Source of the DNA: a bacterium
GTDB taxonomy: Bacteria; RBG-13-66-14; B26-G2; WVWN01
Direction of reading: 5' to 3'
NCBI GenBank assembly: GCA_035529855.1
Contig: DATKVX010000007.1
Coordinates: 5,603-69,602 of the forward strand
Length of the DNA stretch: 64,000 bases
Part shown: piece by piece, positions 1-64,000 of the stretch
Layout of the letters: the number at the start of each line of letters is the position of its first letter
Numbering within the stretch: the stretch's first letter is position 1
Position numbers and translations under genes: made by a program
Notes under the pieces: generated by a model
Databases searched by the model: none
Told to the model about the DNA's origin: nothing
Seen by the model: the letters and a program-made list of their open reading frames with translations, nothing else

Positions 1-163
1 TTTGCCCGAACCCGCGCCGGCTACGACGACCATCGGCCCGGGGGGCGCGGCGACGACTCGCTCTTGGGAAGGGTTTAAGCGGATTTTGGCCAAGGGTTTT
101 ATATCGGCTTTAAAAATCGCCCTGGCGGGCGCTACGCGTCGGCGTGCAACTTCTTTTACCCGG

Positions 164-1228
164 CTAAGGCGTTTTCTTTTCGAGGATGCTGCCGAGGCCG
201 ATGTTCTGCGGCGTACCGTCGGGGCCGAAGACTTGTTCCAATACCTTGTTGTGGCGCCGCGCGGCGGCGATCTTGTTCGTCTGTTTCTCGGCGGTTATCA
301 ATATCTGTTCTTTGACTTCGGCGAGGGCGACGATAAGGTTTTTCTTACCCAGGTCGTCGAGTGATTCGATGTCGCTATCAAGGCCCGTGACGTCGACTCG
401 GTCGTCGATAAACTTGATTATCTCGACCTGGGGGTAACGCTCGGCTTGCTCGGCTATCCGTTCGCGCAAAGGTTTGTCTTGTTTTACGGTGTTGTACAGG
501 CCGTTGGGTTTGTCGAAGTTATCGAGCAGCGAGTTGATGAATAGGGCCAATACGCCGACGTTGGTTTTGGCGGCGGGCCCCAAACCCTCGCCGCGAACTT
601 TACCGCCGGGTTGTTCGACGCCCTTGAGGAATTCGCGCAGGCTCTTAATCCGCGCCTTTTCTTCGGAAGGCGGAGCCGGTTTGCTTTCCGGGGGGTGGAC
701 TTCGAGTAAGCCGGAATCTATGAGAGCGTGGACAATTTGCGTCGTCTTAAGCTCCGAGAATCCGGTTTTCTCCGCGAGTTCCGATACGCTGAGTTCGCCG
801 TCGACCAGGGATAATACTTTCCACTCGTGGGCTTGGAGCGTAATGTTGCCGGCCTTATCGCCGGGGCCGGCGGAGAAAGTAACGGCGTAGCGCGAGCTGG
901 GGATAATTTTGCGTAGTTTGGTCCACTCGTCGAGCCTGCGAACGGCTTCCATGATCAGGTTCTGGCAGTCGAGCTCGATCGTTTTCAGGTCCGTCGTCGC
1001 GTCCGTGTCGAAGGTAAACCGGCCCTCGCGCCAATTGAAGGTTTCGTAGACGGCTTTTTCGCCGACCAGTTCGCCGACTTCGGCGTGTACGGCCTGCCCC
1101 CGTTCGAACCATATGCGGGCCGCGCTATCGTTTTTGGTTATTACGAGGAGGCCGGTCCGCGAGCCCATGTTTATGAGCTGGAGGACGTCGGCGAGCGGGA
1201 AGTCTTCTAAATTGCCGTCGAGGCCCAT
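164..1228 (-). CDS. DUF4388 (PATAN-type) domain protein, MglA-associated
   Basis: 354-aa ORF with ATG at 1228. The N-terminus GNLEDFPLADVLQLINMGSRTG matches the DUF4388 signature as I recall it. Lies directly downstream of mglB-mglA on the same strand. Confidence 0.65.
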   Translation of the reverse strand: MGLDGNLEDFPLADVLQLINMGSRTGLLVITKNDSAARIWFERGQAVHAEVGELVGEKAVYETFNWREGRFTFDTDATTDLKTIELDCQNLIMEAVRRLDEWTKLRKIIPSSRYAVTFSAGPGDKAGNITLQAHEWKVLSLVDGELSVSELAEKTGFSELKTTQIVHALIDSGLLEVHPPESKPAPPSEEKARIKSLREFLKGVEQPGGKVRGEGLGPAAKTNVGVLALFINSLLDNFDKPNGLYNTVKQDKPLRERIAEQAERYPQVEIIKFIDDRVDVTGLDSDIESLDDLGKKNLIVALAEVKEQILITAEKQTNKIAAARRHNKVLEQVFGPDGTPQNIGLGSILEKKTP

Positions 1229-1307
1229 AGCTTAGGTTTGAAAAACGGCGGCTCGCGACAGTACCCGGGCACCGCCGCCCGCCGCCGGGACTCGAGTGAG
1301 TTACTAA

Positions 1308-1901
1308 TTAACGGGCCGTTTGGCGCGACAGATGCGCGATAACCAGCTTCGAGATCGCGCGTAAGGAGTCGAATACGCCAATGCCGGTAGTCGCGATCGA
1401 TTCGAAACAGGGTACTTGGTCATTGTTGAGCGCGGCTTCGAGTTGCTCCACCGGCGAACAGTTCGGTAAGTCGCGTTTATTGTATTGGAATATGTACGGG
1501 ATATTTTCGAGGCGGTACCCTTGAAGCTGGAGGTTCTTTTTCATGTTTTCGAAGGATTCTATATTTTCGTCGAAGCGGTTGCGCTGAGAGTCTACCACGA
1601 AGACGAGGCCGTCCACGCCTTTGAGGATGAGTTTACGCGAGGCGTCGTAGTGGACTTGGCCGGGTACGGTATAGAGGTGGAAGCGCGTTTTGAACCCGCT
1701 CACCGTTCCGAGCTCGAGCGGTAAGAAATCGAAGAAGAGGGTCCGGTCGGTATCGGTGGCCAACGAGACCATTTTCCCCTTGATATCGTGGGGGAGCTTC
1801 TCGTGGATATACAGGAGGTTGGTCGTTTTGCCGCAGAGACCGCAACCGTAGTAGACGATCTTGCAGTTTATTTCGCGCGATGAATAATTTATTAGCGACA
1901 T
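1308..1901 (-). CDS. mglA: Ras-like small GTPase MglA
   Basis: MSLINYSSREINCKIVYYGCGLCGKTTNL is nearly identical to the Myxococcus MglA N-terminus and P-loop. I chose the ATG at 1901; the track ORF extends to a TTG at 1925. Confidence 0.9.
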   Translation of the reverse strand: MSLINYSSREINCKIVYYGCGLCGKTTNLLYIHEKLPHDIKGKMVSLATDTDRTLFFDFLPLELGTVSGFKTRFHLYTVPGQVHYDASRKLILKGVDGLVFVVDSQRNRFDENIESFENMKKNLQLQGYRLENIPYIFQYNKRDLPNCSPVEQLEAALNNDQVPCFESIATTGIGVFDSLRAISKLVIAHLSRQTAR

Positions 1902-1932
1902 AACCGAGCCCCCGGCCGCGGGCAAGGACCTT

Positions 1933-2433
1933 TTAATCTTTGAAGAGGTTGTCTATTTCGCTTTCGGCGACGCTCGTGAAGGTGTCTCCCAGCGGCGAAA
2001 ACGCTTCGGCGCCGCGTTCGGCGACTTTTTGGAAGATGCGGTTAAATATACCCGAGAGTTCTTCTACCGCCTTTTTGACTCTTAGCCGAACCAACCCTAA
2101 CGTAGTTTTATTGTCGAAGACTACGACTAGGATAACGCGTTTGGCTACTATGGATAAGTGTATTGATTCGTTAGTACCTTGGTGGAAGAGCACGGAGAAT
2201 TCTTCCTGGCCGAGGATTTTCGCGAGTTCGCTGGTCGCGGCGTAATTGCCCGCGGAAAGCGACGCGAAGGATAGCGAGTCCATATTCTCGGTATCGCCCT
2301 GGCTCGAGACGAGTTGCCCCGAGCGGTCCACCAATAGCGCGAACTTAGAATTGGTCTCGCGGACGAGAGTCGCCAATATCTCGTTAATATTTGTATAGTC
2401 TTCTTCGAAAAGGACGAGGTCCATCCCGGGCAT
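1933..2433 (-). CDS. mglB: Roadblock/LC7 domain GTPase-activating protein MglB
   Basis: LVDRSGQLVSSQGD...VVFDNKTTLGLVRLRVKKA matches MglB. Start is ambiguous (GTG 2442, ATG 2433, ATG 2424); 2433 has GAGGTGAGG just upstream. Confidence 0.85.
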   Translation of the reverse strand: MPGMDLVLFEEDYTNINEILATLVRETNSKFALLVDRSGQLVSSQGDTENMDSLSFASLSAGNYAATSELAKILGQEEFSVLFHQGTNESIHLSIVAKRVILVVVFDNKTTLGLVRLRVKKAVEELSGIFNRIFQKVAERGAEAFSPLGDTFTSVAESEIDNLFKD

Positions 2434-2535
2434 AAGCCTCACCTCGCGTACGACGACTTACGACGACGCCGGCGCGTGGGTTATATATAAAAGACGAACC
2501 GGCCTAAGTTTAAATAACGCTTCTTTACTTTTTCC

Positions 2536-2564
2536 ATTAAAATATAAATTGGCTAACAAGTCAA
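2536..2564 (-). promoter_or_regulatory. sigma70-like promoter for the mglB operon (TTGACT-17-TTTAAT)
   Basis: On the minus strand, TTGACT (2564..2559), a 17-nt spacer and TTTAAT (2541..2536), inside an AT-rich island upstream of mglB. Confidence 0.5.
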
Positions 2565-2672
2565 GATTTTTTTACTAGAAACGTCAAAGCCTCGCCCCAC
2601 GTTCGGAGGGTTGCTTTTCCGCGCTTCCTCAACGCCCGCCTTCGCTCCGATTCGCGGTTCGTTGGAGGCCGT

Positions 2673-5600
2673 CTATCTTTCGGCCTTGGCTGCCAAAAGG
2701 CTCGCCCCTTTGCTATCGAGCAGCCACAACGCTCGCCGGCGATATTTCTCGCGTTCGTTTTCGTGGGCGGCTATGCGGGCGAGGTTTAAGTAACATTCGC
2801 CGCGAGGTTGCCAAAGGCCTAACTCCCGGGCCGCGGCGGCCGCGGCGATAAGGCGCTTCCGCGCCTGCCCGGCGTCGCCTACGGCGTCCAAAAGCTCGCC
2901 CGCCGCCAGGTAATAGTACGCGAAAAATACTTTCGATTCTCGGGCGCGGCGCTCGATGTCCGTTCGCCCCAGGACTTCGCGGCCTTTATCCGGTTGGCCC
3001 GCCGCTAACGCCGCCCGGGCGGCCAGGGTCGCCGCGGCGCCGTATAAGAACGCGTTGCCCGTCCGCCGGTATTCCGCGGAAGCGGCGTCGGCTAGACGAT
3101 ATGCCTCGTCGTAATCCTCACTCACGTAGTACGCCGCCGTAGCCTCGAGCAGGTTGAGGCTCGCTTTTGGCGACTCCGGTTCCGTCGTCGCCTCCTTGGC
3201 TTTGACCAGAAGACGACGGTAACCCCGCAAGTCGTTTTTGAGGAGGGACGCTACGGCAAGGCCGAGGGCGGCCTCAACGCCGCATAGATCGTAGCCTTCT
3301 TCTTCGGCCAACCTCAGCGCTACGTCAAACGCCGTTTCGCTCGTAGCCAGGTCCTCGGTCGCTTGGTCGATCGCGCCTTCTAGTAAATACGTTTCGCATA
3401 GCCGCCGTTTATCGCCCACGGCGCCGAAAGCGTTGCGCGCCTCCGCGATTAAGCCGCGGGCGTTCGATATTCGGCCGTATTCAAAGAAAACGGGCGCCAG
3501 CGAGAGCCCCATCTCCGCGGCGGTAATCGGCTTTTGCGCGCCGTCGGTTAGAGATATGCATTTTCGCGCGGCCTTTACGGCGTCGGTCAGGTACCCGGCT
3601 CGGTACTTGAGCTCGGCGAGCAACCGGTAAGCCCGCGGCGACGGCGCGCGGTCGGCCTTCAGCGATTTTTCGAGCTCGTACGTTGCTTTGGCGACGTCTC
3701 CTCGTTGGCGGAAAAGGTCGGCTAGCGCCAGCTCAACGTCGGCGACCAGGTCGTATTCTTCGGAACGCGCGGCGCTCTGTAAGGCTTCGATAAACGAGCT
3801 TTCGGCTTCCCGGAAGTAGCCGCGGCGCAGGTACACCTGGCCTTGAGAATAAAAACGTCGCGCTGATAATTCGCCTTCCGCGGCGCCGATTTTTTCGAGG
3901 TCTTTTAGGGCGGCGGCGGCCAAACCGGCCTCGGAGAAAGCCTCCGCCCGGGCAAAAAATAGGCGCGGTAAAAGTTTTCGTTTTACGTCGTCTTCGGTTT
4001 GTTGCCTTTCTAACTCGCGTATAACGGCCGTTAGTTGGGCCACCGCGTCGTGGGGTGAACCCAGCCAAAGCGCTTGTTTCGCGTTTTCCCGGGCCAGGTC
4101 GTACGCCCGCGCCGGCCTCCCGGCCGCTAACTCGAGCGTCGCGCGGGCCGATAGCTCCCCGGGGTAACGTTCGGCCAGGAAACCGGCCGCGGTTTGCGCC
4201 GCGGCCATTCGGCTTTCCGGCGTGGGCGCCGTAGCGGCTAGCACGGCTTCGCGTAGATAGGGCGGGACGCAAAGATACTCCCTATCGCCTAGCGAAGGTC
4301 GGAGTAAAAGCGATTTGTATAACTTATATCGCCACGCTTCGCCGGCGGTACCGTCCGGGCCGAAGACGTCGGCCGCGAGGGCGCGCACTTCTTCGTCGGT
4401 TAGGGGAATGCCGAGTGTCGTTAAGGCGGCGGTCGCGCGTTGCCAACGTTTGTCGAAATCTCGCAAACGTTGCGCTACGAGCGTGGGTTGTTCCAGGCCG
4501 CCTTCGGTCGCCAACGTCTTGATTTTAACGGCGCCCTTCTCGCGGGCCGCGAGCCAAAGTTGCTCGAGGATTTCGGGGCGACCCTTGCTGGCCGCGTGTA
4601 GTAGCGCGGCGTCTTCCTCGGCGCCCGTTCCCGCGAAATTCCCGGCGAAGGCGGCTACTTCTTCTTCTGTGAACGGCCTGGTGTGTAGGACGGTGTCCGC
4701 CGCCCGGCCAAAAGTTTCGTCGGGAGTTTCGCTGGCCATTATGAGTGCGAGCGGTTCCTCCGCCGGGGCGGCCAGCAGCGCGCCGAGTAGAGCCCGGGAC
4801 GACGCGTCGGCCAAGTGGAGGTCGTCCAGTATTACGGCCGTCGGTTTTGCGGCGGCGGCCCGTACGGTCAAAATTTCCGCAACCTCAATAATCCGTCGGT
4901 GTCTGAGTTCGGGTGCTGCGTCCGCGACGTGCGGGTTTAGTTCGGGCCGGAAGCCCATGATTCGCGCGAATAACGGCGCCCAGATGACCGACGGGCCGTC
5001 GATTTGTCGTATCGCCCGGGCCGGCGCTTCCGCCGGCGGCGCTTCGGGGGCGACGTCGGCAAACACCTCGCGCCATATCGGCGCCCAGAGGCTGAACGGC
5101 CGGTACCGGCGCCCGTTCGTACACGACGAAGCGTATACCCGGAAGCCTTTTTCGCGGGCTAAACGGCACGCTGCCGCCAGCCAGGTCGTTTTCCCCGTCC
5201 CGGCGGCGCCCGTGACGAAGAGAGTCCGCCGTTGTCGCCTCGAGAGGACCGCGGCGAGGGAATTCTCGATCGCTTCTTCGAACCCGGCGACCGGCGTGAA
5301 CGGCGACGTTTCTATCGGCGGAGCCGACGTGAGGTGCCGCCGGTCTTCCTTCAATTCGTAAATTTTTACGGCCGTTTTGCCCCCCCGCGCTTGATAGAAG
5401 CCGACCGCGACGTACTTGAAATCCCCGGCGGTCCGGGCGTAGACGTTTTCGCCGGCGAGGATGACCCATTTACCGGCTTTTCTTCGGAGCCGTTCGGCCT
5501 TTACGCGAGGAGTTTCAGGTTCGCCCCCGGCTCGGGTGTCCCTCGGGGACGCGTCGACGCCCGCCGTTAGGTACGCGTTGGTACTCAGCTCTTTAGGAGT

Positions 5601-5951
5601 CGTCACCAGAAGGCCGCGGGTGACGTCCCGGAGTACCAGAGCACATGAAGCCGCCGCGGCCGCGGGCGACTCGACGTTATGGGGGAATTTGATGGTGACC
5701 GCGGAGGAGCCTCCGCGGATAACGGTACCGCCGCGTTCGTACGCGATTTCGTCGGCAGCGGCCAGGAATTTTTCGGTCAATTCCCCCAGTACGTCGGGGG
5801 AGAGGGAAGGGCTCAGTACGTCGAGCCCCGCGAGCTCGGCCGCAACCGCGGCCGCTTCTTCTGATGCTTCGCCGGTTTTAACGCCGCAATTCGGGCAAAA
5901 GGCCGCAGCTTGAGCGACGTACCGGCCGCAATTAGGGCACGTATCCGACAT
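2673..5951 (-). CDS. Zinc-ribbon / cyclase-homology-like / P-loop NTPase / TPR multidomain signalling protein
   Basis: 1092 aa. N-terminal CPNCG...CPNCG zinc ribbon, then a GGTVIRGGSSAVTIKF segment resembling a class III cyclase core, Walker A GAAGTGKTT, and a long C-terminal Ala/Leu-rich TPR-like region. Starts 3 nt after the thrS stop. Confidence 0.7.
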   Translation of the reverse strand: MSDTCPNCGRYVAQAAAFCPNCGVKTGEASEEAAAVAAELAGLDVLSPSLSPDVLGELTEKFLAAADEIAYERGGTVIRGGSSAVTIKFPHNVESPAAAAASCALVLRDVTRGLLVTTPKELSTNAYLTAGVDASPRDTRAGGEPETPRVKAERLRRKAGKWVILAGENVYARTAGDFKYVAVGFYQARGGKTAVKIYELKEDRRHLTSAPPIETSPFTPVAGFEEAIENSLAAVLSRRQRRTLFVTGAAGTGKTTWLAAACRLAREKGFRVYASSCTNGRRYRPFSLWAPIWREVFADVAPEAPPAEAPARAIRQIDGPSVIWAPLFARIMGFRPELNPHVADAAPELRHRRIIEVAEILTVRAAAAKPTAVILDDLHLADASSRALLGALLAAPAEEPLALIMASETPDETFGRAADTVLHTRPFTEEEVAAFAGNFAGTGAEEDAALLHAASKGRPEILEQLWLAAREKGAVKIKTLATEGGLEQPTLVAQRLRDFDKRWQRATAALTTLGIPLTDEEVRALAADVFGPDGTAGEAWRYKLYKSLLLRPSLGDREYLCVPPYLREAVLAATAPTPESRMAAAQTAAGFLAERYPGELSARATLELAAGRPARAYDLARENAKQALWLGSPHDAVAQLTAVIRELERQQTEDDVKRKLLPRLFFARAEAFSEAGLAAAALKDLEKIGAAEGELSARRFYSQGQVYLRRGYFREAESSFIEALQSAARSEEYDLVADVELALADLFRQRGDVAKATYELEKSLKADRAPSPRAYRLLAELKYRAGYLTDAVKAARKCISLTDGAQKPITAAEMGLSLAPVFFEYGRISNARGLIAEARNAFGAVGDKRRLCETYLLEGAIDQATEDLATSETAFDVALRLAEEEGYDLCGVEAALGLAVASLLKNDLRGYRRLLVKAKEATTEPESPKASLNLLEATAAYYVSEDYDEAYRLADAASAEYRRTGNAFLYGAAATLAARAALAAGQPDKGREVLGRTDIERRARESKVFFAYYYLAAGELLDAVGDAGQARKRLIAAAAAARELGLWQPRGECYLNLARIAAHENEREKYRRRALWLLDSKGASLLAAKAER

Positions 5952-5954
5952 GTG

Positions 5955-7901
5955 CTACTTATTAACGTCGCCTCCTACGAGCTCGAGCGCGACGGATTTC
6001 CTCGCGGTCGCCTCCTTTAAGGCTTCGATAAGGCGGCCCAGGTCGACGGCGCCGAGGTCCTCGCCGCCGTGGCGGCGCAGCGCTACCGTTCCCGCTTCAC
6101 GTTCTTTTTTACCGACGACGGCGAGGTAGGGCACTTTGGCCAATTCGCCCGCCCGGATTTTCGCGGTCAGTTTGCCGTCCGATTCGTCTACGCCGACGCG
6201 TAAACCCGCGCTTTCCATTTCGGCCGCCAGTTCGGCGGCGTACGGGACGGAGTCCGGGTTCACCGGTATGATGCGCACCTGAACCGGCGCAAGCCAGGGC
6301 GGGAAGACGCCGGCGTAATGCTCGAGCAGCGTCCCGAAGAAACGCTCGAACGACCCCAACACAGCGCGGTGGATCATATAGCACTGGTGGTCGGCGCCGT
6401 CCGGGCCCGTGTACTTGACGCCGTAGCGGGGCGGCAGGTTGAAGTCGAATTGTATGGTGGGGCCCTGCCATTTCCGCCCCAGTGCGTCGTAAATTTGGAA
6501 ATCGATTTTCGGGCCGTAGAAGATGGCCTCGCCTTCCATCCGGTTATAGGGCAGCTCGAGGCGCTCGAGCGTTTCGGCGAGAGCGTCTTCGGCCCGGGTC
6601 CATTCCTCGGCGGTGCCGGCGTAGTCTTGCGGCTTGCCGGGGTCCCGAGCGGAAAGCTCTACGTCGTACGAGGTGAAGCCGAAAGTGTGTAATAGGAATA
6701 TGGCTAAGTCCACGCACCCACACAATTCGTCCACTAATTGGTCGGGGGTGCAGAATATGTGGCCGTCGTCCTGGGTGAAACCGCGGACGCGCAGGAGGCC
6801 GTGAAGGGTACCCGAGCGCTCTTTGCGGTATACGGTCCCTAGCTCGGCGTACCTTATGGGGAGTTCCCGGTAGGAGTGGACGCGGGTTTTATATATGGCG
6901 ACGTGCATCGGGCAGTTCATAGGTTTGAGGACGTACGGGATGCCGTCGACTTCGAAGGTGTACATTTTATCGAGGAAGTAGCGGAAGTGGCCCGATATCT
7001 CGAACAGCCGGGCGCGGGCGATGTGGGGGGTCATGACGAGTTGGTAGCCGCGCTTTTGGTGTTCCTCTTTCCAGAAGGTCTCGATGCGGTCGCGGACGAA
7101 CGCGCCGTCGGGGTGCCAATAGACGAGGCCGGCGCCGCGTTCCTCGGCGATGGAGAATATGCCGAGGTCGCGGCCCAGCGTCCGGTGGTCGCGTCGTTTA
7201 GCTTCCTCGACCCGCGCCAGGTGGACCTCGAGCTCCTCCGGTTTGCGGTAGGCGGTTCCGTATACGCGGGTGAGCATGTCGTTGCGTTCGTCGCCGCGCC
7301 AATACGCGCCCGCCACCGCGGTGAGGTTCAGCGCTTTGATATAACCGCTCGAGGGGAGGTGGGGCCCCAGGCACAGGTCCGCGAAGTCGCCCTGTCGGTA
7401 TACTATTACTTTTTTATCCGGGATCTCCTCGACGAGCTCGAGTTTATACGGGTTGCCGGCGAACAGCTTGCGGGCTTTGGCCTTGGTCATCTCCTCCCGT
7501 TCGATGGGGACGTCGGCCGCGGCGATACGTCGCATGCGCTCCTCTATTTTCGGGAGGTCGTCGTCGCTCACGGTCGCCGACGCGTCGAAGTCGTAGTAAA
7601 ACCCGTCGGCCGTAGCGGGCCCTATGGCCAACTTTACGTCCGGGTAGAGTTCCGTCAGCGCGTGGGCGAGGATGTGCGACGCGGTGTGACGGAATACCTC
7701 CCGCACCGCTTCGTCTTCGTAACTAAGGAACGCCACCGTCTCGCCGGGCCGGGCGGCGGCGGTGAGGTCCACAAGTGCGTCGCCGCGGCGGGCGACGAGC
7801 GCATCTTCGACGCCCGCGGCCACTGCTGCCTCGAGTAGCGTCGCTCCCCGTTCGACCTTTACGGGCCCGAGGCCCTCGACGTTTAATTCGATCTCCGCGA
7901 T
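5955..7901 (-). CDS. thrS: Threonine--tRNA ligase
   Basis: FRHTASHILAHA, class II catalytic core and anticodon-binding domain. The track ORF starts at GTG 7823, but in-frame TGS-domain-like sequence (IAEIELNVEGLGPVKVERGATLLEAA) continues upstream to an ATC at 7901, which is preceded by AAGGA. Confidence 0.9.
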   Translation of the reverse strand: MAEIELNVEGLGPVKVERGATLLEAAVAAGVEDALVARRGDALVDLTAAARPGETVAFLSYEDEAVREVFRHTASHILAHALTELYPDVKLAIGPATADGFYYDFDASATVSDDDLPKIEERMRRIAAADVPIEREEMTKAKARKLFAGNPYKLELVEEIPDKKVIVYRQGDFADLCLGPHLPSSGYIKALNLTAVAGAYWRGDERNDMLTRVYGTAYRKPEELEVHLARVEEAKRRDHRTLGRDLGIFSIAEERGAGLVYWHPDGAFVRDRIETFWKEEHQKRGYQLVMTPHIARARLFEISGHFRYFLDKMYTFEVDGIPYVLKPMNCPMHVAIYKTRVHSYRELPIRYAELGTVYRKERSGTLHGLLRVRGFTQDDGHIFCTPDQLVDELCGCVDLAIFLLHTFGFTSYDVELSARDPGKPQDYAGTAEEWTRAEDALAETLERLELPYNRMEGEAIFYGPKIDFQIYDALGRKWQGPTIQFDFNLPPRYGVKYTGPDGADHQCYMIHRAVLGSFERFFGTLLEHYAGVFPPWLAPVQVRIIPVNPDSVPYAAELAAEMESAGLRVGVDESDGKLTAKIRAGELAKVPYLAVVGKKEREAGTVALRRHGGEDLGAVDLGRLIEALKEATARKSVALELVGGDVNK

Positions 7902-7920
7902 TGTAGGGTCCTTTCGCGCT

Positions 7921-7950
7921 ATTTTAGCAAAGTTGGCGATTCCAAGTCAA
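7921..7950 (-). promoter_or_regulatory. sigma70-like promoter for thrS (TTGACT-18-TGcTAAAAT)
   Basis: On the minus strand, TTGACT (7950..7945), an 18-nt spacer containing TG, and TAAAAT (7926..7921). It sits upstream of the proposed ATC start. Confidence 0.5.
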
Positions 7951-8074
7951 CCGGAAAGGGTTTAAAGGCTCGAGATGTCATATCTCCCGCCGGTTGCGGC
8001 GCGGCCCGGGCAAACTACGCCTTTGCCGCTAATCGTTGGGGCAAAACGGCGAACCGGCGTTGGGCCCTATTTCA

Positions 8075-8935
8075 TTACATCCCCCGTTCGCCCGCCGGCG
8101 CGACATCCGCGGCGGCCTTATTTCCCTTCGTCGCGACGATAAGGACCCGGCGGCCGAGTATATCCTCCGGCGCCGGCGTCGCTTTCAGGAGCGGGAATAT
8201 TTTCGCTATTACCATGAGCGTTTCGAAATAAAAGTTAATGACGACGCGGTACCACGGTTGCCGCCGGTTAAACGCAAACGCGTACGTCTCGTCGAAGGTC
8301 TGTTCGTCGCCTTGCCGTACTTCTCCCGGGCGCCGGCGAAGGCGCCGATGGACGGTTAAGGGGAGTTTCACAAAAACCGCGTAGATAATTCGCAACCACG
8401 TCGTGGGGTCGATTATTTCGAAGCGCAAGGGCTGCAGGCCCGCCGCCAGGATTTGTCGATTCAACTCCGTTTTCGTTTGGAAGTGCGTTATGCCGTGGTC
8501 GACGGTGTTGGGGAAGGTGACCAGAACTGAGCCGTTCTTATTTAATAACGAAGCGACGGTCCGGAAGAACGCCGAAGGCGTCGGAACGTGTTCGAGAACG
8601 TCGGCGGCGTAAACCCGGTCGAATTTGCCGGCGAGCCGTTTAAGCACCTTATGGCCGGTGTCACATACGTCCGCTTGGTAAAACTTGGCATTACCCGCGC
8701 GCGGGAGGCTTTCCAAGAATTCGATTACCGGCGCGGCTACGTCGATGCCGGCTATCTCCCGGACCTCCGGGGCGAAATTGAAGGCCGAATAGCCGGTGCC
8801 GACGCCGATATCCGCCACCGCATCTCCCCGGCTCAGCGACATATTCGCTTTGATTATTTCGTGCCTGAGCGGGAAGGTATTTACGGGAAGCTTCAGGCGC
8901 TCCCAGAAAGTCATCTTTTTTGCCGCCGGGTTCAC
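8075..8935 (-). CDS. Class I SAM-dependent methyltransferase
   Basis: VADIGVGTGYSAFNF SAM-binding motif I and ADVLEHV motif. Start is GTG 8935 or ATG 8914. Confidence 0.7.
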   Translation of the reverse strand: MNPAAKKMTFWERLKLPVNTFPLRHEIIKANMSLSRGDAVADIGVGTGYSAFNFAPEVREIAGIDVAAPVIEFLESLPRAGNAKFYQADVCDTGHKVLKRLAGKFDRVYAADVLEHVPTPSAFFRTVASLLNKNGSVLVTFPNTVDHGITHFQTKTELNRQILAAGLQPLRFEIIDPTTWLRIIYAVFVKLPLTVHRRLRRRPGEVRQGDEQTFDETYAFAFNRRQPWYRVVINFYFETLMVIAKIFPLLKATPAPEDILGRRVLIVATKGNKAAADVAPAGERGM

Positions 8936-9047
8936 GAGACCGCCCTCGAGCTAGTTGTGAGCGTGGATATTCCCTTTGGTAGATTTTAACAAAACCGTCG
9001 GTTCCGGGTCAACGGGATTGGGCGGCGGCGTTTTTTAGGCTAATAAA

Positions 9048-9791
9048 TTGACAACCGGCCGGGCCGCTCTTATAATCGGTAACGTGGCGAAGGTAGTCCT
9101 GCAAACGGAGTTCAAATTCGGCTTCAGTTATAAATATTTGAAGCGGGTGTTCGATTTCGTGGCCGCCGTGGTCGCTATTATAATCGTCTCGCCGTTCTTG
9201 GCCTTCATCGCGTTGTTCATTAAGTTTGACACCCGCGGCCCGGTTTTTTTCCGTCAGGAGAGGATCGGTAGAGTGGGTAAACCCTTCTTCATTTACAAGT
9301 TCCGGACGATGGTCAAAGACGCGCCTAAACGCGGGCCTGACGTCACCGGTGCCGGCGACCCCCGTATAACTCGCGTAGGTAATTTCCTGCGCGCTACGAA
9401 ATTCGACGAACTCCCCAACCTTTTTAACGTCGTGCGCGGCGAAATGAGCTTAGTGGGGCCGCGGCCTGACCTTCCGCGTTTCATGTCGGTCCTTACGCCG
9501 GAACAACGCAGGATCTTAAATTTTCGTCCGGGTCTAACCGGCCCGACCCAGATCCGTTATATCGCGGAGGAGGAGTTCCTGTCTCCCGTCAATATTGACG
9601 AGGATTACGTCGATAACGTCCTGGCGGACAAGATCGCGTCGGACCTGGAGTACGTCGCCAGGTGGTCCTTCCGGGAGGACTTGTTGTTGATCCTGTATAC
9701 GCCGATCGCGCTCCTTTTTAAGATCTTCGGTAGGGCGACGAAGCTATTCCCCCTGGCTAGAATCGTACCTCCCGCAAACCGTAAAAAATAA
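9048..9791 (+). CDS. Polyprenyl-phosphate sugar phosphotransferase (bacterial sugar transferase family)
   Basis: KRVFDF...[10 protein letters not shown]...FYIYKFRTM...[21 protein letters not shown] are the hallmark motifs. The exact start is uncertain. Confidence 0.85.
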
Positions 9792-9978
9792 AACCGGGCC
9801 TTCGTCGGGCCCGTTTCAACGTGCGTCCGAAACAGGTTATTTTTTATCGTCCCCCAGCCGGCGCCAAAAGCGAGCTTTCGTAGGCTTGCCGTCGTTTCGC
9901 CGACCCGGCAGCCGGGCGAGCAGGAAGGCCGCCGCGGCCGCGAGCAACCCCAGAAAAGAACGCCTGCTTACCCCCTTT

Positions 9979-10800
9979 TTATCGACCGCGTCCATCGCTT
10001 TCGGTGCCGATTTTTCCTACGCTTTTAACCGGTATCGTAAACCGAAAAGTCGAGCCGCGACCGGCGCGCGACGTGAACGACATCTCGCCGCCGTGGAGCT
10101 CGACGATATTTTTGGCTATGACGAGCCCCAGGCCGGTGCCGGCGATTTTCCGCTGGCGCACCTCCGGCGCGCGATAGAAGCGCGTGAACACTTTGGCGAA
10201 GTCCGCTTTCGGGATGCCGGTCCCGGTATCGGCGACGGCGACGCGGAGGTTCCCTTCTCGAGCCGATAACGATACGTCGACTTCGCCGCCCGGTTTATTG
10301 TATTTCACGGCGTTGGATACTAAATTCGCGATGACTCTCGTTATTAGTTCGGGGTCGCATTCGACCTTAGGTAATTCGCCCTCGGCCTGCACCGGGTTTA
10401 ACTTGACCTTAAAAACCTTGGCGCGCGGTTCGTACTCGGCGAGCGCGTCCCGGCACAGCGCGGCGACGTCGACGACGTCGTAGTTTAGCTCGATCTCGCG
10501 CCCCTCGAGAGCCGTAAGCTCGAGCATCTCGTCGAGCATCTGGTTCAAACGGGCGAGGCTGACCTCCACTATGTCGAAGAACTCGCGCTTTTTAGGGTCG
10601 AGGTAAGGCCGGAGTTCGTCTTCCAGGATGTCGACGGCGCCGGCCAAGGCCGTCAGCGGGTTGCGGAACTCGTGAACCAGCGTGAGTAGGTAGTCGTAGC
10701 GCCGCTCTTCGTCGGGGCATACGGTTTCTACCGGCAACGCCCCCGTGGTTCCCCGGGCGGTGGCCGTTTCGGTCGGGTCATCTTTGAGCTTTTCGGACAT
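9979..10800 (-). CDS. Soluble histidine kinase (HisKA + HATPase_c, no obvious sensor or TM domain)
   Basis: H-box HEFRNPLTAL, N-box NLVSNAVKY and G-boxes DTGTGIP / GTGLGL. Only about 40 aa precede the H-box. Confidence 0.85.
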   Translation of the reverse strand: MSEKLKDDPTETATARGTTGALPVETVCPDEERRYDYLLTLVHEFRNPLTALAGAVDILEDELRPYLDPKKREFFDIVEVSLARLNQMLDEMLELTALEGREIELNYDVVDVAALCRDALAEYEPRAKVFKVKLNPVQAEGELPKVECDPELITRVIANLVSNAVKYNKPGGEVDVSLSAREGNLRVAVADTGTGIPKADFAKVFTRFYRAPEVRQRKIAGTGLGLVIAKNIVELHGGEMSFTSRAGRGSTFRFTIPVKSVGKIGTESDGRGR

Positions 10801-10841
10801 AACGGCGCCTTTTCGGCGTTTAAACCTTTTTACCGTTTGAC

Positions 10842-10850
10842 ATTATAACA
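10842..10850 (-). promoter_or_regulatory. Extended -10 promoter (TGtTATAAT) for the histidine kinase gene
   Basis: The minus strand reads TGTTATAAT at 10850..10842, immediately after the upstream terminator T-run and about 40 nt upstream of ATG 10800. Confidence 0.5.
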
Positions 10851-10880
10851 AAAAAAAGGCGCCGCGCCAAACGCGGCGCC
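10850..10880 (-). terminator. Rho-independent terminator after the CreD-like gene
   Basis: Perfect 9-bp GC stem (10858-10866 pairs with 10872-10880), a 5-nt loop, then a run of 8 T on the minus strand (10857..10850). Confidence 0.8.
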
Positions 10881-10886
10881 CTTATT

Positions 10887-12134
10887 TCAGCTGCGCTTAG
10901 CGCCGAACTTGGCCGCCCAATCGACGCGAGCCGTCGCGAACATGAGTACCGCCAACGTGGCGACGGCGCCGACCGTTATGATGAGGCCCGTGTATCCCGG
11001 GTAGAAGAAGGCGTACGAGAACAGCACCAGGAACATGAGCTGCGGGAACGTCGCGTACGCGACGGCGTAACGCGCGCCGCGCGCCATCGCGACGTAAATG
11101 AAGACCAACGCGCACGAGACCAGGGTCGACGCCAGGAACGTCAGATGTATGCCTACGTGGTCGGCGAGGTACGCGAAGAGGAGATGGAAAGCGAAGAACG
11201 CCGCCGCCAGGAAGAAGTAATTCATCGGGTGGAGGGGCGGGGTTTTATCCGCTTTGACCGCGGATATTATGAACAGGACCGTGAAGAAGAATAAGAGCGA
11301 GATCGGCGCGAAAAACGACATCCGGCTGGCGATGGGGCCCGGGTTAAGTTTCTTGGGCATCTCGACGCCGAGCTGGTAGCCGGTAACCAGGTCTTTGTAC
11401 TGCCACGTCAGGCGCCACCCGTCGGCCGTCTTCTCCTTGGCGGTGGGGGAGACGCACCCCTCCGGGAAGTCCACGTCGTCGAAGTCGGTACGCGCGTTGA
11501 GGGTGAAGTCCCGGACGCGCGAGACGCCGTCGGCGAAGGAGTAAACCCAACGGTCGAGGCCGGGCGATTTGTAGCCGATTACGACGTCCGCCGTTTCACC
11601 CGGGGCGACCTCGAAGGAGGCCGTGATGCTGTCGGCGGCGTTGGGCGGGAATTCGACCTCTTCGTTTTTAGCGCGAAACGTGAAGTCGTCGTAGAGGGCG
11701 TTCGTCGCCGGGAAGGAGAAATCGACGAAGACCGTGCGCGGGGCCGACGTATCGTTTTCGACGTTGTACTCGGCGCGGTAGTCGACGACGTACGTGCTGA
11801 ACCATAAGAGGCCCTTCTTCCGGTGTTCCAATTTTAAGTCGACGTCGACTTTCGTGCCGGTCGGCTCGACGAAAACCGGTTCCTCGACTACTTTCTTTTC
11901 GACCTTGCCCGGTTTCTCGCCTTCGGCGGCTTCGACCTCGACTTCGCGCGCTACCAGGTAGTAGAAGCGGGGGGCGCGTTGGCGTTGCTCCGTACCCCAG
12001 AGCTGGCCTACGGCGTCCGCGCCGAATTCTTTCGCTTTGTCGGTCCGGTGTACGAGGGTTCCGCCGAGGACGACCCATGCTACGACCGAGCAGAAGAAGA
12101 TGAATATTATGGCGATGGTCCTGAGTACGGTCAT
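10887..12134 (-). CDS. CreD-family inner membrane protein
   Basis: N-terminal TM segment, large central domain and C-terminal TM bundle. LHPMNYFFLA..FHLLFAYLADHVG and MFATARVDW match E. coli CreD motifs as recalled. AAGGAGG lies upstream of the ATG. Confidence 0.7.
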   Translation of the reverse strand: MTVLRTIAIIFIFFCSVVAWVVLGGTLVHRTDKAKEFGADAVGQLWGTEQRQRAPRFYYLVAREVEVEAAEGEKPGKVEKKVVEEPVFVEPTGTKVDVDLKLEHRKKGLLWFSTYVVDYRAEYNVENDTSAPRTVFVDFSFPATNALYDDFTFRAKNEEVEFPPNAADSITASFEVAPGETADVVIGYKSPGLDRWVYSFADGVSRVRDFTLNARTDFDDVDFPEGCVSPTAKEKTADGWRLTWQYKDLVTGYQLGVEMPKKLNPGPIASRMSFFAPISLLFFFTVLFIISAVKADKTPPLHPMNYFFLAAAFFAFHLLFAYLADHVGIHLTFLASTLVSCALVFIYVAMARGARYAVAYATFPQLMFLVLFSYAFFYPGYTGLIITVGAVATLAVLMFATARVDWAAKFGAKRS

Positions 12135-12173
12135 AGGTACGACCTCCTTACGGCCTATTATTGATTTCGGATA

Positions 12174-13724
12174 TTAGTGGTCCGCTCGGCGTCGCCGTGA
12201 CAGCCAATATTGCTTCGCGACGCTGAATAGCGTCCAGCCGCAGATAAGGGCCGCGGCCGCCGCGACTACGTAAGCGAACCAATCGCCGTGGCGGGCGTAA
12301 AATGTGAGGTATTGGCGGTGGTATACGTCGTCCGTCAGCTGGTTGCGGATGTAGATTTTCGACTTACGTACGACGCGGCCGTTGGGGTCTATGAAACAGG
12401 TTACGCCCGTATTGGCGGCGCGGACGTACCAGCTGCGGTTCTCGACGGCGCGGAAGACGGCGGATGATAACGTTTGGTAGGGCGCGTTGGTCCGGCCGAA
12501 CCAGGCTTCGTTGGTGATGTTGACGAGGAAGTCCGCGCCCCGCCGCGCGTACGCTCGCGATATGTCGGGAAAGACCGCCTCGTAGCATATAAGGCAGCCC
12601 AGCTCGTAACCGGAGGGCCGGATGACTTCCCAGCCCGGGCCGGGGGTGAAGTCGCCGGAGTCGGCGAAGAGGGTCTCGGTAACGGCCGGCACGTCCGCTT
12701 CCCACGGAATATGTTCGCCGAACGGCACCAGGCGGACTTTGGCGTAGCGGCCTGCTACGGCTCGAGCGGGCGTGATGAGCGCGGCGGCGTTATAGCGGTA
12801 ATGGTCGCGGCCGCGGACGACGTTCGGCCTCGGCTGCCGCTCGACGGTTCCGGTGAGGAGGTCGACCGATAAATCCGCGGCGACGTCGTAGACTACTTCC
12901 CGGTAGAACGGGTCCTCGAAGAGGTAGAACGGCGTCGCCGTCTCGGGCCAGATTATCAACGTCGCGCCTTCGCGCTTCGCCTCGTAGCTCAAGTCCACGA
13001 GTACCTGCATCGTCTGGTCGCGGTACGCCGGGTCCCACTTGACGTCTTGGTCGATGTTGGGTTGGAGGACCGCGACGCGGATGGGTTGTCCCTCGTCGGG
13101 CGTGACGCGGGCGAGCGCGCCGTAGAGGCAAAGCGCGCCCAACAGCGCCGCCGTGGCGCCGCCGGCGCGCAGCCACGTCGCGACATGGCGGCGGTTTTTA
13201 AGGATATAATATACGAGGACGTTGACGGCGACGACTACGAGCGACACGGGCCAGGCCCCGGCGACGTCGGCGACTTGTATCAGCAGGTTCCATTTATATT
13301 GCGTATGGGCCAGCAAGCCCCAGGGGAAGGCGAGATAACCGACCGAGCGAAGCCATTCGACGGCGACCCAAAGCACCGGCGCGCAAATCAGCGCCGGCAG
13401 CCGGCCGTACCGCCGGGCCGCGACGTACAGGAGGCCGAAGAGCGCCTGGTATAGAGCTAGGTAGATGACGGCGCATATGAACCCGGCCGTCGTCGCCGGC
13501 GACAGCCAGTATAGGAGGAAGACGTTCCAGTGCAGGCCGAAGACGTAACCCAGCCACGCGCCCTGGCGGACGTTTAACCCCTCGAAGGCGACGAGCAGTG
13601 GCACGAGCGCGACGAACGCCAACGCCTCGACGTCGAAGCGCGGGAACGCGAGCGTGAGGACCGCCGCGGCGAAGATCGCCAGCAGGAAGTCGCGGCTCGA
13701 GAGTTTACGTCTTTGTTGGGTCAC
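12174..13724 (-). CDS. lnt: Apolipoprotein N-acyltransferase
   Basis: Polytopic N-terminal half plus a CN-hydrolase domain (IIWPETA, LICYEAVFP). GTG start. Confidence 0.85.
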   Translation of the reverse strand: MTQQRRKLSSRDFLLAIFAAAVLTLAFPRFDVEALAFVALVPLLVAFEGLNVRQGAWLGYVFGLHWNVFLLYWLSPATTAGFICAVIYLALYQALFGLLYVAARRYGRLPALICAPVLWVAVEWLRSVGYLAFPWGLLAHTQYKWNLLIQVADVAGAWPVSLVVVAVNVLVYYILKNRRHVATWLRAGGATAALLGALCLYGALARVTPDEGQPIRVAVLQPNIDQDVKWDPAYRDQTMQVLVDLSYEAKREGATLIIWPETATPFYLFEDPFYREVVYDVAADLSVDLLTGTVERQPRPNVVRGRDHYRYNAAALITPARAVAGRYAKVRLVPFGEHIPWEADVPAVTETLFADSGDFTPGPGWEVIRPSGYELGCLICYEAVFPDISRAYARRGADFLVNITNEAWFGRTNAPYQTLSSAVFRAVENRSWYVRAANTGVTCFIDPNGRVVRKSKIYIRNQLTDDVYHRQYLTFYARHGDWFAYVVAAAAALICGWTLFSVAKQYWLSRRRRADH

Positions 13725-13818
13725 GTTTGGCCGGTCTTTAAGTATACGTATTTATACCAGAAAAAAGCCTACCCGTAAACCTTAGTTATAGGTATGCGTG
13801 CGCCCGCGTAGTCCTCTC

Positions 13819-13847
13819 TTGACACGCGGCCGCGTTTGAGTTATATA
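13819..13847 (+). promoter_or_regulatory. sigma70 promoter for tRNA-Glu (TTGACA-17-TATATA)
   Basis: TTGACA at 13819-13824, a 17-nt spacer and TATATA at 13842-13847, about 8 nt before the tRNA 5' end. Confidence 0.7.
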
Positions 13848-13855
13848 AAGAGCGT

Positions 13856-13927
13856 GGCGCTATCGTCTAGGGGTTAGGATAGGTGGTTCTCAGCCATCAG
13901 ACCGGGGTTCGAATCCCCGTAGCGCTA
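13856..13927 (+). tRNA. tRNA-Glu (anticodon CTC)
   Basis: I folded a cloverleaf by hand. Acceptor GGCGCTA/TAGCGCT, anticodon stem GGTGG/CCATC with loop TTCTCAG, T-arm CGGGG-TTCGAAT-CCCCG. The D-arm TCGTCTAGGGGTTAGGA resembles E. coli tRNA-Glu. No CCA is encoded. Confidence 0.85.
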
Positions 13928-13930
13928 ACG

Positions 13931-13955
13931 GCCTCCGCTCGAGGGGGCTTTTTTT
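13931..13955 (+). terminator. Rho-independent terminator after tRNA-Glu
   Basis: GCCTCC-gctcga-GGGGGC hairpin followed by 7 T. Confidence 0.75.
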
Positions 13956-14030
13956 AGGAGCCGCGGCGTGGGCTCGGGTTTTAAAAGCCGTCCGACCCCG
14001 GCATTTCGGGGGGAGGGCGGGCGTTAACGC

Positions 14031-14059
14031 TTGACAGCTTGGCCTACATAGGCTATAAA
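14031..14059 (+). promoter_or_regulatory. sigma70 promoter (TTGACA-17-TATAAA) for the GT39-TPR gene
   Basis: TTGACA at 14031-14036, a 17-nt spacer and TATAAA at 14054-14059. Confidence 0.6.
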
Positions 14060-14117
14060 AGCTGGTGGTAATGGCAACGGCCCCCGCGAGGGGCTTCAAT
14101 TTTACGGGAGTTTGCGC

Positions 14118-16241
14118 GTGAATCCCAAATTTAAGGATTGGGTAGTGAAAAACCGTTGGCCGTTAGCGTTGGCGGCCGCGACGTTGGCGACGCGAGCCGT
14201 GTACCTGGCGACCGTGGTACAGGACCCGTTCTTCGGCTACCTCCGTCATATACCCGACGCATTTTTCTTCAACAACTGGGCGCAGGCGATAGCGTCGGGG
14301 GATTGGCTTGGCGGGGAGGAGGTATTCTTCATCGGGCCGCTGTACGCGTACTTTTTGGGGATAATCTACCGACTCATCGGGCCGCACTTGACGGTGGTGC
14401 GTTTCGTGCATATCGGGTTGGAGGTGGGGTCGGCGCTGTTCATCTACGGGTTCGCGCGGCGGGCGCTGGGGGAGAGGGCGGCGAAGGTGGCGGGGGCGAT
14501 ATGGGCGCTGTACCTTCCGGCGATATTTTTCAGCTCGTTCGTGCTGCCGGTGTCGCTGGACGTATTTTTGATAACGGGCTCGTTTTATCTGTTGGCGCGC
14601 GGGGTGGAGGGTCGGTGGGGGAATTTCGCGGGGGCGGGGGCGCTGCTGGGTTTGGCGATTTTGGACCGTACGAACCTGCTGGTCTTCGTCGCGGCGGCGG
14701 TACCGCTTTTCTTAATCTACGTAAAGCGGTTGGGGTGGCGACGAATCGGGGCCTACTTCGCGCCGATAGCGGTAATAGTGTTGGTGGTGACGCTGCGGAA
14801 CGGCGTGGTGGGCGGCGATTTCGTTCCGATCTCGTCGCAGGGAGGGCTTAACTTCTACCTCGGCAACTCGCCCGGCGCCACCGGCGTATATTGGAACCTG
14901 GGCGAGGTGTATCAAGGCAGGCCCGCCGAGCTAAATAAGGACCTCGCTACCCTCCTGGCGGAGGAGTACGGGGGCGGCGAGATGAAACCCTCCGAGGTTT
15001 CACGGTGGTGGTTATCGGAAGGCTTGACGTGGCTCCGGCGCTACCCGGCGGACGCGGCGAGGTTGTACTGGCGCAAATTACGATTTCTCTTTAACGATTA
15101 CGAAGTAAGCCTGAACGTCGACTTCTATTTTATGAAGTTCATTTCGCCGTTGCACCGCGTACAGGTTCCTTGGTTCGGGTTCGTGTTGCCGTTCGGGGTT
15201 ATCGGCTTAGCGGTGGGGTGGCGCGGGTCGGGTTTCGCTCGGACCGCGGGTGCGCTCTTCGTAATAACGTACGCGTTATCGGTTCTGGTTTTCTTCATTT
15301 CGGCGCGCTACCGGTTGCCGATGGTCCCTATGCTCATAACTTTCGCCGGCGCCGGCCTTGTGCGGTGGTACGACCTTTGGCGGCGTTGGCGGTGGCGGCC
15401 TGCCGCGGCGTTGACGGCGGCCGCGGTTGCGTTGGGCGCTTTAGTGATGTGGCCTCCGCCCGATATTAGGCGGGATAATGCTTTCGGCCAGACCTATTAT
15501 CGTTACGGTAAATATTATTTCGACGAGGGCGAGTGTGAGATGGCGGTGTCGTACTTGAAAAAGGCTACCGAGCTTACGCCGGAAATGTACCAGGGCTTCA
15601 TAATGCTCGGCGTCACGTACGAACGCTTGGGCCAGCTCGACACGGCCGTTGAGACTTTTTGGCGCGGGACGGTGGTCGCCCCCCATAACGCGCAGATGCA
15701 CTACAACTTGGCGATCACTCTGATTCACGGTGGCGGTCTCGAGCAGGCGTTGCCGTCGCTGCACCGCGCGGTCGAGCTCGAGCCGGGGTACGCCGAGGCC
15801 TGGACGCAGTTGGGCGAAGTATATATCGGCTTGCGTGATTTCCGGCGGGCCGAACTGGCGTACCGCCGCGTCGTGGAATTGTTGCCGGGCGACGCGGCCG
15901 TCTTACATAGGCATGCGGAGCTGGAATTGCAAATAGGGCGGGTTGGGGAGGCGCTGAAGTACGCGCAGGCGGCGATGGAAGCGAATCCTAACCTGCCGGG
16001 CCCGGGCCTAATCATCGGACGGGTTTATTACAACAACGGCGACTACCTGGGCGCGCTGAAGTATTTCGAGAGAGAGGTCGAGCTCCAGCCGACGTCGCCG
16101 GAGGTCTTCGGCTTTTTGGCGGCGTCGTACGGCAAGGTGGGGGAGATCGAGCGGGCGCGCGCGGCCTATCGGAATTATTTATCCCTGGGCGGCGCCCGCG
16201 ACCCGGCCTTTGAACGCGACGCCGGCGTGTCTTTCGAGTAG
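14118..16241 (+). CDS. ArnT/PMT-like (GT39/GT83-type) membrane glycosyltransferase fused to C-terminal TPR repeats
   Basis: About 450 aa of polytopic membrane domain, then TPR repeats (YYRYGKYYFDEGE..., AEAWTQLGEVY...). The track ORF starts at TTG 14112. GTG 14118 is better spaced from GGGAG. Confidence 0.7.
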   Translation: MNPKFKDWVVKNRWPLALAAATLATRAVYLATVVQDPFFGYLRHIPDAFFFNNWAQAIASGDWLGGEEVFFIGPLYAYFLGIIYRLIGPHLTVVRFVHIGLEVGSALFIYGFARRALGERAAKVAGAIWALYLPAIFFSSFVLPVSLDVFLITGSFYLLARGVEGRWGNFAGAGALLGLAILDRTNLLVFVAAAVPLFLIYVKRLGWRRIGAYFAPIAVIVLVVTLRNGVVGGDFVPISSQGGLNFYLGNSPGATGVYWNLGEVYQGRPAELNKDLATLLAEEYGGGEMKPSEVSRWWLSEGLTWLRRYPADAARLYWRKLRFLFNDYEVSLNVDFYFMKFISPLHRVQVPWFGFVLPFGVIGLAVGWRGSGFARTAGALFVITYALSVLVFFISARYRLPMVPMLITFAGAGLVRWYDLWRRWRWRPAAALTAAAVALGALVMWPPPDIRRDNAFGQTYYRYGKYYFDEGECEMAVSYLKKATELTPEMYQGFIMLGVTYERLGQLDTAVETFWRGTVVAPHNAQMHYNLAITLIHGGGLEQALPSLHRAVELEPGYAEAWTQLGEVYIGLRDFRRAELAYRRVVELLPGDAAVLHRHAELELQIGRVGEALKYAQAAMEANPNLPGPGLIIGRVYYNNGDYLGALKYFEREVELQPTSPEVFGFLAASYGKVGEIERARAAYRNYLSLGGARDPAFERDAGVSFE

Positions 16242-16259
16242 GGTAAGGGTATAAATTTT

Positions 16260-16290
16260 AAGCCGCGGCCTTGCTAGCCGCGGCTTTTTT
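16260..16290. terminator. Bidirectional hairpin terminator between convergent genes
   Basis: AAGCCGCGGC-cttgcta-GCCGCGGCTT followed by a T-run. It overlaps the last codons of the minus-strand HIT gene. Confidence 0.6.
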
Positions 16291-16789
16291 CGAGGGCTTT
16301 TTCGAAAGCGCCCCGCAGCCGCCGTCGCGTTTCGACCGGGTCCTCGATAACGATTTTCGTACCGGAAAGGATGTCCACGACGCCCAGTTCCCGCGGGTAC
16401 CGCGGGACGATGTGGAGGTGGAGGTGGGCGATGGAAGCCCCCGCGGCCGCGCCGACGTTGTAGCCGACGTTGAAGCCGCCGGGGTCGTATTCGCCCGAGA
16501 TAACGTCGAGGGCCAAGTTCTGCAGCCGCGCGAGGTGGGCGTGCTCTTCGGCGTCGAGCTCCCGCGGGTCTTCCACGTGGCGGGATGGGAAAATCATCAG
16601 GTGGCCCGGGTTATAAGGGTAGAGGTTGAGCGTAATTATGAAACCGTTATCGCGCGCGAGCTCCAGGTTCGCGACGTCGCCCTCGCCCCGGGCGACGTCG
16701 CACAGGATGCACCGGCCCGAGGGGCGGCGGCCCCTTTTTTGGACGTATTCCGTTTTACCGGGGACGAAGAGGTTGGGCCGGTTCTCCAC
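16274..16789 (-). CDS. HIT (histidine triad) family nucleotide hydrolase/transferase
   Basis: HLHLHIVPR histidine triad and NLYPYNPGHLMI motif. Confidence 0.85.
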   Translation of the reverse strand: MENRPNLFVPGKTEYVQKRGRRPSGRCILCDVARGEGDVANLELARDNGFIITLNLYPYNPGHLMIFPSRHVEDPRELDAEEHAHLARLQNLALDVISGEYDPGGFNVGYNVGAAAGASIAHLHLHIVPRYPRELGVVDILSGTKIVIEDPVETRRRLRGAFEKALEKSRG

Positions 16790-16791
16790 CG

Positions 16792-17112
16792 TTATTGTTT
16801 GAAGCCTTCGGGCCCGCCGGGTTCGGGTCGCTGAGGGATCTTAATTTCGCCGAACTGGTCCTCGAAGCGCGAGACGTTCTCGGTGAGCGTGAGGAGGAAT
16901 TGTTTGGCGTGCAGCGGCGTCGTAATTATGCGGCTTATAATTTTAAAGCCGGCCCGCCCGGGTACGGCGCGGCCGAAGTCGAAGACGAATTCGGCCGGCG
17001 AAAAAACTATCTGGGCTACGTTGGCGTAGGTGCCGTCCGCCACCTCGTCGGCGATTTCGGGTTCGATTAACGGGCGTTCCGGTTCCGCTTTTTTCTTCTT
17101 TTCGTCGGCCAT
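16792..17112 (-). CDS. DUF3467 family protein
   Basis: YANVAQIVFSPAEFVFDFG matches the core of this family as I recall it. GGAGGG lies upstream of the ATG. Confidence 0.6.
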   Translation of the reverse strand: MADEKKKKAEPERPLIEPEIADEVADGTYANVAQIVFSPAEFVFDFGRAVPGRAGFKIISRIITTPLHAKQFLLTLTENVSRFEDQFGEIKIPQRPEPGGPEGFKQ

Positions 17113-17251
17113 AGTCCCTCCGGTGGGCGAGTACGCCGCGGCTCGAGCGGAGCGTTTTCCCGGATGCCGTTTCTACGAGCTGCGGGCGTTACGCCCTAGT
17201 TCGGCGCGGTATTGATGGGTGGGGGTTGAAATTCGAAACCTCGGCGTACGG

Positions 17252-19702
17252 TTAGCTTTGCTCGGCGCCGGTGAGTGTTTTTACGATTTCGAGGGAGAGT
17301 TGGTCGGTGTCGGCGCCGACGTCTATGGCTACCGTGTCGCCCGGGTTGATGTCCTCGCGGAGCAACTTTTCGACCAACGGGTCTTCCACGTATTTCTGTA
17401 TCGTGCGGCGGAGAGGCCTGGCGCCGAAAGTCGGGTCGTAACCTTTCTCCATCAGGAACTCGTTGGCGTCTTCGGTGAAGTAGAGCTCGAGCATGTGTTC
17501 CTCGAGCCGCGTTTTAAGCTCGTTGATCATGAGGGTTACGATGGCGCGCAAGTGCGTCTTTTCGAGCGGGTGGAAGACGATAACCTCGTCGACCCGGTTC
17601 AGGAATTCCGGGTTGAAGAGTTTTTTAACTTCGGTCATTACGGTCTTCTTGATTTCCCCGTACGTCGCCTCGCCGGGGGCGGCGCCGAACCCTATGCCCC
17701 CGCCGTCCTTGATTTGGCGAGCGCCGAGGTTCGACGTCATAATGATGACCGTATTACGGAAATCGACCGTGCGGCCGATGTTGTCCGTCAAGCGGCCGTC
17801 TTCCATAACTTGCAGAAGCACGTTGAATACGTCGGGGTGGGCTTTCTCGATCTCGTCGAGTAAAATGACGGAATAGGGTTTACGGCGGACGCGTTCGGTT
17901 AATTGGCCCCCCTCCTCGTAGCCGACGTAACCCGGCGGCGCGCCGACGAGCCGCGAAACGGTATGCTTCTCCATATACTCCGACATATCGACGCGGATAA
18001 TCGCGTCCTCGTCCTCGAACAGGAATTCGGCCAGCGCTTTGGCGAGCTCGGTCTTGCCGACGCCCGTCGGGCCGAGGAAGATGAAGGAGCCGATAGGCCG
18101 CTTGAGGTCTTTGACGCCCAGCCGACTGCGCCTTATGGCTCGCGTTACGACGCCGATGGCCTCGTCTTGGCCCACGACGCGTTTGTGGAGGTCGTCCTCC
18201 ATCCTCAGCAGCTTTTCGAACTCCTCCTGCTCGAGCCGGTCGACGGGTATTCCGGTGGTCTTGGATACGATGTAGGAGACGTCGTCCACGGTGAGGACGT
18301 TCTCTTCCTGTTCGGTAAGGGCGCGCCACCGCTCCTTGGCCTCTTCCACCTTCAGGCGGTATTCGCGCTCGCGGTCGCGGTAGCGGGCGGCGGTCTCGAA
18401 CTCCTGGCGCTCGATGGCCGCTTCCTTTTCGGTACGCATCTCGGCCATCTTGGCCTCCAGGTTGCGGATGTCGGGCGGCAGCGTCGAATGGCGCAGCCGT
18501 ACCATCGCACAGCCCTCGTCGATGACGTCGATGGCCTTATCGGGGAGGTAGCGGTCCGAGATGTACCTGTCGGCCAGCCGCGCCGCGGCGACGACGGCGT
18601 CGTCGGTTACCTTGACGTGGTGGTGTTCCTCGTACCGGTCCCGTAGCCCATGGATGATTTCGATGGTCTCCTCGACCGACGGGGCGTCCACCATTATGGT
18701 CTGGAACCGCCGCTCGAGCGCGCCGTCTTTTTCGATGTGCTTGCGGTATTCGGAGAGGGTGGTGGCGCCGATGCACTGGAGCTCGCCGCGCGCCAAAGCG
18801 GGTTTGAGCATGTTGGAGGCGTCGATGGCTCCCTCCGCGGCGCCGGCGCCGACGATGGTGTGGAGCTCGTCGATGAAGATGATGATGCCCTCGTTTTTGC
18901 GTATCTCCTCGACGACCATCCGCATCCGTTCCTCGAACTGACCGCGGTATTTGGTCCCCGCTACGACCGCGGCCAGGTCGAGGGTTAGCAGGCGCTTCCC
19001 GGTCAGTGCTTCCGGGACGTTGTTCTCGACGATGCGTTGGGCGAGCCCTTCCACGATGGCCGTCTTGCCTACCCCCGGTTCGCCGATAAGTGCGGGGTTG
19101 TTCTTCTTGCGGCGGCTTAAGATTTGGATGACGCGTTCGATTTCGTCTTCCCGTCCGATCACGGGGTCGAGCTCGCCGTCGCGGGCGAGTGCGGTGAGGT
19201 CCCGGCCGAACTCGTCGAGCACGGCCGTCTTCGATTTGCGGCGGCGCGCCCGCGTCGTCTTCTCGCCGGTACCCAGGCTCGAGATGACCTCGAGGCGAAG
19301 GTCGTCCGGGTCGACGTTGAGGTGGGTAAGGACCTTGACCGCGACGCTTTCGCCTTCCCGTATTATTCCCAGCAGAAGGTGTTCGGTACCCACGTAATTG
19401 TGATTGAGCAAGCCCGATTCTTCGACGGCGTGGCCGATGACGGATTTGGAGCGCGCCGTAAACGGGATGTCGCCCACGGTCCGCATGCCGCCGCCGGGCG
19501 CTACGAGTTTTTCGACCTGGCGCCGGATCATCTCCAGCGAAAGGCCGAACTTCCGCAGGACCGCCGCGGCGCCGCCGTCGCCTTCGCGAATAAGGCCCAG
19601 GAGGATGTGCTCCGTGCCGACCGCGTCGTGGTGGAGGCGCGTCGCCTCTTCTCGCGCGATGAGGATTACTTTTCTAGCTCGGGCGGTGAATTTATCTAAC
19701 AT
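17252..19702 (-). CDS. clpC: ATP-dependent Clp protease ATP-binding subunit ClpC
   Basis: Two Clp_N repeats, two AAA modules ([16 protein letters not shown]) and a UVR-like middle region. 816 aa. Confidence 0.9.
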
Positions 19703-19763
19703 CTTCGTATAGGGTCAAAGGGGAGGGTTTCGGTTCGGTTTTCATTTTTACTTTTTACGACTT

Positions 19764-19792
19764 ATTATACCACTTTTCGAAAACCGCCGCAA
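19764..19792 (-). promoter_or_regulatory. Extended -10 promoter for clpC (TTGCGG-17-TGgTATAAT)
   Basis: On the minus strand, TGGTATAAT at 19772..19764 and TTGCGG at 19792..19787. Confidence 0.55.
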
Positions 19793-19795
19793 GGT

Positions 19796-20482
19796 TCAAG
19801 GAATTCCGGCGTCGTATAAGACGCCGCCTTCCAACGACAGCGTCCGCGCGCATCGGCGGGCCAACGCGCGGTTGTGGGTGACGATTACGAAGGTTTGTCC
19901 CAGCCGCGCGTTGAGGTCAAAGAGAAGGTCGTGCAGGCTCTCCGCGGTTCGTTCGTCGAGGTTGCCGGAAGGTTCGTCGGCCAGGACCACGGCCGGCTCC
20001 GCGGCGAGTGCCCGGGCAACGGCTACCCGTTGCCGTTCGCCGCCCGATAGCTTGGCGGGGCGGTGCGTTTCGCGTTTGCGGGCGCCCACCGCCTCGAGGT
20101 ACGTACGCGCGCGCCGCTCCGCTTCCGCCGCATCCACCCGGCCTATCAGCAGCGGCATCATTACGTTCTCGAGCGCGGTGAACTCCGGCAATAAATGGTG
20201 GAACTGGAAGACGTACCCCACGCGGCGGTTGCGGAAATGGGCGCGCCGGGCGTCTTTCAGGCCGAAGATGTCGGTCCCGTCCACGAGCACCTGTCCGTCC
20301 GTAGGTTTGTCGAGGCCGCCGAGCAAGTTGAGCAACGTCGTTTTGCCGGCGCCCGATTCGCCCACGACGGCCACCGTTTCGCCGGCGGCCACGCCCAGGT
20401 CCAGCCCCACCAGGATTTTTAAGGTCTGGTCGCCGTTCCGGTAATATTTATGGAGCCCTCGCGCTTCGACGACGTTATTCAT
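19796..20482 (-). CDS. lolD: Lipoprotein-releasing ABC transporter ATP-binding protein LolD
   Basis: Walker A GESGAGKTT, signature LSGGERQR, and the LolD/MacB-type fold. Overlaps the upstream permease gene. Confidence 0.8.
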   Translation of the reverse strand: MNNVVEARGLHKYYRNGDQTLKILVGLDLGVAAGETVAVVGESGAGKTTLLNLLGGLDKPTDGQVLVDGTDIFGLKDARRAHFRNRRVGYVFQFHHLLPEFTALENVMMPLLIGRVDAAEAERRARTYLEAVGARKRETHRPAKLSGGERQRVAVARALAAEPAVVLADEPSGNLDERTAESLHDLLFDLNARLGQTFVIVTHNRALARRCARTLSLEGGVLYDAGIP

Positions 20483-21746
20483 GTTGGATCGCTTCTACCG
20501 GCTCGAGCCGCGCCGCGCGCCAGGCCGGGTATATCGTCGCGGCTACGCTTATCGCCAGCGCCACGACGCAGATTAATAAAATATCCAGGGGTTGGACGAC
20601 GACGGGCAGCGTCCGCAGCGCGTATACTTCCGCCGGCAACTCGATGAATTGGTACTTTAGGAGAACACGGCAGAGCCCCAAGCCCGCGGCCAGGCCGAGC
20701 GCCGTCCCCACCGTTCCAATAATGAGCCCGTTGAGTACGAAGATGCGCACGACGGCGCCGTTAGTCGCACCCATAGCCTTCATAATGCCGATTTCGCCCG
20801 TCTTCTCGATGACGAGCATGATGAGCGTGGAGAGGATATTGAACGCCGCGACCAATATAATAAGTGTGAGGATGACGAACATGGTGTGCTTTTCCAGCGC
20901 CAACATGGTCCAGAGCTGTTCGTGGGTAACGGTCCAGTCGCGGGCGAAGTAGGGCAGGCCGACGGCCTCGTTGATGCGGGCCGAGACGGCGGGCGCGTCG
21001 AAGACGTCGTCGACCCGGACCTCCAAGCCGTTGACCTTGCGGGGGATGGCGAGGAATTCCTGGGCCGTCTCGAGGTCTATATAGGCCAAGGAAGAATCGA
21101 ACTCGTACATGCCGACGTCGAAGATGCCGACAACGCGGAAGTTTTTCATCTTGGGCGGGACCGGCGCGAGCGGGTTCCAGATGACCTGGGGCGAGATGAG
21201 CGTGACGGTGTCGTTGAGGTCGACGCCCAGGTTGCGGGCGAGCTCGACGCCGAGGACGATGCCGTCGTCGGGCGGGACGTATCCGCCCAACTTGGGCTCG
21301 AGATGGGACTTCTTCGCGACGTCGAAGTCCATCGTTCCCTCCACGATTTTATCCTCGATGGTGGAGATATCGCGGTGGCTCGCCATGTCGACGCCGCGGA
21401 TGACGGCGCCGATGGAGTCGTGCTTCGACGAGAGGATTCCCTCGACGAAGACGAACGGGGCCACGGCCTCGACCCCTTCCACTCGCTCGACTTCGGTCGC
21501 CACCGTCGGGTAGTCGGTGATGCCTTCGCGGCCTACGTGGAGGACCGTGATGTGCGCCGTGGTTCCGAGGATCTTCTCGCGCAAGTTGATCTCGAAGCCG
21601 TTCATCACGCTGATGACGACGACGAGCGCCATAACGCCCACCGCCACGCCGCCGACGGATATGAGCGTTATGACGGAGAGGAAGGCGTCCTTCCCCTTGG
21701 CGGTGAGGTAGCGCCGCGCGACGAAGAGCTCGAACGATTTTTTCAT
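20475..21746 (-). CDS. Lipoprotein-releasing system permease LolC/E (FtsX-like)
   Basis: 423 aa. N-terminal TM segment, MacB-like periplasmic domain and a C-terminal FtsX TM bundle. Confidence 0.8.
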   Translation of the reverse strand: MKKSFELFVARRYLTAKGKDAFLSVITLISVGGVAVGVMALVVVISVMNGFEINLREKILGTTAHITVLHVGREGITDYPTVATEVERVEGVEAVAPFVFVEGILSSKHDSIGAVIRGVDMASHRDISTIEDKIVEGTMDFDVAKKSHLEPKLGGYVPPDDGIVLGVELARNLGVDLNDTVTLISPQVIWNPLAPVPPKMKNFRVVGIFDVGMYEFDSSLAYIDLETAQEFLAIPRKVNGLEVRVDDVFDAPAVSARINEAVGLPYFARDWTVTHEQLWTMLALEKHTMFVILTLIILVAAFNILSTLIMLVIEKTGEIGIMKAMGATNGAVVRIFVLNGLIIGTVGTALGLAAGLGLCRVLLKYQFIELPAEVYALRTLPVVVQPLDILLICVVALAISVAATIYPAWRAARLEPVEAIQHE

Positions 21747-22712
21747 TTACTTAAACAAAGCTTTCACGCGCCCGAGTGACGTCGGCGCGATTGCGGGCTC
21801 GACGCGCTTGAAGTACTGGACGCGGTTGTTGCCGGTATCCGCTACGTACGCGCGCGTACCGGCGGGCGAGATGGCGACGCCGTCGGGGAAGTTGAATTCG
21901 CCGTCGCCGGTCCCCTTACTGCCCCATTTGCCGAGGAAGCTGCCGGAGGCCGTAAAATACTGGACCTGGTGCCACGAGTAGTCGGTAACGTAGATGCGGT
22001 AATCGGGGCCGGCCGCTATGGCCGAGGGGTACTCGAATTGCCCCCAGCCGAAACCTTTCGTGCCCCATTTACCGCGGAAGACGCCCTCGGCGTCGAAGTA
22101 CTGCACCCGGTTGTTGAGCCGGTCCGCGATGTAGACGTTGCCGTGGGGCGCGACCGCGATGCTAATGGGTTGGTCGAATTGGCCGTCGGCGGCGCCTTTA
22201 GTACCCCAGGAGCCCAGGAAGCTGCCGGCTCGAGTGAAGTACTGCACGCGATTGTTATAGGTATCCGCCACGTAGACGTTGCCGCCGCGGTTCACCGCGA
22301 CGCCGTGCGGTTTATCGAAGAAACGCGGTAAGATGCCGAACTCGCCCCACTGGCCCAGGTACGCGCCGTTCGGTTTGAAGTATTGGACCCGGTTATTGTC
22401 GAAGTCGGCTACGTAGACGTTGCCGTTGAGGGCGACCGCCACGTCCGAGGGGTAAACGAATTGGCCTTTGCCGGAACCGCGCGAGCCCCACCGGCCGAGG
22501 AAACTGCCGGCGGCGGTGAAGTACTGGATGCGGTGGTTGAACTCGTCGGCGACGTAGACGTTGCCGTTGGGCGCGACGGCTATCCCCGTCGGCGCGTTGA
22601 ATTCTCCCGCGGCGGTTCCCGGTGAGCCCCACTGACCGGCGTATTTAAACTCGGCCGGGGCGGCCGCGGCCATAGCAATTGAGAGAATGATTAGCGTCGG
22701 TACTCGTTTCAT
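21747..22712 (-). CDS. Secreted NHL-repeat (six-bladed beta-propeller) protein, paralog 1
   Basis: Signal peptide, six repeats of G.F..P.G(V/I)AV...G.VYVAD..N.RVQYF, and the tail PTSLGRVKALFK. Its stop codon abuts the lolC/E start with zero gap. Confidence 0.8.
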   Translation of the reverse strand: MKRVPTLIILSIAMAAAAPAEFKYAGQWGSPGTAAGEFNAPTGIAVAPNGNVYVADEFNHRIQYFTAAGSFLGRWGSRGSGKGQFVYPSDVAVALNGNVYVADFDNNRVQYFKPNGAYLGQWGEFGILPRFFDKPHGVAVNRGGNVYVADTYNNRVQYFTRAGSFLGSWGTKGAADGQFDQPISIAVAPHGNVYIADRLNNRVQYFDAEGVFRGKWGTKGFGWGQFEYPSAIAAGPDYRIYVTDYSWHQVQYFTASGSFLGKWGSKGTGDGEFNFPDGVAISPAGTRAYVADTGNNRVQYFKRVEPAIAPTSLGRVKALFK

Positions 22713-22809
22713 TTCTCGTCCTTTGTTCAGCTGTGGCTGCCGGCCCGACGTGAAAGGCGTTCTGAGCCGGAGGCGTGGTGAGAGGTTACCGTGGTACCCG
22801 GTACGCTGT

Positions 22810-23787
22810 TTATTTAAATAGGCATTTTACGCGCCCCAACGACGTCGGCTCGACCGCGGGTTGGAGGTCTTTGAAATACTGGACGCGGTTGTTGTTGGTA
22901 TCCGCAACGTAGACTCGTACGGTCGACGTATCGCCGCGGCTCCACCGCGTAGCGGCGACGCCCCACGCGTAATTGAGCCGGCCGTCGCCGGTTCCGAATG
23001 AACCCCACTTGCCGAGGAAACTGCCGGCCGGCGCGAAGTATTGGACGCGGTGGTTGTAGCAATCCAGGATGTACACGTTCCCGCCCGGGCCGAAGGCGAC
23101 GCCGCACGGCGTGTCGAATTGGCCGTCGCCGCTTCCCCGCGTGCCCCAGGACGCTACGAAGCTTCCGGCGGGGGAAAAACGCTGCACGCGGTGATTCCCG
23201 GCGTCCGCTACGTAAACGGTGCCGTTTTCGCCTACTGCTATTCCCCGGGGCTCGTCGAATTGGCCCGGGCCGTTGCCCGGCGCGCCCCAGCTGCCGACGA
23301 AGCTCCCCGCCGGCGAGAAGTACTGGACGCGGCAGTTGCCGGCGTCGACGACGTATACGTTGCCGTTAGGCGCCGTGGCCACCCCGAGCGGTTTGTTGAA
23401 TTCGCCCTCGCCGGTACCGCGTTCGCCCCAGGAGCCCTGGAAACTCCCCGCGTTGGTGAAACGTTGGACCCGGTGGTTCAGCGAATCGCCGACGTATACG
23501 CCGTTCGCGGACACGGCGACCCCGGAGGGAAAGCGAAACTTGCCCGCGCCGGTACCGTACGCCCCCCATTTCCCCCGGTAACTCCCGGTCGCCGTGAAGT
23601 ACTGGACGCGATGGTTGTGGCGGTCGGTAACGAAAACGCGGCCGCCGGGGGCGACGGCCACGTCCCACGGGTGGTCGAACTGGCCTTCACCGGACCCTTG
23701 CGCACCCCACTTTCCTTCGTACGCGAACTCGGCGAACGCCGCCGCGGTGGCCAGAAGTAAGGCCGCTGTCGTGACTATCTTTTTCAT
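22810..23787 (-). CDS. Secreted NHL-repeat protein, paralog 2
   Basis: Same architecture as paralog 1. Tail PTSLGRVKCLFK. Confidence 0.8.
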   Translation of the reverse strand: MKKIVTTAALLLATAAAFAEFAYEGKWGAQGSGEGQFDHPWDVAVAPGGRVFVTDRHNHRVQYFTATGSYRGKWGAYGTGAGKFRFPSGVAVSANGVYVGDSLNHRVQRFTNAGSFQGSWGERGTGEGEFNKPLGVATAPNGNVYVVDAGNCRVQYFSPAGSFVGSWGAPGNGPGQFDEPRGIAVGENGTVYVADAGNHRVQRFSPAGSFVASWGTRGSGDGQFDTPCGVAFGPGGNVYILDCYNHRVQYFAPAGSFLGKWGSFGTGDGRLNYAWGVAATRWSRGDTSTVRVYVADTNNNRVQYFKDLQPAVEPTSLGRVKCLFK

Positions 23788-23884
23788 ACTCGAACCTCCC
23801 CGGTTAAATGGCGGGGCCGTCGTACGGTTTCGTTCAAGAGCGCCCCCGCCGCCCTTCTCCGGAAGGAAAGGCGAAAGGTAAAAA

Positions 23885-24853
23885 TCATTCGAAAAGCGCT
23901 TTGACGCGCCCGAGCGAGCACGGCTCGACGCCGTATGCCACGCGCCGGAAGAATTGGACGCGGTCGTTATCCGTATCGGCGACGTAGACGCGTTTGCCGT
24001 CGTTAAACGTCGCGACGCCCCGAGGTTCGTTGAATTCTCCGCCGCCCCTTCCGAGCGAACCCCACGTCCCCAGGAAGCTGCCGCTCGTCGTAAAATGCTG
24101 GACGCGGTGGTTGAAATCCTCCGTCACGAATACCCGCTCGTCGCCCGAGACCGCTATGGCTTTCGGGTAGAAGAATTGGCCTTCGCCGTAGCCGAGCGAA
24201 CCCCATTTGCCCAGGAACGTACCGAACGCGGTGAAATATTGGACCCGGGCGTTGGCGGCATCGACCACGTACGCGCGGCCGTCCGGCGCGAGGGCGACGT
24301 CGGTGGGGAAGTCGAATTGGCCGTCGCCTTTGCCGCTGCGGCCCCACTTCCCGAGGTAACCGCCGTTGGGGGTGAACCGTTGTACGCGGTCGTTCTCGGC
24401 GTCGGTGACGAAGACGTTCCCGCCGCGCGCGACCGCGACGCCGAGGGGCGTATCGAAATCCCCCGCCCTTGACCCCGGCCGGCCCCACCGGCCGAGGTAG
24501 CTGCCGGCCGCGGTGAAGTATTGGACGCGGTCGTTATCCGTATCGGCGACGTATACCGCTCCGTTCGGCGCCACGGCCAGGCCGTACGGCCCGTCGAATT
24601 GCCCGGGCCCGTTTCCCGGCGTCCCCCACTTCCCGAGGTAACTGCCGCCGGCCGTGAAGTATTGGATACAATCGTTGCGCCGGTCGGATACGTAAACGTT
24701 CCCGTTCGGCGCCACCGCGACGCCGGAGACCTCCGTGAACGCGCCGTGGCCCGTACCCAACCGGCCCCATTGCCCTTCGTATACGTACGTCGCCGCCGCG
24801 GCCGTGGGCAGCGCCGACGCGAGCGCCGTCGCGATATAATAAATGTGTTTCAT
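23885..24853 (-). CDS. Secreted NHL-repeat protein, paralog 3
   Basis: Same architecture as paralog 1. Tail PCSLGRVKALFE. Confidence 0.8.
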   Translation of the reverse strand: MKHIYYIATALASALPTAAAATYVYEGQWGRLGTGHGAFTEVSGVAVAPNGNVYVSDRRNDCIQYFTAGGSYLGKWGTPGNGPGQFDGPYGLAVAPNGAVYVADTDNDRVQYFTAAGSYLGRWGRPGSRAGDFDTPLGVAVARGGNVFVTDAENDRVQRFTPNGGYLGKWGRSGKGDGQFDFPTDVALAPDGRAYVVDAANARVQYFTAFGTFLGKWGSLGYGEGQFFYPKAIAVSGDERVFVTEDFNHRVQHFTTSGSFLGTWGSLGRGGGEFNEPRGVATFNDGKRVYVADTDNDRVQFFRRVAYGVEPCSLGRVKALFE

Positions 24854-24872
24854 AACCTCGTGTCGTTGACCT

Positions 24873-25670
24873 TTAGAACTGGCCGATTAATCCGCGGTCC
24901 ATAGCGGCGCGGTCGAGCCACCGGAACGCAAGGTACCCCGCGCCGAAGAAAGCTAACGCCCCCGCGACCAGCGGCACGACGTTCGCGGGTTGGGTCACGT
25001 ACGAAAAGCCTTTGCCGTCGAGTAGGACGGCGCGTAATAACCGTACCGACTGTGTATAGGGGAACCACCGCAGCGCGGTTTCCGCGGCCGGGTGGTAGGA
25101 GCCCAACGCCGCGAACGAGAGTACGATCAATATAAATTGAACTAACACGATCAGATTGCCTATGCGTTTGAACACGAGCGCGAAGCCGGCGACCGTGAGG
25201 CCGACGCCGGCGAGGAAAACGTAACAAAAAAAGAATATGAATAGTACGCTCAGCACGTCTACGGTCAACCTGAAGCGGCAAATCAGCGCGCATGTTATGG
25301 AGATCACAGCGTAGTGAAACAGGCCGGTCGTGCTTACCGCTAATATTTTCGCGACGATGGTCGGGCCGTGCCCCGCGGGGGTGAGGAACTCGCGCTCGAT
25401 ATAACCCTTAGTCGCGGCCTCCTTTATTTCCCAAGCCGCCTGTTGCACGGTGAGCACGTAGAACGTCCAGAATATGTAGCCCACGTAGACCGACGCCATC
25501 GTACTGCCCATAACGAGGCCGGCGGGGACGAAGGCGTAAACGCCCAGGAATATGCCGACTAAAGGTAGCGTTACGATGAGGTACAGCGACGCCAGGTCGA
25601 ACGGGTAACGCAACAGCGTAATAAATTCCGCGGTGAAGTGGGCGCGCGCGAGGTGAAGCCAATATTTCAC
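24873..25670 (-). CDS. ABC-2 type transporter permease
   Basis: 265 aa with about 6 TM segments. Overlaps the upstream ABC ATPase gene by 4 nt. Confidence 0.65.
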   Translation of the reverse strand: MKYWLHLARAHFTAEFITLLRYPFDLASLYLIVTLPLVGIFLGVYAFVPAGLVMGSTMASVYVGYIFWTFYVLTVQQAAWEIKEAATKGYIEREFLTPAGHGPTIVAKILAVSTTGLFHYAVISITCALICRFRLTVDVLSVLFIFFFCYVFLAGVGLTVAGFALVFKRIGNLIVLVQFILIVLSFAALGSYHPAAETALRWFPYTQSVRLLRAVLLDGKGFSYVTQPANVVPLVAGALAFFGAGYLAFRWLDRAAMDRGLIGQF

Positions 25671-26644
25671 CGTGACTGCTTCCCTTCGCCCTCGACTATC
25701 GAGAGGAACACCCGCTCGAGGTCGGGTTGGTGGCGGGCGACCTCCAATATATCACATTCCTCGCTTCGCAGCTTCGCCAGGATTTCGTATAAACGGTCCT
25801 TCTTGTCCGTATGGAGGCGGAGGGTTAAATCACGTTTATGGTCGCCGGCGGGTATAATTTCGACGTCGCCGTCGCCGAAGTCGACGGTTCCGGGCGCCGT
25901 TTCCGGCCAACGAAGGTGGATGGTGTATTGGTGATAACGGAAAAGTTCCAGGAGTTCTTCCGTCGGCTTAAACGTAACCAACCGCCCTTCGGTGACGATG
26001 GCGACGCGGTCCGCGACCTTTTGCGCGACCGCCATCTCGTGAGTGGTCAGCAACACCGCGCGACCCTCCCGGGCCATCTCGCGGATGATGGTTTGGAGTT
26101 CCTGCGACGTTTGGACGTCCAGCCCCAGCGTCGGCTCGTCGAGTAGGACGAGCTCAGCCCGCGTAAGGAACGCGATGGCGACCGATAGGATCTGTTTCTG
26201 GCCCTTTGAAAGGTTCCGTACTTGCTCGTCGGCTTTCCCTGCTAGGTGAAACCGCTCTAGAGCCGCCGGCGTCTCTTCCTTGACGCGCCGCCGGTCGCAC
26301 CCGGCTATGGTGGTGAAAAAGGTTACGTTTTCTTTCACCGTTAGCCGAAAGCGGAGGTTGCGGTCCCCCTCGAGCACCACCGCCATGCGCGCCAGCGCCC
26401 GCCGGCGCTCGCGCGCGAGCGAATATGGGCCTATGAATATTTCGCCCGCGGTCGGGTTCAACAAACCGCAGATGGCCTTTATCGCCGTCGTCTTGCCGGC
26501 GCCGTTAGGTCCGAGAAGCCCCACGACCTCGCCGTCCCGCACGTCGAGGTCGAGATTTTTAATCGCCTCCACCGCCGGCCGCCGGAACGCCTTCGGGTAC
26601 GTCTTCTTAAGGCCTACGAGTTTTAAGCCGAGTCCGTCCGTCAT
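25667..26644 (-). CDS. ABC transporter ATP-binding protein (DrrA/ABC-2 type)
   Basis: Walker A GPNGAGKTT, signature LSKGQKQ, Walker B LVLLDEPT, plus a C-terminal extension. Confidence 0.85.
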   Translation of the reverse strand: MTDGLGLKLVGLKKTYPKAFRRPAVEAIKNLDLDVRDGEVVGLLGPNGAGKTTAIKAICGLLNPTAGEIFIGPYSLARERRRALARMAVVLEGDRNLRFRLTVKENVTFFTTIAGCDRRRVKEETPAALERFHLAGKADEQVRNLSKGQKQILSVAIAFLTRAELVLLDEPTLGLDVQTSQELQTIIREMAREGRAVLLTTHEMAVAQKVADRVAIVTEGRLVTFKPTEELLELFRYHQYTIHLRWPETAPGTVDFGDGDVEIIPAGDHKRDLTLRLHTDKKDRLYEILAKLRSEECDILEVARHQPDLERVFLSIVEGEGKQSR

Positions 26645-27294
26645 GATTGCTTCTTCTTCTTGTATTTATACGAGGCCCATATCCAGGCGGCGAGGAGTAT
26701 AAGGCCCGCCAGAAAAAGGGCGTAGTCTTCGTAGTAGCGCCACTGCACCGCGGGGCCGAGGCCGCCCACGACGGACCACAGGAACGGTATGAACGTGAAG
26801 CGCCAGCGCGGCTTGCGGTCGAAGGTAAAGAGCAGCATCCCGCACGTGAATATCGCTATCGGCGTCGCGCAGCCGAAGAGCGCGAGCTCGGGCCAACCGT
26901 GTTTGAATATCAGCGCCGTTACCGGGTAACCCACCAGCGACCAGCCGGCGACGGTCGCGCCGACGTGGCCTAACTTCGGGTGGCCGTAAGGCCGGAATTC
27001 GATTTTGGGCCAAAAGATTTCGACGGCGAAGAAAACCGCCTGCAGTAGGAACAGCGCCCCCCAGGCGTAGCCGGCGGAATTAATCCGCGTGTAAAACATT
27101 ATCATATAAAAGATGCCGAGCCACGCCCAAAGGACCGCCAGCGTACCTTTGGCCGCGACGTCGGCCCACTTGCCGGGGCGCGCGAAGACGAGGAACGCGG
27201 CGCCGACCGCGAGCAGGTAGAAGATGACGTGCGCCGGGAAGACGGCGCGGTTGAACTCGGCAAGGAACGAAATAAATGCCTCCGCGGTTACCAT
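26641..27294 (-). CDS. Polytopic membrane protein, DUF6064-like (tentative), paralog A
   Basis: 217 aa with about 6 TM segments. Shares the motif FNRAVFPA / YNRAYWPA with the adjacent paralog. The family assignment is from memory only. Confidence 0.45.
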   Translation of the reverse strand: MVTAEAFISFLAEFNRAVFPAHVIFYLLAVGAAFLVFARPGKWADVAAKGTLAVLWAWLGIFYMIMFYTRINSAGYAWGALFLLQAVFFAVEIFWPKIEFRPYGHPKLGHVGATVAGWSLVGYPVTALIFKHGWPELALFGCATPIAIFTCGMLLFTFDRKPRWRFTFIPFLWSVVGGLGPAVQWRYYEDYALFLAGLILLAAWIWASYKYKKKKQS

Positions 27295-28004
27295 GAAGTA
27301 GCTCCTCCAGCGGTTTCAGATTCTCGTGCGGGCAACGTTCGGCACAGGGCGGCTACGAAACAAAGTACGGCCACGGCCGCGACGCCGGCCGGGATCAATT
27401 CCTCGTAAAAGCGCCAGGCCTGCGCGACGCAGACGCCGGCGATTAGCGCCCAGGCCGCCGGGATTACGAAAAACAGCGGCCTCGGCTTATGGAGCGTGAA
27501 CGTGAGTAGGGCCAACGTGAACGCCGCGGTGGGCGCCGGCGCCGTGCCGACGAGCCGCAGCGCGGGCCAACCGCGGCCCGACCAGCTCGAGACAATAGGG
27601 TGTAAGACCCCGGCGGCGGCGAGCAGGCCGCACCCTATTAGTAGGGTGGGGGCGCTTTTAAAGGGTCGAAATTCCAACGTTCCGAAGAAAGCGTCCATAA
27701 AGAAAAAAGTACCCTGCAGTATAAAGGCGAAGGCGAAGAGGTAAGCGACGTGGAACTCGGGCGCGAAGCGCCCCCAAAAGAAGATAACGCCGGTCCAGAG
27801 CCAAAGCAAGTTGAGCAAGATTTTGACTATTAAGTCGCTGAAGGCGCCGGGTTTGACCAATACGAACGCGACCGCGGCCAAAGCGACGGCGGCGCCGAAG
27901 GCCGCCGCGGGCCAGTACGCGCGGTTATATACGCCGACGAGCCCTAAGACGAGCTCGCGGGTGGGGATTTCTATCTCTTCTACGGCGGCGGTGTACGTTG
28001 GCAT
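27288..28004 (-). CDS. Polytopic membrane protein, DUF6064-like (tentative), paralog B
   Basis: 238 aa, colinear similarity to paralog A. The two genes overlap by 7 nt. Confidence 0.45.
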   Translation of the reverse strand: MPTYTAAVEEIEIPTRELVLGLVGVYNRAYWPAAAFGAAVALAAVAFVLVKPGAFSDLIVKILLNLLWLWTGVIFFWGRFAPEFHVAYLFAFAFILQGTFFFMDAFFGTLEFRPFKSAPTLLIGCGLLAAAGVLHPIVSSWSGRGWPALRLVGTAPAPTAAFTLALLTFTLHKPRPLFFVIPAAWALIAGVCVAQAWRFYEELIPAGVAAVAVLCFVAALCRTLPARESETAGGATSW

Positions 28005-28028
28005 AGGCCTGTTGCGAGACGGTAGCCG

Positions 28029-29546
28029 TTACTTTTTAATCCTGAGCTGGGGGAACGCGATGACCTCGCGGATGTTGGGCGCGTCGGCCAGGACCATCGC
28101 GACGCGGTCGACGCCGACGCCCAGGCCGCCTGCCGGCGGCATGCCGTACTCCAGCGCCTCCAGGAAGTCCTCGTCCACTTGCTGGGCCTCCTCGTCGCCC
28201 GCGGCTCGAGCTTCCGCTTGCGCTTCCAAAGCCTTACGCTGCTCGCCGGGGTCGTTCTGCTCGCTGAAGGCGTTGGCTATTTCTAAATTACATATATATA
28301 GTTCGAACCGCTCCGCGAGCGCCGGGTTGTCGCTTTGCCGCTTGGCGAGCGGCGAAAGCTCGGCCGGGAAGCCGACAACGAACGTCGGCGCCCAGAGCCC
28401 GGGAACGACCATCTCGTCGAACAGCACGTCTATCGCCCGGGCGCGGGACCAGCGGCCTTCGACTTTGGGCCACAGCTCGGCGAATTCGCCCCGGCGCAGG
28501 ACGTCCTCCAGTTTTTTTTCGTCGCAGCCGAGCACGTCGCCAATCCCGGCCTCTTTCAGCTTTTCGTTTAAGGAATCCACCATCGATATTTCGGGCCACG
28601 GCGGCTCGAGGTCTACGTCGCGACGCTGGTACGTCAGCTTCAACGTTCCGCGGATTTCTTCGGCGGCGGCGATTATCAAGCCCTGCGTCAGCGCCATCAT
28701 CGTCCGGTAGTCGCCGAAGGCCTCGTACGCCTCGAGCATGGTGAACTCGGGGTAGTGGGTCCGGTCGATGGATTCATTCCGGAAGTCCTTGCCTATTTCG
28801 TAAACTTTCTCGAGGCCGGCGACGAGGAGTCGTTTGAGGTAGAGCTCGTCGGCGATGCGAAGGTAGAGGTCCATCTCCAGGTCGCGGTGGTAGGTGGTGA
28901 AGGGGCGGGCGTTGGCGCCGCCGTACAGCGGCTGGAGGATGGGGGTTTCGATCTCGGCGTAACCCTGTTCCGCCATAAACCGCCGCGTTACCCGCAGCAA
29001 CTCGGCGTGGGTGAGGACGCACGCCCGCGCGTGCGGGTTAACCATCACGTCGAGGTAGCGCTTCCGGTAGCGCTTCTCCGGGTCCGCGAACTCGTCGTGG
29101 ACGACCTCGCCCTCGTCGGTCTTTTCGGTCTTGACGATGGGGGGTGTCCGTACGCTCTTGGCCAGGACGTCGAAGGCCTCGACCGCGACCGTTACCTCGC
29201 CGGTGCGCGTCTTGAAGACCTTCCCGGCGGCGCCCACGAAGTCGCCCAGGTCGAGGAGGCCGAATAGCTCGTAGCGGTCCCCCAGCAGGTCCGATTTGAA
29301 ATACAATTGTATCTTGCCGGAGGCGTCGGTTACGTCGGCGAAGGAGGCTTTGCCGTGGGGGCGCAGCGCGGTGACGCGGCCTACGACGGCCACGTCTTTG
29401 CCCTCGAGCTCGTCGAAGGCCGACGCGACGTCGCGTATGACGTGGCTCCGCGTCGAGCCCACGGGGTAGGGGTCGATTCCTCGCTCGCGCAGGCGCGCGA
29501 GCTTATCCAGCCGGATGTCGCGCAGGCTTTTAGTTTCCTCCGTCAG
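28029..29546 (-). CDS. lysS: Lysine--tRNA ligase (class II)
   Basis: OB-fold (VAVVGRVTALRPHGKASFADV) and class II core motifs. The track ORF starts at GTG 29462, but in-frame LysRS N-terminal helix homology (SLRDIRLDKLARLRERGIDPYP) continues upstream. The only candidate starts there are CTG (29546, 29525) or ATC. The 5' end is therefore uncertain. Confidence 0.85.
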   Translation of the reverse strand: MTEETKSLRDIRLDKLARLRERGIDPYPVGSTRSHVIRDVASAFDELEGKDVAVVGRVTALRPHGKASFADVTDASGKIQLYFKSDLLGDRYELFGLLDLGDFVGAAGKVFKTRTGEVTVAVEAFDVLAKSVRTPPIVKTEKTDEGEVVHDEFADPEKRYRKRYLDVMVNPHARACVLTHAELLRVTRRFMAEQGYAEIETPILQPLYGGANARPFTTYHRDLEMDLYLRIADELYLKRLLVAGLEKVYEIGKDFRNESIDRTHYPEFTMLEAYEAFGDYRTMMALTQGLIIAAAEEIRGTLKLTYQRRDVDLEPPWPEISMVDSLNEKLKEAGIGDVLGCDEKKLEDVLRRGEFAELWPKVEGRWSRARAIDVLFDEMVVPGLWAPTFVVGFPAELSPLAKRQSDNPALAERFELYICNLEIANAFSEQNDPGEQRKALEAQAEARAAGDEEAQQVDEDFLEALEYGMPPAGGLGVGVDRVAMVLADAPNIREVIAFPQLRIKK

Positions 29547-29955
29547 CTTCCTCCTCGGGGGGAGGCGTTTTCTCGGCCGTCCCGGCCTTTTCTTCGGCGC
29601 TCAGGTACTCGCGCGTTCTGTACGCCGAGAGCCGGTAGTAGATCTGGTAGAACGATTCGACCGGTTCGCCGTCCTGGGTGGCCGGCGCGAAAAGGCACTT
29701 GCGCGCCGCCGCCAACGCCGTAGCGTCGATTTCGTCGTCGCCGGAGGTCGACCATACCTCGGCCTCCGTGATTTGCCCTTCGGCGTCGAGGGTGAGTTTC
29801 AATACCACCGTGTCCGTAAAGACCACCCCCGGGACGATTTCGATTTCGCCCAGCGGCTCGACGTGTATCGGTTGGGCCGGGACGAAGCCGTCCTGGGCCC
29901 CGGCGGCGGCCGCGAGCAAGGCCGGCGCAATTATCCAACGCATCATTATGCCCAC
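29530..29955 (-). CDS. Secreted TonB C-terminal-domain-like protein
   Basis: Signal peptide followed by VVLKLTLDAEGQITEAEVWSTSGDDEIDATALAAARKCLFAPATQDGEPV, which fits the TonB_C pattern. No Pro-rich spanner or TM anchor of a true TonB. Confidence 0.55.
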   Translation of the reverse strand: MGIMMRWIIAPALLAAAAGAQDGFVPAQPIHVEPLGEIEIVPGVVFTDTVVLKLTLDAEGQITEAEVWSTSGDDEIDATALAAARKCLFAPATQDGEPVESFYQIYYRLSAYRTREYLSAEEKAGTAEKTPPPEEEADGGN

Positions 29956-29992
29956 CTGGCGTTTCTTCTAGACTATGTGTCGTGAGCCGTCT

Positions 29993-30613
29993 TTATTTAA
30001 ATTCTATTATGAACGGCCACCACGTCGCCGTCGGTTTGCCATTCAGGACGGCCGGCTCGAATTTGAACTCGCGCGCCGCGGCGAGCGCCCGTTCGACGTA
30101 AAGCGGGTCCGCGCCGTCGCCGGCCTGTTCCGCGTACCAGACGCCGCCGTCGGGGCCGATGAATAAGTCCAACGAGATTTCGGTCGTCAGCGACGGCGCC
30201 CCGGGCGGGAAGGTGGGCGCGACGGATTCGACCAGTTCGGGCGCGACCTCGAATTCTCGTTCCGGCTCGCGCGAGGCGTCCACCACTTCCGTATCCCGCA
30301 TCAGGCGGAAGACGTACCAAATGGTGGCGCGCTCGCGGGCGGAATCGAACGTACATTTTTCGAACGCGGCGTAGGCGGGGTCCGCGAACGCGGCCGGCCC
30401 GTCGTTATATATGACCCTGCAAACGCCGGGTTTTCCGGCTTCCGACGCGCCGCAAACGACGACGTTGACTTCGAAAGGCTTGTCCCGGATATCCGCCGGG
30501 TACGCCGGCGCGACGAGCTCTTCGCCGCCGGCGGCCGCCGTGCTCATTATCAAGAAAGCCGTTACGGCGGGCGGGCCGCGCAGCGCCGTTTTTAAAAACC
30601 TTTCGGCCGTCAT
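29993..30613 (-). CDS. Exported protein with TonB_C-like C-terminal domain
   Basis: ATG 30613 overlaps the prfB stop (ATGA). Hydrophobic N-terminus. The C-terminal ISLDLFIGPDGGV...YVERALAAAREFKFEPAVLNGKP is TonB_C-like. Confidence 0.45.
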   Translation of the reverse strand: MTAERFLKTALRGPPAVTAFLIMSTAAAGGEELVAPAYPADIRDKPFEVNVVVCGASEAGKPGVCRVIYNDGPAAFADPAYAAFEKCTFDSARERATIWYVFRLMRDTEVVDASREPEREFEVAPELVESVAPTFPPGAPSLTTEISLDLFIGPDGGVWYAEQAGDGADPLYVERALAAAREFKFEPAVLNGKPTATWWPFIIEFK

Positions 30614-31726
30614 TCCTGGCCCCCCTTCGTGCCGCGCCACTTCAAGGCCGCGGCGATTAATTCGTCAAGGCCGCCGTCGAGGACGCGGCCGACGTCGCTC
30701 GTCTCATGCCCCGTCCGCAGGTCTTTGACCAGCTGGTACGGGAAGAGGACGTACGAGCGTATCTGGCTGCCCCACGCGATATCGCGCTTGGGCCCTTTGA
30801 GGTCCTCGACGCGGGCGCGTCGTTCGTCCTCTTTCAATTTGTGCAGTTTCGAACGTAATACCTCCAGCGCCCGAAGTCGATTGAGATGCTGCGAACGCTC
30901 GGCCTGGCAACACACGACGATGCCGGTGGGGAGGTGGGTGATGCGCACCGCCGAGTCCGTAACGTTTACGTGCTGGCCGCCGGGCCCCGACGAACGGAAA
31001 GTATCCACTTTAAGGTCGGTCTCGTCGATATCCACCTCTACCGTCTCGTCGAGTTTGGGCCATACGGCTACGTTGGCGAACGACGTGTGGCGGCGACTCT
31101 TTTGGTCGAAGGGCGATATTCGAACCAGGCGGTGTACGCCGGCCTCGCAGCTCAGGTTGCCGTACGCGTAGTCGCCCCGCGCTTCGAACACGGCGAATCG
31201 TACGCCGGCTTCCTCCGCCGCTTCGGCCGCCAGGATGTCGCATTGGTAGCCGCGCGCCTCGGACCACTTGAGGTACATCCGAAAAAGCATCTCGGCCCAA
31301 TCGGCGGCGTCCACGCCGCCGGCGCCGGGTTTGACTTCCACGATGGCGTCGGACCCGTCGTAAGGACCCCCCATGAACGTCAAAAGCGAAAGGCGTTCGA
31401 CCTCTTCTTCCAGCGCCGAGAGTTCGCTACCGAAGTCGGCGCAGGCCGCTTGTTCTTCGAGGCAGAGTTGGTAGAAGACGCCCAGGTCCTCGAGTCTTTT
31501 TTCGGCCGCGGCGAACGCTTCGGCCCGTTTTTTTAGGCGACTCAGCTCGGCCAGTAGTCGTTGGGCCTGGTCGCGATTTTCCCATAGGTCCGGTGCGGCG
31601 GCCTTCTCCTCGAGGCCGACGATGCGGTTGACGGTTTTTTCCGGGTCAAAGGCCCTCCCGGACGTCGTCCACCGCGCGTGAGAGCCTGTCTAATCTTTGC
31701 TCGAGCTCGCTTATGTCTTCCATCAT
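30610..31726 (-). CDS. prfB: Peptide chain release factor 2, requires a programmed +1 frameshift
   Basis: SPF and GGQ motifs in the downstream frame. 26 codons (MMEDISELEQRLDRLSRAVDDVREGL) run from ATG 31726 to an in-frame TGA at 31648..31646. Shifting +1 at CTT TGA C joins the two frames into about 371 aa. Confidence 0.9.
31645..31660 (-). promoter_or_regulatory. prfB autoregulatory +1 frameshift site (GGGAGGG cc CTT TGA C)
   Basis: The minus strand reads GGGAGGGCCTTTGAC. An internal SD-like element, then CUU-UGA-C, exactly as in E. coli prfB. Confidence 0.85.
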
Positions 31727-31884
31727 CGGAACTCCGTAGTTATGCCGGGAATAATACCACAACGGCGGCGCCGCGGCAAGCGCCCGTTAACGAGGACCCT
31801 CTGCGGCCCGCCGTGGGCCTTCGTCGCGTAGTTGACACCCGTCGCCGCGGTATGGTAACCTCGCTGCGCGTGCGGAGGCGGCGG

Positions 31885-32412
31885 ATGATAACTCCCGAGG
31901 ATAATATCTACCTGGTGGGTTTTTCCGGGGTCGGAAAGACGGTCGTCGGCAAGTTGCTGGCGGGGAGGCTCCGGCGGCGGTTCGTCGATATGGACGCCGT
32001 TATTGCCGAACGGCTGGGCGAATCCATCCCCGGCGTCTTCGCCCGCTACGGCGAAGGCCGGTACCGCGACGAAGAGAACCTGCTGGTGGCCGAACTCGCG
32101 TCGCAGCGGGGCCTGGTCGTGGCCGCCGGCGGCGGCGCCATCCTCGACGACAAGAATTACCGCCTCTTCGAGGAATCCGGCGTCGCGGTGGCCTTGCGGG
32201 CCGGCCCCGAAACTATTCAAGAACGGCTCGAGAGCGAGGAGCCGCGCGCGCTGCTCCAGAGCGCGGACCCGCTCGCCCGCATCAGGGAGCTTAAGGCGGA
32301 GCGCCGGGCCGTATACGACAAGGTGCCGCTGCAAATCCAAACCGACGAGCTTATGCCGGCGGAGGTCGTCGACCGCGTTATCGAATTGGTGGGGGTGACG
32401 AGCGAAGAGTAA
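31885..32412 (+). CDS. aroK: Shikimate kinase
   Basis: IYLVGFSGVGKTVVGKLLA P-loop, FVDMD and GGGA motifs. ATG 31885 is preceded by GGAGG. The track ORF extends spuriously to 31678. Confidence 0.85.
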   Translation: MITPEDNIYLVGFSGVGKTVVGKLLAGRLRRRFVDMDAVIAERLGESIPGVFARYGEGRYRDEENLLVAELASQRGLVVAAGGGAILDDKNYRLFEESGVAVALRAGPETIQERLESEEPRALLQSADPLARIRELKAERRAVYDKVPLQIQTDELMPAEVVDRVIELVGVTSEE

Positions 32413-32417
32413 TTCCC

Positions 32418-33245
32418 CTACGGGTCGCGCTTGGCGAGTTCCGCCGCGGCGGCGCGGCGCATCACGTCGAACGGGGCTTCGCCTCCCGTCCACAACTCGA
32501 ACGCGCGGCAACTTTTATAAAGGAACATAGCCAGGCCGTCGGCGTGGCGGAGGCCGCGTTCTTCCGCCGCTTCCAGTAAACCCGTCCGCCGAGTATAAGT
32601 TAGGTCGAATACGAAGCAATCCTTGGGTATCGCGTCGTAGTTGAGCGGAGGTAAGTCAGGGGCCGGCGTCGCGGGCTCGGCGTTAATAAGGGCAACCGGC
32701 TTTTTATTCGCCGGGAAGGCCGATGCGTCCTCCATCCTTATGACCGTGGCCTGGCTCGATACCCCCGGCCGCGGCCGCGTTACGTCCCGCACCGCGTACG
32801 TGACGGCGGCGCGCGCTTGCTCTAGTACGAGGCCGCAAGCCCGGGCGGCGGGCCCGCCGCCCAAGACCAACGCCGGTTTGCCGACGACGTCCAGCCCCAA
32901 TTCGTCCAGCGAACGCGCGAAAGCGTAAACGTCGAGTTTGAAACCTTCCACGACGCCCGGGGTGCAGCGAACGGCGTCGACTGCGGCCAACGCAGCCGCT
33001 TCGGGCGAGAGTTCGGTGCACAGGGAGGCCGCGGCCTCCTCGCACGGGTAGATGAAGTTGGCGCCGGCCAGGCCGTCGGTCGCGAGCCGCGCGAACAACC
33101 CGGTCAGCGTTTCGCCGTCGGCCCGGAACGGTACGTACGGCCATTTCAGGCCCGCGGCGGCGAAAGCCGCATTGAGCGTCGCGGGAAATAGGGACTCGTT
33201 GACGGCGCCGCCGAAGAGCGCGTATATTTTTAGGTCTTCGGACAT
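32418..33245 (-). CDS. Shikimate dehydrogenase family protein with atypical active-site motifs
   Basis: Colinear with AroE (YALFG..., GANFIYP, GGGPAARA Rossmann motif, ADGLAMFLYKSCRAFELWTG). The position of the catalytic Lys in the VTxPxK motif reads IYPCEE. Confidence 0.6.
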   Translation of the reverse strand: MSEDLKIYALFGGAVNESLFPATLNAAFAAAGLKWPYVPFRADGETLTGLFARLATDGLAGANFIYPCEEAAASLCTELSPEAAALAAVDAVRCTPGVVEGFKLDVYAFARSLDELGLDVVGKPALVLGGGPAARACGLVLEQARAAVTYAVRDVTRPRPGVSSQATVIRMEDASAFPANKKPVALINAEPATPAPDLPPLNYDAIPKDCFVFDLTYTRRTGLLEAAEERGLRHADGLAMFLYKSCRAFELWTGGEAPFDVMRRAAAAELAKRDP

Positions 33246-33381
33246 AATCGACGCAAGGCCGTATTAGTTTAACACGAAATCGAAGCGCCCTGAAGTACTG
33301 TAGGAACGTCCCGACGGCCGGGCGGGGTCGCGGAAGCCCCGCGAGGAATCGCCCGGCGCGCGTTTGTAAGTTTTATAAAAA

Positions 33382-34383
33382 ATGACGTACGGTCCTTCCG
33401 ACATATCCGTGATAATGCCCGTAGGGAACGGCGCCGCGCTGGCGGCGGCGGCCGTACGGACGGCGCTCGCGGCCGAGCCGCCGGCCGGCGAGGTGGTCGT
33501 CGTCGACGACCGCGTAACCGACGGCTCGTTGGCGGCCTTGCCGGAGAGTGCCGGGCTTCGCGTCGTGCCGAACGACGGCGGCCCGGGCCCCGCGGCGGCC
33601 CGCAACGCCGGCGCGCGCGCGGCCCGCAACGACGTCCTCCTCTTCGTAGACGCCGACGTCTTCGTCCCGGCCGGTATATTCGAAGAGGTCGCGGCCGCGT
33701 ACGCCGAAGGCGTCGACGCCGTTTTGGGGGTGGAGGCCGAGCTGCCGGCGCTGCCGGATTTCGCCAGTAAATATAAAAACCTCTGGATGCGGTTCACCTA
33801 TCTGCAGTTGCCGGCGCGGGTGGACCTCTTCTATACCAGCTGCGCGTCGATTAAGAAAGACGTATTCCTGGCGGCCGGGGGTATGGACGAAGATTACAAG
33901 CGGCCGTCGGTGGAGGATACCGCTTTCGGGCGAACGTTGGCCGCGCGCGGCGTCCGGGTCCTGCTCGATAAAGACGTCGAAGTCGAGCACCGGAAGGTAT
34001 ATAGCACGGTGGGCGCGTTGACGACGGCGTTCCGACGGGGCGCGGCGCTTACGCGTTGCCTATTGCGGATGGGGAGGCGCCGGGGCGCGGGGGCCAACCG
34101 GACGTCGGTGCCGACGTCTTTCATAATGTCGTTGCCGGCGCCGGCGCTCTTTTTATTATGGGCGGCGTTGGCGCCGTTCGCTTGGGAGTGGGCCGCGTTG
34201 GGCGCGGCGGCGACGCTCGTCGCCGTCTACGCTTTGAACTTCCGGTGGCTGGCGTTCCTGGCGCGTCGTGGCGTAGCTATGGCGCTCGGCGCGTTGGCGT
34301 TCCTTCCGCTCGAGCTCGCCTTCAGTTTCGCCGGCGGCGCGTGGGGAACGGCGAGTTATTTCTTGCTCCAAAGACGATATTGA
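33382..34383 (+). CDS. Glycosyltransferase family 2 with C-terminal TM segments
   Basis: ISVIMPVGNG...VVVVDDRVTDGS and FVDADV (DxD). Hydrophobic C-terminal third. Confidence 0.75.
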   Translation: MTYGPSDISVIMPVGNGAALAAAAVRTALAAEPPAGEVVVVDDRVTDGSLAALPESAGLRVVPNDGGPGPAAARNAGARAARNDVLLFVDADVFVPAGIFEEVAAAYAEGVDAVLGVEAELPALPDFASKYKNLWMRFTYLQLPARVDLFYTSCASIKKDVFLAAGGMDEDYKRPSVEDTAFGRTLAARGVRVLLDKDVEVEHRKVYSTVGALTTAFRRGAALTRCLLRMGRRRGAGANRTSVPTSFIMSLPAPALFLLWAALAPFAWEWAALGAAATLVAVYALNFRWLAFLARRGVAMALGALAFLPLELAFSFAGGAWGTASYFLLQRRY

Positions 34384-34401
34384 GTTAAGGTTCGGCCGAT
34401 T

Positions 34402-35154
34402 ATGCGCCACGGCTTAAAAATTTCGGTCGTCATGCCCTGCTATAACGAGGAAGAGGGCGTCGCCGAATGTTTGCGGGAGATGCCTTCCTTAGTCGACGAG
34501 GTTATTGTAGTAGACAACAACTCGAGCGACCGGACCGGGGCGGCCGCCCGGGAAGGGGGCGCCAGGGTCGTCTTCGAGGCGCGCCCGGGTTACGGCCGGG
34601 CGTACAAGTCCGGCCTGTCGCAGGCCACGGGCGACGTCATTTGCACGTTGGACGGCGACGCGACGTACCCCGTCAACGCCATACCTTATCTTATCGACGT
34701 CCTCGTGGCCGACGAGTTGGATTTTATCAGCGCCTGGCGTATCGCCGCCGACTGGCAGGAGAACTTCGATTACATTCTACGCTACCTCGGCAACCGCGTC
34801 TTCAACCTCACGATCGCACTCCTGTACTGGTTTCGGATACGGGACTCGCAGTCCGGGATGTGGTGTTTTCGGCGCGACGTACTCGAGCAGGTGAACGTGA
34901 CGTCGGACGGCATGCCGTTCTCGGAGGAGCTGAAGCTCGAGGTGTTCGAGAAGCGCGGCCGCCTCCGCGCGCGCGAGGTCCCGGTCCATTTCCACTACGT
35001 GAAGCGGCGGGGCGAATCCAAACTTTCGCTGTGGCGCGACGGCTCGAGAAACTTCCTGTTCTTGTTCGCCCGGCGGTTTAAAAAATTGTTCGGGACGTGG
35101 CGCGTGGGCCCGGCCATAGCCGACGAGAAACCCGAGCCCCGCGCGCCGGATTAA
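34402..35154 (+). CDS. Glycosyltransferase family 2 (polyprenol-phosphate glycosyltransferase-like)
   Basis: ISVVMPCYNEEEGV...VIVVDNNSSDRT...LDGDATYP motifs. Confidence 0.8.
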   Translation: MRHGLKISVVMPCYNEEEGVAECLREMPSLVDEVIVVDNNSSDRTGAAAREGGARVVFEARPGYGRAYKSGLSQATGDVICTLDGDATYPVNAIPYLIDVLVADELDFISAWRIAADWQENFDYILRYLGNRVFNLTIALLYWFRIRDSQSGMWCFRRDVLEQVNVTSDGMPFSEELKLEVFEKRGRLRAREVPVHFHYVKRRGESKLSLWRDGSRNFLFLFARRFKKLFGTWRVGPAIADEKPEPRAPD

Positions 35155-35269
35155 TCCCGTACGCTCGCGTCGCGTCCGGCGCGTTCTGCCGCGGGCGGGC
35201 GAGCGTCGGAAGGGCCGGTTCGCCGGCGCGTACGTTATCGGGAGGGCGGCCGGGAGGGCCCGGCCGAAG

Positions 35270-35929
35270 ATGCCCTACGCGGATATCGCACCTCTATACG
35301 CCGGCCTGTCTTTGCGCGAGCGCCTTTACGCGCGCGTCCGGTACGCTACGGCGCCGCTCGGGAAGGTGGCCGCGCTCGTGCCGCGAGACGTCGCGAGCGT
35401 GGTCGAGTTGGGCTGTTCCGCCGGCGTCTTCGCGAACGTCCTTAAGGTGCGCCGGCCCGAGCTCGACGTAGTGGGCGTCGACGCTGACGAGAGAAAGATT
35501 AACGCGGCCGTCAAAACCGCCGCCGGCCGGGAGGGCGTAGCGTTCGTACTCGACGACGCGTACGCGTACGTGGAGAGCCGCGGCCCGTTCGACGCCGTGG
35601 CGGTCGTGGACATGTTGTACCTTCTCCCGCCGAGCCGTCAGGACGAGCTTATCCGGCTCGCGGCGAGCAGGCTGCGCCCGGGCGGGTACCTCATCATAAA
35701 AGAGATGACGGACCGGCCGGTTTGGAAACGACGTTGGTGTTACCTTCAGGAATGGCTCGCGGTGCGCGTACTCGGCCTGACGGAGGGGGCCGGGGTATTC
35801 CTGCGCGCCGGCGACGATTACCGCGTCGCGATGGAACGGGCCGGCCTGGAGGTGGAGACGTTCGATTTAACCCGTGGTTACCCGCACCCGCACTTCGCGC
35901 TGCGCGGTAGAAAAGTTACCTATGGTTAG
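35270..35929 (+). CDS. Class I SAM-dependent methyltransferase
   Basis: VVELGCSAGVF motif I and GGYLIIKE motif. Confidence 0.65.
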   Translation: MPYADIAPLYAGLSLRERLYARVRYATAPLGKVAALVPRDVASVVELGCSAGVFANVLKVRRPELDVVGVDADERKINAAVKTAAGREGVAFVLDDAYAYVESRGPFDAVAVVDMLYLLPPSRQDELIRLAASRLRPGGYLIIKEMTDRPVWKRRWCYLQEWLAVRVLGLTEGAGVFLRAGDDYRVAMERAGLEVETFDLTRGYPHPHFALRGRKVTYG

Positions 35930-36332
35930 AGCGAGAACGTTTTTAACGGTATTATTGATAGCGGCCGTCGTCGCCCCCGCCGCGGCCGGCCTGTTGGACG
36001 CTTTGACCGGCGCCCTCTCGTGGACGGTAGAGCTCGCGGTCCTTCTGGCCAAGAAGCAGCCGCGGTTGAAAGAGATCTACCTGTCGCACTTCGGCGCGGA
36101 CGGCCCCGCCGGGGCCCTTCACCCTAACCTTACGATAGCCTCGGACGGCGGGGTGACCGCGGTCGAAATCGAGAGCGATACCATAGGCGACCCGGCTTTC
36201 GCCGAGGCGATACGCGAGGAAATCCTTACGTGGGATATGCCCGATTCGACGTGGGACATGGAGCTCGGCTTCGACCTGGAGTTCGACCCGGCGCGGGATT
36301 TGTATGGGGTGGACGCTGAAGTAGAGGAGTAG
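35922..36332 (+). CDS. Small exported hypothetical protein
   Basis: ATG 35922 overlaps the preceding stop. Signal-like N-terminus MVRARTFLTVLLIAAVVAPAAAG and an acidic C-terminus. Confidence 0.45.
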   Translation: MVRARTFLTVLLIAAVVAPAAAGLLDALTGALSWTVELAVLLAKKQPRLKEIYLSHFGADGPAGALHPNLTIASDGGVTAVEIESDTIGDPAFAEAIREEILTWDMPDSTWDMELGFDLEFDPARDLYGVDAEVEE

Positions 36333-36334
36333 CC

Positions 36335-36937
36335 ATGTCGAATTTCGACCTGGAGGTGTGGCGGTCGGTCGAGGCCGCGGTACGCCTGGAGGACGGGCGC
36401 CAGCGGCGCGCGGGACTGCCGCCGGAGCAGCGCTTCCGCGCGCTGCACCCCCATTCGGCGGAGTTTATTTTCCTGCTGGCGCTCGCGACGCGCGCGCGGC
36501 GCATAGTTGAGGTGGGCACGAGCGCGGGTTACTCGGCGTTGTGGTTGGCGCGGGCGTGCGCGGCAACGGGTGGCTCCCTCGTGACGCTGGAGAGGAATCC
36601 AGACATAATCCGCGTGGCGGTCGACCACCTAAAGTCGGCCGGCGTCGCGGACCTCGTCGAGATTCGGGCGGGCGACGCGCGCGATACGCTCGCGACGTTC
36701 GACGAGCCGTTCGACTTCGCCTTCGTCGACGGTGCGAAGGACGAGTACGTGGCGTACGGCGAGCTCCTCTGGCCCAGGCTCGCGGTCGGCGCGTCGCTAG
36801 TGGCCGATAATGTCCTCTCGCACGCGGGCGAGGCCGCGCCTTTCCTGGGGTGGCTCCGGGGCCTCACGGGCGCGGCGACGACGGTGCTCGAAATAGGCAA
36901 CGGCCTGTCGTGGACGGTCAAGGGAGATATAGGGTAG
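36335..36937 (+). CDS. O-methyltransferase (family 3, caffeoyl-CoA/catechol OMT-like)
   Basis: IVEVGTSAGYSALWLA, FDFAFVDGAKDEY and LVADNVL motifs. Confidence 0.75.
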   Translation: MSNFDLEVWRSVEAAVRLEDGRQRRAGLPPEQRFRALHPHSAEFIFLLALATRARRIVEVGTSAGYSALWLARACAATGGSLVTLERNPDIIRVAVDHLKSAGVADLVEIRAGDARDTLATFDEPFDFAFVDGAKDEYVAYGELLWPRLAVGASLVADNVLSHAGEAAPFLGWLRGLTGAATTVLEIGNGLSWTVKGDIG

Positions 36938-36976
36938 ATACTCCCCGCGCCGCCGGAACCGCTCTCGTAAACTACG

Positions 36977-37000
36977 AAGGCGCGCCGTAAGGCGCGCCTT
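36977..37000. terminator. Bidirectional hairpin between convergent genes
   Basis: Perfect AAGGCGCGCC-gtaa-GGCGCGCCTT hairpin. The flanking T/A tracts are short. Confidence 0.55.
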
Positions 37001-37023
37001 TAGTTATCTACTATATGGGAAAT

Positions 37024-38928
37024 TTACGAAGGTACGCTGGCCACCCAGACGACGCAAGGCGCGTTCTTGAGGACGTATTCGACGGTGGTGGTGGGGAAGG
37101 GAAGGTCCCGGTGCCAGCGGTCGGACGCGCCCATAACGACCATGTCGGCGCCGACCTCGCGGGCGGCCTGGCATATCGCCTCGCCGGCGTGCCGCGATTG
37201 AACGAGCCGGGTTTCGACGTGGACGCCGTGCTCGGTTCCGACGGCCCACGCTTTGTGCAGGACCTCCTCGGAGGCCGCGAACTCGTCGAACATAAACGTT
37301 TCCACCGGCAGCGAGGCGGGAACCTCGAGGACGTGCAGCGCGACGACGGTGGCTTTGTCTTCTTTCGCGAGTTTGAACGCGGCCTCGACTACTTCAACCC
37401 GGCGCAGCGACTTAACGGCGAGGAGTACGGTCTTTAGTTTAAGGGGCCGGTATTCCGGGAACGAGACCTCTTCGACCGCGAGCGCCCTCCCCGCCGGCAT
37501 CCGGCTGCGCCGCCGGTACCAGTAGTACATCCCCAACCCCACGAACATCCACACGAACCCCATCGTACGACCGAAGGGGTGGGTTATTACCACCGTTACC
37601 CACACCGCGGATATGCAGACGAAACCCAATATCGCCGTTATCGGGAACTCGCGGCCGGCGATGCGTACGTTGGGCTTCAATTTGAACGGGCGCTCGAGCC
37701 GGGGCTCGCGCCACCGGATGCCCAAAAGCGACGCGTGGGCGAGGGCGAACGCGAGCATGGCGCCGAAGTTGTACAGGTCCGCCAGGTACGTCAACCTTTT
37801 ACCCAGGAAGATGATGATGACGCTTATGGCCGAGAACGTTATCAGGCTCAGGTACGGCGTTTTGTACCGGCGGTGCAGCCGCGAGAAGAAGGCCGGCAGC
37901 TGGAAGTGCGCGCCCATGGAATACGTGAGCCGCGACGAGCCGATGACGCCGGCGTTGGCGGCGATGGTCAGGATGGCCGCGCCCAACAGCGCTATCCACG
38001 GCGCGAGGTACTTCCCGAAGACCGGCATCTGGGCCGCGATGCCCGCGATGGGGTCTTCGAGGTACGTCGTCGTCAGCTCGCTGGCCCAAACGCCGTCCGC
38101 GCCCGGGCCGAACGGCATCGCCGATATGGCGACGAAGACGATGCCCATGTACATAAAGAGCACCGTGGCCATGGTGAGCAGCATCCCGCGCGGTACGTTC
38201 TTGCCCGGGTTGCGGACTTCGCCCGACATCTGGCTTATGGCCTCTATGCCGGTGTAGGCGACCATCGCGATCGTCACGCCGTATATGAATTGCCCCCACG
38301 TGGGGTGGGCGCCGACCGCGAACTGCGATATAAGCGCGGGCAGGTTGACGAAGGCGACGAAGCCGATGACTATCAGCGCGAGCTGCGTTATGTTGCCGAA
38401 TATCGCGAGGACGAGCGATAGCGCCGTGGATTGTTTGATGCCGATTATATTGAGCGCCGTAAGGGAGGCGATGAGCAACGCCGACGCGGCGAAGTGGCCC
38501 ACCGGCGTACGTAGCACCGGTAGGAAGTAGCCGAGGTAGGGGGGAACCGTGTACGCCGAGATGGCGATGGTGACGACGTAGTCGAGCAGCAACGCCCAGC
38601 CGGCGATGAACGATAAGGCGTCGGAGTTGAAAGCCCGCCGCGCGAAGGCGCTCGAGCCGCCGGCCTCCGGCAGCGCGGCCGAGAGCTCGGCGTACGTCAG
38701 GACCGTGAAGACGAAGAGCACGCCCGCCGCCGCGATAGCCAGCGGCGCCGCGCCCATCGCGAAGAGCGCCGTGACGCCGAGGGCGTAGTAGATGCTCGAG
38801 CCTACGTCGCCGTACCCGATGGCGTAAATCGCCCGCACGCCGACGAGGCGCAAGAGGTGCCCTTTGTCGAGGGTGAAGATTCGACCCCGCGACTCTTCGG
38901 ATATATCGAAATGCGATTCCGGCGCCAC
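37024..38928 (-). CDS. APC-family amino acid permease fused to a C-terminal universal stress protein (Usp) domain
   Basis: About 12 TM segments (GYGDVGSSIYY...), then VVALHVLEVP...GADMVVMGAS...TTTVEYVLKNAPCVVWV, typical of UspA. GTG start. Confidence 0.8.
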   Translation of the reverse strand: MAPESHFDISEESRGRIFTLDKGHLLRLVGVRAIYAIGYGDVGSSIYYALGVTALFAMGAAPLAIAAAGVLFVFTVLTYAELSAALPEAGGSSAFARRAFNSDALSFIAGWALLLDYVVTIAISAYTVPPYLGYFLPVLRTPVGHFAASALLIASLTALNIIGIKQSTALSLVLAIFGNITQLALIVIGFVAFVNLPALISQFAVGAHPTWGQFIYGVTIAMVAYTGIEAISQMSGEVRNPGKNVPRGMLLTMATVLFMYMGIVFVAISAMPFGPGADGVWASELTTTYLEDPIAGIAAQMPVFGKYLAPWIALLGAAILTIAANAGVIGSSRLTYSMGAHFQLPAFFSRLHRRYKTPYLSLITFSAISVIIIFLGKRLTYLADLYNFGAMLAFALAHASLLGIRWREPRLERPFKLKPNVRIAGREFPITAILGFVCISAVWVTVVITHPFGRTMGFVWMFVGLGMYYWYRRRSRMPAGRALAVEEVSFPEYRPLKLKTVLLAVKSLRRVEVVEAAFKLAKEDKATVVALHVLEVPASLPVETFMFDEFAASEEVLHKAWAVGTEHGVHVETRLVQSRHAGEAICQAAREVGADMVVMGASDRWHRDLPFPTTTVEYVLKNAPCVVWVASVPS

Positions 38929-39037
38929 GGCCTTAATATTTTATACGGCCGGCCATAGGCCGACCGACGTCGCGTTTGTTCGCTAAGATGCTTTGCGGGG
39001 ATGCGCCTATTTATATAGCGCTCCAATTTCGGTTTTG

Positions 39038-39066
39038 ATTATAACACCGGATAAGGCATTTGTCAA
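39038..39066 (-). promoter_or_regulatory. Perfect consensus sigma70 promoter (TTGACA-17-TATAAT, with TGt extended -10)
   Basis: On the minus strand, TTGACA at 39066..39061, a 17-nt spacer ending in TGT, and TATAAT at 39043..39038. Reads toward the permease gene. Confidence 0.75.
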
Positions 39067-39107
39067 TCAAGTTTCGATTAAGGCCGGCCCGCACGCGCGG
39101 CGTTATG

Positions 39108-39137
39108 TTGACAACTCTCTCCCCGCTGTATTAAAAT
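39108..39137 (+). promoter_or_regulatory. sigma70 promoter (TTGACA-18-TAAAAT) for the MBL-fold gene
   Basis: TTGACA at 39108-39113 and TAAAAT at 39132-39137. The ATG at 39146 is only about 9 nt downstream. Confidence 0.55.
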
Positions 39138-39145
39138 ACGGTTAT

Positions 39146-39802
39146 ATGCTAATCGAAACGCTTCAACTCGGGCCGGTCGCAACCAATTGCTACATATTCT
39201 CGTACGACGAGAAACGCGCCGTCGTCATAGACCCGGCCTCGGACGCCGACGAAATCGCCGGCCACCTGCGCGCGCTCGAGCTCGAGGCCGTGGCGATAGT
39301 AAATACCCACGGCCACCTCGACCACAGCGGCGCCAACGGCGCCCTTAAAAAGCTGTTGGACGTACCTATATATATAGGAGAAGGGGACGCGCCCTACCTC
39401 GGCCCGGGCGCCGAGTCCCTTCACCGCCAGGACGCGCTTATCATCGGCCTGGAGGCCGTCGCGACGTTCCAGGAATGCTACGCCGTCTCCCCGGCGGCGG
39501 ACGTCCTGTTGCGCGAGGGGGACGAAGTCGCGGAGGCCGGTTTGAAGGTAGTGAATACGCCGGGACATACCGCCGGGGGCATCTCGCTCGTGGGCGACGG
39601 CCTGGTGTTCAGCGGCGACGCGCTCTTCGCCGGCTCCATCGGTCGGACGGACCTGTGCGGCGGCGACGAGCGGACGTTGATATCCTCCATCAAAAGCAAG
39701 CTCCTTACGCTGCCGGGGAAGACGGAAGTGTTCCCGGGCCACGGGCCGACGACGACGGTGGGCGAGGAGCGAAAGCATAACCCCTTCCTGGCCGGCGCCT
39801 AG
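39146..39802 (+). CDS. MBL-fold metallo-hydrolase (glyoxalase II-like)
   Basis: NTHGHLDHSG (HxHxDH), GHTAGG and the FPGHGP C-terminal motif. ATG 39146; the track ORF extends spuriously to 38993. Confidence 0.85.
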   Translation: MLIETLQLGPVATNCYIFSYDEKRAVVIDPASDADEIAGHLRALELEAVAIVNTHGHLDHSGANGALKKLLDVPIYIGEGDAPYLGPGAESLHRQDALIIGLEAVATFQECYAVSPAADVLLREGDEVAEAGLKVVNTPGHTAGGISLVGDGLVFSGDALFAGSIGRTDLCGGDERTLISSIKSKLLTLPGKTEVFPGHGPTTTVGEERKHNPFLAGA

Positions 39803-39854
39803 CGGGGACCGCGGACGGTTTTAGGCACCACGGGGCCTTTTTCCAAAATCAATC

Positions 39855-39883
39855 TTGACTTTCTAAGTACGGTGTGGTAGCTT
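39855..39883 (+). promoter_or_regulatory. sigma70-like promoter (TTGACT-17-TGgTAGCTT) at the head of the plus-strand gene run
   Basis: TTGACT at 39855-39860, a 17-nt spacer ending in TGG, and TAGCTT at 39878-39883. Confidence 0.45.
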
Positions 39884-39915
39884 CGGGCTCAAAACGAAGC
39901 GCGATTTACTACCGG

Positions 39916-39939
39916 GTTCATTAGGTTTTGCGTTCATTA
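39916..39939 (+). repeat. Direct repeat GTTCATTA-n8-GTTCATTA in the 5' leader of the aminotransferase gene
   Basis: Exact 8-mers at 39916-39923 and 39932-39939, a 16-nt period, between the putative promoter and the SD AGGAG. Confidence 0.6.
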
Positions 39940-39953
39940 ACCGATAGGAGAAC

Positions 39954-41120
39954 GTGATGTACATAGCTAAACGTATGGGCCGGCTCGGTACCGAGACGGC
40001 TTTCGAGGTTTTGGCCAGAGCGAAAAAGCTCGAGTGCGAGGGGCGCGAGATTGTACACCTCGAGATCGGCGAACCGGACTTCGATACGCCGGTGAACATC
40101 CGCGAAGCGGCGAAGAAAGCCCTCGACCAGGGCTGGACCCATTACGGCCCCAGCGCCGGCCTACCCGAGCACCGCGAGACCATCTCGAAGTACATGAAGC
40201 AACGTTGGGCCCTCGACTACTCGCCGGACGAAATCGTCGTAGTACCCGGGGCTAAACCGATAATGTTCTTCACCATTCTGGCCTGCGTCGAGGAAAGCGA
40301 CGAGGTAATATATCCCAATCCCGGGTTCCCCATTTACGAGTCCATGATTAATTATATCGGCGCGAAGGCGGTGCCGGTGCAGCTGCGCGAGGAGCTCGAC
40401 TTCCGTCTCGACGTAAACGAGCTGGCGTCGCTCGTCACGGACAAGACCCGGATGGTGGTCGTCAACTCGCCGCAGAACCCCACCGGCGGCGTTCTCACCA
40501 AAGACGACCTAGTCGCTATAGCCGAGCTCGCGATAAAACATGACCTCATCGTTTTAACCGATGAAGTATATAACCGCATAATATACGAAGGCGAACATAA
40601 CTCCGTCGCCAGCTTCCCCGGTATGAAGGAGCGCACCGTTCTCATAGACGGTTATTCCAAAACGTACGCCATGACCGGCTGGCGTATGGGATGGGGCGCG
40701 ATGCCGGCCGAACTGGCCCCGCATATCACCCGCCTTATGACGAACTCCAACTCGTGTACGTGCTCGTTCGCCCAGATCGCGGGTATCGAGGGTTTGACCG
40801 GGCCGCAGGACGATTCCGCGAAGATGGTCGAAGCCTTCCGCGAGCGGCGGGACGTCGTCGTCGACGGCCTTAACTCGCTCCCCGGCATTACCTGCAAGAA
40901 GCCCCAGGGCGCGTTCTACGTCTTCCCCAATATCACGGGCACCGGGAAGGACGAGAAGTGGCTCGCCGATTACTTCCTGGATGAGGCCGGCGTGGCGTGT
41001 CTGGCCGGCACTTCCTTCGGCAAGTTCGGCAAAGGGTACATCAGGTTCTCGTACGCCAACTCCGTAGAGAATATCGAAAAGGCGATAGGCCGTATGGCCG
41101 AAGCGCTTAAATCGTTGTAA
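39954..41120 (+). CDS. Class I/II PLP-dependent aminotransferase (AspC-like)
   Basis: LEIGEPDFDTP, NPxNPTG (SPQNPTGG) and the PLP lysine motif YSKTYAMTGWRMGW. Start is GTG 39954 or ATG 39957. Confidence 0.85.
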   Translation: MMYIAKRMGRLGTETAFEVLARAKKLECEGREIVHLEIGEPDFDTPVNIREAAKKALDQGWTHYGPSAGLPEHRETISKYMKQRWALDYSPDEIVVVPGAKPIMFFTILACVEESDEVIYPNPGFPIYESMINYIGAKAVPVQLREELDFRLDVNELASLVTDKTRMVVVNSPQNPTGGVLTKDDLVAIAELAIKHDLIVLTDEVYNRIIYEGEHNSVASFPGMKERTVLIDGYSKTYAMTGWRMGWGAMPAELAPHITRLMTNSNSCTCSFAQIAGIEGLTGPQDDSAKMVEAFRERRDVVVDGLNSLPGITCKKPQGAFYVFPNITGTGKDEKWLADYFLDEAGVACLAGTSFGKFGKGYIRFSYANSVENIEKAIGRMAEALKSL

Positions 41121-41134
41121 GGGTCGGTAAGTTT

Positions 41135-42238
41135 ATGGCAAAAGCGATCAAGACGCCCTTATACGACAGACACGTGTCGCTCGGCGGGAAAATGGTCGAG
41201 TTCGCCGGGTTCATCATGCCGGTGCAATACTCGGGCATTATCGACGAGCACGTCACGGTGCGGGAGAACGCCGGCATCTTCGACCTGAGCCACATGGGCG
41301 AGTTCTACGTCTCCGGCAAGGGCGCCCCCGCGGCGTTGAACAAGCTCGTCTCGAACAACGTGGAGAAATTGAAGATCGGGAAGGCGTTGTACACGCCCGT
41401 ATGCACTCCCCGGGGCGGCATCGTCGACGATATCCTGGTATACCGCGACGCGGACGAAACGTTCATGTTGGTGGTGAACGCTTCTAACATCGAAAAGGAT
41501 TACGACTGGGTCGTGGGCCATCTCCCCAAGGGTTTGACGGTCGAGGACAAGTCGCTACAGACGGCGCTGGTCGCGGTACAGGGGCCGCAGTCCGAAACGG
41601 TCTTAACCGAAGCGTTGGCCGACGATTTGAGCGAACTCCGCTACTACGAGTTTATATTCTCGGTTATGGACGACGTACCGGTTCGCGTTTCGCGTACCGG
41701 GTACACGGGCGAGGACGGCTTCGAGGTATACGTGGACGCCGCGCGCGCCGGCGAAGTATGGGACGTGCTCTTCGAACTGACCAGCGGGATAGGGGGCGTC
41801 CCGGTAGGGCTGGGCGCGCGCGATACCCTCCGCCTTGAGATGAAGTACTGCCTTTACGGCAACGACATCGACGAGGGGACGACGCCGCTGGAGGCGGGCA
41901 TCGGCTGGACCGTTAAGTTCGATAAGGGCGATTTTATAGGTAAGGAAACCTTGGTCGCACAGAAAAACGACGGCGTCAAACGAAGACTGGCCGGTTTCGT
42001 TATGGTGGACCCGGGCATTCCCCGCCGCGACTACGGTATAATAAATATAGAGGAGAAGAGCATCGGCCGCGTTACGTCCGGGTCGTATTCGCCCAGCTTG
42101 CGCGAAAACATCGGCTTGGGGTACCTCGAGCTGCCCTACGACGACGTCGGTACCGAGATACTGGTCGACATCCGCAAAAAGCCCCGGTTGGCGCGCGTTG
42201 TCGAAACGCCCTTTTTGAAGCTTATCGGCGGCAATTAG
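41135..42238 (+). CDS. gcvT: Glycine cleavage system T protein (aminomethyltransferase)
   Basis: TPLYDRHVSLGGKMVEFAGF.MPVQY and DLSHMGE motifs. 367 aa. Confidence 0.9.
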   Translation: MAKAIKTPLYDRHVSLGGKMVEFAGFIMPVQYSGIIDEHVTVRENAGIFDLSHMGEFYVSGKGAPAALNKLVSNNVEKLKIGKALYTPVCTPRGGIVDDILVYRDADETFMLVVNASNIEKDYDWVVGHLPKGLTVEDKSLQTALVAVQGPQSETVLTEALADDLSELRYYEFIFSVMDDVPVRVSRTGYTGEDGFEVYVDAARAGEVWDVLFELTSGIGGVPVGLGARDTLRLEMKYCLYGNDIDEGTTPLEAGIGWTVKFDKGDFIGKETLVAQKNDGVKRRLAGFVMVDPGIPRRDYGIINIEEKSIGRVTSGSYSPSLRENIGLGYLELPYDDVGTEILVDIRKKPRLARVVETPFLKLIGGN

Positions 42239-42264
42239 GAGTCGCCGTTGGAAAGGAGCTGCGG

Positions 42265-42645
42265 GTGAACCCGGAAGACCTGAGTTACACCGAGACGCAC
42301 GAGTGGGCGAAAGTCGACGGCAACGTCGTTACCATAGGCCTGACGGACCACGCTCAATCGGAATTGGGCGACATCGTGTATTTGGAGCTGCCGGAAGTCG
42401 GCGCCGACGTGGAGGCCGGAGGCGAATTCGGCGTCGTGGAATCCGTGAAGGCGGCGTCCGAGCTCTACGCGCCCGTTTCCGGAAAGGTCGTGAAAGTAAA
42501 CGGCGCCGCGACCCAGGAGCCCGCCCTGGTCAATCGCGATTGTTACGGCGAAGGGTGGCTCGTTAAAATCGAGTTGAAGGACCCCTCGGAAGTCGAAAAC
42601 CTCAAGACCGCGGCGGAATATAAAGAATTCATCGGAGGTCAATAA
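42265..42645 (+). CDS. gcvH: Glycine cleavage system H protein
   Basis: YTETHEWAK and the lipoyl-lysine motif VESVKAASELYAPVSG. Confidence 0.9.
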   Translation: MNPEDLSYTETHEWAKVDGNVVTIGLTDHAQSELGDIVYLELPEVGADVEAGGEFGVVESVKAASELYAPVSGKVVKVNGAATQEPALVNRDCYGEGWLVKIELKDPSEVENLKTAAEYKEFIGGQ

Positions 42646-42696
42646 TTTAGGGCGCGCCGCGCCGGCCGGCCGTCGGCTGGCCGCGCTTCCCGGCCG

Positions 42697-42725
42697 GCGA
42701 GGGGTTGCGGCCCCTCGCTTTATTT
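42697..42725 (+). terminator. GC hairpin plus T-rich tract between gcvH and gcvPA (possible partial terminator)
   Basis: GCGAGGGG-ttgcgg-CCCCTCGC followed by TTTATTT. Confidence 0.5.
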
Positions 42726-42758
42726 AAATACGGGCGCTCCCGTTTGAGGAGGACGTTA

Positions 42759-44111
42759 ATGCCGTACGTTCCCCACGGCGACGATACCGTAAAGCAGATG
42801 CTCGGAGAGGTCGGCGTCGGAGCCGTCGACGACCTTTTCGAACCGTTACCCGACGAGCTTTTGCGGGTCGATTTCGATTTACCCCAACCTTTGACCGAGC
42901 CGGCGCTCGTGCGCCATATGGAAGCGCTCGCCGACGCGAACCGCACCGACCGAAACTCGTTCCTCGGCGCCGGTTGCTACGACCACTTCGTCCCGGCGGC
43001 GGTGCGACACCTCGTCGGCCAGAGTCAATTCTACACCGCCTACACGCCGTACCAGCCCGAAGTCAGCCAGGGTACGCTGGCGGTTATTTTCGAATTCCAG
43101 ACGTACGTCGCGGCCCTCACCGGTATGGAGGTCGCCAACGCCTCCATGTACGACGGCGCGACCGCGGCCGCGGAGGCGGCGCTTATGTGCCTGCGGCTCA
43201 AGAAAGAAAGGCCGCAGGCGGTTTTGGCCCCCAACCTGCACCCGGAGTACCGGCGCGTCGTCGAAACGTATCTGGCCAACATCCCCGGCGTCGAGGCCGT
43301 GACGCTGCCCTGTTGCGCGCCGTACGCGCGGGGGGGTACGGTGGACCTCAACCGCCTGACCGGCTCGCTGGGCGACGCCGCCTGCTTCATAATGCAGTAT
43401 CCGAACTTCTTCGGGCTGGTGGAAACCAAACTGGCGGACATCGCCGAGATTTGCCATCGCGAGGGAGCGCTCCTCGTCGTGGCCGTGGCGGAGCCGATGG
43501 CGCTGGCGGCGTTGTCGCCTCCCGGCAAGTTCGGCGCCGACGTCGTCGTGGGGGAGGGGCAGAGCTTCGGCATAACGCCGTCTTTCGGCGGCCCGGGCGT
43601 GGGTTTCTTCGCCACCCGCCGCGAGTTCGTACGCCAGATGCCCGGCCGCCTCGTCGGCAAGACGACGGACGCGGAAGGTAAGCCCGGGTACGTCCTGACG
43701 CTGCAAACGCGCGAGCAGCATATACGCCGCGAGAAGGCCACGTCCAACATCTGCACCAACCACGCGCTGGCGGCGACGACGTTTACGATTTACCTCTCGG
43801 TCGTCGGACGGACCGGCCTCGCCGCCCTCGCGCGCGGGAACGTTCAGAATTGCGCTTACGCCCAATATCAAACGACCGAACTCGCGGCCTACAAGATGGT
43901 CTTCGAGGAGCCGGCCTTCAACGAGTTCGTCCTCCGGTGTCCGAGGGCCGCGGAGGAGGTCCGCGCGGCGTGCCTGAAGAAAGGCGTCGACCCGGGCCTG
44001 CCGCTGGGCCGCTTCTACCCGGAGTACGACGACTGCCTCCTCGTAACGGTTACGGAGACGAAAACGAAAGAAGATATCGACCGGTTGTGCGAGGTACTCG
44101 CGTCCGTTTAA
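42759..44111 (+). CDS. gcvPA: Glycine dehydrogenase (decarboxylating) subunit 1
   Basis: ATG 42759 preceded by GAGGAGG. MPYVPH..., FLGAGCYDH and YQPEVSQG motifs. Confidence 0.9.
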   Translation: MPYVPHGDDTVKQMLGEVGVGAVDDLFEPLPDELLRVDFDLPQPLTEPALVRHMEALADANRTDRNSFLGAGCYDHFVPAAVRHLVGQSQFYTAYTPYQPEVSQGTLAVIFEFQTYVAALTGMEVANASMYDGATAAAEAALMCLRLKKERPQAVLAPNLHPEYRRVVETYLANIPGVEAVTLPCCAPYARGGTVDLNRLTGSLGDAACFIMQYPNFFGLVETKLADIAEICHREGALLVVAVAEPMALAALSPPGKFGADVVVGEGQSFGITPSFGGPGVGFFATRREFVRQMPGRLVGKTTDAEGKPGYVLTLQTREQHIRREKATSNICTNHALAATTFTIYLSVVGRTGLAALARGNVQNCAYAQYQTTELAAYKMVFEEPAFNEFVLRCPRAAEEVRAACLKKGVDPGLPLGRFYPEYDDCLLVTVTETKTKEDIDRLCEVLASV

Positions 44112-44145
44112 ATCGCCGAAAGGGCGCGGAAGTAATATTCGTGAA

Positions 44146-44640
44146 ATGAAAACCGCTACTATCGTAATGGCGGTAATCCTCGCGGCGCTAATCGGCGTCG
44201 CGATATGGCGGGGCGGCGGCTCGCTGCAGAAGGGGTTCACCTTCGGCGGCAAGACGTTTCTGACCACGCTGCCGCTTTTGGTTATCGCTTTCGCAATCGC
44301 GGGCCTGGTCCAGGTCCTGGTGCCGCGGGAGGTAGTCGCGAAGTGGCTCGGCGCCGGCGCCGGTTTTAAGGGGATCATGATCGCCACCGTGGCCGGGGCT
44401 TTTACGCCCGGCGGGCCGTACGTATCGTTTCCCATCGTCGCGTCGTTGTACAAGTCGGGGGCGTCGGTCGGGACCGTGGTGGCGTTCGTGACGGCGTGGT
44501 CGCTTTGGGCCGTGGCCCGGTTCCCGCTCGAGATGGGGCTTGTGGGCCCCAAGCTCGCGATAGCGCGGTTCCTTTCGACGTTAATCGTGCCGCCGCTTGC
44601 CGGCCTGTTCGCGCAGGCGGTTTTCGGCCGTTGGGTTTAA
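44146..44640 (+). CDS. Small polytopic permease-family membrane protein (ArsP/DUF318-like, tentative)
   Basis: 164 aa with about 4-5 TM segments, inserted between gcvPA and gcvPB. The family call is from memory of predicted-permease half-proteins. Confidence 0.4.
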   Translation: MKTATIVMAVILAALIGVAIWRGGGSLQKGFTFGGKTFLTTLPLLVIAFAIAGLVQVLVPREVVAKWLGAGAGFKGIMIATVAGAFTPGGPYVSFPIVASLYKSGASVGTVVAFVTAWSLWAVARFPLEMGLVGPKLAIARFLSTLIVPPLAGLFAQAVFGRWV

Positions 44641-44662
44641 CCGTTCTTTCCCGGAGCAGCTC

Positions 44663-46123
44663 ATGAACTACGAATACCGAAATATATTCGAGATACCGCC
44701 CGGCCGGGGTTTCGAGGCCGGCGCGGCGGATACCCCCGAGGTCGACCTCGGAGCGTTTTACCCGGACGAATTCGTACGCCGCGATTTCGGGCCGATGCGC
44801 GACGTGGCGGAGCCGGAGGTCGTGCGGCACTACACGCGGCTGGCCGCGATGAACTTCGGCGTCGACACCGGCTTCTATCCGCTCGGCTCGTGTACGATGA
44901 AGTACAACCCGAAGGTGAACGAGGATGTCGCGTTGCTTCCCGGGTTCGCGGCGCTTCACCCGTACGCGCCGGCCGGCGACGTGCAGGGCGCGCTGCAGCT
45001 CGCCTGCGATCTCGAGCGCTACCTCGTCGAGATATGCGGGATGAGCGCGTTCACGCTCGCGCCGGCGGCGGGCGCCCACGGCGAATTGGTGGGGATGTTG
45101 TTGACGCGGGCGTACCACCGCAAGCGGGGTGACGACGGCCGCAACGTAATGCTCATACCGGATTCCGCGCACGGCACCAACCCGGCCTCGGCCCGGATGG
45201 CGGGCTTCGACGTCGTCGCCGTCGCCTCGAGCGACGACGGCGTGATAGACCTCGGCGACCTCAAGGCGAAGCTGGACGAGCGCGTCGCCGGCATGATGAT
45301 AACCAACCCCAATACGTTGGGGTTATTCGAGCCCGACATCTTAAAGGTTGCCGAGGCCGTACACGGCGCCGGCGGCCTGTTGTACTACGACGGCGCCAAC
45401 TTAAACGCGCTCGTAGGCCGCGTCCGTCCGGGCGATATGGGGTTCGACATTTGCCACGTCAACCTTCATAAGACCTTCTCGACCCCTCACGGCGGCGGCG
45501 GCCCGGGCGCCGGTCCGGTGGGCGTTTGCAAAAGGCTCGCGGATTTCCTCCCGGTGCCGCGCGTCGTAAAGAAGCGGGGCAAGTACGCGCTCGACTACGA
45601 CTCGGCGGACTCCATAGGCCAAATCCGTTCATTCGTAGGTAACTTCGGCGTCCTCGTCAGGGCGTACGCGTACATACGGCACCTCGGCGCCGCCGGCCTG
45701 CGGGACGCTTCCGGCGCCGCGGTCCTGAACGCGAACTACGTCCGCGCGAAAGTGGCGAAGTTCCTCGAGGTCGCCGGCACCGCGCCTTGCATGCACGAAT
45801 TCGTAGCGTCGTCAGCCAGGTTCGGCCGCGGTTCGGCGGGGGATATCGACAAGGCGTTGATCGACGCCGGCTACCACCCGCCGACGACGTACTTCCCCCT
45901 CGTGGTCCCGGAGGCGTTGATGGTCGAGCCGACCGAGACCGAAACGAAGGAGACGCTGGACGCCTTCGCCGCGGCGCTTGAGAAAATCGTAGCCGACCTG
46001 ACGGCCGACGCGCACGCGTACGCCGACGCGCCTTTCAAGGCGCCGGTGCGCCGCCTGGACGAGGCGGGCGCGGCGCGTAACCCGATACTGACCCAAATGA
46101 TGGCCGAGGAGGGGGAGCCCTAG
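44663..46123 (+). CDS. gcvPB: Glycine dehydrogenase (decarboxylating) subunit 2
   Basis: ATG 44663. GSCTMKYNPK and the PLP site HVNLHKTFSTPHGGGGPG. Confidence 0.9.
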   Translation: MNYEYRNIFEIPPGRGFEAGAADTPEVDLGAFYPDEFVRRDFGPMRDVAEPEVVRHYTRLAAMNFGVDTGFYPLGSCTMKYNPKVNEDVALLPGFAALHPYAPAGDVQGALQLACDLERYLVEICGMSAFTLAPAAGAHGELVGMLLTRAYHRKRGDDGRNVMLIPDSAHGTNPASARMAGFDVVAVASSDDGVIDLGDLKAKLDERVAGMMITNPNTLGLFEPDILKVAEAVHGAGGLLYYDGANLNALVGRVRPGDMGFDICHVNLHKTFSTPHGGGGPGAGPVGVCKRLADFLPVPRVVKKRGKYALDYDSADSIGQIRSFVGNFGVLVRAYAYIRHLGAAGLRDASGAAVLNANYVRAKVAKFLEVAGTAPCMHEFVASSARFGRGSAGDIDKALIDAGYHPPTTYFPLVVPEALMVEPTETETKETLDAFAAALEKIVADLTADAHAYADAPFKAPVRRLDEAGAARNPILTQMMAEEGEP

Positions 46124-46128
46124 GGCGC

Positions 46129-46821
46129 GTGGCCGATTGGCGGCGTTACGAGCTGTTGGTAGAAGGCCCGGGCGGCGCGGCGGAGAACATGGCCCGCGAC
46201 GAAGCGCTACTGGCGGCGTATCGCGCGGGCGAGGCGCCTCCCGGTTGGCGGTTGTATGCGTGGCTCGAGCCGGCGGTGACGTACGGCCGCGGCCAACGGG
46301 CGCCGCACTGGGACGGCGTGGCGGCGGTTCCGCGGCTCAGCGGCGGCGGCTACGTGCCCCACGGCGCGGATTTCACGTACTGCGTCGTGCGCGAGCGGCG
46401 CCGGGGCTTCGATAACTACGAGGATATCGTCGCCGTGGTCGCGGCGGCGCTTAGGGAATTGGGCGTGGCTGCCTCCGTATGGCGGGGCGCGCCGGCGGGG
46501 CGGGCCGACCGGTGTTTCGCTTCCCTCGCGCCGTACGACATCCACGTCTGCGGCCGGAAGGTCGCCGGGTGCGCCCAACGGCGTTACAAGGATGCCGTAC
46601 TCCACCACGGCTCGATCGCCGCGGCGGCTCCGCCCGAAATATTACGCCGGCTGGGCCTTTGGGACGAGACGCGGACGGCGTCGCTGGCGGAACTTTTAGG
46701 AAGGCCGGTTGTTTTGGCGGAATTCGCCCGGGCGCTGGCCGCAGCTACGGGTATGAAACCGGCTTACGCCGGCGTCGGCAGCGCGCGCGGAGAAGCGGAG
46801 TTGCGTTGCGTAAAGGAATAA
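46129..46821 (+). CDS. Lipoate-protein ligase / octanoyltransferase family protein (catalytic domain only)
   Basis: ENMARDEALL..., RLSGGG and GRKVAGCAQRR...HHGS motifs of the BPL_LplA_LipB fold. Follows the gcv genes directly. Confidence 0.75.
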   Translation: MADWRRYELLVEGPGGAAENMARDEALLAAYRAGEAPPGWRLYAWLEPAVTYGRGQRAPHWDGVAAVPRLSGGGYVPHGADFTYCVVRERRRGFDNYEDIVAVVAAALRELGVAASVWRGAPAGRADRCFASLAPYDIHVCGRKVAGCAQRRYKDAVLHHGSIAAAAPPEILRRLGLWDETRTASLAELLGRPVVLAEFARALAAATGMKPAYAGVGSARGEAELRCVKE

Positions 46822-46823
46822 TT

Positions 46824-47738
46824 ATGAGAAAAGAAGTTATCGTAGTTTCGGCAGCCTTGGCGTTTTCGCTATGTGCCTTCGTCGCTTGCAAGGGCGGGCC
46901 CCCGGCCGGCGAATCGGAAGCGGTCGCTAGCGTGGGGGACGCGGTCCTCACGGCCGACGACCTCGACCGCCTCGACGAAGACCAGCATAAGGTTAAAATG
47001 CCCACGTATCTTACGAAGGAAGAACTGATGGAGGAGTGGATACGGAGCGAGTTGCTATACCAGCAGGCGCTCGAGGATGAAATTGATAAGGAAACGGTAT
47101 GCGCGTGGCGGTTGCGTAACAGCGCCAAGGGCGTGGTTATCCAACGCTTTTGGGAGATTAACATCTACGAAAAGTACGCCGACGTGAGCGACGAGGAAGC
47201 GCTGAAGTGGTACGAGGAGAACAAAGACGAGAAGTACCGCGCGAAGACCACCGGCGTCTGGCTGCGGCGTATCCTTTTAAATTCGAAGGAGGACGCCGAT
47301 AAAGTTATGCAGCGCCTCGAGGGCGGCGAAGATTTCGTAAAGATCGCGAGCACCGAATCGGTAACGCCCGAGAAATTGGAGGCGGGGAGCATGGGTTACC
47401 GTCGTATGGAAGACGTGAGCCCGGCATACCGCGCCGACGTCGCGAAGATGAAAAGGGGAGAAATCGCGGGGCCCTTCAAGCTCGCCAATTTCTACGTCAT
47501 AGTCAAGCTGGAGGACCGCGTCGACGCGGGCGGTTACCTGAAGCCGGTGGGCATCGGCATGGAAGCGCTGCGCGACCGGGCGAAAATAGCTCTGTGGCGG
47601 GAGACGGCCAACGGTATAGGTACGGACCTCGAAGCGGCCGCCGACATCGAGCGCCACCCGGAACGCATCCACGAGGAAGCCGTCGATATGGCTTTGGGCG
47701 AGGAGTATCGCAAAGGGGCGCCGGCCGAGGCGAAATAA
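46824..47738 (+). CDS. Lipoprotein peptidyl-prolyl isomerase (parvulin/PrsA-SurA-like)
   Basis: ATG 46824. Signal peptide with a lipobox-like FVAC and a PpiC-type domain (WLRRILL...GGEDFVKIA...GSMGY...GEIAGPF). Confidence 0.7.
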   Translation: MRKEVIVVSAALAFSLCAFVACKGGPPAGESEAVASVGDAVLTADDLDRLDEDQHKVKMPTYLTKEELMEEWIRSELLYQQALEDEIDKETVCAWRLRNSAKGVVIQRFWEINIYEKYADVSDEEALKWYEENKDEKYRAKTTGVWLRRILLNSKEDADKVMQRLEGGEDFVKIASTESVTPEKLEAGSMGYRRMEDVSPAYRADVAKMKRGEIAGPFKLANFYVIVKLEDRVDAGGYLKPVGIGMEALRDRAKIALWRETANGIGTDLEAAADIERHPERIHEEAVDMALGEEYRKGAPAEAK

Positions 47739-49217
47739 GTGGACCGGGACTTGGAATCGGTTCAGGAGGCGCGCGACAAAATCCGGGCCGGCCGGCGGGC
47801 GGCCGCGGCGTTCGCCACTTTCGACCAGGCCGCGACGGACCGCATCGTTGCGGCTATGGCCCGCGCCGCGGAGGGTGCCGCCGACGAGCTCGCGCGCCGG
47901 GCCGCGGCGGAAACCGGCTTCGGCGTCGTCGAGCATAAAACTTTAAAAAACCTCTTCGCCGCGCGCGACGTTTACCGATACATTAAAGATTTAAAGACCT
48001 GCGACGTAATCGCCGAGGACCCCGCCCGAGGTATCGTCGAAATCGCGGTTCCCGTCGGCCTTATAGCCGGCGTAACGCCCGTCACGAATCCCACTTCCAC
48101 CATTATCTATAAGGCCCTTATCTCGCTGAAAGCCCGCAACGCCGTGGTCTTCTCGCCGCACCCGGGGGCGCTCGAGTGCTCGCTGGAGGCGGCGCGCTTG
48201 ATGGCCCAGGCCGCGGTTTCGGCCGGCGCGCCGGAGGGCGTCATAGGTTGTTTGACCCAACCCACGGCCGAAGCCGCGCGCGAGATAATGAGCCATCCCG
48301 ACGTGGACTTAATACTCGCGACCGGCGGGATGGCTATGGTGCGGGCGGCCTATTCTTCCGGGAAGCCCGCGTACGGCGTCGGCCCGGGTAACGTACCGGC
48401 GTACGTCGACCGCAGCGCCGACGTCGCGCACGCCGTGTCGTGCATCGTCGAGTCGAAGACCTTCGACAACGGCGTGATCTGCTCGTCGGAGCAAGCGGTG
48501 GTGTGCGACGCGCCGGCCCGCTCGGCCGCGGTCCGGGAGTTCGAACGCGCCGGGTGCGTCTTCCTTACCGACGAACAGAAGGACGCGGTCGCCGCGGTGC
48601 TCGACGACAACGGCAAGCTCAACAACGCCGTCGTGGGGCAACCGGCGGCGCGCGTCGCCGCGATGGCGGGGTTGGACGTGCCGGCCGACGCGAAGATTCT
48701 TATAGGTTTCGAGGACCGCGTGGGCCGCGACGTGCCGTTCTCCTGGGAAAAAATTTCGCCCGTGCTCGCGTGGTACGACGTCCCGGATTGGGTGAAGGGG
48801 TGCGAGCGCTGCCTGGATATCCTGGCCAACGGCGGCATGGGCCATACGCTGGCCGTCCACGCGCGGGACGAGCAGGTCATCCGCGAGTTCGGCCTCCGCA
48901 AGCCGGTGTTCCGCGTCGTCGTCAACACGCCCGCTTCGCAGGGCGCTATAGGCTTGACTACCAACCTGGCGCCCGCGCTGACGCTGGGCTGCGGGACCCT
49001 CGGCGGCAACATCACGTCCGACAACATCACGCCGATGCACCTGCTGCATATAAAGAGGGTGGCTTCCGGCCGACCCCGGGAGGGAATCGAACCGAACGGG
49101 TTAACCTCTCCCGGCGCGGCGCAGAGCGCGGGCAAACCCGCCGCGGCCGCCGACCCGAACCTTGTCGAGCGCGTGGTCGAAGAAGTCCTGCGCGAGTTGG
49201 AGCGGGGGGGAAGCTAA
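47739..49217 (+). CDS. CoA-acylating aldehyde dehydrogenase (EutE/PduP-like), BMC-associated
   Basis: VTPVTNPTST, catalytic FDNGVICSSEQ and GxG motifs. About 50 aa of C-terminal extension end in an amphipathic helix, LVERVVEEVLRELE. Confidence 0.85.
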   Translation: MDRDLESVQEARDKIRAGRRAAAAFATFDQAATDRIVAAMARAAEGAADELARRAAAETGFGVVEHKTLKNLFAARDVYRYIKDLKTCDVIAEDPARGIVEIAVPVGLIAGVTPVTNPTSTIIYKALISLKARNAVVFSPHPGALECSLEAARLMAQAAVSAGAPEGVIGCLTQPTAEAAREIMSHPDVDLILATGGMAMVRAAYSSGKPAYGVGPGNVPAYVDRSADVAHAVSCIVESKTFDNGVICSSEQAVVCDAPARSAAVREFERAGCVFLTDEQKDAVAAVLDDNGKLNNAVVGQPAARVAAMAGLDVPADAKILIGFEDRVGRDVPFSWEKISPVLAWYDVPDWVKGCERCLDILANGGMGHTLAVHARDEQVIREFGLRKPVFRVVVNTPASQGAIGLTTNLAPALTLGCGTLGGNITSDNITPMHLLHIKRVASGRPREGIEPNGLTSPGAAQSAGKPAAAADPNLVERVVEEVLRELERGGS

Positions 49218-49718
49218 GTGGTCCTCGCGGTTCGGCGTTTGGTCAACGCGTTTCGGCGGCGGCCGCTGGATTTGCATATTTTCTGCCTAATCCTTTTCGT
49301 GGTGGGCGCGGTTTTCGTATTCGGTTATCAGTTCAAGGTATTCTGGGACGTTGTAATAATGGACCGTACGCCGCTGGAGGGGACGCCCGTATTTCAAGCG
49401 TTGACGGGGATGACCCTCCTGACCGACCTGCTGTGGTCTCCGTTTCTGGTCGCGGCCGCCGTCGGCATCTGGGCCTATCGCGACTGGGGACGGCGCTTGG
49501 GGTTTATAGTCGGCGGCATTTTGGCGTATATGGGGATGCAGGGATTGTTATTCTTCCCTCTCGCGCGGCGGTTCGGCGTAGACGCCGTCGAGGATTTTAC
49601 GAGGTATTACGATTTTACGGCCTATATGGCATATTATACGATTTACGCCGTAGTGGGTTTTACGATGATTTTTTATTTATGGTTTCGAAAGGTGCAGTTC
49701 CGCGAGATACTGGATTAA
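49218..49718 (+). CDS. Integral membrane protein of unknown function (about 4 TM)
   Basis: GTG 49218 directly abuts the AldDh stop codon. 166 aa, aromatic-rich TM segments. I recognise no family. Confidence 0.5.
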   Translation: MVLAVRRLVNAFRRRPLDLHIFCLILFVVGAVFVFGYQFKVFWDVVIMDRTPLEGTPVFQALTGMTLLTDLLWSPFLVAAAVGIWAYRDWGRRLGFIVGGILAYMGMQGLLFFPLARRFGVDAVEDFTRYYDFTAYMAYYTIYAVVGFTMIFYLWFRKVQFREILD

Positions 49719-49781
49719 GAGGTCTTAATAATTCGGTGAACGTGGGCAACCTATCTTTACCTCGACGCGAAAGGAGCGAGG

Positions 49782-50087
49782 ATGCCTACTAGGACGGAGA
49801 TGGCGCTGGGGATGATCGAGACCCGGGGCGTAGTGGCGGCGATCGAGGCCGCGGATGCGATGTTGAAGGCCGCGAACGTGCGGCTTATGGATAAGGTTCG
49901 CGTCGGCGGCGGCCTGGTGAGCGTGATGGTACGGGGCGAAACCGGGGCCGTGAAGGCCGCGACCGAAGCGGGCGCCGCGGCCGCCGCGAAGATCGGCGAG
50001 CTTGTCTCGGTTCACGTAATCCCTCGTCCCGACGACGCCGTGGAGTTTATATTGCCGGAGGAAGTCGGGCCGGCTAAGAAGGCTTAA
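49782..50087 (+). CDS. BMC-H shell protein (PduA/EutM/CcmK family, single Pfam00936-type domain)
   Basis: [28 protein letters not shown]...[19 protein letters not shown]...VHVIPRP. AAAGGAG lies upstream. Confidence 0.9.
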
Positions 50088-50103
50088 CCCGAGGTAAACG
50101 TCC

Positions 50104-50934
50104 ATGGCCGCCGACGGTCAAGAGGCTTTGGTCCGGGCGGCGACTTCGGCGGTTTTGGCTCGATTGCGGGCCGACGCCGTCCGAACGTTTGAGGCGCGCG
50201 TGGGGGTTTCGGGCCGCCACGTGCACTTGACGCCCGGGGACCTGGCGACGCTGTTCGGCCCGGGCGCCGAACTCTCCGTACGTGCGCCTCTCGTCCAGCC
50301 CGGTCAATTCAGCGCCGACCAGTTCGTCGCGGTCGTGGGGCCGTGCGCTTCCATCCCCCACGTCCGCGTCGTAGGGCCCGCGCGTCCGGAGACGGTGGTG
50401 GAGCTGCTGTATAGCGACCTGGAAACGCTCGGCCTGGGCGGCGACGTACGCGCCGGCGAACGCTTCGCCGTCGTTTTGGCCGGGCCGGCGAGTGTCGTCC
50501 GCCTGCCGGAGGGAGGCGTAGTTGCGCGGCGCCATTTGCACGCGGCGCCCGCCGACGCCGAACGTTATGGCCTTGCCGACGGCGGCAACGTCTCGGCCGC
50601 GGTGGGCGCGCCGGGACGGCGCGTTACCTTCGGCGACGTTTTGGTAAGGGTTGGCGAAAATGCCGCGCTCGAGCTCCACGTCGACCGGGACGAGGCCAAC
50701 GCCTGCAGCGCCCGCACCGGCGACGTCGCGACGATAGTAGTTGGAGGCGCGCCAACGGCGAGGCCCGCGGGCGGCACGTCTTCGCGCCGGCCTACGCGCC
50801 CGTTGATAACGGAAGAGGACGTAGTCGAGGCCTACCGCGCGGGGACGGTCCCGTCGTTATCCGGAGCGATTCTAACGCCGTACGCCCGGGACGCGGTGCG
50901 GAAATACTTCCCGGAGTTGCTTAAAAGTTCATAG
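50104..50934 (+). CDS. pduL: Phosphotransacylase PduL with N-terminal helix and C-terminal extension
   Basis: Duplicated motifs VGVSGRHVHLTPGD and VARRHLHAAP, and ELHVDRDEANA, colinear with Salmonella PduL as recalled. Confidence 0.85.
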   Translation: MAADGQEALVRAATSAVLARLRADAVRTFEARVGVSGRHVHLTPGDLATLFGPGAELSVRAPLVQPGQFSADQFVAVVGPCASIPHVRVVGPARPETVVELLYSDLETLGLGGDVRAGERFAVVLAGPASVVRLPEGGVVARRHLHAAPADAERYGLADGGNVSAAVGAPGRRVTFGDVLVRVGENAALELHVDRDEANACSARTGDVATIVVGGAPTARPAGGTSSRRPTRPLITEEDVVEAYRAGTVPSLSGAILTPYARDAVRKYFPELLKSS

Positions 50935-50945
50935 TAAGTTATAAT
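50917..50945 (+). promoter_or_regulatory. Candidate internal promoter (TTGCTT-17-TATAAT) at the pduL 3' end
   Basis: TTGCTT at 50917-50922, a 17-nt spacer and a perfect TATAAT at 50940-50945. Followed by a 110-nt gap before the BMC-P gene. Confidence 0.45.
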
Positions 50946-51055
50946 TAACGAATGGCGGGAAATTCCGCCGATGTATAGCCGTCCGAAGAAGGTATTCGCG
51001 GGCCGCGGCTCCCGCGTCGATGCGTACGTCGCTGCGCAATCGGGGTAACGATGAT

Positions 51056-51328
51056 ATGATGCGTATCGCGGAAGTTGTAGGCAGCGTTTGGGCGACGCGA
51101 AAGGTCGAGAGCGTACGCGCGTTAAAAATGCTGCTCGTACGGCCGCTTGACGGAGACCTTAAACGGACGACCGAGCTGTGGGTAGCCGCCGACGTCGTGG
51201 ACGCGGGCGTAGGCGATCGCGTCTTAGTGGCCGTGGGTCGGGCGGCGCGGCTCGCCGTCGGCGACGACGCCGCGGCCGTCTCGGCGGCCGTCGTGGGCGT
51301 CGTAGATTCGGTGGACGTGCCGGCTTAA
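51056..51328 (+). CDS. BMC-P pentameric vertex protein (EutN/CcmL family)
   Basis: MMRIAEVVGSVWATRK...LLVRPLD...VAADVVDAGVGDRVLV. ATG at 51056 or 51059. Confidence 0.85.
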   Translation: MMRIAEVVGSVWATRKVESVRALKMLLVRPLDGDLKRTTELWVAADVVDAGVGDRVLVAVGRAARLAVGDDAAAVSAAVVGVVDSVDVPA

Positions 51329-51336
51329 AACTTGAG

Positions 51337-52644
51337 ATGGGCCTCGTCGAGACGGTAAGAGAAGCGGGCGTAGTGGGGGCGGGCGGCGCCGGCTTTCCCG
51401 CCCACGTGAAGTATAAATGCGGGGCGGACGTTCTCATTATCAACGGCGCGGAGTGCGAGCCGCTTTCCCATAAAGACGAAGCCATCCTGAAGGCCCGGGC
51501 CGCGGATATCGTAGTGGGCGCCGCGGCGCTCCGCGACGAGCTCGGCGCGGGCGAAGTAATACTCGCGGTCAAGGAAGCGCGCGCCCGCGAGCTCGCCGGC
51601 CTGTACGGCGGCGTGAAGGTCCATCCTCTCGCGGAGACCTATCCCGCGGGCGACGAGGCCGTCCTGGTGTACGACGTTACCGGCCGGCGGGTGCCGGCGG
51701 CGGGCGTTCCGCCCGACGTCGGCGTCGTGGTATCGAACGCCGAGACGGTGCTCAACGTCGCCCGGGCGACGCGCGGTAAGCGCGCGGAGACCACCTGGCT
51801 GGCCGTGGGCGGCGCGGTAGCGGAACCTTTCGTCGCGGAAGTACCGCTGGGAACGCCGGCCTCTTTTTTACTAGAGGAGGCCGGGGGCGCGACGGCGCCC
51901 GATTACGTCGTCTTCGACGGCGGCCCTATGATGGGGGAAGAGATAGACGCCGAGCAATACGGTGCGAAGCTGACGACCGGCCTTATTATGGTTTTGCCGA
52001 CGGACCATCCCGTCGTCGGGCGGGCGCGCCTGCCGCTGGAGCACGTCAGGACCGTCGCCGGCAGCGCCTGTACGCAGTGCCGCGACTGTACGGAGCTTTG
52101 CCCGCGGTACCTTCTGGGTTACGACGTTACGCCTCACCTCTCGATGCGGCGCTTCTTTACGTGGGGGGAGGAGGCCGAGCCCTCGTTCTTCGCGAACGCC
52201 GCGGGGTGTACCGGTTGCGGCCTGTGCGAGCTGTACGCGTGTCCGATGGCCATATCGCCGCGGCGGGTGCAGAACTACCTTCGCGGCCGGCTTCGCGACG
52301 CGGAGAAGGGTGAGGGGCTGGGGGAGGTCCACGCGGACCGCCCGGGCCGCAACGTACCGGCGAGCCGTTTGAAAAAGCGCATAGACGTGGCGGCGTACGA
52401 CCGGCCGGCGCCGGCACGCGAGCTGCGAGCCGAGCCGCGTCGCGTCGTACTAGACGTTACGCAGCCCTACGCCCCCGCGCCGGCCGTTCTCGTGAAGGAA
52501 GGGGACCGCGTCGAGGCCGGGCAAAAAATCGCGGCGCCGCCGGCGGGCGATGATTCGGGCGTGCCGGTATACGCCGGCGTGACGGGCCGGGTGGCGGCGG
52601 CCGATGCACATAGAGTAATAATAGACCGTACGCAGGCCGCGTAA
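51337..52644 (+). CDS. PduS-like / RnfC-like flavin and Fe-S oxidoreductase
   Basis: GVVGAGGAGFPAHVK, NGAECEP, and two Cys clusters CTQCRDCTELCP and CTGCGLCELYACP. The C-terminus has a barrel-sandwich-like segment (KEGDRVEAGQKIA). Confidence 0.75.
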   Translation: MGLVETVREAGVVGAGGAGFPAHVKYKCGADVLIINGAECEPLSHKDEAILKARAADIVVGAAALRDELGAGEVILAVKEARARELAGLYGGVKVHPLAETYPAGDEAVLVYDVTGRRVPAAGVPPDVGVVVSNAETVLNVARATRGKRAETTWLAVGGAVAEPFVAEVPLGTPASFLLEEAGGATAPDYVVFDGGPMMGEEIDAEQYGAKLTTGLIMVLPTDHPVVGRARLPLEHVRTVAGSACTQCRDCTELCPRYLLGYDVTPHLSMRRFFTWGEEAEPSFFANAAGCTGCGLCELYACPMAISPRRVQNYLRGRLRDAEKGEGLGEVHADRPGRNVPASRLKKRIDVAAYDRPAPARELRAEPRRVVLDVTQPYAPAPAVLVKEGDRVEAGQKIAAPPAGDDSGVPVYAGVTGRVAAADAHRVIIDRTQAA

Positions 52645-52672
52645 AGCGCCGGTGGCTAAGGAGATGTTTCCT

Positions 52673-53374
52673 ATGTGGAGGAAGACGGCCCTGCTAATCG
52701 CCGTGCTGGCCGCGGCCGCGGCGGCTTACGAAAAACCCGAGCTCGAGAAAGCGGACATCGACCCCGAAGACCTCGCGAGGTTCAAGGAAGCGTACACTTT
52801 CTATCTTGACGGCATCGGGTTCGAAAAAGAGGGGTCGTGGGTTTCGGCAAGCCAGGCCTACCGCAAGGCGGTCGAAATTTACCGTAATTACCCGGACGCT
52901 TTGTACGGCCTGGGCCGAATGGCGTTGCGGCTCGGCCGTTTGGACGAAGCGGAAGACGCGCTGCGCGAAGCGCTAACGTTGAAACCGGAATTGCATCAGG
53001 CGCATACCGAGTTGGGGAGCGTCCATTACCGGCGGGGCGATTACAACAAAGCGGCGTTGGAATATAAGGACGCCCTGAAGCACGACCCCGACGACGCCGT
53101 AACGCGCTACAATTTGGGGAACGCGTACCGTAATCTCGACAAGCCGAAGGACGCGCTCGAGGAATACGAAAAAGCGCTCAAGCGGGAACCGGACTACGTG
53201 GATTGCTACTACAATATGGCGCTGGCGTACGAGGACTTGGGTAAAGTCGAGGAAGCGATAGCGGCGTACGATAAATTCATAGAAATGGCGGGCGACGACC
53301 CGGACCAACAGGAATGGGTGAACCGGGCGAAGGAATACAAACAGAGTTTGAGAGAGGGAGAGAAGGGCGAGTAA
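52673..53374 (+). CDS. Exported TPR-repeat protein
   Basis: ATG 52673 lies 9 nt after AAGGAG (the track ORF starts at GTG 52652). Signal-like MWRKTALLIAVLAAAAAA, then about 5 TPR units (ALYGLGRMAL..., AHTELGSVHY..., TRYNLGNAYR..., CYYNMALAYE...). Confidence 0.75.
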   Translation: MWRKTALLIAVLAAAAAAYEKPELEKADIDPEDLARFKEAYTFYLDGIGFEKEGSWVSASQAYRKAVEIYRNYPDALYGLGRMALRLGRLDEAEDALREALTLKPELHQAHTELGSVHYRRGDYNKAALEYKDALKHDPDDAVTRYNLGNAYRNLDKPKDALEEYEKALKREPDYVDCYYNMALAYEDLGKVEEAIAAYDKFIEMAGDDPDQQEWVNRAKEYKQSLREGEKGE

Positions 53375-53932
53375 TTGGCGCCGCGCGAAGAGGCCATCGG
53401 TTTGGTAGAATTCTCGTCTATCGCCCGCGGCATCGAGGCGGTGGACGCGATGGTTAAGGAGGCCGAAGTGCGGCTCTTGGCATCGCGGACGTCGTGCTCC
53501 GGGAAATACATAGGGCTCGTCGCGGGCGCGGTGGCGGCGGTCAAATCGGCGGTCGCCGCCGGCAGAGAAATGGGCCGGGGGCATTACGTCGATGACCTCG
53601 TAATCCCCAACGTCCACGAGCAAGTGATGGCGGCCGCGGCCGGGACGGTGGTCGTACCCGAGAACGCCGCGTTGGGGGTCGTGGAGACGTTCTCTCTCGC
53701 CTCCTCGCTGTTGGCCGCGGACGCCGCGGTGAAGGCGGCGCCGGTCACGCTGGTCGAGGTCAGGCTTGGGACCGGCATCGGCGGCAAAGGTTTTACGACT
53801 ATGGTGGGAGAGACGGCGGCCGTCGCCGCGGCGGTGGCGGCGGGCGCCGCGGAAGCGGCCAGGCGCGGCCTGTTGGTCGCGACCGCCGTTATTCCGGCTC
53901 CCTATCAGGAAGTGCTGGACAAACTAATTTAA
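53375..53932 (+). CDS. BMC-T tandem-domain shell protein, PduT-like
   Basis: Two BMC domains in 185 aa (IGLVEFSSIARGIEAVDAM... and LGVVETFSLASSLLAADAAVKAA...). SRTSCSGKY aligns with the PduT SKTICPGKF segment that holds the [4Fe-4S] ligand Cys. Confidence 0.8.
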   Translation: MAPREEAIGLVEFSSIARGIEAVDAMVKEAEVRLLASRTSCSGKYIGLVAGAVAAVKSAVAAGREMGRGHYVDDLVIPNVHEQVMAAAAGTVVVPENAALGVVETFSLASSLLAADAAVKAAPVTLVEVRLGTGIGGKGFTTMVGETAAVAAAVAAGAAEAARRGLLVATAVIPAPYQEVLDKLI

Positions 53933-53951
53933 GGAACCGACCGGTTGCGAT

Positions 53952-54239
53952 ATGGCACTTAAAGAGATAATAAACGTCAGCGGCAAACACCTCGGTTACT
54001 TCGAGGCGTGGTGTAAAGCGTGCGGCATATGCATCGCGCTGTGCCCCAAGCACGTCTTCGATACCGGCACCGACGGCAAGCCGATATTGGCGCGGCCGCA
54101 GGACTGCATAAACTGCGGCACGTGCGAGATAATGTGCCCCGATTTCGCCATCGGGTGGTACATGGACCCGCTGCACGACGAGGAGCTGAAGGAAGCGCAC
54201 AAGCGCGGCACCGAAGACGAGTGGGCCAAGCATAGATAA
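53952..54239 (+). CDS. 2-oxoacid:ferredoxin oxidoreductase delta (ferredoxin-like) subunit
   Basis: Two 4Fe-4S motifs, CKACGICIALCP and CINCGTCEIMCP. Confidence 0.8.
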   Translation: MALKEIINVSGKHLGYFEAWCKACGICIALCPKHVFDTGTDGKPILARPQDCINCGTCEIMCPDFAIGWYMDPLHDEELKEAHKRGTEDEWAKHR

Positions 54240-54293
54240 AGCCTTTCCCGTTTGGCGTATTCGTAAGCGACGAAGGAAGTGAAACTTATATAG

Positions 54294-55427
54294 ATGGTTT
54301 TGATGCAAGGCAACGAAGCGATTACCCGGGGAGCGCTCGACGCCGGCGTGCGCTTTTTCGCCGGTTACCCCATTACGCCTTCCACCGAAATAGCCGAGAT
54401 AATGTCGGTGGAGCTTCCGAAGGTGGGGGGGAAGTTCCTTCAGATGGAGGACGAGATCGGCTCGCTGGCCGCGGTCATCGGCGCGTCGCTCACCGGCGTG
54501 AAGGCGATGACGGCCACCAGCGGCCCCGGCTTCTCGCTTATGCAGGAGAACCTCGGCTACGCGTACATGACGGAAGTCCCGTGCCTGGTGGTCAACGTGA
54601 TGCGCGGCGGCCCGAGCACCGGCCTGCCCACTCATCCCTCCCAGGGCGACGTCATGCAGGCGCGGTGGGGCACCCACGGCGACCACCCGGCCATAGTGTT
54701 GGCGCCTTCGTCGGTCCTCGATTGCTACGTATTGACGGTGCGGGCGATCAACCTCGCCGAGCGGTTCCGCACGCCGGTAATACTCTTGCCCGACGAAGTC
54801 GTGGCGCACATGCGCGAAGACGTGACGCTGCCCAAAAAGGTCGACGTCGTGGACCGCGAGGCGCCCCACGTCCCGCCCGAGTGGTACTACCCGTACGACG
54901 ATTCCACCACCGACGTCGGGCCCCTCGCGCCCTTCGGCACCGGCTTCCGCTTCCACGTTACGGGCCTTACGCACGACCGCGCGGGCTTCGCCACTACGGT
55001 CCCGGCCGAAGTCGACCGCGCCATCCGCAACCTCAAACGCAAGATGGACCGGTTCCGGCTCGATATTATTCAGGTAGAACGAGTACACTTGACCGACGCC
55101 GAGGTGGTCGTGGCGGCCTACGGCATTTGCGCGCGGTCCGCCGAGGCCGCGGTATTGCAGGCTCGCGCCCAGGGCTACCGCGCCGGTTTCGTAAATTTAA
55201 AAACGATCTGGCCTTTCTGTTTTAAATTGATGCAGCGCGTCGCGGATACCGCGAAAGCCATCATCGTGCCCGAGTTGAACCTGGGGCAGCTCGTCCGCGA
55301 GTTCGAACGCGCGGTATGCGGCCGCACCCAGGTGGTGCCCATAAGCCGCGTGGACGGCGAGGCTATCACGCCGCGCCAGATCCTGGACGTGATCGCCGAG
55401 CTCGCCCGGCCGGGAGGAACAACCTAG
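54294..55427 (+). CDS. 2-oxoacid:ferredoxin oxidoreductase alpha subunit
   Basis: LMQGNEAITRGALDAGVRFFAGYPITPSTEI, the typical KorA/OorA N-terminus. Confidence 0.85.
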   Translation: MVLMQGNEAITRGALDAGVRFFAGYPITPSTEIAEIMSVELPKVGGKFLQMEDEIGSLAAVIGASLTGVKAMTATSGPGFSLMQENLGYAYMTEVPCLVVNVMRGGPSTGLPTHPSQGDVMQARWGTHGDHPAIVLAPSSVLDCYVLTVRAINLAERFRTPVILLPDEVVAHMREDVTLPKKVDVVDREAPHVPPEWYYPYDDSTTDVGPLAPFGTGFRFHVTGLTHDRAGFATTVPAEVDRAIRNLKRKMDRFRLDIIQVERVHLTDAEVVVAAYGICARSAEAAVLQARAQGYRAGFVNLKTIWPFCFKLMQRVADTAKAIIVPELNLGQLVREFERAVCGRTQVVPISRVDGEAITPRQILDVIAELARPGGTT

Positions 55428-56275
55428 TGGAGACAGCCCGCGAACTAAACCCTTCGGAGCTGATGCACGAGTACCTGCGTCAGAAGAAAAAGTTCCCGCA
55501 CATCTGGTGCTCGGGCTGCGGCATCGGTACTACCATGGGCGCCGTAATCCGCGCCATCGCCGACTGCGAGCTCGACCGCGACCGCGTCGTCATGGTTTCG
55601 GGCATAGGGTGTAGTTCCCGTATGCCCATATACGTCGACTTCAACACGCTGCATACTACGCACGGCCGGCCCATCGCGTTCGCCACCGGAATCAAGTTGG
55701 CTCGCCCCGAGTTGGAGGTAATCGTTATAACGGGCGACGGCGACGCCGCGGCCATCGGCGGGAATCATTTGATCCACGCCTGCCGCCGGAATATTAACCT
55801 GACGGTGGTTTGTATAAACAACAGCATCTACGGCATGACCGGGGGACAGGCATCGCCGACCACGCCCCAGGGCAGGGTCGCGTCCACCGCCCGCTACGGC
55901 GACTTCGAGCGGGCGTTCGACCTGTGCGACCTGACCGCCGGCGCCGGCGCGGCCTTCGTCGCGCGGGGCGCGGTGTACTACGCCCGCCAGCTCGAGAAAC
56001 TCGTCGCGCAGGCGATACGCAAGAAGGGCTTCGCCTTCGTCGAGGTCGTATCGCAGTGCCCGACGTATTACGGCCGGTTCAACAAGTTCAAATCGCCGGT
56101 GGAGATGTTATATTGGCAGCGCGATAACACGGTGAACGTCAAGGCCGTGGCCAAGATGAAACCGGAGGAGTTGGAAGGGAAATTGCTCACGGGTGTCCTG
56201 GCCGACCGCGAATACCCGGAGTTCACCGAATTGTACGATAAGTTGATAGCCGACCTCGCCGCGGGGAGGAAATGA
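55427..56275 (+). CDS. 2-oxoacid:ferredoxin oxidoreductase beta (TPP-binding) subunit
   Basis: GTG 55427 overlaps the alpha-subunit stop. WCSGCGIG, GIGCSSR and GDGD...IGGNH TPP motifs. Confidence 0.85.
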   Translation: METARELNPSELMHEYLRQKKKFPHIWCSGCGIGTTMGAVIRAIADCELDRDRVVMVSGIGCSSRMPIYVDFNTLHTTHGRPIAFATGIKLARPELEVIVITGDGDAAAIGGNHLIHACRRNINLTVVCINNSIYGMTGGQASPTTPQGRVASTARYGDFERAFDLCDLTAGAGAAFVARGAVYYARQLEKLVAQAIRKKGFAFVEVVSQCPTYYGRFNKFKSPVEMLYWQRDNTVNVKAVAKMKPEELEGKLLTGVLADREYPEFTELYDKLIADLAAGRK

Positions 56276-56844
56276 TGGTCGTAGTGAGATTTGCGGGCTA
56301 CGGCGGCCAGGGATTGCTGACGGCGGGTTTGATACTCGCAGACGCCGCCGCCGTGTACGATAAAAAGAAAGTCATCCAAACGCAGAGTTACGGCGCGGAG
56401 GCTCGGGGCGGCGCCAGCCGGTCGGACGTCATCATATCCGACGAGGACATCGTCTTCCCCAAGCCCGACCACCTCGACATCCTCGTGGCCATGAACCAGC
56501 TTTCGGTCGACAAGTACTCCTCGGCGTTGGCGGAAGGCGGTACGCTTATAGCGGACGCGACGTTCGTCACGACGGTGACGTTCCCCGACTTCTACCTCAT
56601 CCCGTTCACCGATATCGCCAGGGAGAAGTTGGGCCGGGAAATAGTGGCCAACGTCGTAGCGTTGGGCGCGCTGGTGGAACTCAAAGGCGTGGTTTCGAAG
56701 AAGGCCGCGGCCCGGGCGCTCGAGCAGCGGATACCCCAAGCGGCGTTGGACGTGAACCGTAAAGCTTTGGAAGAAGGTTTCAAGGCGGCCCGCAAAGCCG
56801 CGGCCGCCCGGGAAAAAGCGGTGGCCGATTACGATATTGTATAA
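56272..56844 (+). CDS. 2-oxoacid:ferredoxin oxidoreductase gamma subunit
   Basis: RFAGYGGQGLLTAG..., SYGAEARGG. The delta-alpha-beta-gamma order and subunit sizes mirror Helicobacter OorDABC. Confidence 0.8.
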   Translation: MMVVVRFAGYGGQGLLTAGLILADAAAVYDKKKVIQTQSYGAEARGGASRSDVIISDEDIVFPKPDHLDILVAMNQLSVDKYSSALAEGGTLIADATFVTTVTFPDFYLIPFTDIAREKLGREIVANVVALGALVELKGVVSKKAAARALEQRIPQAALDVNRKALEEGFKAARKAAAAREKAVADYDIV

Positions 56845-56856
56845 CGCGAGAGGTGT

Positions 56857-57261
56857 ATGGAAAAGACGCTCTTCATGGTAAAGCCGGATGCGGTGGCGCG
56901 CGGCCTGGTAGGCGAAATCGTCGCCGCTATGGAGCGCGAAGGTTTTATTATCGAGCGGCTCGAGCTGCAGCACTTCGAGCGCGCCAAGGCCGAAACCTTC
57001 TACGACGTGCACCGTGACAAGCCTTTTTTCGGAAGCTTAGTCGAGTACGTTACGTCGGGGCCGGTCGTCGCGATGGTCCTCGGCGGCGACGCCGCTATTA
57101 CCCGGGTGCGGGAGCTTATGGGCGCGACGGACCCGGCGCAGGCCGCCGCCGGCACCATACGGCGTAAGTACGGCGAGTCTATAGAACGCAACGCCGTCCA
57201 CGGCTCGGACAGTCCAACCTCGGCGGCGTACGAAATCGCCGTCGTCTTCGGAGCGCCGTGA
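56857..57261 (+). CDS. ndk: Nucleoside diphosphate kinase
   Basis: TLFMVKPDAV, GATDP and NAVHGSDS motifs. Confidence 0.9.
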   Translation: MEKTLFMVKPDAVARGLVGEIVAAMEREGFIIERLELQHFERAKAETFYDVHRDKPFFGSLVEYVTSGPVVAMVLGGDAAITRVRELMGATDPAQAAAGTIRRKYGESIERNAVHGSDSPTSAAYEIAVVFGAP

Positions 57262-57812
57262 GCGCGGCGGCGTCGCGTTGGAACGTCCCGAACGCGCTCA
57301 CGCTCGCGCGGCTGCCGCTGGCGGCGGTCGGCGCTTATTTCCTGTGGCGTAAAGAATTTATCGGCGTCGCGGCCGGCTTCCTGGTCGCCGCGGCCTTGAC
57401 CGATATCTTAGACGGCCTCGTCGCCCGGGCGATGGGCCAAATAACGGACTTCGGCAAGAAGCTCGACCCGGTGGTGGACAAGGCGGCCATCGCCGGCGTC
57501 GGCCTGATTCTGGCGTTGAAGTACGGCGTGCCGTGGTGGATCTTCGCCGCCGCGGTGGCGCGCGACGCAGCCATAATTATTTCGGCATCGCTCGTGATTT
57601 CCCGCCGGCGCGTCGTCATACCGGCGAATTTTTGGGGCAAGGCCGCGGCCGCGCTTATGGTTTGTTACGGCGTTGCCGTCGTGCTGTCCGCGGCGTGGTG
57701 GCTCACGACGCTGCTGTTGTGGCTCGTCTTGGCGGCGATAATAGTTTCGTCGGCGTCGTACGGATACGATTTCTACCGGGCTCTGGCCCGGAAGGGGCAA
57801 CCGTCGGCCTGA
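57258..57812 (+). CDS. pgsA: CDP-alcohol phosphatidyltransferase (PgsA-like)
   Basis: DILDGLVAR...G..LDPVVDK (the DG(x)2AR...G(x)3D(x)3D motif). GTGA overlap with ndk. Confidence 0.75.
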   Translation: MSAAASRWNVPNALTLARLPLAAVGAYFLWRKEFIGVAAGFLVAAALTDILDGLVARAMGQITDFGKKLDPVVDKAAIAGVGLILALKYGVPWWIFAAAVARDAAIIISASLVISRRRVVIPANFWGKAAAALMVCYGVAVVLSAAWWLTTLLLWLVLAAIIVSSASYGYDFYRALARKGQPSA

Positions 57813-57857
57813 ATCCCGGCCGGGATAACCGTTCATTTCAAGGAGTAGAGGTATCAG

Positions 57858-58697
57858 ATGGGTTTTAAGATTCTTGCTCGCGACGACATCACGTCGGAGT
57901 CGGTGCGTATGGTGGTCGCGGCGCCCCACATCGCCCGGAAATGCGAACCGGGCCAATTTATTATCCTGCGGTTGGACGACAAGGGCGAGAGGATCCCGCT
58001 CACCATCGCCGATTTCGACCGCGACGCGGGGACCGTTACCATCATATTCCAAAAGGTCGGAAAGACCACGTTCCACCTGGCGACGTTCCGGGAGGGCGAC
58101 GAGATATCCGATTTCGTCGGCCCGCTAGGCCGGCATTTGGACCTGGGCCGATTGGGGACCGTGGCGTGCCTGGGCGGCGGCCTCGGTATTGCGCCCATTT
58201 ACCCGAAGGTCCGGGCGCTCAAGGCCGGCGGCAACTACGTCGTGTCCGTCATCGGCGCGCGCCGCAAAGACCTCGTTATTCTCGAGGAGGAGATGCGGGC
58301 CCACAGCGACGAGGTTTTCGTGACGACGGACGACGGCTCGTACGGCCTGTACGGCTTCGTAACGGACCAGCTTAAGTTGCTGCTCGAAGAAGGGCGGAAA
58401 TTCGATACCTGTCTGGCGGTGGGGCCCATACCGATGATGCAGGCGGTATGCAAGCTTACGGCCGAACACGACCTGCCCACGTTGGTTAGTTTGGATACGA
58501 TTATGGTGGACGGGACCGGAATGTGCGGCTCGTGCCGCGTTACGGTGGGCGGCGAGACGAAGTTCACGTGCGTGGACGGGCCCGTCTTCGACGGGCACGG
58601 CGTTGACTGGGTAGAGGCGAGAGGACGCCAGTGCCGTTACGTCCCCCAGGAAAAACAAGCCCTCGAGCGTTTCGAGAAGGAGCGAGGTTCGAAGTGA
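57858..58697 (+). CDS. nfnA: NfnA/SudB-like FAD/NAD-binding ferredoxin-NADP oxidoreductase subunit
   Basis: PyrK-like fold (GQFIILR...RIPLTIADF) and a C-terminal Cys cluster, GMCGSCRV...FTCVDGP. Confidence 0.7.
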   Translation: MGFKILARDDITSESVRMVVAAPHIARKCEPGQFIILRLDDKGERIPLTIADFDRDAGTVTIIFQKVGKTTFHLATFREGDEISDFVGPLGRHLDLGRLGTVACLGGGLGIAPIYPKVRALKAGGNYVVSVIGARRKDLVILEEEMRAHSDEVFVTTDDGSYGLYGFVTDQLKLLLEEGRKFDTCLAVGPIPMMQAVCKLTAEHDLPTLVSLDTIMVDGTGMCGSCRVTVGGETKFTCVDGPVFDGHGVDWVEARGRQCRYVPQEKQALERFEKERGSK

Positions 58698-60127
58698 TGG
58701 CCGGAAACGGGAACAAGGAAAAACCTGCCAAGAAGAAAATCATACCTGAGAAATTCCCTATGCCGGAACAGCCGCCGGCCGAACGCACCCGCAACTTCAA
58801 GGAAGTGCCGTACGGATACGACGTCGAGACGGCGGTCAAAGAGGCTGCGCGGTGCTTGCAATGTAAGAAGCCGGTATGTATAGGTGGTTGCCCTGTAGAG
58901 ATCGATATTCCGGCCTTCGTAAAGGCCATCGCGAACGAAGATTTCGCCGAGGCCATCCGGGTTATGAAGGCGTACAATAATCTCCCCGCGGTTTGCGGCC
59001 GGGTATGCCCGCAGGAGGACCAGTGCGAGAAGGTATGCGTCCTCGCGAAGAAGTTTGAGCCGGTCGCGATAGGCCGCCTGGAGCGCTTCATCGCCGACTA
59101 CGACTACGAACATAACGTCGCGCCCCCCACGGAAATAGCGGCCGCCAAGGGCAAGAAGGTCGCGGTAGTGGGCTCGGGGCCGGCGGGCCTTACGGCGGCG
59201 GGCGACCTTGCGCGCATGGGTTACGGCGTCACGCTGTACGAGGCGTTCCACGCGACGGGCGGCGTCCTCCGGTACGGCATCCCGGAGTTCCGCCTTCCGA
59301 AGGCCATCCTCGACCAGGAAGTCGAATACGTTAAGAGCCTGGGCGTTAAGGTCGAGTGCAACATGGTTATTGGTAAGGTATTCACAATAAAAGAGTTGTT
59401 AGGCGAGCTCGGCTTCGAAGCAGCGTTCATCGGCACCGGCGCCGGCCTGCCGCGGTGGATGAAAGTCCCCGGCGAGAACCTGATCGGCGTATATTCCGCC
59501 AACGAGTGGCTGACGCGTATCAATCTGATGCGGGCCTTCGAGTTCCCGGAATACGACACGCCGATTTGGGCCGGCAAGAACGTCGCCGTTATCGGCGGCG
59601 GCAACACGGCGATGGATTCGGTACGCACCGCGCTTCGGATGGGCGCCGAGAAGGCGACTATTTACTACCGACGCAGCGAGAAAGAGATGCCGGCGCGTAA
59701 CGAGGAGATCCACCATGCCCGGGAGGAGGGCGTGCAGTTCGACTTCCTCGTAGCGCCGGACCGCGTCCTGGGTACCGACGACGGCTGGGTCCGCGGCATG
59801 GAGCTTTGCCGGATGGAGTTGGGCGAGCCCGACGAGAGCGGCCGCTGTCGCCCCGTGCGGTGCGAGGGGTCCCAGCTCGAGGTCGAATGCGACATGGTAG
59901 TCGTGGCCGTGGGGACGTACCCCAACCCCATCATCCCGGAGACGACGCCCGAGCTCGAGCTTACGAAGTGGGGTACCATAAAAGTCGACGAGGAAACGGG
60001 GATGACGAGCGTCCCCGGCGTCTTCGCCGGCGGCGACATCGTCACCGGCGGCGCGACCGTCATCTCGGCCATGGGCGCCGGCAAACAGGCCGCGCGCGGC
60101 GTCGACGCGTACCTCGCCGGTAAATAG
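58697..60127 (+). CDS. nfnB: NfnB/GltD-like NADPH-dependent oxidoreductase subunit
   Basis: ATG 58697 overlaps the nfnA stop (TGATG). RCLQCKKPVCIGGCP Fe-S motifs and GSGPAGL / GGGNTAMD dinucleotide folds. Confidence 0.75.
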   Translation: MAGNGNKEKPAKKKIIPEKFPMPEQPPAERTRNFKEVPYGYDVETAVKEAARCLQCKKPVCIGGCPVEIDIPAFVKAIANEDFAEAIRVMKAYNNLPAVCGRVCPQEDQCEKVCVLAKKFEPVAIGRLERFIADYDYEHNVAPPTEIAAAKGKKVAVVGSGPAGLTAAGDLARMGYGVTLYEAFHATGGVLRYGIPEFRLPKAILDQEVEYVKSLGVKVECNMVIGKVFTIKELLGELGFEAAFIGTGAGLPRWMKVPGENLIGVYSANEWLTRINLMRAFEFPEYDTPIWAGKNVAVIGGGNTAMDSVRTALRMGAEKATIYYRRSEKEMPARNEEIHHAREEGVQFDFLVAPDRVLGTDDGWVRGMELCRMELGEPDESGRCRPVRCEGSQLEVECDMVVVAVGTYPNPIIPETTPELELTKWGTIKVDEETGMTSVPGVFAGGDIVTGGATVISAMGAGKQAARGVDAYLAGK

Positions 60128-60139
60128 GAAGGGTCGGCG

Positions 60140-60829
60140 GTGGGAGGGGCTTTAGCGGTCCTTCTGCGGGATATCGTCCTCGGGCTCGAGTCGGTCCTCT
60201 TCCCGTCGCGATGCCGGGCGTGCGGCGCCGAACTCGACGGCCGCGCCCGGCTTTTATGCCCGACGTGTCGGGACGATATGACGGCGCCGCTCCCCGGTGA
60301 TTGGCGGGAGGCGTGTCTGTTGGGCGGCGGGGACGGGCCGCGGTTCGCGCCCCGCCCGTACGACGGGCCGGCGGGCGAGGCGGTGCGCCTTTTGAAGTTC
60401 GGCGGCAAGAAGAGGATGGCGCCGTTGTTGGCGGAGGCGGTTGGGCCGCTGGCGGCGGCGCTCAAAGAACGTTACCAACTGGATACCTTGGTCCCGGTGC
60501 CCCTTCACCCGCGGCGGCGACGAGAGCGGCGTTTCAATCAGGCCGAGGAAATCGGAAGCCTCGTAGCGGCCGCCGTGGGTTTGGAGTTCCGGCGGCGCGG
60601 CCTGGCGCGAACGAAGTATACCAGGCCGCAAGTGGAACTCACGGGCAAAGAGCGGCGTACGAACGTCCGCGGCGCTTTCGCCGCGCGCGAGGATTTTTCC
60701 GGGAAAGGGGTTTTGTTGCTCGACGACGTCATAACGACCGGCGCGACGGTACGCGAGTGCGCGGCCGTCTTACGTAACGCGGGCGCCGGCGCCGTGGTAG
60801 CTTTGGCCGCCGCGGGTGCCGGTTTGTAA
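60140..60829 (+). CDS. comFC: ComF family phosphoribosyltransferase-domain protein
   Basis: N-terminal CRACG...CPTCR zinc finger and the PRT motif VLLLDDVITTGAT. Confidence 0.8.
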   Translation: MGGALAVLLRDIVLGLESVLFPSRCRACGAELDGRARLLCPTCRDDMTAPLPGDWREACLLGGGDGPRFAPRPYDGPAGEAVRLLKFGGKKRMAPLLAEAVGPLAAALKERYQLDTLVPVPLHPRRRRERRFNQAEEIGSLVAAAVGLEFRRRGLARTKYTRPQVELTGKERRTNVRGAFAAREDFSGKGVLLLDDVITTGATVRECAAVLRNAGAGAVVALAAAGAGL

Positions 60830-60843
60830 GGTACGTTTTCGAT

Positions 60844-61554
60844 ATGCGGGTGAAAAAATTCCTGATTTGGCTCGGCGTCGCCGTCGTTCTCTTCGTGTGC
60901 CTTATCGGCTCGTGTTTGCTGGCCGCGTTTTCGCTGTCGGAGGCGGGCCGCGAAATTGCCGGCGACGCGTGGCGCGAGGCCGGAAAAATCGGCCGCGAAG
61001 AGGAGACGCCGTCCGCCAACGAGACGTACGAGTTGTCGTTCGACGAAGACGGAACGGCCCATTTCTACGGCCGCGGCCTGGAGCTCACGTTGCCGCCGGA
61101 CTACGAAGTTAAGACACCTGAAGGGCGTCCGGAGGAGGCGTCGTTTTTCGAGTATTTCCTGGAGAGCGCCGACGGCCGCACGCAAATCCGCCTCCGGCGC
61201 GAAGGGGACGTCCCGGGCGAGAGTTTCTGGTACGGCGGCGACAGGAAGTTGTTGTTCGCGCACGCCCGGGGGTACGCGGAGGGCATAGCGGGAAAGGCCG
61301 CGGTGGAGGCGGCGCCGCTCGCGTACGTAGCGCCGTCGGCCCTCGAGGCGAACCTGGCCGACGTGGGCGTCGAGGGTTGTTACCGGTATAAGGCCGAGGC
61401 GCGCGAGCGCCGGCGGTACGACGGCGAGTATTTCGTCTTCGTCGGCCGGGGCTACGACAACGTCGTGTTGATGTCGGTCGCGTTTAAGCCGTTTTCGCGC
61501 GAGAGGGCGTTGGCGCGGGGCCGCGAGTTGGTTGCCGCGCTGCGGTTCAACTAG
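60844..61554 (+). CDS. Membrane-anchored hypothetical protein
   Basis: N-terminal TM segment (FLIWLGVAVVLFVCLIGSCLLAAF). The rest is soluble, with no recognised motif. Confidence 0.45.
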   Translation: MRVKKFLIWLGVAVVLFVCLIGSCLLAAFSLSEAGREIAGDAWREAGKIGREEETPSANETYELSFDEDGTAHFYGRGLELTLPPDYEVKTPEGRPEEASFFEYFLESADGRTQIRLRREGDVPGESFWYGGDRKLLFAHARGYAEGIAGKAAVEAAPLAYVAPSALEANLADVGVEGCYRYKAEARERRRYDGEYFVFVGRGYDNVVLMSVAFKPFSRERALARGRELVAALRFN

Positions 61555-61572
61555 CGCAGATAAGCCGGGTAA

Positions 61573-62490
61573 ATGGCAGGCCATAAGGTAGACTGGACCG
61601 ACGAACGACACCGCCGCATCATCGAGGAGCAGCGGAAGTTCATTTGGACGCCCGAACAGCTCGAGCGGCTCGCGGCGTGGATAGGTTTCGAGGCCGGGGG
61701 GACGATGCTCGACCTCGGCTGCGGCTACGGTTATATCGGCCGGACGTACGCGCCGTTCATTTCTCCCGGCGGCCGCGTCGTCGGCGTCGACCGCGAAGTC
61801 GCCTTGCTCGAGGAGGCGCGGGCGCGGGCGGCGGAACAGAGTAACGGATGCGTATTCGACTTCGCCTGCGGCGGTGCGTACGCGGTTCCGCTGGCCGACG
61901 GCGCGGTGGACGTGGCGTTCTGCCAGACGCTTTTGATGCATTTGGCGGAACCCGAACGATGCCTGGCCGAGATGGTGCGCGTAGTGCGGCCGGGGGGCGT
62001 AGTCGTGTGCAACGAGCCGGACAATTCGCCGGGAGGATATGCGTACGTTTCTACCTATAAGCTGGAATTCGAGGACGTCCTGGAGGAAGCGAGGGCGGGG
62101 TGGACGTCGTATTTCGGCCGCAAGGCGCGAGGCCTGGGCGACTCGGCCGTAGGGACTCACATTCCCGAGATGATGCATCGACTCGGCCTCGTCGATATCG
62201 ACGGCCGCCAAAACGAAAAAGTGTATTTCCTCGTTCCGCCCTACGATACGCCGGTCCAAAAGCACTTCAAGAGGATGATCGTCGAAAACTTCCAACGGCG
62301 GGAGGAGTGGAAAGAGGAAATCCTCGAAAACTATCTCGCCGGCGGAGGGAAGGCGGAGGAGTTCGAGCGCTTGTGGGATAAATGGGGCGAGCGGGGAAGG
62401 GACATGGTGGCGGCATTGGAGCGCGGCGATTTCTTTATAGCGGGCGCCGGCAACTTCTATATCTTCACCGGCCGAAAACCCGAGAAATGA
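61573..62490 (+). CDS. Class I SAM-dependent methyltransferase
   Basis: MLDLGCGYGYIG motif I and VRPGGVVVCNEPD. Confidence 0.7.
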   Translation: MAGHKVDWTDERHRRIIEEQRKFIWTPEQLERLAAWIGFEAGGTMLDLGCGYGYIGRTYAPFISPGGRVVGVDREVALLEEARARAAEQSNGCVFDFACGGAYAVPLADGAVDVAFCQTLLMHLAEPERCLAEMVRVVRPGGVVVCNEPDNSPGGYAYVSTYKLEFEDVLEEARAGWTSYFGRKARGLGDSAVGTHIPEMMHRLGLVDIDGRQNEKVYFLVPPYDTPVQKHFKRMIVENFQRREEWKEEILENYLAGGGKAEEFERLWDKWGERGRDMVAALERGDFFIAGAGNFYIFTGRKPEK

Positions 62491-63573
<1,083 letters not shown>

Positions 63574-63580
63574 GAACGTT

Positions 63581-64000
63581 ATGGACGTGAAGACGATAGA
63601 CGACGTCGACGTCGCCGGCAAGCGCGTGCTGGTGCGCGCGGACCTGAACGTGCCGCTGAAGGACGGCCGGGTGGCGGACGAGACCCGCATCGTCGCGACG
63701 CTGCCTACCGTCAGGAAATTAATCGGCGACGGCGCGCGGGTGATAATCTGTTCCCACCTCGGCCGGCCCAAGGGCGAGGTCAGGCCGGAGCTGAGTCTGA
63801 GGCCCGTCGCCGCGGTGCTGAGCGAAAAGTTAGGCCGGGACGTGGCGTTCGTCGAGACGTGCGTCGGCGCGGAAGCGGAAGAGGCGGCGAACCGTCTGGC
63901 CCGCGGCGACGTCCTCTTGCTCGAGAATACGCGCTTCCGGCCGGGCGAGACCGAGAACGACCCGTCCTTCGCCAAGGGGCTCGCGGCGCTCGCGGACGTC
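63581..64000 (+). CDS. pgk: Phosphoglycerate kinase (5' partial, runs off the window)
   Basis: My translation from ATG 63581 reads MDVKTIDDVDVAGKRVLVRADLNVPL...SHLGRPKG...LLENTRF. This ORF is not in the supplied track because it is open-ended. Confidence 0.9.
   Translation, partial: MDVKTIDDVDVAGKRVLVRADLNVPLKDGRVADETRIVATLPTVRKLIGDGARVIICSHLGRPKGEVRPELSLRPVAAVLSEKLGRDVAFVETCVGAEAEEAANRLARGDVLLLENTRFRPGETENDPSFAKGLAALADV

Follow-up and report, generated by a model that had tools for sequence, protein, structure and literature searches.

The DNA analysed here, a stretch of 64,000 nucleotides that we call the window, comes from an uncultured Coatesbacteria-like bacterium. It carries a microcompartment block of eight genes in the order aldehyde dehydrogenase (AldDh), orphan 4-TM protein, BMC-H, PduL, BMC-P, PduS-like protein, exported TPR protein and PduT-like BMC-T, with gaps of 0–85 nt between genes (Table 1). 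A first-pass annotation had listed the same eight genes, and ORFs, Pfam and NCBIfam placed every one of them where it had put them, on the + strand. All eight ORFs are intact, with catalytic and cluster motifs present, and all eight genes are under purifying selection. In each of the six genes where dN/dS could be computed it was 0.07–0.42 with saturated dS (0.11–0.23 for AldDh, 0.07–0.18 for BMC-H, about 0.10 for the membrane protein), resembling that of the gcv and Oor neighbours; the TPR gene gave about 0.24 in the one comparison with unsaturated dS. Intact ORFs and these ratios argue against the shell genes being pseudogenes, as the first-pass annotation had allowed they might be. The candidate promoter lies just upstream of the first gene in a 25-kb co-directional array and pairs with a 12/12 match on the other strand (39066-39038), again a pattern match only.

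Table 1. Features of the microcompartment locus and its surroundings (positions in the window)
Feature	Position	Strand	Basis or remarks
Candidate sigma-70-like promoter, TTGACA-18-TAAAAT, near-consensus	39108..39137	+	consensus scan, pattern match only
gcvT, gcvH, gcvPA, (ArsP-like insert), gcvPB, lplA, PpiC-type lipoprotein	41135..47738	+	Pfam, NCBIfam
Eight-gene microcompartment block	47739-53932	+	ORFs, Pfam, NCBIfam
CoA-acylating aldehyde dehydrogenase (EutE-like)	47739..49217	+	PF00171, TIGR02518
Orphan 166-aa multi-pass membrane protein	49218..49718	+	abuts AldDh translationally; four predicted helices
BMC-H hexamer shell protein (EutM-like)	49782..50087	+	PF00936 95 bits; EutM model 114 bits
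PduL-type phosphotransacylase	50104..50934	+	PF06130 165 bits, residues 33-203
BMC-P pentamer (vertex) protein	51056..51328	+	PF03319 83 bits
PduS-like metabolosome NADH dehydrogenase (MNdh)	51337..52644	+	PF01512, PF10531, PF13534, PF13375
Exported TPR protein	52652..53374	+	TPR families; signal-peptide-like N-terminus
PduT-like tandem-domain BMC-T (BMC-T^SE)	53375..53932	+	two PF00936; TIGR02526 120 bits
OorDABC, NDK, CDP-alcohol phosphatidyltransferase, NfnAB-like	53952..60127	+	NCBIfam

The AldDh has its catalytic Cys within FDNGVICSSEQ. Against TIGR02518, the model for acetaldehyde dehydrogenase (acetylating), it scored 610 bits, just under the cut-off of 620, and acetaldehyde specificity is therefore not guaranteed. 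Its C-terminus consists of a Pro/Ala/Gly-rich linker followed by an encapsulation-peptide helix (residues ~474–489, NLVERVVEEVLRELER). The amphipathic moment of this helix, 2.42, is the highest in the window, where other gene termini reached 1.80 or less, and the helix is the sole strong encapsulation-peptide-like terminus found there. PduL has three parts: an N-terminal amphipathic helix (EALVRAATSAVLARL), a PTAC domain with the motifs RHVHL, RRHLH and ELHVDRDEANA, and a C-terminal domain of ~45 aa, ‘LITEEDV...AILTPYARD’. The same architecture is found in L092, L094, L037 and the EUT2B locus L033.

Among the shell proteins, BMC-H shows VGGGL as its pore segment and reads PRPD where PRPH is usual. 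BMC-P is present in a single copy; its longest ORF begins at 51020, while in relatives the start is called at MMRIAEV, here 51056. Sister contigs give the protein a length of 90 or 102 aa, and it shares 75–95% identity with relatives. The best PDB matches of the BMC-T are 3NWG, 3PAC and 3N79 (PduT), and a PDB comparison aligned its pore cysteine, Cys41 in TSCSGKY, with that of PduT. The motif C-S-G-K is a variant of the CP(G/S)K pore motif defined in PMC11626177. For the PduS-like protein, the longest ORF starts at 51178 and the true start is 51337. It contains the NADH/FMN site GAGGAGFP, an SLBB domain, two 4Fe-4S motifs (CTQCRDCTELCP and CTGCGLCELYACP) and a C-terminal RnfC_N barrel; its best PDB matches are RnfC structures, and it is 35–43% identical to EUT2B PduS proteins.

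The two remaining genes of the block are of a different kind. The membrane protein had no match in Pfam or NCBIfam. It falls among only 25 clusters at ≥64% identity, all hypothetical, and none of the 1.84 billion representatives searched with a profile was a credible homologue outside its cluster. Its AF2 model (pLDDT 72) has four long helices, in line with the 4-TM protein first annotated, and yielded no fold match. At the corresponding position L094 and L213 have no gene, and L092 encodes a pentapeptide-repeat membrane protein; the orphan gene is a lineage-specific insert outside the conserved module. The TPR protein, encoded between PduS and PduT, has a Sec-type signal-like N-terminus and four or more TPRs. 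Orthologues with signal-like N-termini occupy the same slot in L093 (72%), L092 (45%) and L213, and in L094 the slot is taken by a CAP/YkwD protein whose N-terminus is hydrophobic. The position of the TPR protein is conserved, but it is probably not lumenal cargo.

The first-pass annotation had recognised a complete shell and an AldDh/PduL core, had found no signature enzyme near them, and had seen no alcohol dehydrogenase or B12 gene. The precomputed Pfam annotation, which spans about 886-62490 of the 64-kb window, agrees on all of these points: it contains no EutB/C, diol dehydratase, glycyl radical enzyme, class II or DeoC aldolase or Fe-alcohol dehydrogenase, and no second shell locus. The lack of an alcohol dehydrogenase, remarked on in the first-pass annotation, is no puzzle, since EUT2B and EUT2D loci, by their descriptions in the 2021 catalogue (Sutter et al., PMC8217296), also have PduS/T and lack an alcohol dehydrogenase, and since PduS/PduT (MNdh/BMC-T^SE) has been shown to be a pair of NADH dehydrogenase and electron-exporting tile (PMC11626177). 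PduS/T occurs without alcohol dehydrogenase in 361 catalogued loci, and the pair carries NADH electrons through the shell (PMC11626177).

The genes around the block bear out the neighbours named in the first-pass annotation by Pfam and NCBIfam: an aminotransferase, gcv genes and lplA upstream, and Oor and NfnAB-like genes downstream. It had omitted the PpiC-type lipoprotein gene (46824-47738) that separates lplA from AldDh, the half-size ArsP-like permease gene between gcvPA and gcvPB, and the NDK and CDP-alcohol phosphatidyltransferase genes between Oor and Nfn. No L-protein gene is present in the upstream block, 41135..47738. In at least three Coatesbacteria-like lineages, the AldDh-to-BMC-T genes form a discrete module right after gcvTHP-lplA-PpiC. 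This order directly precedes AldDh in L092, L094, L096, L104 and L213, and gcv-lplA-PpiC-AldDh...T is kept there between unrelated flanks at AldDh identities of only 60–64% (54% for L094), which strengthens the link to glycine cleavage suspected at first. The suspected tie to the 2-oxoacid:ferredoxin oxidoreductase and Nfn did not hold beyond the window's own family (L010, L013, L093 and L097-L103), where these genes follow BMC-T; L092, L094 and L213 have unrelated genes in that position. An AspC-like aminotransferase precedes gcvT in the window's family and L094 and is absent from the L092 clade. In Coatesbacteria bin3 (L105), the region from gcvT to the PpiC gene is 80.6% identical to that of L092 in nucleotide sequence, but homology ends after the PpiC gene and no BMC genes follow; a pattern-limited scan with the L092 AldDh also did not pick up the L105 genome. 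The discrete module at gcvTHP-lplA-PpiC, its absence from that site in one close relative and the restriction of the Oor/Nfn adjacency to one family are new.

Comparison with catalogued loci places the core of the block. In the EUT2B locus of Dethiosulfatibacter aminovorans (L033) the order is EutA-EutB-EutC-EutL-AldDh-H-EutT-PduL-P-PduS-T, and L215 and L095 read EutC-EutL-BMC-AldDh-H-EutT/PduL-EutJ-flavoprotein-P-PduS-T, with AldDhs 56–61% identical to that of the window. A neighbour-joining tree put the window clade as sister to L095. An equivalent C-terminal helix is found in EUT2B AldDhs, and these encapsulation peptides are homologous. Judged from these sequences, the core corresponds to the back half of an EUT2B-type ethanolamine locus from which EutABC, EutL and EutT are missing. 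The first-pass annotation had found the core unclassifiable; gene order, AldDh encapsulation peptide and PduL architecture make it EUT2B-type. It had also allowed that the locus might cluster with a characterised type having its signature enzyme elsewhere in the genome, and the clustering with EUT2B bears out the first half of this.

We believe, with a probability of roughly 60%, that the block encodes a working aldehyde-oxidising metabolosome, derived from EUT2B or sharing its ancestry, whose ethanolamine lyase front end was lost or never present. By homology, its shell would be built from BMC-H tiles, one BMC-P vertex protein and the PduT-like trimer, with AldDh entering by its C-terminal amphipathic peptide and PduL by its N-terminal helix. 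If the chemistry of these families applies, AldDh would convert a short aldehyde, most likely acetaldehyde, to acyl-CoA and NADH, and PduL would convert acyl-CoA to acyl-phosphate and recycle CoA. By analogy with MNdh/BMC-T^SE, the PduS-like flavoprotein and its PduT partner may regenerate NAD+ without an alcohol dehydrogenase, electrons passing from the two 4Fe-4S clusters of the former to a cluster on the pore cysteines of the latter and so out of the shell. The aldehyde source is most likely an enzyme encoded elsewhere that makes acetaldehyde. It is probably B12-independent, since no EutA, EutT, EutL or cobalamin genes were seen in any lineage examined. We read the gcv adjacency as possible co-expression in an array for amino-acid catabolism. 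At a guess, the simplest metabolic link would be a substrate from which an aldolase releases both glycine and acetaldehyde, for example threonine or another beta-hydroxy amino acid; within 10 kb of the loci examined there is no threonine aldolase, SHMT or any other candidate source. The adjacency could also be inherited gene order without functional meaning, as the array with gcv holds plainly unrelated genes (NDK, phospholipid synthase, a ComF-like gene and exported proteins).

The strongest competitor, though an unlikely one, is a split ethanolamine microcompartment, with eutBC (and eutA, eutL and eutT) at a satellite locus and the block as the core and shell half of an EUT2B type. The nearest AldDh relatives outside Coatesbacteria belong to genuine EUT2 loci that carry EutC and EutL, and gene order and encapsulation-peptide type are identical. 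The catalogue's descriptions include separated EUT modules (EUT2K) and EUT2-like loci without EutABC that co-occur with another EUT2 locus (PMC8217296). However, three deep lineages (L092, L094 and L213) retain no EutA, EutT, EutL, EutJ, EutQ, EutH or B12 gene, eut genes are absent from the rest of the window and from the 10-kb flanks in relatives, and an amino-acid permease encoded nearby shares only 26% identity with that of the EUT2 locus L095.

It is more doubtful that the aldehyde comes from glycine metabolism, either as glyoxylate or glycolaldehyde via the adjacent aminotransferase or as formaldehyde released from the aminomethyl-H-protein intermediate, and is oxidised by AldDh and PduL to acyl-CoA and acyl-phosphate. 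In all examined lineages with the module at this site, gcvTHP-lplA takes the position of the EUT2B signature enzyme directly upstream of AldDh, and the aminotransferase stands ahead of gcvT in the window's family and L094. To make formaldehyde from formate, engineering work pairs an acyl-CoA synthetase with an acylating aldehyde dehydrogenase, a theme that also counts in favour; the abstract of PMC8511477 names the acyl-CoA synthetase only. Against this, the L092 clade lacks the aminotransferase, the glycine-cleavage proteins are of ordinary length without encapsulation-peptide-like termini, no riboswitch or shared regulatory element was found, and our literature searches gave no precedent. 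Moreover, since the close relative L105 keeps gcv without BMC, glycine-cleavage proteins cannot be cargo dedicated to the compartment.

Less probable still is the 2-oxoacid-linked compartment first proposed, in which OorDABC and the aminotransferase provide the signature activity as in BUF3 and Nfn handles reducing equivalents. OorD starts only 19 nt past BMC-T, the whole array is co-directional, and BUF3 loci, as described, pair an aminotransferase and pyruvate:ferredoxin oxidoreductase with shell genes. This adjacency is confined to the window's family, however, and the Oor subunits match standard family models end to end without extensions, the C-terminal helix of OorA belonging to its normal domain. 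By the type description, BUF3 has no AldDh and uses a PF00266 aminotransferase rather than one of PF00155; a 2-oxoacid:ferredoxin oxidoreductase makes acyl-CoA directly, which would leave AldDh without a role. Least likely is that a horizontally acquired EUT locus survives here as a decaying or silent remnant without present function, as the missing signature enzyme, foreign genes within the block in relatives (a 581-aa ATPase gene in L097, pentapeptide and glyoxalase-family genes in L092) and the lack of the module at the corresponding site in L105 are outweighed by intact ORFs and motifs, low dN/dS over saturated dS and retention across lineages down to 54% AldDh identity.

Among known systems, EUT2B/EUT2D loci (PMC8217296, by its descriptions; L033, L215 and L095) are closest to the metabolosome we propose. 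They share the order AldDh-H-PduL-P-PduS-PduT, the AldDh C-terminal encapsulation peptide, and a PduL with N-terminal helix and C-terminal ‘ITPxARD’ domain, at identities of 47–61% (AldDh), 74–77% (BMC-H) and 41–51% (BMC-T). In contrast, the window lacks EutA, EutB, EutC, EutL, EutT, EutJ, flavoprotein and permease, has the exported TPR gene and the orphan membrane gene as insertions, follows gcvTHP-lplA-PpiC and belongs to a candidate phylum. The MNdh/BMC-T^SE module (PMC11626177) likewise combines a circularly permuted RnfC-like flavoprotein having an FMN/NADH site and two 4Fe-4S motifs with a tandem-BMC tile bearing a pore cysteine, and occurs with AldDh where alcohol dehydrogenase is absent; unlike it, the window and L092 clades have C-S-G-K in the pore, and PduS and PduT, usually adjacent, are split by the exported-protein gene.

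The catalogue (PMC8217296) recognises a class of metabolosomes that have no signature enzyme, and lists a Coatesbacteria BMC-P solely as ‘fragmented (sat) (omitted)’. Like the window, EUT2x, MUF1-3, MIC and FRAG7 have AldDh, with or without PTAC, and shell genes but no aldehyde-generating enzyme in the locus. None of these is gcv-linked. The window matches none of the named types whose descriptions were compared, so the first-pass decision to assign none stands. EUT2x is EUT2-like without EutABC, but is limited to Bacillales, nearest to EUT2C and usually beside another EUT2 locus. FRAG7 unites H, a PduS-T pair, AldDh and PTAC, but its AldDh bears the encapsulation peptide at the N-terminus, and it also has a flavoprotein and, separately, a BMC-P triplet. 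A class II aldolase is found in MUF2, MUF3 and MIC4, whose encapsulation peptides are N-terminal, and MUF1 is PDU1D-like with a PduB-type tile. As described, the main ACI loci of Acidobacteria also differ, with a class II aldolase, a hydroxyacid dehydrogenase and a BMC-P triplet. The ACI satellite AldDh and the H-H-AldDh-PduL loci of Gemmatimonadota have AldDhs that are 47–56% identical to that of the window and carry a C-terminal encapsulation peptide. The Acidobacteria AldDhs end in the same ~45-aa ‘ITPxARD’ domain as the window PduL; the ‘~50 aa domain of unknown function’ in the catalogue's description is probably this one.

The microcompartment locus is best described as a EUT2B-like core without a signature enzyme, set in a Coatesbacteria-specific configuration next to the glycine cleavage (gcv) genes. 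Open reading frames and family matches agreed with the first-pass annotation in placing an eight-gene microcompartment block at 47739-53932. From ~39146 to beyond 63500, the run that contains the block, all genes lie on the + strand, spaced by -4 to 151 nt; the G+C content of the window is 63%. Two window proteins had exact matches on a 78-kb metagenome contig (ENA ERZ27256810 k141_697002), from which the window seems to come, while a third was recovered on a sister contig only. The shell genes, for BMC-H and a tandem BMC-T (both PF00936) and for BMC-P (PF03319, single copy in the window), all scored well over the cut-offs. The catalytic cysteine of the aldehyde dehydrogenase (AldDh) lies within FDNGVICSSEQ, PduL has the motifs RHVHL, RRHLH and ELHVDRDEANA, and the PduS-like protein has a GAGGAGFP site and two CxxCxxCxxxCP-type motifs. 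Cys41 of BMC-T aligns with the cysteine of its best PDB match, the PduT-like 3NWG. Against orthologues in three comparison loci (L013, L093 and L092), dN/dS was 0.07-0.42 wherever computable, dS being saturated, and for the TPR gene over-saturated in two of the three comparisons; the values for the block resembled those of the gcv and 2-oxoacid:ferredoxin oxidoreductase (Oor) neighbours. We consider it very unlikely that the block genes are pseudogenes, and confidence in the identities of the components is high.

Positions and matches of the block genes and of other features, in window coordinates unless a comparison locus is named
Feature	Positions	Strand	Remarks
AldDh	47739-49217	+	PF00171; TIGR02518 610 bits, cut-off 620
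166-aa (4-TM) membrane protein	49218-49718	+	no family match
BMC-H	49782-50087	+	
PduL	50104-50934	+	PF06130, 165 bits; conserved His motifs
BMC-P	51056-51328	+	
PduS-like Fe-S flavoprotein	51337-52644	+	
TPR protein	52652-53374	+	N-terminus signal-peptide-like
PduT-like tandem BMC-T	53375-53932	+	
~45-aa domain, window PduL	50800-50934		
~45-aa domain, L033	11865-12100; 13300-13489		
~45-aa domain, L095	5750-5950		
~45-aa domain, L014-L051			AldDh C-termini
gcv T, H, PA, PB and lplA	41135-46821		
Sigma-70-like promoter matches	39038-39137	-/+	divergent; 12/12 (-), 11/12 (+)
Terminator-like hairpin	42696-42729	+	10-bp stem, 7 GC pairs, T-rich tail
ArsP_1/SaoE-like permease gene	44146-44640	+	half-size, 157-164 aa
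tRNA gene	13856-13927	+	sole Rfam match in window
PatA_N/GTPase/Roadblock/NTPase cluster	164-5951	-	
Three ~320-aa ORFs	21747-24853	-	no Pfam match
Pentapeptide-repeat protein, L092	11530-13386		618 aa
Glyoxalase/VOC-family gene, L092	14733-15209		
ATPase gene, L097 (JAUWLW010000003.1)	14626-16371		581 aa

Of the features that define a metabolosome, shell genes, an AldDh with an encapsulation peptide, PduL and an NAD+ recycling pair were found, and a signature enzyme was not. Across ~886-62490 of the window the annotation lists neither a lyase or dehydratase nor an aldolase or glycyl radical enzyme, and none was found within 10 kb in the relatives. As the first-pass annotation had said of signature enzyme, alcohol dehydrogenase and B12 genes, none of these is annotated anywhere in the window, and likewise no EutBC, diol dehydratase or second shell locus. 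EutB and EutC, together with the reactivase EutA, are absent from the window and from every Coatesbacteria-like locus examined; of the loci used for comparison, L033 and L215 do have EutB and EutC. The locus holds neither a third BMC-domain gene, as an EutL-type BMC-T^sp would be, nor a PF01923 gene (EutT), and PduL starts 16 nt after BMC-H. The neighbouring APC-family permease was rejected as an ethanolamine permease, being just 26% identical to the permease of an EUT2 locus.

The remainder of the window consists of housekeeping genes. The gene cluster at its start is reminiscent of an MglA/MglB-like module for polarity or signalling; its products are a PatA_N-domain protein, a Roadblock/LC7 protein, a small GTPase of Arf/Ras type and an AAA_16/nSTAND NTPase of 1092 aa. 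Three successive ~320-aa ORFs, which may be paralogues, are flanked on one side by ABC-transporter genes (MacB/FtsX, ABC_tran, ABC2_membrane) and on the other by two DUF6064 genes.

Three puzzles had been raised from the sequence: no signature enzyme, no alcohol dehydrogenase, and PduS without B12. The second and third are explained by published descriptions. In place of an alcohol dehydrogenase the locus has the PduS-like and PduT-like pair, and a 2024 study showed PduS/PduT to work as an NADH dehydrogenase and electron-conducting tile, MNdh/BMC-T^SE, and counted 361 loci that have the pair and lack an alcohol dehydrogenase (PMC11626177). In the portions of the 2021 catalogue available to us (Sutter et al. 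2021, PMC8217296), EUT2B and EUT2D are also described with the PduS/T pair and without an alcohol dehydrogenase. Compared with the published MNdh/BMC-T^SE pair, the cysteine is kept in the window, whereas the BMC-T pore motif is C-S-G-K rather than CP(G/S)K and the TPR gene separates the two genes. The missing signature enzyme still stands, as a feature of a recognised class: the same portions of the catalogue list ACI, FRAG, HO, MIC2-7 and MUF2-3 as types whose signature enzyme is not obvious. The metabolosome locus is real and intact, if somewhat unusual.

AldDh ends in a linker and an amphipathic helix, and its C-terminal encapsulation peptide reads LVERVVEEVLREL. This peptide has clear counterparts in EUT2 AldDhs and is homologous to EUT2B encapsulation peptides. 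Among all genes of the window AldDh alone has a strongly amphipathic terminus; encapsulation-peptide-like termini on Oor, gcv, aminotransferase and other window proteins were thereby ruled out. PduL has an unusual build in three parts, shared with the PduL of L033: a helix at the N-terminus, then the PTAC domain, then a C-terminal domain of ~45 aa ('LTExDV...IITPxARD'). No Pfam match was obtained for the last domain on the window PduL. Separately, a domain of this kind, 'L(I/T)ExDV...(I/L)ITPxA(R/K)D', recurs on differing BMC proteins: at the C-terminus of PduL, the N-terminus of EutT, the C-terminus of a flavoprotein and the C-terminus of Acidobacteria AldDhs.

The neighbours named in the first-pass annotation (gcv, lplA and an aminotransferase upstream, Oor and Nfn downstream) were the same by annotation; it had omitted a PpiC-type lipoprotein gene between lplA and AldDh, the half-size ArsP-like permease gene between gcvPA and gcvPB, and NDK and phospholipid synthase genes between Oor and Nfn. 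The 25-gene order from an MBL-fold hydrolase through Nfn is shared by ~10 species-level MAGs labelled Coatesbacteria, Zixiibacteriota or 'bacterium', whose AldDhs are 77-93% identical to that of the window, and the complete chromosome CP070633.1 (Coatesbacteria bin961) is among the carriers. In four more distant loci (L092, L096, L104 and L213; AldDh 60-64%) the order is gcvT-H-PA-PB-lplA-PpiC-AldDh-...-H-PduL-...-P-PduS-TPR-T, and in the Coatesbacteria MAG locus L094 (AldDh 54%) it is aminotransferase-gcvT-H-PA-PB-lplA-PpiC-AldDh-H-PduL-PduS-CAP-T. In all five, the genes 5' of gcvT (in L094, of the aminotransferase), where the contig reaches, and all genes downstream of BMC-T are unlike those of the window. 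These unrelated flanks define the conserved unit as gcvT (or the aminotransferase) to BMC-T. The proposed tie to glycine cleavage is thus supported by the deeper lineages, while that to 2-oxoacid metabolism falls away, since it is only in the family of the window that Oor and Nfn come after BMC-T. Confidence in the module boundaries, and in the loss of the Oor/Nfn linkage at depth, is high.

Between gcvT and the end of the PpiC gene, the chromosome of Coatesbacteria bin3 (L105; CP070755.1) shares 80.6% nucleotide identity with L092. Homology ends after the PpiC gene and no BMC genes come next. A scan of genome contigs with the L092 AldDh, which was pattern-limited with a power estimated at ~90%, recovered L104 as the only close relative and did not recover bin3; a BMC is probably missing elsewhere in that genome. 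A gcv block without a BMC in L105 indicates that AldDh-to-BMC-T is a discrete gain/loss module and that gcv works without it, which argues against the glycine-cleavage proteins as dedicated cargo. These proteins also have ordinary lengths, and their termini are not encapsulation-peptide-like. In the glycine cleavage cluster (T, H, PA, PB and lplA), LplA is the short 230-aa form, with the catalytic domain only, and a gene for the L-protein (dihydrolipoamide dehydrogenase) is absent from the whole window.

Several features of the gcv region were recorded. Two divergent promoter-like matches, close to consensus, lie between an amino-acid permease/Usp gene and the MBL-fold hydrolase gene, the + strand one just upstream of this first gene of the 25-kb co-directional array. 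Between gcvH and gcvPA, a gap of 113 nt contains the region's strongest terminator-like hairpin, which has no Rfam match and could act as an attenuator. In a search for riboswitches and other RNA elements ahead of gcv or the block, Rfam gave none at its gathering threshold over the whole window and none at E<=1 over 38800-42900. The ArsP_1/SaoE-like permease gene between gcvPA and gcvPB is kept in most of the family at 69-92% identity, with no match in L009 and L010. In relatives this gap is taken up by a toxin-antitoxin pair (L213) or by genes of restriction-modification and TnsA-like type (L096), and it looks like an insertion hot spot within the gcv operon.

Some genes of the block itself differ among relatives. 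The 4-TM gene is strongly constrained and confined to the window family; it is missing in L094 and L213, and its product is not a core component. Beyond its own family, neither a word-indexed search nor a profile search of 1.84 billion representatives turned up a credible homologue, and a Foldseek comparison of its AF2 model with the PDB gave no credible match. In L037 the neighbour of PduL is a membrane protein of 170 aa, which was rejected as a homologue, as the BLASTP result was not significant and that protein is VanZ-like. In L092 the 4-TM slot holds a pentapeptide-repeat protein with C-terminal hydrophobic segments, and a gene of the glyoxalase/VOC family, an obvious foreign insertion, separates PduL from BMC-P; neither is in the related L213. 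The exported TPR protein between PduS and PduT is found in the window and L092 clades at 45-72% identity, and L094 has a CAP/YkwD protein in that slot. Their hydrophobic, signal-like N-termini lead us to read both as envelope proteins whose genes lie within the block, and not as lumenal cargo. In a sister MAG (L097) an ATPase gene, defence-like by sequence, lies between BMC-P and the PduS-like gene, indicating that the block tolerates foreign insertions.

In the mechanism that we propose, the shell would be built of one H, one P and one T^SE, and a short aldehyde, most likely acetaldehyde, would enter it or be produced inside. Both the near-threshold TIGR02518 score and the EUT2 ancestry speak for acetaldehyde, and our confidence in it as the substrate is moderate. 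AldDh would convert the aldehyde to acyl-CoA and NADH, PduL would convert acyl-CoA to acyl-phosphate and return CoA, and the PduS-like MNdh would reoxidise NADH, with electrons passing via the PduT cluster to a cytosolic acceptor. That such electron export is the only NAD+ recycling route is likewise held with moderate confidence. The aldehyde-generating enzyme would be encoded elsewhere and would probably be B12-independent, since no Eut or cobalamin accessory gene is kept in any lineage examined.

The block's conserved place behind gcv points to joint expression with glycine catabolism. A substrate giving glycine and acetaldehyde, for example threonine via an aldolase, would be the simplest account of this adjacency. 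Confidence in threonine as the source is low; no threonine-cleaving aldolase-type enzyme was seen in the loci examined, and literature searches returned no paper tying a natural BMC to glycine cleavage or threonine aldolase. We consider it unlikely, at roughly one chance in seven, that the compartment has a functional connection to glycine metabolism, as a new metabolosome type that releases all its reducing power as electrons via PduS/PduT and none as alcohol. An encapsulated B12-independent enzyme encoded elsewhere would then split a beta-hydroxy amino acid such as threonine, acetaldehyde would become acetyl-phosphate in the BMC, and glycine would be handed to the glycine cleavage system expressed alongside. 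In a bolder form of this reading, the BMC would detoxify and harvest a glycine-derived C1/C2 aldehyde (formaldehyde or glyoxylate).

Metabolosomes in which no signature enzyme can be recognised are an admitted gap of the BMC catalogue, and a testable substrate hypothesis for any of them broadens the organelle chemistry known. The present locus offers a minimal single-copy parts list (H, P, T^SE, AldDh, PduL, MNdh) in a little-studied candidate phylum, and would be a clean natural example of NAD+ recycling solely through the PduS/PduT electron wire. Close genomes with and without the module form a natural presence/absence pair for comparative inference, and glycine cleavage as a conserved neighbour narrows the substrate search. 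Should eutBC lie elsewhere in the genome, the locus would be an ordinary split EUT locus; its significance would rise if an encapsulation-peptide-tagged non-Eut aldehyde generator turned up in these genomes.

Literature searches returned no paper describing a Coatesbacteria BMC, and in the part of the catalogue's BMC-P tree available to us a Coatesbacteria protein appears only as 'fragmented (sat) (omitted)'. Outside the window family, the most similar AldDhs (47-61% identical) fall into three groups: Acidobacteria H-AldDh pairs, Gemmatimonadota H-H-AldDh-PduL loci, and EUT2B-type ethanolamine loci whose order, AldDh-H-PduL-P-PduS-T, is identical to that of the window. In Dethiosulfatibacter (L033) the order is EutA-EutB-EutC-EutL-AldDh-H-EutT-PduL-P-PduS-T, and in L215 it is (EutB)-EutC-EutL-BMC-AldDh-H-EutT::PduL-EutJ-flavoprotein-P-PduS-T-permease. 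L095 is organised like L215 and was sister to the window clade in a neighbour-joining tree built without bootstrap. That tree, the AldDh encapsulation peptide and the PduL architecture are further ties to the EUT2B type, and confidence in the EUT2B kinship of the block is high. With EUT2B and EUT2D the locus shares PduS/T, the lack of an alcohol dehydrogenase, the C-terminal encapsulation peptide of AldDh and the gene order, but it has no EutB/EutC/EutA, EutL tile or EutT.

The catalogue descriptions cited here are those in its available portions. There, EUT2x is EUT2-like but without EutABC. In FRAG7, of Hydrogenedentes, the encapsulation peptide of AldDh is N-terminal, a flavoprotein (PF02441) is present and a BMC-P triplet lies at a second site, whereas the window has a C-terminal peptide, no flavoprotein and a single BMC-P inside the locus. 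BUF3 has a PF00266 aminotransferase, a deamidase, POR domains and a CoA-binding protein with N-terminal extensions, a BMC-T^dp tile and no AldDh; in contrast, the window has an AldDh, a PF00155 aminotransferase, unextended Oor subunits and no BMC-T^dp. ACI, MUF2, MUF3 and MIC4 have a PF00596 class II aldolase with an encapsulation peptide, and ACI, MUF2 and MIC4 a BMC-P triplet, whereas the window has no PF00596 gene and one PF03319 gene. In detail, the locus agrees with none of the named types described in those portions of the catalogue.
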